A stretch of 64,000 nt of DNA from Ostrea edulis (taxonomy: Eukaryota): assembly GCF_947568905.1 (NCBI RefSeq), contig NC_079165.1, positions 59,272,001 through 59,336,000 of the forward strand, written 5' to 3'. Positions 1-64,000 of the stretch are shown here, piece by piece. Position numbers and translations under genes: made by a program. The notes beneath the pieces were generated by a model. That model was not told where the DNA came from and ran no database searches. It was given only the letters and a program-made list of their open reading frames with translations. Position 1 is the stretch's first letter, and the number at the start of each line of letters is the position of its first letter.

Positions 1-75
1 GCATTCGCAGTTACCAATATTTTGTCAGTAAATAAACTTGCGCTGCTTCAATGTACTTTATTTCTCAATAAAACG

Positions 76-455
76 CCGATCTTGGTAAGAGCGTTCGCCT
101 CTTGACCGGGAGGTTGTGTTGTTCAAGCCCAGGGAGGTTGTGTTGTTCAAGTCCAGGGGGTTGCGTTGTTCAAGCCCAGGGACGTTGTGTTGTTCAAGCC
201 CAGCTCGTACTTGGGCCGTGTCAAACATAACAATAAGTAGTGACTGGTCCTTCACCTCTATTTAAAAGTGTGAGAGTCGCGGGTCTTTCGGGTGCGACCG
301 TAAAAATCGAAGACCCTTGTCGCGACAGGCATGATACACTAAAGATCTCTCGCTGTTCGGCCCTAAGTGCATCGCATCTAGGTCTTTCACCCCCTGTTGG
401 TGATGTCTCAAAGTGAATGAACAATTCTCGTAGGGACGAAATAAAAATAAATACA
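76..455 (+). mobile_element. tRNA-headed SINE (bivalve Meta/Deu-domain type), diverged, with internally multiplied B-box region
   Basis: tRNA-like head (tggtaagagcg...gttcaagccc), then a body and tail (aaagatctc..., attctcgtagggacg) matching the other SINE copies in the window. Confidence 0.7.
108..202 (+). repeat. 4 x 23-24 bp tandem repeat GGGAGGTTGTGTTGTTCAAGCCCA inside the SINE head
   Basis: Units start at 108, 132, 156 and 179. Confidence 0.9.
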
Positions 456-872
456 GCATATCTAAAGAAACATTAAATTACGAAGTATAAATATAAAGGG
501 AAATGTCTCGGTTGTTTGTATAGTGGGATGCATGCGGAAATATCCCCCGTATTACAAACAACCATCATATTTACATATATAAACGCCATACATGTACAAT
601 TATTGACACCTGAGAAGTACAATATTCACCTTGTCCTCAGGGTTCGATGAATACATGTATTGTTCTTCTCTGTTAGCTAAAGCATCGTATTGACCTAAGA
701 AATGTCAATAATCAATAAGAAAAAAACCAATCAATACTTCATCTGAACTTAGATCAGGTTCGATGCTACTTCAGTTCAGTTCGCGATAGAAGTGCACGAT
801 AGAAGTCTCCCTAATTGTTTTAAACATATCTTATTGATCAAATCAAAAGGATTGGGAATAAGTTCTAACAAC

Positions 873-1370
873 TTACTAGTTCCTCTCCTAAAGGTATTAC
901 AATATGTCATACGAGATCATGATTAACAGGTAAAATGTAAATTAAATAAACGAATTTACTAGTTCCTCTCCTAAAGGTATTACGATATGTCATACGAGAT
1001 AATGATTAACAGGTAAAGGTATTACGATATGTCATACGAGATAATGATTAACAGGTAAAGGTATTACAATATGTCACACAAGATAATGATTAACAGGTAA
1101 AGGTATTACAATATGTCATACGAGATAATGATTAACAGGTAAAGGTATTACGATATGTCACACGAGATAATGATTAACAGGTAAAGGTATTACAATATGT
1201 CACACGAGATAATGATTAACAGGTAAAGGTATTACAATATGTCATACGAGATAATGATTAACAGGTAAAGGTATTACAATATGTCACACGAGATAATGAT
1301 TAACAGGTAAATGTATTACAATATGTCACACGAGATAATGATTAACAGGTAAAAAACGAATTTACTAGTA
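873..1370. repeat. 42-bp minisatellite (AAAGGTATTACRATATGTCAYACGAGATAATGATTAACAGGT), 9 contiguous units plus one detached upstream unit
   Basis: Period 42 from 973 to ~1350; earlier unit at ~891; AACGAATTTACTAGT occurs on both sides of the array. Confidence 0.95.
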
Positions 1371-1732
1371 AACAGCTGAAAAAATATTCATATTGGTCTG
1401 CAAAGGCAAAATCACCGCACAGTAACAGACTTGTATCAATATTGAGCAAGTCAAGGCGATTAAAATGATTATTTCTAGCTTTAGAGTAGTTTTTTTTACA
1501 AGCAAGAAAGAGATAATAAACATCTTCGTCAAGTCTGCCTTTCTTTACGACCTAGTCAAACGTGAGTAGAGGCGCGAGTTTTCATTAAACGACCAAAAAA
1601 AAAAAAAAATCAATCGTGTCCATTTGGTAATTCCGTGGACCGATATTGGAGAAATCAAATGTTATATTAACCTCGAACACACGTGCAGGTGAACATAATG
1701 TTCTAGTTTATTGGATATCAGCCAATCGAAAG

Positions 1733-2025
1733 AATGAAAGATGAAGATAACGAACAGTGATCAATCTCATAAGCAGTACAAAATAGATAGTTGGGCAAAC
1801 ACTAACCCCTGGACACACCAGAGGTGGGATCAGGTGCCTAGGAGGAGTAAGCATCCCCTGTCGACCGGTCACACCCGCCGTAAGCCCTATATCTTGATCA
1901 GGTAAACGGAGTTATCCGTAGTCAAAATCAGTGTGCCACAAACGGTCTAATAATCGGTATGAAACACGTCAGACAGCATTTGACCCAACGATAGCTTGTA
2001 TTGGCAAACTAGATCGTTATAACGA
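1733..2025 (-). mobile_element. Naiad-type Penelope-like element, 3' end fragment
   Basis: Reverse complement of the RT C-terminal/3'UTR sequence seen at 41647-42396 and 21580-22090. Confidence 0.85.
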
Positions 2026-3622
2026 ATCCAATACAAAGAGGTAAGTTAATCTGTATCGCCTTTAGTGTACAGATAGAAGCCAAAATACCTAAAGGTCTAT
2101 ATCAAATATATTTTTAGATACATGGCTTTTTCATGCTTACACAAGTGAATTAGGTATGATTTCCCCCGAATGCACGTTTACTCATTTGCAGTGTTTTACA
2201 TTCATTCATTACATACAATCCTTTGGTCTCGGATGTGATCCTTACAAGAGAAGCACTTCATATGAGGATGTATACATGTAGTATATGACAAGTTTTGCTA
2301 TACATGTAGGATCAAAACAAATTATGGGGGGAAACAGTCCGCTATCAATTCTCTTTAAAACATAATATAAAACCACAAGTGAATTCTGTATCACCAATGC
2401 GTAACATTAACATCACTGGATCCGTGTGGGTTTTTATTTAGATGAACATTAATAAATTTAGGGAAACAAGTTTTTAAATGTTGCATACAAAACGCCCTTG
2501 GATTATTGATAAATTCTCATTGCAATGCGGGTTCGTTTCGAAATAAAAAGTTGATTTAATCTGTTTTTGTATTGTTTACAACGCCCTGCTGTTAACATAA
2601 ACACTCATTAGGCATGCGAGATAAGATCGAGGGTTTATGCAGTGATATTGTTTTGTGCATACCAAGATTTTCGTATTTTATTCCTTCTTGTAACTTTCCT
2701 TGACCTTAAGACATATGGAAATAATCATTCACCTTTCAACATATTTATAACTGACAAAAACTATAATTAAACGTCAACATTTTTAATCGATTGAAGTGGA
2801 AAAATTCAAATAAATCTCACTTCTTCATTTTTTTTTTTAAAAAGGAGACCAGCGCGTGCAATCAGCAGCAGAAACTCTGTACATTAACATTTTGGTCATT
2901 AATTAATTATTTAATCCACGAGGATTTTGATTGCAGAATAATTCAATGATTACAAATAGTACAGCCATTGCGCATACCAATCCCAAGGGAAAATAAATTT
3001 CGTAACAAACAATTAAAATAAAAAATCTTGTCAATTTGTAAGAAAGACCAAAAATGAAGTTAACCAGATGTTAGAAGCATATTAGTTGTGTTCATGAAAT
3101 GATACTGTTTATTTACCTAATCTCAGTGTATCATGTTTTGACTCATTTGAAGTTGGAAGATTGATTACTTGGGGAGTAAAGACGACGAAATACGGAGAAA
3201 ATGCCTTCTTAAGGAATGACAAGAAAATGATAAATACACGGATATCAGACGATATACTCGTGTATTTCTTGTAAAACCTGAATGAAAAGCGTCTAACTAA
3301 CGTGGGACACGGGCAACAAACTCAGCATTACTCTTTATCGTAATTTCCCAAAGCCAGGGGGACGACAAACTCAGCAGATTACTCAATAATAATTTTCTAA
3401 TGCCAGTGACCTTGACTGTATAAGCAGGTTGCCAACACAGGAAATATTTTATTCCATTCTGTTGAGGGGTCGTATAACGGCTAATTGACATGAATTGCAT
3501 GGCTTGTGTCCTAGACGATATATCATAAACTGTAAGTGAAATGTCAGTTTAATTATCCTATACTTGAATTTCAAGATTACCGTATGCTGGGTGCAAAGGG
3601 AGTGAAGTGTTGTAAATTTTAG

Positions 3623-3627
<5 letters not shown>

Positions 3628-3659
<32 letters not shown>
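3628..3659. repeat. (GA)n microsatellite
   Basis: Direct reading. Confidence 0.95.
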
Positions 3660-3662
<3 letters not shown>

Positions 3663-4010
3663 GGGGGGCATTGCGTCTGCTGTCTAACCCTATTCAAGTT
3701 TTCAGTTAACAATGCGACCATTTGCTGTTTTCCTAGCATTTCGTTTTAGCCTTTTTAGTTTTAACACCAGTATCCTGTACCTTTCGAACCTTCAATTCAT
3801 TTATTTTGTCTGACAATATGTAATTTTAAGAAATTGAAGAAATTTCGAATGAAATAAATTTATTTTTACCAGTAATATCTAGGGGTTTATACAAGTGTGC
3901 GCCAACATGAATGCTTATTGGATACTTACGAAATATGAAACATTTTTGCTTAGATTTACATTGATGTGCCCTTGTCTATGGTTATTCCCAAGACTAATTG
4001 ATTGATGGTA

Positions 4011-4131
4011 CATCTGCTGTGACACAGGACCTCGGTTTTTGCGGTCTTATCCGAAGGACCGCCCCATTTAGTCGCCTCTTACGACAAGCCAGGGGTACTG
4101 AGGATCTACTCTAACCTGGACCCCCACGGGA
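4011..4131 (-). mobile_element. SINE with non-tRNA structured head, 3'-truncated
   Basis: Reverse complement reads cccgtgggggtccaggttagagtagatcctcagtacccctggcttgtcgtaagaggcgactaaatgggg. Confidence 0.85.
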
Positions 4132-4515
4132 CTATTCTCGAGAGAAATTTGATTCCAAAGAAGGATTTTTGTTTAATGATCAAGGTATGTTCCTCGAGAA
4201 ATTATATAAAGGTATTTAGTGTTGAAATAATTTGAAGTAGCACTTATTGCCGAAGTCATTTTATCTACTATCACCAAAATGACTAAAACAGCTCTAGCTA
4301 ACACCACTACTGACGCAGTGAAATTTATAGATCCTGAAACTTTGTGTGGCACTTTTAACATACAATCCATAGTGTTTATATAGAAATAAAGGCCGCAACA
4401 TCATTGTACGAAAATAGATAATTCACTGCAGAGCAAGTATACACAATTTCCACAAAATTATATCAGAAATCACATTTTTTCTAACCTGAGATTTATTATT
4501 CTTAATTCTAAGGAG

Positions 4516-4773
4516 TCCCGCGGGGATCCGAGTTAGAATAGGTCCTCAGTACCTCTTGTTTGTTCTAAAAAGTGACTAAATGGTGCGGTCCTTCGAATGA
4601 GATTGCAAAAACCGAGACCCTGTGTCACAACAGGTGTGGCACGATAAAGATCCATCCCTGTTCAAAGGCCGTAAGCGCCGAACATAGGCCTAAATTTTGC
4701 AACTCTTCACCGGCAATGGTGAGGTCTCCATATGAGTGAAAGATTCTCGAGAGGGACGTTAAACAATCAATCA
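4516..4773 (+). mobile_element. SINE with non-tRNA structured head, full length, (AATC)n tail
   Basis: Collinear with the copies at 13348 and 14990. Confidence 0.85.
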
Positions 4774-4776
4774 TTT

Positions 4777-5382
4777 TAAGAACATCTTCATCCCATGGGT
4801 AGTCCATATGTATGATATGGTGACTGTAGGTGGAAAGGATAACGCTTTAGAGCCCGGAAACCATATTGTTACTTCAATGTCCAGTGCGCTTGACCTTTGA
4901 CCTTTTGACCCCAAACTCGATAGGGAACATCTTCATCCCATGGGTAATCCATATGTATGATATGGTGACTGTAGGTGAAAAGGATAACGCTTTAGAGCCC
5001 GGAAACCATATTGCTACTTCAATGTCCAGTGCGCTTGACTTTTGACCTTTTGACCCCAAAATCGATAGGGAACATCTTCATCCCATGGGTAGTCCATATG
5101 TACGATATGGTGACTGTAGATGGAAAGGATAACGCTTTAGAGCCCGGAAACCATATTGCTACTTCGATGTCCAGTGCGCTTGACCTTTGACCTTTTGACC
5201 CCAAAATCGATAGGGAACATCTTCATCCCATGGGTAGTCCATATATATGATATGGTGACTGTAGGTGGAAAGGATAATGCTTTAGAGCCCGGAAACCATT
5301 GCGTCTACAGACGGACGGACAGACGGACAACCCGATTCCAGTATACCCCCCACAACTTGTTGCGGGGGGGGGGGGGTTATAA
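4777..5382 (-). mobile_element. Helentron-derived HINE (DINE-1-like) with 145-bp central tandem repeats, 3' end missing
   Basis: Minus strand starts ttataacccccc...gcaacaagttgtggggggtatactggaatcgggttgtccgtc with a (GTCC/GTCT)n microsatellite; repeat period 145 (4856, 5001, 5146, 5291). Confidence 0.85.
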
Positions 5383-7794
5383 AAATTGAAATCCTTCAAA
5401 AATGTCTTCTCATTGGTGCATTTCATGTATTGATGAGCGATTTACAATCCCACATAAACACAGCAAAATCCTATTTCATTTCATGTGTCCAAAATCGTAG
5501 GTACATTTGTATCCTATGAACTTAAACATATTCCAACATTTTATACGAAAACCGATTAGTGTGAAGGAAATAATGTTTGCTCGTAATTATCTCGTTATTC
5601 TAAACGCTTTGTACTTATCTTGACATTACTATACAGATTTCGAAATTACAAGAAAGGTATCGAATTTACGAAATAAGATCTCGAAATTGGGAGAAAATAA
5701 CGAGATTTTGTCCTTGACACTGATCAGCTTTCGTAATTTTAGACCTGTTACAACACCAATATTTAACTAAAGGAATGGACCTATACATGTATATTCATGA
5801 GTTACTTGTTGCAGAATGAATAAACGATACAGTGATAGTAATGGATAACTAACTTTAATTTCCAAAAACATAATGTCACGCATCAATCAATTATTCCTGC
5901 AAGATTTAATTAACTGAAGAAAAAAAAATTGTTCAACTTTAAATAAAAGGATGTCTACATCATATTTACAATCATATTCAAATGTGTATGCGAAATCCAA
6001 ATCGTAAATATTTATTTTATCTTAAAGTTTAGAGGTATGCTTACCTATGGCTACTGAATATATATACAACTTAACGACAAATTGGTATATCTACACACGT
6101 CTGACTTCCTAAAAATTAATGGTGTATACCAAAATAGCATATAATCTACAAAAATTACTGATGGATGCCCAAATAGCACATTATGTACAAATATTAATGA
6201 TAGACGCCCAAATAACATATAATCTACAAAAATTACTGATCGAGACCAAACTTGCATTCAGTACACAAAATAATGTTGCAATTAAATAGTTGACAAAACA
6301 TTGACAAATACGACGGAAGAGTTGTTTCCAAAGATATGAATAGGATCTAATTTCACTTAATTTTTCCATAACTGAACAATACTAAGACAGAACGGGACAG
6401 ATAACGGGATCCCAATAGATCCAAACGTCTCGGACCTGAATGCAGTGCGCATGCTATAATAAAATTTCCAGATTGTTTACATATGAATATGTTGATGAAG
6501 GCGTATTATTAAATTGACTGTTTTGCCATTAACTCCGGAGTACTTGTGTGATAGAGGATGCTTTAACTTAAGTGAGCAGCGAGCCCTGGGTTTGATAGAT
6601 GAAAGCTTTTTGATGTTCACAGAGACGAAGTGAGCGCTTCGCTCATTGATTCTGTAGTGAAATAATCCACGATAACAGTAATATTCACACTCTCGGAGAT
6701 CTTTTCTAACAATTTCAGGTAAGTGTTTCTCACCAATTTTTTTCTGGAGAAATAATATTTTTTTCATAGATATTTTAAATACCCATATATGTTCTATACT
6801 GTGGAGCTTCCCAAACATTTCATTTTTATACAAGGACATATATATCTGTAATGAAATTATTTTTTTCTAGATTAATGAGCAATTTGTTAATGACCCTACA
6901 TCCCTTCCCACAATGCTATGCAGCATTAAGTATTTGAGTAATCTTTAGCAGAAGTAAAGAATAATTCTTACTTCCCTCTCAAACGGGTTAGGAGATGTTC
7001 TCCAGTTTCGGATTCGATAGTCAGTCAGGTAAGATCGAGAAAACCAAGGCCTCTAGCCACATCTAGGGGTCCTCTGTTTTGGCCTTGTGTACGTGACCTT
7101 TCAAAACAAAATAGCGAATACTTCATGTTGTTGTTGAATATTGATATTCTAAACATTTTTAGGGAGTGGTGGGTATCTATTTAATCAACATTATTATCAT
7201 TACAGTGGGCACGGTTTTAAGGTGAACTAAATTGATTCATTTAGAATGTAAAGAAAAAGTAGTTAAAAACGGAAGTTACTAAAGAATATGAAAACCTAAC
7301 TGTGAAACATGAAATATCTTGGATTAAGTATAAGCAATCCAACACCAATCAGAACATGACAGAAATAGAGCGCGTACCATCATTGGACGAAATGAGCAAA
7401 ACACCATTGTATAAGGGTATGGATTTATGTGTTAACGTTATTTTGGAATCTACAACGCAGTTCCCATAGTAATCACGCAGTGGGTACATCCTATCCTTTT
7501 GTCACGTGCATTTAATTGTCACTTAAAAAACGATCAAATTAGGATTTGATCTCGTATACATGAAACAAAGAGACAATATAACCCTTCCAATGTAGTTTTA
7601 CTACGATAGAGTCCGAGGAGGTTCAACTCATTGAAATGCATTCCACCGTGCAATTTTATTATCAAGTGTCTTTGAGAATAACACACCAGAGAAATTTTAT
7701 TTGGATGAAAAGTGCAATATGTGTACAATACTAATTTTAAATCAAAATTTTTACTTTATTTGGGCAAAACACTGCAATTTTAGTAAATAGCTTA

Positions 7795-7975
7795 AGCCCT
7801 TGCAGAATTCGAACCCGCAATCTACATTTCAGCAGTCGACACGTTAACCGACTGAGTTACCTAGCTAGGCTATTAGATTTAATAGGAATATACGAATATT
7901 GCTGATATCAATATTTTCATTTATGTTTTAAAAGGAAGTCAGCCATTATGACGATGTAGTACACCTCCTTAAAGA
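7795..7975 (-). mobile_element. End of a non-autonomous DNA element (TTAA-flanked, Kolobok-like) containing a tRNA-like segment
   Basis: Terminus gtacacctcc|ttaa; minus-strand A/B-box-like gtaactcagtcggttaa...gggttcgaattc; no matching opposite end found. Confidence 0.4.
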
Positions 7976-8504
7976 CACTTCCTACAAACAATTTTTCTAC
8001 TTCCTTTTGAAGAGTTCCAATTTTAATTTTTTTTGAAAAATATTGAGTATGTTTGAAAGTTTCGTTACTATAGAGTATTTACCAACAATGATGCACCTAG
8101 AGCAACTATAGCCATTGTGTGAAAAGGGTTCATGCGATTACAGTTTGTTTCTATACGGGAAAGGTCTGAAAACAAATACCCAGTAAACACCGACTTAATT
8201 AAGTTTTTACTGTTGCTATTTTTACATGTTCTGCATATTTATTCACATTTTGCACAGAGATATTTGAAAACAGTTCGATTTGTTTGTAGCAAGTGTCTTT
8301 AATTCAAAAATCAATTCAAGCAATAGTAGTATATACATCTATACTATACATTTATCCATCTATGAAATACAGATGAAAAAATGCGACGAAATGTTTGCAC
8401 AGTGCTGGGCATATGTAATCTCGATAACAGGAAGTAGACAAATCGGGAATATGAGAATAAGTCGCAGACCAGAAGGAAGATAAACAACAAAATCAAGAAA
8501 CAAT

Positions 8505-8637
8505 GAAGGTGCCATTATGTATGACGAACGGAAGGACAGACAGACGGACCGAATGATTGACGAACGGACGGAAGGACAGACGAACGGACGAAGGTAAATC
8601 AGTATACACCTTTTTTCTACAGGGCAGGATATAAATA
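8505..8637 (-). mobile_element. HINE 5' fragment
   Basis: Minus strand tttatatcctgccc...ggtgtatactgattt followed by a GTCC/GTCT microsatellite. Confidence 0.6.
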
Positions 8638-9282
8638 CCAATTAATGGACTTTGTCTTATGCTAAGTATTCGGGCAATACTTTTTTGATGTACCAAAAAT
8701 GAAATTGACTGTTTATTTTGTCGTATTGAAACCAAAATATCATCGCTACATCACTTACACATTAAGCAGCACTACGACCACTGTACCCTAGAAGGAATCT
8801 GCTTTAATACTCACATTTAATTCCCGGGATTGAACAAACGAACATTAATTGCAATCGCAAGACGAACATTCTTTTAACGATGCATCAACCCTCACTATGA
8901 AAAATATTCCTAATTTTGCAGGCATAACAACCCTCATTGTTTAAACTAATTTTGTTCTAAAAAGAAAAAAAAAGTAACCGACACATCATTTCTCACTCAT
9001 TGACAGTATGCAGCATCCTATAAGTTTGTATTACAAACTCCAAATAGAATTCGTGATGTTGAAGAATTTTGTACAAGTCTATATATGGCAATGACGTGAA
9101 AGCTAAAGAGATAAGTGACAATGATATATGAAGAAGATTAACAACATAACCCAACAGTCTGGTCCATGTCAGTTTTCGTCCCCTAATTAGCATTCTCTTC
9201 GGGGACTGATAGCACTAAAACCTAATTCAATAAAACTGTTTTCCAGTTAGTATTAAAGAAGCATTGCAGCTAGGACAAGTCA

Positions 9283-9475
9283 GTTAATTCATAGCATCTA
9301 CATTAGCCAATGTAACCGAATGGTCATAGGTTCGAACCCTGCTCATAGCATGACCGTGTTCAACACAAGACAGTGTGTCTTTGCCAAATGCTTTTAGAAA
9401 TGAAAGTCGCAGGTATTTCGGATCTGACCTTAAAAACTAAGGTACCGTGTCACGACAGGCATTCGTAAGTAACAA
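9283..9475 (+). mobile_element. Degraded tRNA-headed SINE, 3'-truncated
   Basis: B-box ggttcgaaccc; body ttcggatctgaccttaaaaac...ccgtgtcacgacagg. Confidence 0.6.
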
Positions 9476-9565
9476 CCCCCCCCCCCCCCCCCCCAAACAA
9501 ACCCACCCATGCCGATAGTACTGTCCTCAGCGACATGCATTGGGTTGGCAACGTTTTGATAGTAG

Positions 9566-9828
9566 TGATTGGTTGTTTGTTAGTTTGTTTTACGTTCCGT
9601 CGAGAATTTTTCACTGATATGGAGACGTCACCAGTGTTGGTAATTTAGGCCAATGTTCGGCACTTGTGGCCTTTGAACAAGCTAAGAGGGATATTTATCG
9701 TGCCACACCTGCTGTGACATGGGACCTCGGTTTCTGCGGTCACATCCGAGGGACCGTCCCTTTTAGTTCGCCTCTCACGACATTCATGGCGGTACTGAGG
9801 ACCTATTCTAACTCTGATCCCCACAGGA
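9566..9828 (-). mobile_element. SINE with non-tRNA structured head
   Basis: Reverse complement of the family consensus, including the tail. Confidence 0.85.
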
Positions 9829-10348
9829 AGACTTGGATGGTACTAGTGTTATGTCTAGTATTGTATTTAGCAGTACGTATCTTCCGGACCGTAAGTACGT
9901 CACTGTCACATGGTAAATTTTGTATTGTATAATATGACAGTGATTTAGCATTCTCAGCATATTTTAGGAAAGTGTTTTAGAAACAGATTTATGAATAAAT
10001 GAGTGAGTAAAGTGTTTTTTGTCGATACAAACGTGTGCTAAAAAAATAAATGATGATTTATTGTTTGTTTCTCTGGTTAATAACGCCCTTCTGCTAACAT
10101 AAACAACCATTAGGCATGTGACAAGATAAGATGAAAAGAAAATGTTTGGTTCCAGTGCACCATGATCTCACCAATAAGTCATGCTGAATGGTACAGATAA
10201 CACATAATTCCTGATAAATGATTTCTAAATCAAATATTCTATACACACTGGAGAAATAAAATACTGGTTATCTTAATTCTATTACAAGACTAAAATTTGT
10301 CGTTGCATACAACTATGAAATTAATCTGTCTTTAATATTGATGCTTAT

Positions 10349-10572
10349 TCAGTGGGGATCCGGGTTAGAATAGGTCCCCAGTACGCCCTTGCTTGTCGTA
10401 AGAGGCGACTAAATGGGACGGTCCTTCGGATGAGACCGCAAAAACCGAGGTCCCGTGTCGCAGCGGGTGTGGCACAATAAAGATCCCTCCCTGTTCGATG
10501 GCCTTAGGCGCCGAGCATAGGCCTAAATTTTGCAGCCCTTCACCGGTAGTGGTGACGTCTCCATATGAGTGA
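10349..10572 (+). mobile_element. SINE with non-tRNA structured head, tail truncated
   Basis: gtggggatccgggttagaatagg...ccatatgagtga. Confidence 0.85.
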
Positions 10573-11110
10573 TATGAGTAAGGGTTCCGCAAAGCGGGAC
10601 ACCCTCACGCGTCATATATAGTTAGTGTCAGAACAATAAATTTTGGAATTTTCATTTCAGTGACCTTGGCCCTAAACTTCGAAACCAGTAGGAACCAATA
10701 TACTGGTGTAAGATATAGCATCCTTTAACAAATACACACTAATCTATAGGGAGTCACCTGACTTATCATATCCCTTCTTGAAACCAATTTATTAAAGGTT
10801 TCATTCCTGAAAGTTTAATATACGTGTTAGTTTGTCTGTTTTACGCTCCTTTGAGAATTTTCCATTGATATGAAGGCGTCACCAGGTTAAGTACCACAAA
10901 TATGGACCTATGCTTAGCGTTCAGGGCCGTAGCAGTTCAGGAGTCGTATGCATAAAAATTCTTAAGTCCTTAAGCATATACTTAAGTATGAATTTCTTGC
11001 TTAGCAGGTTGAGATTTTACTTAGCATATTGATTAGCAGATTGCACAAAACTTCTTAACTCTTAAGTATATGCTTATTTATGCTTAATGTTAAGCATGGT
11101 CTTTACTTGT

Positions 11111-11326
11111 AATAATAATAATAATAATAATAAGACCTTTATTTAACCAGGATTACATATTTAGCGATAACGCTAGTTTTCAATATGGTCCTGCATATAA
11201 CATACATACAGACAGATATTAGTAAAATAAACACAGATTAAAAGAAGTAGAATACATATAAACTTAAGAAATAATTATGAATGTAAGATAAATAGAATAC
11301 AAAATGAAGCTTAAAAAGTATGGTGA
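11111..11326 (-). mobile_element. LINE 3' tail (L2/Rex-Babar-like) inserted in the Harbinger
   Basis: Minus strand ends cctggttaaataaaggtc(tta)n; flanked by 7-bp direct repeat TACTTGT (11104-11110, 11327-11333). Confidence 0.6.
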
Positions 11327-11369
11327 TACTTGTCTTAAGTTCTTAAGCATATTGCTTAGCAAGAACAAA

Positions 11370-11498
11370 ATGGCTGACAGAAAACAGAGAACATTCAAAC
11401 CACGAATTAATCCCTTAGAATCAATGACAGCAGCAGAACTGCAGCACAGATTTAGATTTGATCAGGAAGGAATTGAATTTATAACACGTCAGATTTAA
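11370..11498 (+). pseudogene. N-terminal stub of a Harbinger (HARBI1-like) transposase
   Basis: MADRKQRTFKPRINPLESMTAAELQHRFRFDQEGIEFITRQI then stop; resembles the HARBI1-family N-terminus; DDE core absent. Confidence 0.65.
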
Positions 11499-12647
11499 TT
11501 CAAAATGACATTATGCCTTTGACCAACAGAAATACCACTGATACTTATATTGTTGGTACCAATAACACTCCCAACTGCTTCTGCTAATGGCGTTAAAGGC
11601 TTTCCCGCTGGTCCACCGCCTACAAAATTAAACAAAATACGCTGGTGCCAAAACAAGTAATGATAAATAATGTAGTATAATTCTAATGTTATTTATTACA
11701 ATTGTTTTGATTGGACAAAAACAAATCTAATCGTGAATTTACACATCAATAAATCCAAAAACGCTATGCATACGTACATGTACTCGCCTGAAAACAAATA
11801 ACACAGTCCGGGAAAACTATTCAAATTTTTTCAATTGATAATACAGGGAATCAAACATTTTTTTTGTTTGAAGAATTCATTATGTGTAAATTCTGGACAT
11901 TTTACAAACAAACTTATAAGGATCTATTCATGACCGGAAGAGGGAGGGGGGGGGGGGGGACAAAGGGACATAACCTTTGAATAATATTACGTCATTTCAG
12001 TCAATGACGATGCATATTTCGACATTTTGTTTACTGTGTATAACTTTGTGCAGACTGCGATATTCGAATTTGTTGAGGATTTGATTGTTGAATACAGAAA
12101 CAACATATGACATTGGGCCTATTTGGATACATACTCGATGGTACGGTAAGATAACATACAATTAGGCTACCCTCGAGTGCCTAGGTCTAGGAAGTTTATG
12201 GAACCTATAAGATCTATTTATTTATAAATGCGATAGTAAAGAAATATAGTTGATCATCAGCACATTACGGGGAATGGATTTAGTGCCTGTCTTGTTCGTG
12301 TATAGTATAGATTTAATATATATTCGTTTACCCGTTTGGTTCACACTACGTCGTGCGTCTGCCAGCTCTGCTTTCCCTTTCATCTGTTTATTGTGCCATT
12401 TCTTCTCAACCTCCTCCACCGTTCGCTTGGTGGAGGAAGAGGCATTGATGGCATCTGTGATTTTCCTCCAAATCTCCCGTTTCTTTAATGTTACGACTCG
12501 TAACCCCCGTTCCGAATTTAGCTCGAAGGATACTTTTATGTTCCTCTACACACTTGCTTAAAACAAGCATTCATCTGCTGTCCAATTCGGTTTTCTTTTC
12601 TTAGTTGTCTGTAATGACTGACTCTCAACACCTTCTCTTTCTGCCAT
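11495..12647 (-). pseudogene. Harbinger Myb/SANT-like (Myb_DNA-bind_5, NAIF1/MSANTD-like) DNA-binding gene, two exons, one frameshift
   Basis: Exon 12647-12332: KRKPNWTADEC...KREIWRKITDAINAS...RTVEEVEKKWHN...NQTG; GT-AG intron; exon from 11619: GGPAGKPLTPLAEAV; frameshift near 12560. Confidence 0.8.
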
Positions 12648-26020: not shown

Positions 26021-26747
26021 CGTACATGATATATCTCTAATTTTGTTAGTTTGACATGTTTACTATTTTTATGTGTAATATTACCTTTTTTATCTGCTAC
26101 ATAGGGATAATGTGTATTTATATTCGAATTTAATCTGAGGATTTGCAGACAAAGAGATGCAAATAAGATATTTTGAATAATGGTAGTAGTACTTAATAAT
26201 GATGATAAGAGTTTTCTTTATATATTATCTGTAACGAAAATACACCAGATATTTCTGTACTAAACAATTGTATAACGTCACAAAACCCTCTATCAGCATA
26301 CTATCATGAAAACATTCGAGATTTTAAGGCTCCATGACGAGACCAGATTATCACTAGAACTTAAAGCCGCTGAACACGCACAATTAGTCCTTGTGAAATG
26401 TTTTAATGGATGCAATAGCGTCCCTGAAAAAGGAGAAAAAAGTTTAAATCAAGACAATAAATCATGATTGTTGGAATGATTGCCACATTCCTGATCATGT
26501 CTACCAGATATTCTCGATTTCCAGGAAGGTCCTAGACATTAACAGCAATTTTCAAGTCGTAAAAAAATCCTCAAAGTAGCATTAGCCTTAAACTGGAAAA
26601 ACCAAAAAGGCCCTTAATTGCATAAATATACCAAACTGGTGTATCTGCTGGTCAAATGTATTGTTATTAATCTTTCGAATAAAAAAGGCCCAAGGAGAAG
26701 TATGTACTTCAACAGAAAGAATTCAACTGGTCGTATTGAGCCAATCG

Positions 26748-26749
<2 letters not shown>

Positions 26750-26781
<32 letters not shown>
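26750..26781. repeat. (CT)n microsatellite
   Basis: Direct reading. Confidence 0.95.
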
Positions 26782-26782
<1 letters not shown>

Positions 26783-28420
26783 ACCTCTCTGGGGTGTTGC
26801 CAGGATTGTTTCCTTTTCAAGTTCTGCTAATGGCCGCATCTCTTCCTCTACAAATTGTTACCGTTTGAAATGTCATAAATACTATCATGAATAAAAGTTC
26901 GTTTGCTGAATGGCAGTTCTATTTTCGACTAAATAGGACGTGTACATTCTTCCAAGTGGTAGATTTGGATCATTGAGACACTGATCGAGGGCACTGTCAA
27001 TTTAACTTTCCTGCCAATCCTCATCAAATGTTATCAATTATGTGTTGCTTGATGCAAATCAGTTTGCTAACACTATGTCGCTGTATATTGTTGGTATTCA
27101 TGTTTACAATGTGAAGTGTACGTAAAATGCAACAAGGTATCTAACGTCTGCGTAAAGGTTGCTATAAATGAAAATCCTTGTAGAAGAAATTTTTTGTTAA
27201 CTTATGAAAGTTATTGATATAAATCTCTGTGAACTGACATTACGTCCATTACTATCTGTCAACTTGATTCTCCTCCTTTACAAATCGATAATTCACTTAA
27301 TGTGACAGATTCCACACGTTCCGCGATACTGTCCAAGTTTTTTGTTGCATTCTCAAATTGTTCTTCATTAAAAGATATGTAAAATGACCTGGCATGTACT
27401 TAGATGGCACGAACAGCAATACAAGACTAATAGAAATCAAGTACTCTCATGAAAAAAGACTTGTCATGTTTGACGGGTCGACATTGCTCCATCAATTTTA
27501 TAGCCTGTAATTTGCTGTCACATCCGGGGCTCTCCTACAACCACAGCACCGCCGCGGACTAATGAAGGCGCTGTAGAACATTTCCTTTATGTTCACCAAA
27601 ATTGTCAATAAATGATTGTGTCATTCTGATATAGTTTTACTGCTTTGATTCAATTGGAAACACCTCTGGTATTGATTTTTAATGAGTTAAAATGGTTGGA
27701 GACATTGATATTGTAGATAGACTTTGACATAAAGCATTTTATTGCAGTATCATGTAAATTAATTGGACAGAGACAAATGATTCTCGTTATTTTCTCTGAG
27801 GATTAGGGCTTGGTGCCGCAAGACATAATCTGTTACTTGACAAGTGAAAAGAGTTTTTGTAAGTAACGGAATCTCCAAGTTAGAGGGAATTTTAATTCAG
27901 GAATATGGCCCGTTGTTAATGACACATCTAGCTAAATGCACGTACTTTTCCAATAAAAATAAAACAGAATCAGTGAAGGGCATTATATCTTTTCTATCCG
28001 TGGCAACTGTTTATTGCTGCTGAACAATTTCACATTTCGTCTAATTACACGTTCCTTTGGCTTTAAAATAAAATTGCTACGAACTATTTCATATGTTATC
28101 CGTTAATGCAACTTAAACCATTCGTTAACAATTTGGAATATTTTTATTTCAAACTGCTTTGTGATGGTAAATTATAAACAGAGCCGAGCATTTTAATGAT
28201 AGGTGAGCACAGGGGGTTTTTACAAGAGTAATTGCCAATTTATATGTTCAAACATCAGGATACTAAGGCCCGTCTTTCGGTCGGACTCACCAGGGATGCT
28301 CACTTTGAAGCTATCCATCCACCTTATCGGAAGCACATAACATTTTTCCTGAGAATCAATTTAGTTTTTAGCTATCAATCTGCGGTATCGTTTAATATAA
28401 ATGCTTTGATATATACAATG

Positions 28421-28423
<3 letters not shown>

Positions 28424-28472
<49 letters not shown>
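28424..28472. repeat. (AG)n microsatellite
   Basis: Direct reading. Confidence 0.95.
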
Positions 28473-28476
<4 letters not shown>

Positions 28477-28853
28477 CAAAATGTATATAAATCAGAATTA
28501 CTGAGCACTATATATCTACCATTATATTTGAAATAAATTATTTCATTCTAGAATAATTTGATTTACAATAACTCGCATTTTAAGTACCTTTGTCTAGTTT
28601 TTTTTTAAACCAAGTTGACCCTCTATGTACTAACAAAAAAAAACTTCATAACAACAGAGTAGTGTATCCTTATTTTAAAAAAAGCCATCCATAGTATATT
28701 CATCATAGGGTAGTCCTTTGTGTTCCAGGATAAAATTCTAAGATTACTCCATTATTAAGTGATATAATTATATGAGTATAGCTAAGGCAGCAAACTTTGT
28801 TTACGTATATTATATTCTAACGAAGCCTTTAGATTGCAAATAACCCAATTACT

Positions 28854-29612
28854 CAATGATTAATTCATAGTACAATCCTAATAACCCAATGATTAATTCA
28901 CAGTACAATCCTAATAACACAATGATTAATTCATAGTACAATCCTAATAACCCAATGATTAATTCCCAAATACAATCCTAATAACCCAATGATTAATTCC
29001 CAAATACAATCCTAATAACCCAATGATTAATTCACAGTACAATCCTAATAACCCAATGATTAATTCCCAAATACAATCCTAATAACCCAATGATTAATTC
29101 CCAAATACAATCCTAATAACCCAATGATTAATTCACAGTATAATCCTAATAACCCAATGATTAATTCACAGTATAATCCTAATAACCCAATGATTAATTC
29201 CCAAATACAATCCTAATAACCCAATGATTAATTCACTGTATAATCCCAATAACACAATGATTAATTCACAGTACAATCCTAATAACCCAATGATTAATTC
29301 ACAGTATAATCCTAATAACCCAATGATTAATTCCCAAATACAATCCTAATAACCCAATGATTAATTCATAGTACAATCCTAATAACCCAATGATTAATTC
29401 CCAAATACAATCCTAATAACCCAATGATTAATTCACAGTATAATCCTAATAACCCAATGATTAATTCATAGTACAATCCTAACAACCCAATGATTAATTC
29501 CCAAATACAATCCTAATAACCCAATGATTAATTCACAGTATAATCCTAATAACCCAATGATTAATTCACAGTACAATCGAAATAACTAAATGATTAATTC
29601 AAAGTGCAATCC
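28854..29612. repeat. 33/34-bp minisatellite (CAATGATTAATTCACAGTACAATCCTAATAACC and CCCAAAT variant), about 22 units
   Basis: Direct reading; two interspersed unit variants. Confidence 0.95.
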
Positions 29613-30800
29613 AAGGGCAGATTACTCTAAGCAAAAAACAAACAAACAAAAAACCCAAAACAATATTCCATCTTTCTTTGGGAAAATAATTGTAGTCTCG
29701 GGCTCACCATTATTTTTAATTTCAACAAGAATTACTGTATACGTTTGAGTACCTTGATATTGAGTAAATCTTACAGTTTTTTAAGCTTCTAATCTATTGA
29801 AAAGGTACACATTTTGAAACTGCTTTGACAAACTGTGCACCTGGACAGCATGCGCGAAACACCGGAAATGTTATTGGGGCATCATCAAAGATTCTAAGTT
29901 TGATATATCTCTTACATAGAATTACATCGTGTTGTACCCCTTCACTCTTTCTGTCATTGGAAGGAGGTCGAACATTTCCTATTGCGATGTCAAACGATCA
30001 AACCCAGACAATTTACCACAGGCCAGTGTATGTACTAGATGGCTTGGTAGTTACTGAATGCAGACCCATAAGATGTAAAAATAATAAACTATTTTAGGAT
30101 CAAACAGCAAAATTGGTATTAAGGAAATTAAGTAAACTGCCAATTGAAATTCAATTTACTGAACGATTATCCTACCAGAAAGATTGTAAAAGATTAACTG
30201 TATTTTGCAGGATATTTTTTCGCGTCCGAATGGAGGCGTTTGCGTTATTCAAAATGAGATATGATACACTAGCTTTTAAATGGAAAATGCATCTTATTGA
30301 CAATGTAACCGTACATTGGGCAAATGTTGTAGTTTACACTTTCATCAATTTATGAAATAATTACCCCACTTTTGGCATTTCCTTGTCTTTCGAGAAATAA
30401 AACAGTTAGAACCTCTTTATTTTGATAATAAAGGGTTAAGTACTTGATTCACATTCAGCCGTTTGCCAAAAAGCACCTTAATTTGATTGTATAAATGTGT
30501 CAGGAAATCAAATCAATGATGGCATGCTGTTTTTCATTTATTCACTGAAAGGAATTTATTAGATGTCCTAATTTCGTTTTTAATCGGCCTTATGTTTTAT
30601 TGTACCTCCAGACATGATATTAACTAGCATGTAAAATGTATATACTGACAAAACGCATTTATATGCTTTTAGGAAATCGTGACGTCATCATTAAGGAGAA
30701 CACGGTGGACAAGAGATGTAGGCAATTCGTGTCTAAAATCATCAGCTAGAGAAGCAGCATAAAACATCTTTGGGAACATTGACGAAAGACTATCGGCAAC

Positions 30801-31937
30801 ATGGCAGACACAGAAGAACCATTTTTCTCCAACATGACGCTTCCTTTCCACATCTCTTTTGTGTATCCTATCCCTCAGGCATTCTACCTTAACGGCTTCG
30901 TGTCTCCCATATTAGTATTTTTCACATTGGTGACAAATGCTTTTGTAGTTCTTATTCTACTACGACGACACATGCGCTCACCGACAAACGCGATCTTGGC
31001 TGCCATGGCAATATCCGACACGTTCACTGGGGTTTCTCCGCTTCCTGTCTTCATCCATTTCTTCTCTCTCGAAAACTACCACGACTTTGTCGAATATCAC
31101 TGGTGTTACCTGTACAAGTTTCTTGGCGAGCTTATTCCAACTATATTTCATACAGCCTCGATCTGGCTTACGGTTGCGTTGGCCATTCAGCGGTATATTT
31201 ATATCTGCCATACAGCAACAGCTCGACGATTTTGCACCATTCGAAACGTCGTACTTGCATCGATCATCATTTATGTTTTGGCTATTCTGTCCCAAATCAC
31301 GCGTTTCTTTGATTTTAAATTCATTCCCTTCCCCATACCTGCATTTGAGTCGCCGAATAAAACACTGGTATCGTGTATTGAGCAAATCAATTCGTGGACA
31401 AGTCAAAATGAAGATTTATATTTCAACCTTTACTTTTGGTTCAGGGTAATTTTCATCCACTTCGTCCCATGCACCATTCTTGTGGTGATAAACTCCATAT
31501 TGATTTGGACTCTTCGAACAGCCCAAAGACGAAGAATGCAGCTTTTAAAACAAAACAAGAAAAGTGAGTTGATGAAACTAAAGGATAGCAACTGCACAAC
31601 CCTGATGTTAGTCTCTGTTGTGGGACTCTTTTTGCTTGTCGAGCTACCATTGGGGGTTATCATGATTCTGCATCTCATCCAAAATAACTTTGATCTTGAC
31701 ATCATGTCCATCCAGACATTCAGATTATTAACATTGATTTCCAACACCTTTATTTTGCTGTCCTATCCGCTGAATTTTTTCATTTACTGTGGAATGAGTA
31801 GACAGTTTCGAGAAACGTTCATGAAAATGTTCTCCAAATTGCCCATGCCGACTCACCGAGAATGTTCGCATTACGCATCGGTGCCTACAGAAAACGGTAG
31901 GACCAACGCCGAGACGACCAGGGAAACGATGCTGTAA
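30801..31937 (+). CDS. SPR: Class A GPCR, sex peptide receptor / myoinhibitory peptide (Wamide, allatostatin-B) receptor-like, 378 aa
   Basis: Seven hydrophobic segments; motifs MRSPTNAIL.AMA.SD, HTASIWLTVALAIQRYIYICH, FRVIFIHFVPC, NCTTLML, YPLNFFIYCGMSRQFRETF closely follow Drosophila SPR as recalled; Kozak ggcaacATGG; splice acceptor at 30672. Confidence 0.92.
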   Translation: MADTEEPFFSNMTLPFHISFVYPIPQAFYLNGFVSPILVFFTLVTNAFVVLILLRRHMRSPTNAILAAMAISDTFTGVSPLPVFIHFFSLENYHDFVEYHWCYLYKFLGELIPTIFHTASIWLTVALAIQRYIYICHTATARRFCTIRNVVLASIIIYVLAILSQITRFFDFKFIPFPIPAFESPNKTLVSCIEQINSWTSQNEDLYFNLYFWFRVIFIHFVPCTILVVINSILIWTLRTAQRRRMQLLKQNKKSELMKLKDSNCTTLMLVSVVGLFLLVELPLGVIMILHLIQNNFDLDIMSIQTFRLLTLISNTFILLSYPLNFFIYCGMSRQFRETFMKMFSKLPMPTHRECSHYASVPTENGRTNAETTRETML

Positions 31938-32212
31938 CTGATAGTTGAGAAATCTGATGTGATCTGAGAGTACATTATCAAAAATATCAACAGCATTTGT
32001 CAAAATCTTGTTATGTGCACATTGCAGTTTTGTTTATTGTCTTATATTATTTAGAGTGGAAATATATGTAAATGTTTACACTGAGAGGACATGCTGCGCA
32101 CGATAGTTGTTACAATGTAACTACATTGAATTAGGAACGTGACTTGATATTCATTGTTATGTCTAGTGCACGGTGTTTAAGCATTACTTGTTACAATGTA
32201 GTCCATATTGTA

Positions 32213-32218
32213 AATAAA
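32213..32218 (+). terminator. Candidate polyadenylation signal of the GPCR mRNA
   Basis: AATAAA ~275 nt after the stop codon. Confidence 0.35.
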
Positions 32219-33119
32219 TCCATGCAAATCACAAATATGTATTGTCTTCCTGTCATTTCAGTGACTTGATTTCCGAGTGGTATTTATAGTATTTCTTTTC
32301 GAAAGTAACTTAATTGGAACATGTTCGATTGTCAACGACAGCTACACGTACATTTATATTGGAATGTAAGCGTCATCATAAGAGATTCACAATATTTACT
32401 CAATAAAGGAATCTTAATCAATGTTAACAGGAAGCACAGTGACTGGCTACATAAGTATCACATGTTCACTATTATCATTGGTGAAAGGCCGACTACTCCA
32501 TTTGATCTTTACGATTTCCATCACCAATTACCTTCCTTAGGTCTACCAAAGGAACCGATAATTTTGTCTGTAATAATAATAGTATTGGTATATATGTCCG
32601 TAATGATAATAGGATGGGTATATAACATACCGCCCCCTATTAGGGGGTGTTATGGTGTAACCCATAATATTATTATTACAGACAACAATTCCGGTTCCTG
32701 TGGGTCTACCAATGTACTAGTATGCAAACTGTGCATCACACACATTTATTATATAGCTAATAATTCTTTAATAAAAAATGTTATAAAAATTGAGCGTGTT
32801 ATACCTGGGCTACGAGAATCCGCATCAATACGTTCCGAGTACGAGTTCACGTTAAAATATTTCGACCCTGATTATTATTCAGAATTTGAAATATTCTCTA
32901 GCATTTATCGATGTTGAAAACGTGCGTAACTGTAATATTGCACGCATTCCTTTTAATGTCAATAATGCTTCAGTTTCTCATCAAAATAAAAGAACTAGAA
33001 TAAAGTTTAGCTATATAATAACGGAGTTGTTGAAATATTGGCACTCGTTGGGGTTGAAAAATTCGCTCAAAAGTTCACAAGTTGCTAATCGTAAAATCAC
33101 CTCATACGTCTACCAGTAC

Positions 33120-33255
33120 AATCCTCAAGTCATCACAATAAATCATCCGATCGGTCACCACAACGAGTCATCCGATCAGTCATCACAACGAATCATCCGA
33201 TCAGTCATCACAACGAATCATCCGATCAGTCATCACAACGAATCATCCGATCAGG
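33120..33255. repeat. 25-bp tandem repeat (ATCATCCGATCAGTCATCACAACGA), 4-5 units
   Basis: Direct reading. Confidence 0.9.
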
Positions 33256-33332
33256 AGCCCCAATTAATAGCTGGTCATCACCACTAATCATACGATAATT
33301 TGTAGGTCAGCAGGTGAACACGACTAATTGTA

Positions 33333-34065
33333 CCATCAGTCACTGGTCACCACAATTAATCGTACCATTAGTCACTGGTCACCACAATTAATCGTACCAT
33401 CAGTCACTGGTCACCACAATTAATCCTACCATCAGTCACTGGTCACCACAATTAATCCTACCATCAGTCACTGGTCACCACAATTAATCGTACCATCAGT
33501 CACTGGTCACCACAATTAATCGTACCATCAGTCACTGGTCACCACAATTAATCCTACCATCAGTCACTGGTCACCACAATTAATCCTACCATCAGTCACT
33601 GATCACCACAATTAATTGTACCGCCAGTCACTGTTCACCACAATTAATCCTACCATCAGTCACTGGTCACCACAATTAATCCTACCATCAGTCACTGGTC
33701 ACTACAATTAATTGTACCATCAATCATTGGTCACTACGATTAATCGTACCGCCAGTCACTGGTCACCACAATTAATCGTACCATCAGCCACTGGTCACCA
33801 CAATTAATCGTACCATCAGTCACTGGTCATTACAATTAATCGTCCCATCAGTCACTGGTCACCACAATTAATCGCACCATTAGTCACCACAATTAATTGT
33901 ACCATCAGTCACTGGTCACCACAATTAATTGTACCATCAGTCACTGGTCACCACAATTAATCGTACCATCAGTCACTGGTCACCACAATTAATCGTCCCA
34001 TCAGTCACTGGTCACCACAATTAATTGTACCGCCAGTCACTGGTCACCACAATTAATTGTACCAT
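33333..34065. repeat. 32-bp minisatellite (CCATCAGTCACTGGTCACCACAATTAATCGTA), about 23 units
   Basis: Period 32 from 33333. Confidence 0.95.
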
Positions 34066-34318
34066 GCTGTCTGACGTGTTTCATACCGATTGTTAAGCCG
34101 TTCTTGGCACACTGATTTTGACTGCGGATAACTCCATTTACCTGATCAGGAAATAGGGCTCACGGCGGGTGTGACTGGTCAACAGGGGGTGATTACTCCT
34201 CCTAGGCACCTGATCCCACCTCTGGTATGTCCAGGGGTCCGTGTTTGCCCAACTATATCTTTTGTATTGCTTATAGGAGTTATGAGATTGATCACTGTTC
34301 GTTATCTTCACCTTGCAT
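34066..34318 (+). mobile_element. Naiad-type 3' fragment abutting the 32-bp minisatellite
   Basis: tgtctgacgtgtttcataccgattg...gttatcttcaccttgcatt. Confidence 0.9.
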
Positions 34319-34576
34319 TAGGATATTTTCCGTAAACGGAAATTAATGTTATTTTGGTTGTGATATAAGAAATTGGCACAATTGGACAACAGCATAATAA
34401 GAATACCACCAAAAACAAATATGGATAAAATCAAAAATAAAAATTAATTTCAGCATTTTATAGATACATTTGGATATATGAATTAATTGTGGATATCAGG
34501 GAAGACATAAAAAAAAAAATACCAGCATAGGAGTTTTTGCCCAAGACAAAATTGTTTTAATATAAATATTTGATTA

Positions 34577-34580
<4 letters not shown>

Positions 34581-34630
<50 letters not shown>
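34581..34630. repeat. (TA)n microsatellite
   Basis: Direct reading. Confidence 0.95.
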
Positions 34631-34632
<2 letters not shown>

Positions 34633-34649
34633 TCGAATAATTTACACTT

Positions 34650-36111
34650 TTTAAGAGTAAACTCAGGTGACTTATTGCATCCGTCGTCGTTCGTCGTGCG
34701 TTAACAATTGAACATTTTTAACTTCTTGAAAATATTATTCTAATTTTCAAATTTGGTACGAAGCATCTTTGGGACAAGGGGGACAAACGTTGTAAATTTC
34801 AGAACTCTTGCAGTCATGGGGCCTTAGGAGCGGGGCAAAAACTGAAAATTGACGAATTTTCACAAATTTTCTTTTTTACAACTGCGATACGTGTAAGAAA
34901 TACTAAATGCAAAGTGATGTGGAGCTGGAAGGCCTCTACCAAAATTGTAAATTTCATGATCCCCGGAATAGGGGTTCTGACCTAAGGATGGGGGTATATA
35001 TTGTTTATGTCTAAAACGTTTAAATAACATCTTCTTTAGTGCTATTGATACTATGTTGATACAAAATACATATTTAGAAAGAAAAAGTAGTCCTTTACCA
35101 AAATTGTAAGTTTCATGATCCCAGGGGTAGGGGTTTTGGTAACAAGGACAGACCAAATTGGTTAATTATTTATGCGTGAAAAATAGAAATGTTTTAACTT
35201 CTTGATAACTGCTATTCCAATTCTTTTCAAATTTGGCATGAAGTATCTTTGGGACAATGGGGACATAAGCTGTAAATTGCAGGATTCCTGCTTCCCTAGA
35301 GCATTAGGGGCGGGGCAAAAACTTCCAAAAATTGACCAATTTTCAAAATTCCTCTTCTCTACAACCAAACACGTGTAAGAAAATCTAAATGCATAGTGAT
35401 GTAGAGCCTGTGCAAAAATTGTAAATTTCATGATCCCCGGGGTAGAGGTTCTGACTCCAGGGCGGGGCCAAACTTGGTATATATAATGTATATGTGCAAA
35501 ACATGTAAATAATATCTGCTTTAATTCTATTGATACTCAATTGAAAGTAAATAGATATTCAGAGGGAGTAAAAAGTCCTTTACCAAATTGTAAATTTCAT
35601 TATGGTAGGGGGTAAGGGTTTGGTTTCAGGGTGGAGCCAAACTTATTATAGTGATTATTGTATACATTTATCATTTGAAGGGCTTCTTTAAGATACAGTA
35701 TGAAAACTAAATGCATATTTTGGAAAAGCAGAAAAGAATGTACAGAAAATGGTGAATTTCGCAACCCCAGGGATATCACTTTAGGATGGGTCCAAGTAGT
35801 AATACATACCTATTAACATCTATTATATCATGTAAAGCCTTTCATCAGCCACGGTGGTCTAGAGGTTAGAGCGTTCGACCCGCATGCGGAAGGTCGGGGT
35901 TCGAATCTCGGCCGCGACATACCTAAGTCGTTAAATCAGGTAGTGACATTTCCATTGCCAAACGCTCGGCATCAGGTGTGAATGTCACGGGTTCTCGGAG
36001 ATGACCTTAAAACGGATGTCCCTTGTCACAGTAGGCGTGGTACGTTAAAGAACCCTCACTGCTCAATGGCCGTAAGCGCCGAGCAAAGACCTAAATTTGG
36101 AGCCCTTCACT

Positions 36112-36151
<40 letters not shown>

Positions 36152-36382
36152 AGAGACGTTAAATAAGATAGAATCATTCAATACATTCATCAGTATCAGT
36201 ATCACGTTTGAGGGCATTAAACTTTTAAGAACACATCTTGTTTTATTCTGTTGCTGAATATTACAATTTAGCTTAGATATGATCAGATTAGGAATTTTTT
36301 TCTAGATTTTTAGCCTTTGGGAGTAGTGATACTTTTTAACTAGTACTCAGGTGACCGGTAAGGCCTGTGGATCTCTTGTTTT
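34650..36382 (+). mobile_element. HINE with ~160-bp subunits arranged as a ~476-bp internal duplication, interrupted by a SINE
   Basis: 5' aaactcaggtgac..GTC microsatellite; ttttaacttcttga at ~34717 and ~35193; 3' actcaggtgaccggtaaggcctgtggatctcttgttt; absent from duplication copy 2. Confidence 0.8.
35849..36185 (+). mobile_element. tRNA-headed SINE, full length, with 8-bp TSD
   Basis: A box tggtctagagg and B box gggttcgaatctc; shared body and tail; TTCATCAG at 35841-35848 and 36186-36193. Confidence 0.9.
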
Positions 36383-36499
36383 ATTATACCCAGTGAATAA
36401 AATTCCTCCAAAACCTACGTTTCTATCATGCCAAAATTTGATCAAATAAGGATTTTGCTAAAACCTATGATATAACATGAGAGTGGGCCTACCTTAATT

Positions 36500-36860
36500 A
36501 TTTAAATGTGTGTCAAATCCGAAATGCTATTATAATTGTTACAGGGAACTTCAATCTACCTGGCTGCAATTTGAAAACAAACACACTAAAACAGTACATC
36601 CCACATTGGTAACCTCTACAAACTCCTTAGACATACCAGATGAGAACGGTTTAGTGCAGGAAGCGGCAAAAGAAGAAAATACTTTCGATTTGATTATTTC
36701 TAACAACCCCTCGAAGATAAAAAGAGTGGAAACTATACCAGCTATATCTAATCATCCTATTGTATTTGTGGAAATCAATACTGCTACATTACACAATCCC
36801 CTGAATTATCTCCCTTTGTAAAAAGGCCAACTGGGATATATCAAGAGTGATCAAAAACAA
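36500..36860 (+). pseudogene. CR1-like LINE APE endonuclease remnant
   Basis: GNFNLP...VQEAAKEENTFDLIISNNPSKIKRVETIPAISNHPIVFVEI resembles the C-terminal part of a LINE APE domain. Confidence 0.65.
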
Positions 36861-38789
36861 TAAAAGAAATACCCCCAGTGTGCTTATTAAGTATCACCTG
36901 CTGATTCTTAAATATATTTATTAAAAGTTAATGCTATATAATATATAGCTAGTTTTGACGTAACGAGGAAGTATCAGGAACGCACACATCTACGTATTTA
37001 CGCTTATAAGCAGTATATGACATAAGTCATACCATTTATGTAATTATCATACCATAATAATCATCGACCAATATCAACATATCGCATAACTTCATAAATG
37101 TCACATCATACGGTAACCACCATCTGTTAATTATTTCACAGCTGGACATCTGCAATATTAACAATCCTACATAGTATCATACAAATAGCCATGCCATAAA
37201 CATTAGACAGGGAAATCGAGCCACGCTCGTTGTTATTTGATATTTCAATATACTAAAATTCACAAGCTATACAGAAGAAGAAGTATCTATATCTTAACAA
37301 CAACGTATGCTAGAAACCTTCATGATCTTTGAAAATCAATAGGGGTCATTTCCTAGCCGCGACCAAACTTACTATGAATGTTGACCTTTGGGAAAATGAA
37401 TATCCTGTGTGCATGCTAAAAACCTCTATAGCCTTTGGATAAACTTGTCCTTACCAACCTTCCTATGAAGTTTAATGACCATTGGACAAAAAATCTCTAG
37501 TCATACTATCTACTAACTGATCTATGACGTAAGCAAAACACCAATGCCTTGATGAAACAGTGCAATAAGGGAGCACTTGCTATTCGGACCTTCGTAATGT
37601 TGTGTTCATCTACAGGAGTGGTTGCAGTTCTACACACATTCAGAAGTTGTTAATTTCATGAAAATTCATCATGCAGTGTTAAAAGTATTCTGAATGAATT
37701 TCAGTTTTATTATAAGATACTTTCTTCACGTACAGCTAAGACCATTTAAAAAGGAATTGTGGAACTTTTTTTTACAAGACAATCTTGGAAAATGACACAC
37801 ACACAAGAACACAATTTATATGAAAAGGTAATCAAAAATATTATATTTACAGCAATTAATAAAAACCTGTGGACCTTCATACTATGTACAATACTATATA
37901 TAAAATAATTTACATCCTTGGCAAAGACCTCGGCAATCGTTACATGTGAAACATCCTGTACACAAATTTGAAAAAAAATCAGGAGTAGAGTTCACTACAA
38001 AGTATTTTTAAAGTAAAACTTACATGTATATTTCTTATCAGGAGAAATACGCCAAGGAAGAAGAATGGTATATCAATATTGATTGCAAACACGGTTTCAA
38101 ATTTTTCTCTGAAGGTGAAGGTGAAGAAATGAGAAGTCGTTCAACTATTCTTAGAAGTAGATGGGATAGCGTCAAAAGCGGCAGTGAAGCAGTTCTGTAA
38201 TTTCTGGATCTGAAAGTGATTGCACTTGCTATAATTTAATCAACTTCGGATACATGTATTTCCTTTGTACTTACCCCCCCCCCCCCCTTCCAACGGGTAC
38301 AACCTTTATAATTTGCAATTGTCCCTGCTTTCTATTTCCCCGTACTCCGGCCTCTTCAGACATTGTTTGATCCTAGCAAATGGAGGTATCAGTTAACTCG
38401 AAAGACCATATCAACGGGGAGGAGAATTTCATGTATATGTGGTCACTTTCATGGGAACCTGAGCATCGCCCATTTTTACCATTTATTACTATTATAATGT
38501 ACAATTATAATGAAAGAGGTCGCAAATACAATATATTTCGTTAGATTTCAATTGATTTCCTTTGGATAGGTTTCGTATCGATTTCGTTTTGCATTTTACA
38601 GGTACCATATGAAATTGAGATAAAAATTATGCATGTAGCCATATGAGAAACTATCTGGGAAAAGGCATATAAGAAAATGGTTGGACGTTGGAATATGGAA
38701 AAGGGATTGATGATATAGAGTCAAAGATTTGACTATCAACATCTCGATGCACATTATTACACAAAGCACATTATTACACAAAGGACTTT

Positions 38790-39135
38790 ATATGATTACG
38801 TAGAGGACCCGACATGATTACGTAGAGGATCCTAAATCATTGTGAAAAATCTTCATAGCTATTAATATTTAAGTCCTTAAATGATTGCGCGGAGGACTTT
38901 ATATGATTGTGAAGAAGTCCTTAAATGATTGCGCAGAGGACTCTACATGATTGTGAAGAAGTCCTTAAATGATTGTACATAGCTAGGCCCCTACATGATT
39001 TTGAAAAAGACTCTATGATTGTGAAGAAGACACTATATAATTTGATTGTACAGAAGGCCCTACATGATTTGAAGAAAAGTCTTCATGATTATGAAGAAGA
39101 CTCTACATCGTTGTAAAGAAGACCCTAAATGTTTG
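38790..39135. repeat. Degenerate 22-bp minisatellite (ATGATT-initiated, alternating A/B units)
   Basis: atgattgcgcggaggactttat / atgattgtgaagaagtccttaa. Confidence 0.8.
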
Positions 39136-40897
39136 CACATAGGTCATGAGAGCGCACTACGTTCCTACCTACATCAATCTTCATCCTATGGCGGGCACAG
39201 TATTATAGGATATCATTTCTCCTGTAAGATGAGGATTACAAAAAAGACTGTATTTGATACAGAAAATTTGACACCCCCTCCGATCAAGAAAGGTAAGAGG
39301 ATTGTGGGCCTGAAAAGTGACATGGGTATCACACAAAGATAAACTTAAATTACAAGTCTTGCATATTGATCACATGCATTCCAATATTTCTTTGACGTTT
39401 TCAACCAGTGGCCTTGACCTTGTCTTTTGTTCAGAATCAGGGACACAATGTTTGGTCGACGTAAGGACTCTTTCCGTCAAATATTAGCTTTTATTAACTC
39501 TACATAACAAAGTTGTGACCCCCGACAATTTTTGTGATAGTTAGTGGCTTTAGAATTGGACAGTTGTCCAAAGTTTCAGATAAGGACGAATTATTTGATC
39601 ATATTAAACAATTTTCTAGTTCAGTGCTTCTTCGAGCTGTTACAAAGTTGCCAAATACTTCCAATGTTTTTATTGGTGACTTTGGCAAAATGGCCTGGAT
39701 TCTAGATCATGACACCCTATCTTGTCACAAACAAGTTAATCAAAATTAGATCACTTATAGTTCAGAAAGTTAGTGTAGCGGCTAGACCAGCGAATTTAAT
39801 ATCTAATTTTGATTAGATTGGTTCATAAGTGACTTATGTGCCAAGTGTGAGCTAGATGTTCTAGAGGAAAGCGTTTTTACCAACCACAAAAGATGCTACT
39901 CAACAATTTATGTGAAATTGTTTTTGGGAGTTTCGAAGAAGTTCTAATATGCATAAGTTTGCGATGGACAACGGACGACGTACCCGGCGCATTGGCACAC
40001 ATAACATGAGGTTACAACGTACCTGGTAATCCAGAGGACTTTAGAGAATATATATAAGCCAACCATTTTCAGTATAAGATTTCATTTCTGACGTGTTTGA
40101 TCTAGGATTAATTATCCTATGAAAATATTGAGATTATTATCCAATTAGAATATATTCTCCAAACGGAAAATAATGTGATTTTGGTAGAAGAAGATTGTGA
40201 TTTTGATATCATGATCTAATTCGTAAATACTAAACCAACATAAATAATTCATGAAATAAATAACACATTATTACAGACCATAAGCACAGGGTTCAACACA
40301 ACATTGGTGGGTTCGGTTTTGTTGGAACGCGGTTTTTTTAATGGAAATCCTGAAAGGGAGTATTTTATCAAATATTTCTCTTAATTTAACAAATATCTGG
40401 AAAACAATGTATACACTGATTGTTGGGTAGTGTATTGATGCTACTCAATGACAAAAATTATCCGCCAATCGGGGTTTTTTTCTCATGAAAAAATCAAGGT
40501 GTTGATGTTGATGTTGTTAGCAGGTTCCGCAATTTTTAAATGACATCTAGCCACGTAAAACTGTTAACACGTACTTGATAAACGATTTATGAGGTCATCA
40601 TTCTCTTTAACACTATGTTGGGCGTGGTTTCGGTTCCCAGTTGACTAGGTGTTTCGACGCCTTTAAATTCTAGCTTGCGACCGCCAAATGAAAGGTGAAG
40701 ATAACGAACAGTGGTCAATCTCATAACTCCTATAAGCAATACAAAATAGAGTTGGGCAAACACGGACCCCTGGGCATATCAGAGGAGGGATCAGGTGCCT
40801 AGGAGGAGTAAGCATTCCCTGTCGACCCGTCACACCCGCCGTTAGCCCTATATCCTGATCAGGTAAACGGAGTCAAAATCAGTTTGCCAAGAACGGT

Positions 40898-41646
40898 CTA
40901 ACAATCGGTATGAAACACGTCAGACAGATTTTGACCCAATGGTAGGTTGTATTGACGAAGTAGATCGTTATAACGACCATAGAATTTGCGAAATGCTGAC
41001 TTCAAATAAGACTGTTGAAACCCCTGTACCATCAACTTGTTTGTCAGTAGCTTACCTCGAATTAAAAACTGACTATATCCAGAACAAGCTCTTGCATATC
41101 GAATCAGTTGAGAGATATAAACACCATATGCAGGTGATAATAGAATATTGCTACATAGATATGGGAAGTTGACGATGGAGAAGCTGAAATCATCCCGTTT
41201 ATCATACGGTTGAGTTGTCAGTTTGCCTTTAATGTCTACTTTCAATAAAATATCTAAGTATGAAGCAGAAGTGGACGACTCTGTGGTGTCTTTTATTTCG
41301 ATTTCACAGGGATAAATCGAATCGACATATGAATGAAATTTATTATTGTTAATAGACAAAACGTCGTCGATATATCTAAATGTCGAATTGAAGGCCACAG
41401 CAAAATATTTTTTCTTCTCACGTAGAAGTTTTTGAATAAATTCTGCTTCATATGAATATAGAAACAGGTCAACTAACAAAGGAGCACAATTCGTGCCCAT
41501 GGGAATTCCAACAGACTGTTGGAAGACCTGATCACCAAAGACCACGAAGATATTGTCAATGAGGAACTCTAGCATATCTTTTATTTCAACTTCAGAGTAC
41601 TTGTACGTGGAATCACAGTGGTATTTCACAAAGTAAGTTTTTGGAT
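40898..41646 (-). pseudogene. Naiad reverse transcriptase, C-terminal half
   Basis: FQQSVGIPMGTNCAPLLVDLFLYSYE, FRYIDDV, SYLDILL, thumb region to stop at 40898. Confidence 0.9.
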
Positions 41647-42396
41647 ACGTGAGAAGAAAAAATCTCTCGCTGTGACCTTCAACTCGACTTTTAGATATAT
41701 CGATGACGTTTTGTTTATTAACAATGATAGCTTTCATTCATATGTCGATTTGATATATCCCTGTGAGCTCGAAATAATGGACACCACAGAGTCGTCCACT
41801 TCTGCTTCATACTTAGATATTTTATTGAAAGTAGACATTAACGGCAAACTGACAACTCAACTGTATGACAAACGGGATGATTTCAGCTTCTCCATCGTCA
41901 ACTTCCCATATTTGTGAAGCAGTATTCCATTATCACCTGCATATGGTGTTTATATATTTCAACTGATTCGATATGCAAGAGCTTGTTCTGGATATAGTCA
42001 GTTTTTAATTCGAGGTAAGCTACTGACAAACAAGTTGATGGTACAGGGATTTCAACAGTCTCGATTGAAGTCAGCATTTCGCAAATTCTATGGTCGTTAT
42101 AACGATCTAGTTCGTCAATACGACCTCGCATTGGGTCAAAATCTGTCTGACGTGTTTCATACCGATTGTTAAGCCGTTCCTGGCACACTGATTTTTACTG
42201 CGGATAACTCCGTTTACCTGTTCAGGATATAGGGCTCGTGGCGGGTGTGGCCGGTCGATGGGGCATGCTTACTCCTCCTAGGCACCTGATCCCACCTCTG
42301 GTGTGTCCAGTGGTCCGTGTTTGCCCTACTCTCTATTTTGTATTGCTTGTAGGAGTTATGAGATTGATCACTGTTCGTTATCTTCAGCTTGCATTT
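41647..42396 (+). mobile_element. Inverted 3' segment of the same Naiad family inside the element
   Basis: REKKKSLAVTFNSTFRYIDD...VFHTDC plus full 3'UTR on the + strand. Confidence 0.9.
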
Positions 42397-43228
42397 AATT
42401 AACACCACTTCTGGCATATGTAGTTACACTGTAAGTTTGAAGTTTCTCCTTCACAGCTGTTAATATTTTCTTGAGGAGCAAAGATAGGGGCTTGGTAGAG
42501 CACTTACTGGATCCAGCAATGTATCTTTGTTTGTAAGGGTTTTTATGAAGTTTAGTAATCCATTATGGTACCTGGGATATTAACTGTGTCTAAATCTGAA
42601 GCATGGTTTTGAAGAATTTCATCTTTTGAAAGGGCAGTTGGAGTATAAGTACGATTACCAAAAGTGGAATCAATGCCAAGTTCGTTTAAAATACAGTTGT
42701 AATAATGAGACTCAGAAATAATGACAATGTTGTTACTAGCTTTGTCAGCTGGAACCAAAACATATTCCTCATGTAACCTATATAATTCTTTTATCACTTC
42801 TGGTTTTCTAAACACAGAAGGATAGATGGTATGTACTTTAATTTTAATATATTTAATGCGGAAATTTTAATATTCCTCATATGCTTTTAACCCATTCTGA
42901 CAATGTATCTTTTTCATATTTAGCCCATCGTGTGGCATAATCTTTGACAGAATTCATAATAGAGATGAAGTTTTGTTGCCAATTAAAATACCGAGGTTCT
43001 CTGTATTTAGGACCTTTTAGAATAAGTGATTTGAGGTCCTCATTTTCAACTATATATGTATATCAACATCACCAGTAATGACATGTCCAGCTCGACTATA
43101 GTTGAAAGATGAAAAACAAGAACACGTTGGTGGATTACGTATAAGATGGTCTATATCTAGGCACTGTAAAGTTTGTTTATAATTACAAAGTTTGGATGCA
43201 ATAGTAGAAGTATAGCTGTAGGAAATAC

Positions 43229-43784
43229 TCGGGCTTGCAAGATCAGCCTTCAGTGCACTAAACAAGATCAGGAAGTCATCTAAATTCAAAACTGATACTA
43301 AACTGCGCCTCTTCAACACCATTGTAATATATGTCCTCCTGTACTGTGCAGAGTTATGGCAAACATCTAAAAAAAAAAAAAGATGAGGAAATATTAGATA
43401 CCTTCCATCGCAAATGCCTTCGTAGAATACTCAACACCTGCTGACCAGAGAAGATCTCAAATGATGATCTCTATAGACAGACAAATACCATACCATTGTC
43501 AATCAGCATCAAAGTCCGTAGATGGAGATGGATTGGCCATGTTCTGCGAAGGAACAACAACAGAAATATAAAGATTGCACTAACATGGACGCCAAAAGTG
43601 AAGAGGAGAACTGGAAGACCAAGGAATACCTAGCGAAGGACAGTTGAAAGCGAAAGGAACAATCTCAAATGGACCACTTGGCAGAGAGCTGAAGTCGTGG
43701 TAGCAGACAGGTCAAGATGGCGAGGGATGTTGGCCGGCCTCAAGAGTCCATAGGGCCCAGAGATGATACGTATGTATGTATGTA
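43229..43784 (+). mobile_element. 5'-truncated RTE-clade LINE inserted in the Naiad linker
   Basis: Decayed C-terminus ARSAFSAL..., FHRKCLRRIL, RRWRWIGHVLRR, GRPRNT; (GTAT)n tail; 12-bp TSD TGTAGGAAATAC at 43217-43228 and 43785-43796. Confidence 0.9.
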
Positions 43785-44059
43785 TGTAGGAAATACAGGG
43801 TGTAGACTTGAACTTGAAATAAGTTGAAATACACGCGTACGACTGAACCCATTTATGACGAAGAATGTTGCTTATGTTGGCGGCATCTATTCCTTTGTTT
43901 GTAAAGTTGAGCTTTAGGAACTGACGGCATGATTTGGAAGGAATATCATCCATAACCCATGCTGGTTTAAAGAGCCTGTGATAGGCAATATCCATAATCA
44001 TAAAGTTCAGTCTATATTCAGCTGTTGAAAAATCCAAGTATAGACTTGCTGTAGCTTCT

Positions 44060-44938
44060 TCAAATAACGTATGTAAAATTCTCAATGAAACAGTAAAGTT
44101 TTGTACGAATATGATGTGGACCTAATTGTCTGTTGACGTAAGACAAAAGTGAATCAAACGTGACATCATTTATACTTGGTCTTTTATCTGAACGATGTCC
44201 ATGACTGCGTTTCCGTCTTTGAGTATTGGGAAAGAGTCCCATCACATTCACGTTATTTCCTTGTGGACTAGTCAAATTTCCCACATCATATACATTATCA
44301 TTGCATCCATATGGAAATGCAGTGCCTAGGGTCCTGATCCAGTGATCTTCTCGTGCATGTCTACGAAAAGGGGTGCTTAATGTTGGATTGTTTGTGTGAT
44401 GGTAATTTCCCCCCAAAATTCTTACCTTCATGGACAAGATGGAGTGGTCCGGTACATTAAAATGCTTGTAAAGAAGTTGGTCACCACCATTATTTATTTG
44501 AAATCTGTGCCCCAATATTCTTTTATTAAATGACCCCTTGGTTTCTCCCACATAAATTAAGCCACACAGGTTACACTCAATGGCGTAGACAATGTTAGAA
44601 GATTTACAAGTCAAATTATCAAACGTTTTGGTACAGAAACTACGTCCAGTGAGATTACTACTAAATGAATTTCTAGTGATCAGTATATCACAAGTTTTGC
44701 AATTTTTTGCAGAACATTTTGAGATTGAGCACATGGGATATGAAAAGAAATTATCAAAAATATCTCTTATAAAACATAACAGTCTTTGATTTGGGTATAC
44801 GAAGTTTGGTTTCTGTACCAAAGCAGACAATCTGACGATTGTACATAAGACAAATCTTTGATATCTCGAAGGATAATCCGAGGGACACCAACCGATCTGG
44901 AGTAGCCTCTGTTCCTTATAGACTCCACAGAGTGACAC
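44060..44938 (-). pseudogene. Naiad GIY-YIG endonuclease domain
   Basis: CxxxxCxxC, NIVYAIECNLCGLIYVGET, GHR...YKHF (CCHH), EDHWIRTLGTAFPYGCND. Confidence 0.9.
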
Positions 44939-45679
44939 CTTTTTATACTGGGCGACGTGTCAGCCAGTATTGTTTCGTTATTGTGTATATTCACGAAGGA
45001 ACATATATCGAGCGACAAGTATCCTCCAACCACCACCAACAACAAATATAATTCTTTCAATAATAACAAAACCACTACCAACCAAAACAATAACAAATAC
45101 TGTGATCGTAATAAATCTTTTTTTGAAAATTATACAACAGAACAAGTAGAAGACGAAGTAGAACATTAAAATACTTATAAGGTACAGATAATCTTTTGTG
45201 ATCATAGCTGGACCACAGAAGAAGAAGAAAAATGAGGAGGAGAGGAGAAGGAATTAACAAACAGGGCCAGTTTGTATGTAAATGGTGTTTCCAAATAGTT
45301 TCAGCAAGGGGGCGACAATTTGGGGTGTGAGGTTATGCCCAAATCACTGCCACCGACGATTTGGGACGGGCGACGATTTGGAGTGTGACATGTGTCACAA
45401 AAGGTTTGTTTGCCTTTTGTAGAAAGTATGCCTTGAGAGTCTTACTGTACTGTAGAGGAATGTGTATGATTCTTCGATGTAGCGGACTTAGACGTGTATG
45501 ACGTTTCTAAGGTCATACTTTGTTCTTGGCAAAGCTTAGAAGCCTCTGAATTGACACTTTTCGAAGACATAACAGTTCTTATCTGACAAACGTGTTCACG
45601 ACACCTAACTATTAGTGGTTCTGATGTGAGATTGGGAATTTGAACTTTCTTCCACTCACTATGGACTTTCTCGGGAATG

Positions 45680-45799
45680 GGCTACATATGACTAGTATTC
45701 GAGTCAGACATTGTCCTCAGTTCTAGTTCCTGTAACTTCTTCCAAACTGCCTGGCCAAAGTGAAAGGTGCATACTTTGATAAGTGTGTTTTCCATGCAC
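45680..45799 (-). pseudogene. Mutator (MULE) transposase relic
   Basis: Minus strand reads CTFHFGQAVWKKLQEL, fitting the MULE CxFHxxQAxW signature; preceded by acceptor tttttag. Confidence 0.55.
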
Positions 45800-45962
45800 C
45801 TAAAAAGGGATCAATTTTTATTAATCTAAATGTATAACATTATTCAATACAAATGAAATAACACTTTCCCTAAGCAAAGGCTTTTCCCGTGGCAATATAC
45901 TCAGTACCGAAACACCGGGCAGCAGTAGGACGCGAAGTGCTTGAAACTTGTGTTTTCCGGTA

Positions 45963-48900
45963 CCGGTGTTATAGAGCCAGACATCCCCCATAGTGAGACT
46001 TCCCCCCGGAAGTCTGGCTCTAGAGTGAGCCTTCCCCCAGGGGGGAAGGCTCACTCTAGAGCCAGATTTCCCCCCAGAGCCAGCCTTCCCCCCGCGGATG
46101 TCTGGCTCTAGAGTGAGCCTTCCCCCTACGGAAATCTGGCTCTAGAGTGAGCCTTCTCCCCGGTATTCTCGCTCTAGAGTGAGCCTCCCCCCAGCAGACT
46201 TGCTATAGAATAAACCTTACCTCAGGGGGAAGACTCACTCTAGAGCCATAACACCCTCTTGAAGTCTCGCTCTAGAGGGACACCCCCGCTTTCATCCCCT
46301 CCTATGCAAACTACATCTGTATGGAATAAATTTGAGTTTATCGGGCAGGGAATTACTTACCTACCTACCTCTCTACCTACCTACCTACTTTTTAAAAAAA
46401 TGTTTTATTTTTGTATTTTCAACACATTTATACATACAAACATTCAAACTGTAATCTACACTCGCTCATTCACACTTGCAATTACTCTGTGCACCTTCTG
46501 TATCAATAATAACAGTGAATTGTATATATGATATATACATGTATAATATATACATACACACACAGAAATATATATACATATATAAACATACATATATACA
46601 CATTCAAAGATAAAGGTAATTATTTTATTTTTCATATAAATGTATTATGATTTTCAACAAACTACTTGTCCATTATATTATCATACAATGCCCATTTACC
46701 AAGCATTTTGGATTTGCTATGAAATACATTTTGACAATATATTTCTAAATTTCTATAGCATTGAAACAAATTATTTGCATCTGAGAATTTGGGTTTTGAG
46801 CCCTGTGATCTGGAATAATAAATGTGCTTTTTGTGCTAACAAAAGAAGAAACATTTCCAAACAACTTCCATCAATATTGCCAAGTAACACACTTCTTTTT
46901 GTGATTTTATAACCTTTGACAAATGCATTGTACCATTTCACAAAATCTCCCCAGAAGGCAGACACACAGTCATAAAAAAAATATAAGTGACTGTTTCTCT
47001 TTCACTTTTGCAAAATGAACACAAGTCATTATCTACAAGTTTAAGTTTGCGAAGGAAAAAGTTTGTAGCTATATAACACATAAGAATTGAAGATAAATTA
47101 AATTTGTTTCTTTTGTGCATAATGATGCGTTCATATAATGAAATTCCCAACATTTTTCTGAAATAGTTTCACTGAGATAAGTTTCCCACTTCTCTCTTTT
47201 GAGTTGTGGGGCTATGAACTCCTTTTCCTTCAAAACCTGATATAAAAATTTAACATAAGAACTAGAGTTCATTTTCTGTACAATACACTGATTTGGACTC
47301 AACAATCCATGATGTACTTTGCATTGTTTTTAACAATTTGTCTTTTAATTTCAATCCCAAGGTGTAATAACTTGCATTCCCAAAGAAGAAAAAGATAGAC
47401 GCTATATAAAAAATTGGCGACCAATATCATTATTAAATGTTGATTACAAAATTGGTTTTAGTGCCATGGCAAATCGTTTAAAGACAGTACTAAGAAGTAT
47501 CATAAGTGACTCTCAGAAGGGTTTTTTAAAGGGACAGTTTATTGGTGAAAACACTCTTTTTTTGGTATGATTTGACCAAAATTAGCCAGGACTGTTATTA
47601 TTATTAGATTTTGAAAAAGCATTTGATTCATTGGAATGGGATCTTATTGTAAAGGCACTCAGGTCCTTCAATTTTGGGGAATCTATTGTAAAATGGTTTC
47701 TAAACCCTCTATACACCTCTAATACCAGTTGTATAATTAACAATGGAAACTTGTATAAATTCTTCTGTCTTGTAGACAAGGAGATCCATTGACACCATAT
47801 ATCTTTATTATTACAGTAGAATTGTTGGCAAAAGCTCTTAAAGAAAATTGAAATATTAAAGGCGTAACTGTGGCTGGAAAAGAAAACAAATTAGGCCAGT
47901 ATGCGGACGACTCTTTATTAACGTTAGATGGCAGTGAAAAATCACTTAGAGAATCTATGAGAGTTATTGATATGTTTAGAATGATTTCTGGACTACGTTT
48001 AACTATTTCAAAATCACAAGCAATTTGGTTGGGGAGCAAATCAGGTTCAGCGGAAACTTTGTGTAATGATCTGAAAATGAAATGGAGAAATAGCAATTTT
48101 AAGCTCCTCGGAATAGTATTTACAAAAAATCTGGAAGACATGACTTTATGTAATTATCAATCTAAAATCAATGCCATTAAAAATTGCTAGGTTTTAATTC
48201 CAATAGGTAAAATCACAATTATCAAAACTCTAGCACTCCCAAAGCTCATACACTTATTTTCAGCATTGCCTGGAAGAGTTGAATAAAATATGTTTTTAAT
48301 TCATTTGGGGATACAAGGTAGAAAAGTTGAAAAGAAATACAATTGTGGGTAATTATGATGAAGGGAGACTAAATATTGACCGTTTGGCATCTTTTATAGG
48401 TTATATTAAACTGAAATGGGTCAAAAGGTACCTTGCTGATAATGAGGGTATATGGCAACATATGTTGCATAGTATTTTAAATCTTAGAAATGTGGATTTC
48501 ATTTTTCACCTATTCAAAGAAAAACTTAATGAATTTGTAAATCATATTGACAATGTGTTTTGGAAAGATGTGTTTAAAGCTCAATTAAGAGTTAAAAAAA
48601 GCTCTCTTTCTGCTACAGATTATTTGAATTTAGATATAAGAAACTTAGTTAATATTGAAAAATGGAATTTTAATACAAATTGGGTTGACAGAGGCATTAA
48701 GACCTTGAATGACTTAGTTTTGCAGAATGAAACATTCAAATACTTTACTGATGAAAAAGATGCGGTTGGTACAAAGAACTTTTTGAGCTATTATTGTCTT
48801 ATTTCAAAAGTACCCTACCTACCAATTTACCTACCTCTCTACCTGAAGTTATACAAGTTTAAAAGCATAACCGATATTTGTACGCAGATGAGAAGAAACA

Positions 48901-49390
48901 TAAATTCGAAATTTCCTCATTTCATTTTTCAAACTTCTAAAACTAACCAAGGCATAGGTATTGTGTGGGTCAAAGTTCAAGGTCTATGGGTCAAACAAAA
49001 TGGCTTATCAATTCCAATGTGTTTTATTCAACGTATTCTTCTCTTGAGTTTGATGAACGACTTAAGCAAAATCATTTAATGCCCTGCTGAAAATGGTCTT
49101 GGTATCTAAACAATCTCTATAAACTGATATTAGTTTACCAAGAATAAATGGAGGGGGAAGTCCTGCTATGGGGGGAAGTCTGACTCTACAACTAGTGATA
49201 GAGTAGGTATACCCACGGGGAAGTCTGGTTCTAGAGTGAGACTTCCCCGGGTGTTCTCCTGCTCTAGAGTGAGCCTCCCCCCAAGGGGAAGGCTCACTCT
49301 AGAGCCAGGCTTCCGGGAGAAGGCTCACTCTAGAGCCAGGCTTCCGGGGGGGAGTCTCATTATGGGGGAAGGCTCACTCTACAACACCGG
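45963..49390. mobile_element. Non-autonomous foldback-like DNA element with modular subterminal repeats
   Basis: Inverted ends CCGGTGTTRTAGAG; arms of GAAGGCTCACTCTAGAGCCAG-type modules at 45963-46280 and 49150-49390; about 1 kb once the LINE is removed; TSD unclear (TA / AA). Confidence 0.8.
46389..48814 (-). mobile_element. 5'-truncated, 5'-inverted L1/Tx1-clade LINE
   Basis: + strand 47361-48814: RT (GVITCIPK..NWRPISLLNVDYK, DFEKAFDS, QGDPL, YADD); - strand 47363-46389: C-terminal Cys-rich region, 3'UTR, AATAAA and short A tail; in a (CCTA)n tract. Confidence 0.9.
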
Positions 49391-49879
49391 AAGAACAGAT
49401 TGTTAAATCATATGGACTAAAATCAACCTCGTAGGACGCCGGATTTACACATGCTTGCTTGTAACAACTCCCAAACAGCTAAGGAGGAATCATTTACGGT
49501 AGATCCACTCTCATGTGACTTATCAATATTAATGGCTCAAGGTAGAAAAACTGTATGTATTGATTTCCACTCAATATATAGTTTAATCTAATCCAAAGAA
49601 AGTGTTTTTACTCTTTTAAACATGTCGGACATATATACACGGAAGAATAAATTGACATAAGAAATTGGCACAATTGGACAACAGGATAATAAAAATACCA
49701 CCAAAAAATTGATAAAATCAAAAATAAAAATTAATTTTAATATTTTGAAAAAAACTGCAATTTTATACATACCTTTTTCTTTTGTATGAATTAATTGTGG
49801 ATATCAGGGAAATCATTGTATAACAGACATATAAAATACTATCATAGAAGTTATTGCCCTTGACAACATTGTCTACATG

Positions 49880-50935
49880 AAAAGAGAAGATAGCGAACAG
49901 TGATAAATCTCATAACTTATATAAGCAATACAAAATAGGAAGTTTGCCAAGCACGGATCCCTGGGCACATCAGAGGTGGGACAAGGTGCATAAGAGGATT
50001 AAGCATCCCCTGTCGACCCGTCACATCCGCCGTGAGCCTAGATCTTGATCAGGTAAACGGAGTTATCCGTAGTCAAAATCAGAGTGCCAAGAACGGCCTA
50101 ACAATCGGTATGAAACATGTCACTTCAGACAGCATTTGACCCAATGATAGGTTGTATTGGCAAACTAGATCGTTTTAACGACCATAGAATTTGCGAAATG
50201 CTGACTTTAAACGAGACTGTTGACACCCCTGCACCATCAACTTGTTTGTCAGTAACCTTTCTCGATTTAAAAACTGACCATACGCAGAACAAGCTTTTGC
50301 TTATCGAATCAGTTGAGAGATATAAACACCATATGCAGGTGATATTAGAATATTGCTACATGGATATGGGAAGTTAACGATGGAGAAACTGAAATCATCC
50401 CGTTTGTCATGAAGTTGAGTTGTTAGTTTTCTGTTAATGTCTACTTTCAATAAAATATCTAAGTATGAAGCAGAAGTGGACGACTCTGTGGTGTCTTTTA
50501 TTTCGATTTCACAGGGATATATCGAATCGACATATGAATGAAAATGTTTGTTAATAGATAATACGTCGTCGATATATCTGAAAGTCCAATTGAAGGCCAC
50601 AGCAAAATATTTTTTCTTTTCACGTAGAAGTTTTTTTTAATAAATTCTGCTTCATAAGAGTATAGAAACAGGCCAGCTAACAAAGAAACACAATTTGTGC
50701 CCATGGGAATTCCAGCAGACTGTTGGAAGACCTGATCACCAAAGACTGAAGATATTGTCAATGAGGAACTCTAGCATATTTTTTATTTTCAACTTCAGAG
50801 TACATGTGCGTGAAATCAGAGTGGTGTTTAACAAAGTAATTTTTTGGATGACTGATCACTAGATATGAATATTTCCGTTTTCCATTTTTGTTGAAGAAGC
50901 AATTGTCTATGATGTCAAAAATATAAGTCTTTGAT
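49880..50935 (-). mobile_element. Naiad-type 5'-truncated copy (RT C-half plus 3'UTR), frameshifted
   Basis: DIIDNCFFNKNGKRKYSYLVISHPK..., GIPMG, RYIDD; absent from duplication copy 1. Confidence 0.9.
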
Positions 50936-51119
50936 TATTTATAGAAAATATGAAGGTGTTTTTAGCATCAAATAGTTTACATTTTTTTCCCAGTATACCC
51001 AGTGAATAAATTTCCTCCAAAAGCTACATTTCTATCATGCCCAAAGTTTGATTAGATAAGGATTTTGCTAAAACCTATAATATAACATGAGGGTGGGCCT
51101 ACCATAAATAATTAACCGT

Positions 51120-52600
51120 GTGTGTCAAATCCGAAATGCTATTATAATTGTTACAGGGAACTTCAATCTACCTGGCTGTAATTTGAAAACAAAAACACTA
51201 AAACAGCACATCCTATATTGGTAACTACTACAAACTCTTAGACATACCAGATGAGAACGGTTTAGTGCAGATAGTTCAGGAAGCGGCAAGAGAAGAGAAC
51301 ACTTTCGATTTGATTATTTTTAACAACCCCTCAAAGATAAATAGAGTGGAAAGGTATATCCAATCCTATTGTATTTGTGGAAATCGATACTGCTACATCA
51401 CACAAACACCTGAATTATCCCCCTTTGTAAGGAGGCCAATTGGAATATATTAAAAGAGGAAATAAAAAATGTAAAATTACCATCAGTGAAATGAACAAAG
51501 CTGAAACTGAAGCAAACGACCTTTGGAATTATTTTAAATTCAGTCTTGAATCTGGTAGCACACAAAGTGTGTAAAACTAATGATAACGCTCCCTGGATAT
51601 CACATTAGATTTGAAAAAGAGGCAGATTATACAAGAGACAAAAAAAAAAATTAGTTACACAACGGACAGCTAAAATTTCAAAGAAATCAAAGAAGCTGTC
51701 CAGAAAGATTTAAGGAGGGCATATTGAAAATGTATAGACAGTATTGTGTCACCACAGGGGGGAGATAACCAGTTCATATATCAAAGAAGAGAACAGATTC
51801 CAATCTGACATCACCGTCCAGAAAGGATGGCTTGTTGCATGCAAATCTGATCGATCAAGCAACCATTCTGAATAAACAGTTCCAATCAGCATTATCATAG
51901 AAATCAAGCCTCAGTATTGAAGAATCCAACGAACAGTATAGCATGAAAGGTGTTTCCCTTTCAGCCGTCCACCTCAGTATTACATATAATGATGTTAGCA
52001 AATTGTTAGAAAAACTCAACCCATACAAAGCCACAGGGCTCGATGGCATCAAGCTTCGAGTTTTGAAGAAATTTGCTGTCGTCTTTGCTCCGAGTTTTAC
52101 TGTCTTAACCATGGACTTCTCTATAGCCTTTGATAATGCTTCCATATTCGACGTGAAATCAGCAACTGCATTCATAGGTTCCTCCTGACAGAATACAAAC
52201 AATCATAGTGAACAGGGAAACATCTAACCAAGTGTGGAGTCTGGAGTGCACCAGTGCTCGTTCCCTAGGTCCTGTCTCTTCTTATGTTACATGACTCGAC
52301 ACAACTGTAGACTAGCGGACTATACTGTTTTTTATCTTACAGATAATTCAGATGCTGACACCGGTACACTTGTCAACATTGGATAGTCTTGAAATTGGGA
52401 GAAGATATGGAAGATGGAGTTTCACCCTGGCAAGTGTAACGTACTCGCCACCAGTAGACGAACTAACATACGCACACTACGTGGACACATGCTGGAATCA
52501 GAAGAAAGCGCAAAGTTCTTAGCTGCCTTCTATCATCTCATTCGAAGTGGAGCGACCATATTACTACCACCTGTGGAAGCTAATGTTGAGGGTTATTTGC
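51120..52600 (+). pseudogene. Degraded CR1-like LINE (APE to RT remnants)
   Basis: APE remnant as at 36500; KLLEKLNPYKATGLDGI; W.MEFHPGKCNVL; many stops and deletions. Confidence 0.7.
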
Positions 52601-54533
52601 AGTAATTCAGATAGTCGTGGGTACAATGAATTACAGTAACCGGAACCAAAATTATGCGACACGGGACACTGACTCGTGTTTCACAACTAGGCATAGTTTT
52701 GCTGTGGATATTTTATAGCAAACATTATTGAACAAGCACCTGCTGATCCTTAAATATATTTATTGAAAGTTAATGCTAGTTTTAACGTAACAAGGGAGTG
52801 CCACGAACGCACACATCTACGTATTTAGGCATATAATTAGCATATGACATAAGTCATAACATTTAGGTAATTAACATACCATAATAATAATTGACCAATA
52901 TCAAAATATTATTTAACTTCATAAAGATTGCATCATACAGTACTAATGATCTGATAATTATTCCACACCCGACAACCTGCAGTGTTAACAATCCTACAAA
53001 ATATTGATATACAAATAGCCATGGCATAAGCATTAGACAGACAGATAGAGCCACACTCGTTGTTATTTGATATTTCAACTTCCTAAAATTCAAAAGCTAG
53101 ACAGAAGAAGTACCTATATCTTAACAACAATGCCTGCTAGAAACCTTCATGATCTTTGAAAATCAATAGGGGCCATTTCCTAGCCGCAACCAAACTTACT
53201 ATGAATGTTGACCTTTAGGAAAATGATTACCCTGTATGCATGCTAGAAACCCCTATAGCCTATGGATAAACTTGTCCTTACCAACCTTCCTATAATTTAA
53301 TGACCATTGGACAAAGGATCTCTAGTCATACTATCTACTAACTGATCTATGACGTAAGCAAAACACCAATGCCTTGATGAAACAGTGCAATAAGGGAGCA
53401 CTTGCTATTCGGACCTTCGTAATGTTGTGTTCATCTACAGGAGTGGTTGCAGTTCTACACACATTCAGAAGTTGTATAATTTTATGAAAACTCATCATGC
53501 AGTGTTAAAAGTATTTTATATGAAATTCAGTTCTATTACAAGATACTTTCTTCACGTACAGCTAAGACCATTTAAAAAAAGGAATTGTGTAAAAACAATT
53601 TTACAAGACAATCTGACATACACACACAAGAACACATTTTATATGAAAAGGTAATTAAAAATTATTTTTACAGCAATTAATAAAAACTTGTTGACCTTCA
53701 TACTATGTACAAAGAACTTACAAGTAACAGATTATTAATAAAATCATTTGCCTCCTTGGCAAAGACAGAGACCATCTTTAACACGTGAAACATCTTTTAC
53801 ACAAATTAAATCAAAATTAGGATTCGACTTCCTCACATTCAAATCACTACAAAAGTGTTTGAAGTAAAACATACATGTATATTTCTTATTAGGAGAAATT
53901 CACCAAGGCAGAAGAATGATAAATCAACATTGATTACAAACACGGTTTCCAATACCCCATTTTTGTTTTTTCTCCGAAGGTGAAGAAATGAAAAGTCGTC
54001 CAACACTGGTTGTGCAAATACTTTGTCAAGAGCTCATAGAAGTAAAAGGAATAGCGCCAAAAGCGGAAGTGCACATTGCAAGACAATTTCTTTAAAATAC
54101 AATCCAAGATTAACGTGATCGTATTCCTAGAATATTATAATCTGATGATCGAATTACAAAATGTTGCGTTAAGCTCAGGACACAAGCAAAATAACAGGCA
54201 ATAAAACAATTCAGCAATATATAATAGTAATTAGTAACTGCCATCAAGATCAAAGGTTATCCCCCCTCCCCTGGAATCTGACTAGCCCAGGAGCAGGATT
54301 ATTGTGCCGTTATTAGGGCAACATTGCTAACTGTTTTGTCGGATATACCTTTGAGAATAGAAGTCTCTATAGAGGCTACAGAATGGACAGAAAGTGTTGG
54401 GGGAGTTGCATGAAGCTGTTGAAGGGCATACACAACGTTTCTGACATTTTCTCTAAAATTATTTTTTTCATCTCCTTGATAGGGAGAGTTCTTGTATGAT
54501 TTCCGAAATCCATCACCTCACTAGAAATACAAG

Positions 54534-54638
54534 GGGCGCGTTTTACAAAAGAACTTACGACCAATTTTACATACTGGAATTTTCCAGTTTATTGTAAGAT
54601 CATTCACTTTGTCGAAAGTTGTTTTGTAAAATGGGCCC
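54534..54638. mobile_element. Tiny Harbinger-type MITE
   Basis: Imperfect TIRs gggcgcgttttacaaaagaacttacgac / gtcgaaagttgttttgtaaaatgggccc; flanks AAG / CAG. Confidence 0.55.
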
Positions 54639-57600
54639 CAGGTTTCCGGGTTTGATACCCGATTGTGCCAAAGATTTTTCTCTCCTTCTTTGCTATGTAC
54701 AGCAATATATTATTTATACAACATACTGTAATACACAAGAACCAACATTACATTTTTACTTGTAACAACCAGGTACTATAGAACATGCTAACTCTACAAC
54801 AGACTTGGTAATATAACCCACATCTTATATAGAAATGAGATAGAATGCAAGTGAATTGTATGTCAAGTTTGCTTGAAACTGACATGGTGGTCCTCGCACG
54901 TTTATGTTGAAAACGATGGTCTCCCACGACTTGACTGTCTATCTTTGATTCAACATACATATGTATATTATCACATTGACAGCTTAATCAATGACATCCA
55001 TATAATAAGGAAAGAATATCGCATTATTCAAGGTATTGCACCTACAGAAATAACAAGAAATGGTTTACTACTCTAAACGAGTCCAATAGAATGCAATCTT
55101 ATCTAAACAAGCTACATCATTACTTTTTAATCTTTCATATTTTAGATCTGTATTTTTGTTCTTGTCATTTTCTTTGCATCTGACATAACATGCACAGTTT
55201 TACAATCTACATGTGCATATTTTGCTTCATGTACACTGTAAATTATTCTAAAACAATCAACACCAAATGATTACATGTACATCAAACCTTTGTACATTGA
55301 TCTTGAACTTATCTGCATACAACTTTGGAAGAATATTTGGTAAATTTTATTATTTTTTCCTGACATTTGTTCAGCTAAAATACTTTTGATATGATAGATA
55401 CTCTCTCTCTCTCTCTCTCTCTCTCTCATTCCAATAACATTAAGGACATTAAAATCATACTACATGGTAACTACATGATATGCCAATTAAAATACATCTA
55501 CAATGGATTTTTCACATGTGGAGTGTACAATGAAAGACCTGATAAAACCTATAACCCCTTCATCTCTATTATCTCATTAGTATCAGTCTAAATGAACCGA
55601 TGGATGACACAAGACATTAACCAAATGATGTAACAAAAAATGTTTCTATCAAAGATGAGGGGTCAAGAATATAAAAAAAGTTGAATTGATTCATCTTGCA
55701 ACAGAAATTCTTATAGTTCATCATATTCAAGGTGATTTAATACAGTTTGAAAGTCACCGTTCATAGAGTTGGCAATAATCAATACATTCACAAATACTGT
55801 CTTAAATTATAATATGAATGTACAGACTTCAAATAAAGGGAGAGGGCAATATAAGTTTTTATAATTTGTGTTCCAATCCCTTTGTAAACAATGTAATAAA
55901 TTATAATCAAACCAGACTTCTAAGTGCATATACTCCATTTTTAATAATTATAATTTCAAAGTAAGGAAATTATTCAAATAAATAAAACAAAAACAGAAAA
56001 TTCAATAAAAATTTCACATTTCTCCACGACACTTAGTCAATATTATCCACTGAATGTAAATTAAAGTTCACTGGGCTCAGCACAGGGATCTTACCAATTA
56101 CACAAGTAATTCAAATCTACTAGGGGAAATTACTGCTTTGGATAGGACAAAACCAAAATGTAAAATCATTATCATAAGCAGAATCTTGAAAATAACAGCT
56201 ATCACACAGTTAATCATAACTGAAGACACTGTTAAAAGCTTTACAGTAAAACTAGCATTTATGAAAACCATTTGAAATCTGTATAATATACCAAGTTACT
56301 CTTCATACACTATTAACATCTTGATTGTTCATACATGTATTACAGTAAAACAAGGTTACAGCAAACATGCTTATAATGAATTCACACTTAAAGCTAAGTG
56401 ACTTTCATTCCCTGTAGTTTTAAAACATATTACGAACTGATTGGATATAACAAATTGCACATATAATGAATCAAATTTGTTTGACCCCATCCCTTCGCTA
56501 TAAGCGTGTTTTACTGTATTTTATAGGCACTTCAGATAAACACTGTTTCTTATAAAACTTATCACAACTTTTACATTAATTCCCCACAATGACAGATAAT
56601 GGTAAAATGTGTCAAAAAATTATTTGCACACAAATTGAATGCTGTTTTAGTTTGATCTTAATTTACAAACATTATCAAATATGTACTTTTAATAATGTAA
56701 TCAAACTTCTATCCCCAACAAAAGTTAAAATAAGTATATCAATATGTTTGTAACTTGTATTCATACTTCAGAAGACTATACTTTGATACTTCTTGGCACA
56801 TAGTGTATGTACATGTATATGTATGTACATGAATCTGCAGCTTCGAATAATTAAATTAATTTTCTCTGTGTTTTCTATTTTTAACTACAATTTATTAATA
56901 TCATGCTACGAATAATTCAACACTTTTTAAACTACATGTTAACTGAAATTACGTAAAGAAACTAAAATGGAAACGAATGTTGACGCAAGACTACAGTTCA
57001 TTAACAGTTTACCATTAACACATCCTTTACTAACGTCAAATCAAAGTTACAAGAATATATAAACAGGATGTACTCTTGGGAGTTGAACTTCTTCAAACAT
57101 TCAAAGTAAAAATTAATTACTGTATATATCAAAGTACTTCTGCTGTTTTGGTTTTTTTTCCAACACAAAAAGATTAATATTGATTTATTTTCACTCAATC
57201 TGCACTGACAGTTAATATTGGTTCAAAAAGAAAAAAAATTAATTTTGATTTATTTTCACTCAATCTGCAGTTAATGTTGGTTCAATGAATTTATATATTT
57301 ATCTATATACAGAGACTAAGGATTAAAGGTATGTCATGGAGTATGTCTTGACCTTCAACCCCTATAATCATCAATAAAGTCTTAAAAACAGTGCCATGTG
57401 TGCCATGCTCATTTATAGATATTTAAGGAAAAACTCGTGTGAAATCATGTATCTTTTCCTATCATTTTGTAAAATGTACACATCTGTTTATATAGCACCG
57501 ATAATTTAAAATAAATTCTCTTTTCTTTTAAATTTTAGCTTTTGGATATAGAATTATATTGATTAGAGAATGTTTACTGTAACATATAAAGTGAGGATGT

Positions 57601-57885
57601 GAAAGGGGCCCACATCGAAGTTCATTACATTATATTCATGTGCACGATGCACTAAGGAAATTGAAAATAGTTCAACTCCTAAAAAGATAACCTGACTATT
57701 CTGTACATTTCCTCTTTTATAAGGGATATTTAACTTGTTTTTAGTGATTCATGTACACACTGTACAAGGCAATTCAAAATCAAGACAGACAAATGGAAGC
57801 TTAAACATAAAGTACCACAGATAGACAAAATTACACCAACAATACATATAAACAGAAGAGAAACACAGAACAAACACTACAGAAT

Positions 57886-58444
57886 TTAGACGCCATCGCT
57901 GGACTGTTTTTGTGGTATACTGGAACCTGAGGATACTTTCCTGTCTTTCTGCACAGGACAAACCTGTCCTCTACTAAACTCTAATAACGGACAAGTCCTT
58001 CTCTTGCAAAATACAGAACTACTTTGCATTGTGTCTATATGTTGTGAGGATATTGAGGGTGAAGTTCCCTCCTGCACATCTTTTTGTCCTGAGATAATTA
58101 TATTGTCATTTTCTATATCAAGAAGTCCTGAAAGTTTTAAAATCTTATGCCCAGCATCATGGTTAATATATCCTTGAAATACTGCTGCCTCTAACATTCT
58201 TGCCAGCGCTATCAAATATTCCTCCTGATTCTCAAGTGAAAGGAAATTTGTCTTTTGACGTAATATTTCCACAATGTTAACATATAATGTATTTATTTCT
58301 GGTTTTCTGTTCTCTGTGATTTGGAATAGATGAAATCGCATATCGACAGTTTTATCTTCATTGCGATTTATCTTTAAAATGTTATCTCCTGTTAGTGTTG
58401 TGGCAAAAATGGATAAAAACACTGGTCCATACTGAGTGCTGCAG
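57886..58444 (-). CDS. EDEM3: EDEM3-like protein, terminal coding exon (lineage-specific C-terminal extension)
   Basis: Acceptor tttcag at 58445; open 186 codons to stop at 57886; phase matches the upstream exon; identity inferred from the spliced PA-domain exon. Confidence 0.65.
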
Positions 58445-58794
58445 CTGAAATATACATAGAGATTTTAATGTAATACCTGATACAATTATGATTATCACAT
58501 CAAAATCAAATAGGACAAACAAAACACTCCTCAGGAAATATTTAGATTTCCAATCTTTGTGCCTTTGATATCATTCTTTACAAATTTTAATGATGGGCAT
58601 TTCCTCATGAACATGCTGCAGTTGTAAGCAATGTGTGTATGAATACAAAACTACTTGACAAATATAGTATGTCTATTTTTATGGCTGGAAATTTTGGCAG
58701 AAAAGAAAGTAGAATGTGAATATACAAAATATCAGTTTGACTATGGACTGTGATGCTTCACGCCAGCATACTTTTCATGAGGTTAACATCTGGT

Positions 58795-59810
58795 ATGGAA
58801 CATGTCCGACAGCATTTGACCTAAGATCATTTTAACAACTCAACTATAGAATTTGCAAAGTACTGACTTTAAAGGAAACAAGAGGTACTGTGAGCAATGC
58901 TCACTAAGAATACCCCCCGCTTACCCCAATCTCCCAAAGGGTGTTGGTAATAGGTATAAACTACCTCTTTTCTGAGTGTAAAAAACAAATGGCATGACAA
59001 ACCGAACCATATTGCTACTTCGATGTCCAGTGAGTGTGACCTTTGACCTTTTGACCCCAAAATCGATAGGGAACATCTTCATCCCATGGGTAGTCCATAT
59101 GTATGATATGGTGACGGTAGGTGGAAAGGATAACGCTTTAGAGCCCGGAAACCATATTGCTACTTCGATGTCCAGTGCGCTTGACCTTTGACCTTTTGAC
59201 CCCAAAATCAATAGGGAACATCTTCATCCCATGGGTAGTCCATATATATGATATGGTGACGGTAGGTGGAAAGGATAACGCTTTAGAGCCCGGAAACCAT
59301 ATTGCTACTTCGATGTCCAGTGCGCTTGACCTTTGACCTTTTAACCCCAAAATCGATAGGGAACATCTTCATCCCATGGGTAGTCCATATATATGATATG
59401 GTGACGGTAGGTGGAAAGGATAATGCTTTAGAGCCCGGAAACCATTGTGTCTACAGACGGACGGACGGACGGACATACGGACAACCCGATTCCAGTATAC
59501 CCCCCCACAACTTGTTGCGGGGGGTATAACTATTGAAACCCCTGTACCATCAACTTAATTGTCAGTATCCTGCCTCGGTATATAAATTAATCTATAGGCA
59601 GAACATGCTCTTGAGTATCAAATAGGTTTTGAGACATAAACACCATGCAGGTGAAAATGGAATATTGCTACATGAATATGGAAAGTTAACGATGAAGAAG
59701 CTGAATTCATCCTATTTGTCATATAGTGGTGTGGTTAATTTGCCATTAACATCTATGATCAATAAAATATTAAAATAGGAAGCAGATAAATGTACATATA
59801 TGTTCCTAAA
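58795..59810 (-). mobile_element. Diverged Naiad fragment split by the HINE at 58877-59529
   Basis: gacagcatttgacc...gactttaaagga|actattgaaacccctgtacc rejoins the family sequence. Confidence 0.7.
58877..59529 (-). mobile_element. Complete HINE with three 145-bp central repeats
   Basis: Minus strand: ttatacccccgcaacaag..., GTCC microsatellite, repeats at 59007/59152/59297/59442, 3' palindrome gtgagcattgctcac and cctcttgtt; inserted at TT. Confidence 0.92.
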
Positions 59811-61039
59811 TTGGATGTTTGGGAATAAAAATATTTCTGTTTTATGAAAAACTGAAGATAATTAAGAAAACAAAAAGTGAGGATCTCACAAATACTAAAA
59901 AGAATACAAAATTCAAAGTACAGCGAACATGTACCCCTAGCCACATCAGAGGTGGGTGCCTAGGAGATAAATAAAGATTTCATTGTGATTTTCAGTAATG
60001 TGTGAAAAAATTCAAAGTAGTTAATCAAATGATCTTATATGTCATGTGTAAAGTTTTCACTGAAATGGTCTAATATCCATCCATTTCTACTTTCAAGTAT
60101 CCAAGAAGTCACCTGTGTTCGATAAATCAATGAGTAGTCGAGTACTGACTATCACTCGATCATTGACCCAATATTTCATAGTCAAGTTTTTGTTAAAAAT
60201 TCAAAACACTTCTTGTGATTAAAAATCATGTATGGGTAAAGTCAAACTTGTTTAATTCATGCATATGTAAATAAATCATATCTCCGAAATCCACTGTTTG
60301 GACATACTTGAAAAGATCTCGTGATGGAAATATGGTGAAATGCACATTACGTGAAACTGAACTTGTATGCTATTGAGGGACAATAAACATATAGTACATC
60401 GTAAATGTGGACATACATTGGAAAGACCTTATAAATAGGTTTGTTTCTTTTTATGCCTAAGTGCATTTTAATAGTACAACATTTCATTATCAAAATAAAA
60501 ATTACCGCTTATCTACTTCTCTGTCACGAGTCAGGGATTCAGTTGGAACTAAGCCATAGGTGATAGATTAATTATGGGTATATTGTATTACGTGGCTTCG
60601 TGAAAAGTCACACTCTCAAAGTTGAGTTAATTTCCTTGAAGAAAAAATGCACAGGGCTCCCCTAAATTTTCTCAGAAACAGCATGCCCTAGTTTATTTCG
60701 CATAAAAGATATAATGAAATGAAATGAAAAGTCATAAACATAAATAACAATTTAAAATGATTTCTGTCTTATATTGATGTACTGTTGATGTACTTTTCAT
60801 GCTAGCGTACTTGAATACAAATTAACCCAAGCTTGTCTGTTGTAATATTGTATTACATTGTTCTACCTATGTTTAATTAATACAAAGTCTTTAATTCAGT
60901 TGAACAAATTTCTAAACGGCTATCCAGATAAACATTCTTTCATCCTGTGAACCTGGCTATTCATGTGAGCTGAGGTGAGACTGATGACTTAGGTACACTT
61001 GTACCCTGTTATTTTGTTGTTTATTTCTTTTTATCGAGT

Positions 61040-61108
61040 ACTCGACTAGCGCTCAATTAAAGCCTCTGAGTATTCGACTAAGCTACCCGAGTAAAATTTA
61101 CATCCCTA
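61040..61108. mobile_element. hAT-like MITE end (TAGGGATGT terminus with ACTCGA subterminal motifs)
   Basis: acatcccta at 61100-61108; similar motifs at 60120-60170; opposite terminus not found. Confidence 0.35.
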
Positions 61109-61253
61109 ATTTAAACTGCATTTGGGTTTAAATTTGATGTTTGAAGCGATATGTACATTGTTTGAATTCAATAATTACTTCAGTTTGAGATAAGAGGTCC
61201 TAAAAAGTACATTTACCTGTAGGTATCTGTGGATTCCTAAATAGTACATTTAC

Positions 61254-61464
61254 CTGTATGTATCTGTGGATTTTCCAAGAGATTCTAAGGCCTCCACAGA
61301 CTGCATCTGCTTTGCTGCCTGAACATTTGGATCTACGAATTCCTCACTTTGTGAATTCTCCAGATGATGGGACTGTGAAGTGGGCGGAGCTTGCACTTGC
61401 TCTGTGGACTGGGTTTGTGTATTCACTTGTTCTTGATTCTCTTTAACCACTGTATTTAAAACCA
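61254..61464 (-). CDS. EDEM3: EDEM3-like internal exon (low-complexity Q/E/S/T-rich linker)
   Basis: Acceptor cttacag and donor CAG|GTAAAT; 211 nt open; phases fit both neighbouring exons. Confidence 0.7.
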
Positions 61465-62052
61465 CTGTAAGATAAACATTCAGTATAAATAATATTTAAA
61501 GAATATTTTTTCTTTTATTCATTCTTAAGCTTGGTTTTCTTAAAAGCTATGAGTTTTAGAGCTTAATTCACATAAATTTCTAGCAACTATCAAGTTGAGA
61601 CATACTTTCTTTTCACGGTGACGAATCATGTGACTTCGGCATGACCTATTACCCGTAAAAATGACGTTGAAAGTCAACACAAGGGAAAATTCAAATGCGT
61701 AAGTAACACTTTTATCAATAACAAATTGTCACATTAACTTATATCAACATTTAAAGAATTTTTTCCAGAATATTAAACTATATTAATTAATGGTAGTTCT
61801 ACGTGCAATAGGAGCAGAGAACATTGACACAGTTTTTGGGCAGTCTGAAAGTTTTGACTGAAAACAAAAAACTGTGTCAATATTCTTTGCTTCTGTCACA
61901 CATATCAAGGGTAGCCTTGGCACAGGGATTGGGAATTTCACAAATTTTATAAACTGCTTCACAATTTACAAGTGTAATCTGAACCATTAAGTTATGTTAT
62001 AACTCAATAACATACTTTGCTATTGAATTTATTCCCTTTCGTAAATGCATCC

Positions 62053-63370
62053 CACTACAGTTAGCCCTGACACATCTCACTACAGTTAGCCCTGACACAT
62101 CTCACTACAGTTAGCCCTGACACATCTCACTACAGTTAGCCCTGACACATCTCACTACAGTTAGCCCTGATACATCTCACTATAGTTAGCCCTGACACAT
62201 CTCACTACAGTTAGACACATCTCACTACAGTTAGACACATCTCACTACAGTTAGCCCTGACACATCTCACTACAGTTAGCCCTGACACATCTCACTACAG
62301 TTAGCCCTGACACATCCCACTACAGTTAGCCCTGACACATCTCACTACAGTTAGACACATCTCACTACAGTTAGCTCTGACACATCTCACTACAGTTAGC
62401 CCTGACATATCTCACTACAGTTACCCCTGACACATCTCACTACAGTTAGCCCTGACACATCTCACTACAGTTAGCCCTGGCACATCCCACTACAGTTAGC
62501 CCTGATACATCTCACTACAGTTAGCCCTGACACATCTCACTACAGTTAGACACATCTCACTACAGTTAGCCCTGACACATCCCACTCCAGTTAGCCCTGA
62601 CACATCCCACTACAGTTAGCCCTGGCATATCCCACTACAGTTAGCCCTGACACATCTCACTCCAGTTAGCCCTGACACATCTCACTCCAGTTAGCCTTGA
62701 CATATCTCACTACAGTTAGACACATCTCACTACAGTTAGCCCTGACACATCTCACTACAGTTAGCCCTGACACATCTCACTACAGTTAACCCTGACACAT
62801 CTCACTACAGTTAGCCCTGACACATCTCACTACAGATTGCCCTGACACATCTCACTACAGATTGCCCTGATACATCTCACTACAGTTAGCCCTGACACAT
62901 CTCACTACAGTTAACCCTGACACATCTCACTACAGTTAGACACATCTCACTACAGTTAGCCCTGACACATCTCACTACAGTTAGCCCTGACACATCTCAC
63001 TACAGTTAGACACATCTCACTACAGTTAGCCCTGACACATCTCACTACAGTTAACCCTGACACATCTCACTACAGTTAGACACATCTCACTACAGTTAGA
63101 CACATCTCACTACAGTTAGCCCTGACACATCTCACTACAGTTAGCCCTGACACATCTCACTACAGTTAGACACATCTCACTACAGTTAGACACATCTCAC
63201 TACAGTTAGCCCTGACACATCTCACTACAGTTAGCCCTGACACATCCCACTACAGTTAGCCCTGGCACATCTCACTACAGTTAGCCCTGACACATCTCAC
63301 TACAGATTGCCCTGATACATCTCACTACAGTTAGCCCTGACACATCTCACTACAGTTAGCCCTGACACAT
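62053..63370. repeat. Intronic 25-bp minisatellite (CACTACAGTTAGCCCTGACACATCT) with a recurrent 20-bp deletion variant, about 54 units
   Basis: Direct reading. Confidence 0.97.
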
Positions 63371-63630
63371 GTCTAGTTTTTTTATGATGATACCACTATC
63401 CTATATTGTGAATTCATTAATTCTTTTGGGAATAAAATTTTGTGGTGTTGCTGACAAATACAATTTTATTGGTATGTCAAATCATTAAAAAGCACATCCC
63501 CTACTTTCCACTTACACAAATATCATGATTTTATAATTGTCTAGCTACAGAATAAAAACAAGAAAATTGGTGTTCAATGAATAAATTAAAACTACATTTG
63601 TAAATCACCACAAAATCATTATCAACTTGC

Positions 63631-63810
63631 CATCGCTTTTGGGTTTGTAGGTCAACAGAACCTGTAGATCTGGATATTCATAAGCAGCATCCAACAGGTG
63701 TTGTCCCTCCTTAAAGAACAAGAAGACCAGGGGAATTGTGACATCACTCTGTCCATCTCCGGACATCGCAAACAGAAGACTGCTCTCCACAGTACTCTCT
63801 TTATTGCTAT
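63631..63810 (-). CDS. EDEM3: EDEM3-like exon encoding the end of the protease-associated (PA) domain
   Basis: LFAMSGDGQSDVTIPLVFLFFKEGQHLLDAAYEYPDLQVLL resembles human EDEM3 LFQMAGDG...[30 protein letters not shown] as recalled; acceptor ttttgcag; G|GCAAGT donor. Confidence 0.8.
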
Positions 63811-64000
63811 CTGCAAAATTCAATGTTTTCCAGAAAAGTCACAATCATGCAATTCAAATCAGCATTATTCACTATTTTGGTTGAGGGCTACATGCTCTTC
63901 ATAACCATGCATAAAGTATTTATGTCCTTTTTGAACTAATACCCCCTGCAGGGCATACTATATAATGGATAAAAACAGACTTCCTCAGATCAAACCAGAA

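Follow-up and report, generated by a model that had tools for sequence, protein, structure and literature searches.

Structure of the element between 45026 and 40687

The window (the whole 64,000-nucleotide stretch analysed) contains, on the minus strand from 45026 to 40687, a Penelope-like element in which a zinc-finger GIY-YIG endonuclease (EN) is followed, 5' to 3', by a KR block, a CxC linker, the GxKY and DKA motifs and a Penelope-type reverse transcriptase (RT). A first-pass annotation had proposed this reversed order (EN, CxC linker, RT), and all the motifs it named were found in that order. Eight pieces of the element were collinear with one protein of 1018 aa (P0073) at 67-86% identity, EN through RT motif 2 forming a single collinear piece, and the best homology match (E=2e-119) was far beyond chance. 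The suggested HMM search recovered GIY-YIG (E=4.3e-4) and RVT_1 (E=5.6e-4), but both Pfam matches were weak and below the curated cut-off. All features are listed in Table 1.

Table 1. Features of the Naiad locus and other copies of the family in the window
Feature	Positions	Strand	Basis or remark
5' copy of 9-bp target-site duplication, probable	45027..45035	-	7/9 match to 40686-40678
Naiad ORF, N-terminal region	44717..45026	-	tblastn with P0001 aa 5-88, 75%
GIY-YIG endonuclease: Cx4CxxC finger, CCHH motif, R/H/E/N residues	44297..44716	-	82% to P0073 aa 90-314
KR-rich block (44218-44198) and EN-to-linker region	43785..44296	-	motif scan and P0073 alignment; frameshift near 44095
Insertion 1: LINE-like 3' end, 5'-truncated, (TATG)n tail, antisense to element	43229..43784	+	flanking exact 12-bp duplication
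CxC linker, GxKY, DKA, RT motifs 1-2	42396..43216	-	tblastn with P0073 aa 411-701, 79-86%
Insertion 2: antisense 5'-truncated copy of same Naiad family, RT motif C to end and 3' UTR	41646..42395	+	8.0% from main arm
RT C-terminal half (main arm): distal insertion-in-fingers region, motif B, YIDD, thumb	40898..41645	-	82% to P0073 aa 765-1018; RVT_1 E=5.6e-4
3' UTR ending in CATT	40687..40897	-	10-nt deletion vs sister copies; resembles Naiad_Sglo 3' end by eye
3' copy of 9-bp target-site duplication, probable	40678..40686	-	match to 45027..45035
5'-truncated copy, ~aa 748 to 3' end	49877..50920	-	frameshifts and stops; most of insertion-in-fingers region
5'-truncated copy	21578..22087	+	
5'-truncated copy, mostly 3' UTR	34064..34319	+	
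5'-truncated copy	1733..2025	-	duplication-like flank 10/12 (2039-2028 and 1733-1722)
Older copy, two pieces	16972..17620	-	~21% diverged
Older copy	58824..59966	-	~20% diverged; interrupted by tandem array

Judged by eye against the Naiad_CGi and Naiad_Sglo DNA, the element becomes recognisable at 45026, a point ~10 codons past the ORF start in the published oyster consensus, and its N-terminal region has one frameshift, near 44770. Within the EN, a Cx4CxxC finger of the CX2-5CxxC type (44716-44690) stands upstream of the GIY-YIG core with its CxxC (44614-44540), and the conserved R/H, H, E and N residues follow at 44524-44297; the CCHH motif and the catalytic residues span 44614-44297. All the conserved Cys residues are encoded by TGT or TGC, and the EN ORF has no TGA in frame.

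The CxC linker (43133-43068) reads PPTCSC from 43133 and GHVITGD at 43088-43068, and is followed by GPKY at 43014 (the GxKY/GxKF/Y motif) and by DKA, not DKG, at 42746, where the DKA+8 codon is TCT. The piece with these motifs carries three frameshifts and two stops, and 13 codons are gone near 42570. The C-terminal half of the RT retains motif B (41509) and YIDD (41374), and its main arm consists of 248 open codons, free of frameshifts and stops, up to the stop codon at 40900-40898. Between the two halves, 68 RT codons (702-769 in P0073 numbering) have been lost at insertion 2.

The element is a nearly full-length dead copy of a kind of retroelement common in oysters, and thus ordinary genomic debris: 5 frameshifts and 2 stops are found in the 5' piece, two insertions interrupt the copy and the ORF is broken. 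The lesion counts (7 in the 2060 nt of the 5' piece vs 0 in the 744 nt of the main 3' arm) give only a hint of an age difference, which is not significant (p=0.12). An intact Naiad element would carry EN, linker and RT in a single ORF of ~1020 codons. The first-pass annotation expected this ORF to be largely rebuilt with the help of the 50-kb copy; 46 codons with the catalytic motif A, the 13 near 42570 and ~10 at the N-terminus are absent from the window. Searches by tblastn with codons 702-747, including motif A, reached at best E=0.31 anywhere in the 64 kb, and the 50-kb copy supplies only ~748-769 (~22 of the 68 lost codons), so that a full local rebuild is not possible; as this copy is 9.3% diverged (89/952 sites), a patchwork ORF would be a chimera, not a consensus. 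The predicted insertion in fingers is supported by the relatives, in which the distance from motif A to motif B has a median of 87 aa (46/68 N-terminal-EN relatives scored) vs 59 (100/123 canonical ones scored), an indirect comparison because motif A is deleted here, and by the 50-kb copy, which extends ~68 codons upstream of motif B in alignment with P0073, short of motif A.

Interruptions, element ends and other copies

Both insertions recognised earlier are present. Insertion 1, a 556-bp fragment within the linker, has an identical 12-mer on either side (43785-43796 and 43217-43228), a duplication whose sequence is found nowhere else in the window. Pfam searches with two pieces of it gave no match; by its translated C-terminal motifs, it is a putative RTE-clade LINE. 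Insertion 2, previously seen as an insertion only, turned out to duplicate the 3' end of the element itself in antisense: it measures 750 bp, carries one stop and stands in place of codons 702-769, with ~205 nt of the target missing. It differs from the main arm at 59/737 sites, plus a 10-nt indel. Short overlaps occur at both inner junctions, and the terminal CAT of insertion 2 overlaps a target ATG (3 nt certain, up to 5, CAT(TT)).

The outer 9-bp duplication, spotted by eye, is not a perfect one, with its 5' copy in a TGG-rich, low-complexity flank; both mismatches are CG/TG transitions, and the chance of such a match is 0.0011 in the exact register or 0.016 with 2 nt of slack on both sides. 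No remainder of an older RT was found beyond 40687. Past the 3' ends of seven copies, the flanking DNA had neither a shared extension nor (TA)n (by eye), and the 3' UTR gave no more signal of conserved RNA structure than shuffles did (z=0.66). Rfam searches matched no family, including hammerhead and SECIS; the hammerhead core pattern was found in 0/8 pieces on the sense strand and matched once in antisense, in the 22-kb copy.

The family occupies 7 loci and 6742 bp (10.5%) of the window, nearly all as 5'-truncated copies with a common 3' end. Against 1525 bp for a SINE-like family, this makes it a candidate for the dominant retroelement of the region, as judged from the window. The young copies are 8.2-13.3% apart, and the two arms, at 8.0%, are slightly closer to each other than to most. 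At six other copies, a target duplication was represented by one junction-adjacent candidate and one non-adjacent 7-mer, with none at the remaining four. The search for pseudo-LTRs found none upstream, at the EN side of this copy; in the 59-kb copy only, a 3' UTR piece (59966-59864) lies upstream of RT pieces (59786-59529 and 58879-58824), forming a partial, pseudo-LTR-like tandem.

Relationship to known Penelope-like elements

By sequence comparison, the element is a Naiad, a sister family within the known clade of oyster Naiads. In the RT trees (rows without Chlamys, TERT or a named Poseidon; outgroup assigned from domain order; a quick method for the second tree), the RT grouped inside the N-terminal-EN clade (100/100 and 100), and both trees separated the window sequences from canonical elements with full support. 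Both RT halves were nearest to P0073, then to P0089; In each tree the window rows had P0073 as their sister, with support of 100/99 for the linker-to-motif 2 piece. The anchor P0089, compared by eye, shares ~94% identity with Naiad_Olur (22 differing positions out of ~385), and no placement of the RT outside Naiad was seen. Of the annotation's Naiad/Chlamys designation, the Naiad part is supported. The presence of both zinc-finger motifs in the EN marks a Naiad and not Chlamys (PMC8557442), which shares the N-terminal EN, CxC and insertion in fingers, whereas its EN lacks CCHH and CX2-5CxxC.

The oyster Naiads (Naiad_CGi, which is Repbase Penelope-2_CGi, Naiad_Sglo and Naiad_Olur; PMC8557442) resemble the element in the N-terminal GIY-YIG with Cx4CxxC and CCHH, the KR block, CxC, GxKY and DKA, and also in the long A-to-B distance in relatives, a similar 3' UTR, heavy 5' truncation, an inverted 3' copy, and the absence of a hammerhead and of a (TA)n target. 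They are listed without insertion preference, and a 30-40 bp tail and a (TA)n target are optional in Naiads. The element here differs in being dead, in having no upstream pseudo-LTR and in the position of the inverted arm (inside the RT vs at the 5' end). It is assigned to a sister family because none of the three oyster consensus sequences compared is identical to it, the EN core being ~79% identical to that of Naiad_CGi (46 differences in ~215 positions, by eye). The nearest full-length relative is P0073 (cluster of 44 members), an intact EN-CxC-RT ORF matching all pieces; its ~18% divergence implies a related family or another species.

The selenoprotein Naiads (Naiad_Scon, Naiad_Mmer, Naiad_Sdum and Naiad_Smim) share the architecture but have an in-frame UGA at a conserved Cys and a SECIS; this identity was ruled out by the Cys codons, the EN ORF free of TGA and the Rfam result given above. 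The canonical C-terminal-EN elements (P0059, P0061-P0063 and relatives) have an EN with both fingers and a related RT, but differ in the reverse domain order, DKG, the A-to-B distance (59 vs 87) and a separate clade. DKA was found in 60/68 N-terminal-EN relatives and DKG in 111/123 canonical ones. Among the relatives found with the EN, the EN precedes the RT in 50/63 and follows it in 4/63 (9/63 unscored); among those found with the RT, the numbers are 6/150 and 0/150, with no detectable EN in 144/150. None of the traits of Penelope/Poseidon, Neptune, Nematis or Hydra (C-terminal EN, DKG/DKT, hammerhead) was found in the element.

In three database clusters outside the window (P0057, P0058 and P0389), a Naiad-type RT is fused at the C-terminal side to a ubiquitin-specific protease (USP deubiquitinase) domain whose Cys and His boxes are intact; this fusion may be an undescribed variant.

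Proposed history of the locus

The structure probably arose from one Naiad insertion, followed by two later insertions and decay; we infer the single origin and the order of events as follows. The GIY-YIG domain would have nicked the chromosome and the RT, starting at the 3' terminus, would have copied the RNA of the element (target-primed reverse transcription), a nick-and-prime mechanism known from other Penelope-like elements (PMC8557442, PMC11167929). The cDNA would have halted ~10 codons before the ATG, and repair would have left the 9-bp duplication. The copy would then have died: the LINE 3' fragment would have entered the linker, a second, 5'-truncated Naiad cDNA would have entered the RT in antisense with the loss of target, and frameshifts and stops would have built up.

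A single original insertion is favoured because the degraded 9-bp duplication frames the whole unit and the pieces are collinear; it is also supported by the common nearest relatives of both RT halves, and by the 12-bp duplication and repeat tail of insertion 1. Further support comes from the duplication-like flank (10/12) of a second copy, the lack of an older RT remainder beyond 40687 and the 5' truncation with a common 3' end at nearly all seven loci. Against it, the outer duplication is imperfect, only 1/6 other copies has a junction-adjacent duplication, the lesion counts hint at different ages of the 5' piece and the main arm, and the two arms are slightly closer to each other than to most other copies. 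The DNA tree of eight copies was unresolved (0 starred branches), and arms as sisters were not rejected (p-AU 0.35). For gene conversion between the arms, a run test on 16 informative sites gave p=0.39, and the longest run of identity, 90 nt, gave p=0.019.

That 90-nt run, together with 6 informative sites that the arms have in common vs two other copies, fits an unlikely alternative which nevertheless keeps some weight: 40687-42395 would be a later head-to-head unit (an inverted and a direct 5'-truncated copy) within an older full-length copy whose 3' part was deleted. Such a layout is common for Naiads (PMC8557442) and agrees with the undamaged frame of the main arm, but it needs the loss of the old copy's last 1.2 kb and a chance start 68 codons past the break, and the outer duplication frames the whole unit. 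The main arm has instead 9-11 informative sites in common with the 50-kb copy, and the arms are sisters in 26% of bootstrap trees only.

Alternatively, template switching or double priming during one act of retrotransposition would have produced the whole inverted and deleted structure. Both strands are nicked and extended by a purified Penelope-like protein, which often targets AT-rich DNA in its own sequence (PMC11167929), and the duplication around everything and the short overlaps at the inner junctions would suit such an event; it is nonetheless improbable, as the variants shared by the arms tie each to different window copies, a pattern hard to obtain from one template. That the inverted arm is an artefact of assembling a repetitive region is highly improbable: such structures do trouble assemblies, per Craig et al. 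(PMC8557442), but the divergence of the arms is far above read-level fold-back. An origin of EN and RT from two tandem canonical C-terminal-EN Penelope/Neptune elements, named in the annotation as a finding that would overturn its reading, is ruled out by full-length relatives such as P0073: Penelope-like elements do form partial tandems (PMC8557442) and the EN matches 4 canonical elements among 63 (E 3e-16 to 8e-12), but EN-first relatives occur in single ORFs, DKA is typical of the N-terminal-EN group, the RT is followed by a stop and UTR and by no further EN, the window sequences stand apart from canonical elements in both trees, and EN through RT motif 2 is collinear here.

The pre-insertion site of the nested copy can be inferred, because its target was a conserved ORF. 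Tentatively, and with a rather low likelihood, this antisense copy may record a Naiad integrating into the coding sequence of its own RT. It is one data point on how inverted Penelope-like structures form. Should the pattern recur genome-wide, which is more than a single case can show, Naiads would use short 3' homology for priming, target themselves and form their inverted structures through secondary insertion with deletion. With this locus the oyster Naiads gain a sister family, and pieces of this kind are best masked ahead of gene prediction.

Domain order and placement of the Naiad copy

The Penelope-like element at 40687-45026 (minus strand) is a dead copy, unable to encode an active protein; its family is closely related to the oyster Naiads already published. 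The Naiad domain order proposed for it in the first-pass annotation is borne out by the translated motifs: from N- to C-terminus, the minus strand encodes a Cx4CxxC finger, a GIY-YIG core with CxxC, conserved R/H/E/N residues and a KR block on the endonuclease (EN) side, then the CxC linker, GPKY, DKA and reverse transcriptase (RT) motifs 1-2. Past an interruption, the RT resumes at motif B and continues through YIDD and the thumb to a stop. Pfam E-values were 4.3e-4 (GIY-YIG) and 5.6e-4 (RVT_1), both matches falling below the cut-off. A search with the EN ORF against longer proteins gave 63 matches (top E=2e-119), and the nearest full-length relative (database protein P0073, 1018 aa) was collinear with the window (67-86% identity per piece).

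PMC8557442 (Craig et al., 2021), in its available parts, defines Naiads by an EN that lies at the N-terminus and bears both zinc-finger motifs, together with CxC, DKA and an insertion in the fingers, and describes them as having no canonical hammerhead. The window copy shows every one of these features, the insertion in the fingers being indicated indirectly. The distance from motif A to B was 87 aa in relatives with N-terminal EN (46/68 scored) and 59 in canonical elements, with C-terminal EN (100/123 scored). Comparison by eye with published proteins (accessible supplement of PMC8557442) covered their N-terminal side: the EN core differed from Naiad_CGi at 46 of ~215 positions (~79% identity), and P0089, a database anchor, differed from Naiad_Olur at 22 of ~385. 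These relatives suggest an oyster-like bivalve as the host.

Two RT trees, the second by a quick method, were built from 29 N-terminal-EN and 20 C-terminal-EN relatives, minus five per tree for which the motif cut was unsuccessful; neither tree had rows for Chlamys, TERT or any named Poseidon element. The RT phylogeny called for earlier placed the window RT pieces within the N-terminal-EN group (support 100/100 and 100), with both 3' arms and the 5' RT piece sister to P0073 and then P0089. A derivation of EN and RT from two tandem canonical elements was rejected, since the trees give this placement and relatives of scorable order are mostly EN-first: EN preceded RT motif 1 in 50 of the 63 EN-search matches (4 after, 9 unscorable) and in 6 of the best 150 RT-search matches (0 after; 144 with none detectable, mostly short fragments).

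Rfam gave no matches window-wide at the gathering threshold, nor any with E<=1 within 40500-45500. The hammerhead core was absent from the sense strand of eight pieces, folding of the 3' UTR showed no gain over shuffles (z=0.66), and the EN ORF had no in-frame TGA.

Structure and history of the copy

The 5' edge (45026) lies, by eye, ~10 codons inside the ORF of the oyster consensus, and no pseudo-LTR was found upstream of it in the window. The 5' piece (EN through RT motif 2, to 42396) carries two stops and five frameshifts; the main arm (RT C-terminal half and 3' UTR, 41645-40687) has 248 open codons. Insertion 1 gave no Pfam matches, and its 12-bp duplication is confined, within the window, to its two flanking sites; judging from its motifs, it may belong to the RTE clade. 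Insertion 2, the inverted arm, is 8.0% diverged from the main arm (59/737) and sits where P0073 codons 702-769 are absent. At its junction the element's terminal CAT overlaps the target ATG, a lone 3-nt overlap that is thin evidence. The suggestion that part of the RT gap could be filled from the 5'-truncated copy at 49877-50920 (minus strand) held for P0073 codons ~748-769 only; the motif A stretch is absent from the window (best match no better than E=0.31).

A single original Naiad insertion, hit afterwards by a second Naiad cDNA, is probably the history of the locus, because the 9-mers outside the 5' edge and after the 3' end match at 7/9 positions, the pieces are collinear and there is no leftover RT beyond 40687. 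Both 9-mer mismatches are CG/TG transitions, and the chance of such a match is 0.0011 in exact register or 0.016 if each side is allowed 2 nt of slack, for a pair first noticed by eye beside a low-complexity 5' flank. Only one of six other copies has a comparable, duplication-like flank (10/12 match). Counting against one original insertion, the main arm is lesion-free (lesion contrast p=0.12), and the two arms as sisters were not rejected (p-AU 0.35; grouped together in 26% of bootstraps). Informative sites were mixed, 6 linking the two arms and 9-11 linking the main arm with the 49877-50920 copy. Although the arms are otherwise 8% apart, a 90-nt run (41111-41022) is identical to its counterpart in the inverted arm (p=0.019); local gene conversion is possible there, and a run test on informative sites was unsupportive (p=0.39).

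The Naiad family and its surroundings

In a targeted tally, the family occupied seven loci and 6742 bp (10.5%) of the window, and the SINE-like repeat 1525 bp. Two copies are ~20% diverged and the rest 5-14%, a split that suggests two or more amplification waves. The 3' ends of two Naiad copies (34319 and 49877) each adjoin a copy of one AT-rich repeat of ~200 bp. The minisatellite array at 33129-34065 runs up to where the 34-kb Naiad fragment has its 5' edge, and one GC-rich array sits ~1 kb upstream of the Naiad copy. The GPCR ORF is the sole clear host gene noticed.

Features of the window
Feature	Coordinates	Orientation	Remarks
Insertion 1	43229-43784	antisense to Naiad	LINE-like 3' end, (TATG)n tail, exact 12-bp duplication
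Insertion 2	41646-42395	antisense to Naiad (+)	750-nt copy of the element's 3' end
Old Naiad copy	58824-59966		pseudo-LTR-like layout, a 3' UTR piece lying upstream of an RT piece; interrupted by a 145-bp tandem array
145-bp tandem array, also at	4780-5369		
AT-rich repeat beside Naiad 3' ends	34361-34555, 49653-49872	opposite relative orientation	74% identical
Tandem minisatellite arrays	870-1353, 28840-29612, 33129-34065, 62045-63373		
(TCAA)n-tailed repeat, ~270 bp, dispersed	4010-4131, 4516-4773, 9567-9828, 10352-10572, 13348-13618, 14994-15209, 36011-36185		seven pieces, 79-93% identical; putative bivalve SINE
Decayed element, LINE-like translated fragments	36385-38145, 50994-54004		copies 83-85% identical
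GC-rich short direct/inverted repeat arrays	45963-46276, 49219-49390		one family; possibly MITE remnants
7TM GPCR ORF	30783-31937	+	intact, single frame, ~378 aa from first Met; 7TM_GPCR_Srw E=9e-30, 7tm_1 E=3e-22
Open frame, 259 aa	48300-49079	+	no significant Pfam match; our impression is of a LINE RT, C-terminal part
Open frame, 192 aa	57886-58464	-	no match in Pfam search

Protease-bearing relatives and presumed mechanism

Outside the window, in database proteins P0057 (1303 aa) and P0058 (1297 aa), a Naiad-like EN-CxC-RT order is followed by a C-terminal UCH/USP domain (PF00443, E=9e-31 and 1e-33), and P0389 has RT and UCH (E=2e-28); unlike these, the window's family has no ubiquitin-specific protease (USP) domain. 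Their clusters hold 2, 14 and 2 members, respectively. By pattern check, 7/8 proteins keep both the Cys and the His box intact, and P0389 has the His box with a variant Cys box. P0057 and P0058 are 49% identical and both fall inside the N-terminal-EN group in the tree. The 53 Naiad ORFs in the accessible supplement of PMC8557442 are all <=1070 characters, too short for a USP domain; in the available main text 'ubiquitin' is absent, and one Chlamys type is described with a Josephin-like protease motif. No report of a Naiad RT-USP fusion was found in the literature searched, most subscription papers lying outside its reach.

In the accessible parts of PMC11167929, an anole Poseidon element in vitro nicked and extended both strands at AT-rich sites, and started at RNA sites without homology to the target. 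By analogy, the Naiad copy's element would work as other EN-bearing Penelope-like elements do, its GIY-YIG domain nicking the target and target-primed reverse transcription following (PMC8557442, PMC11167929, available parts).
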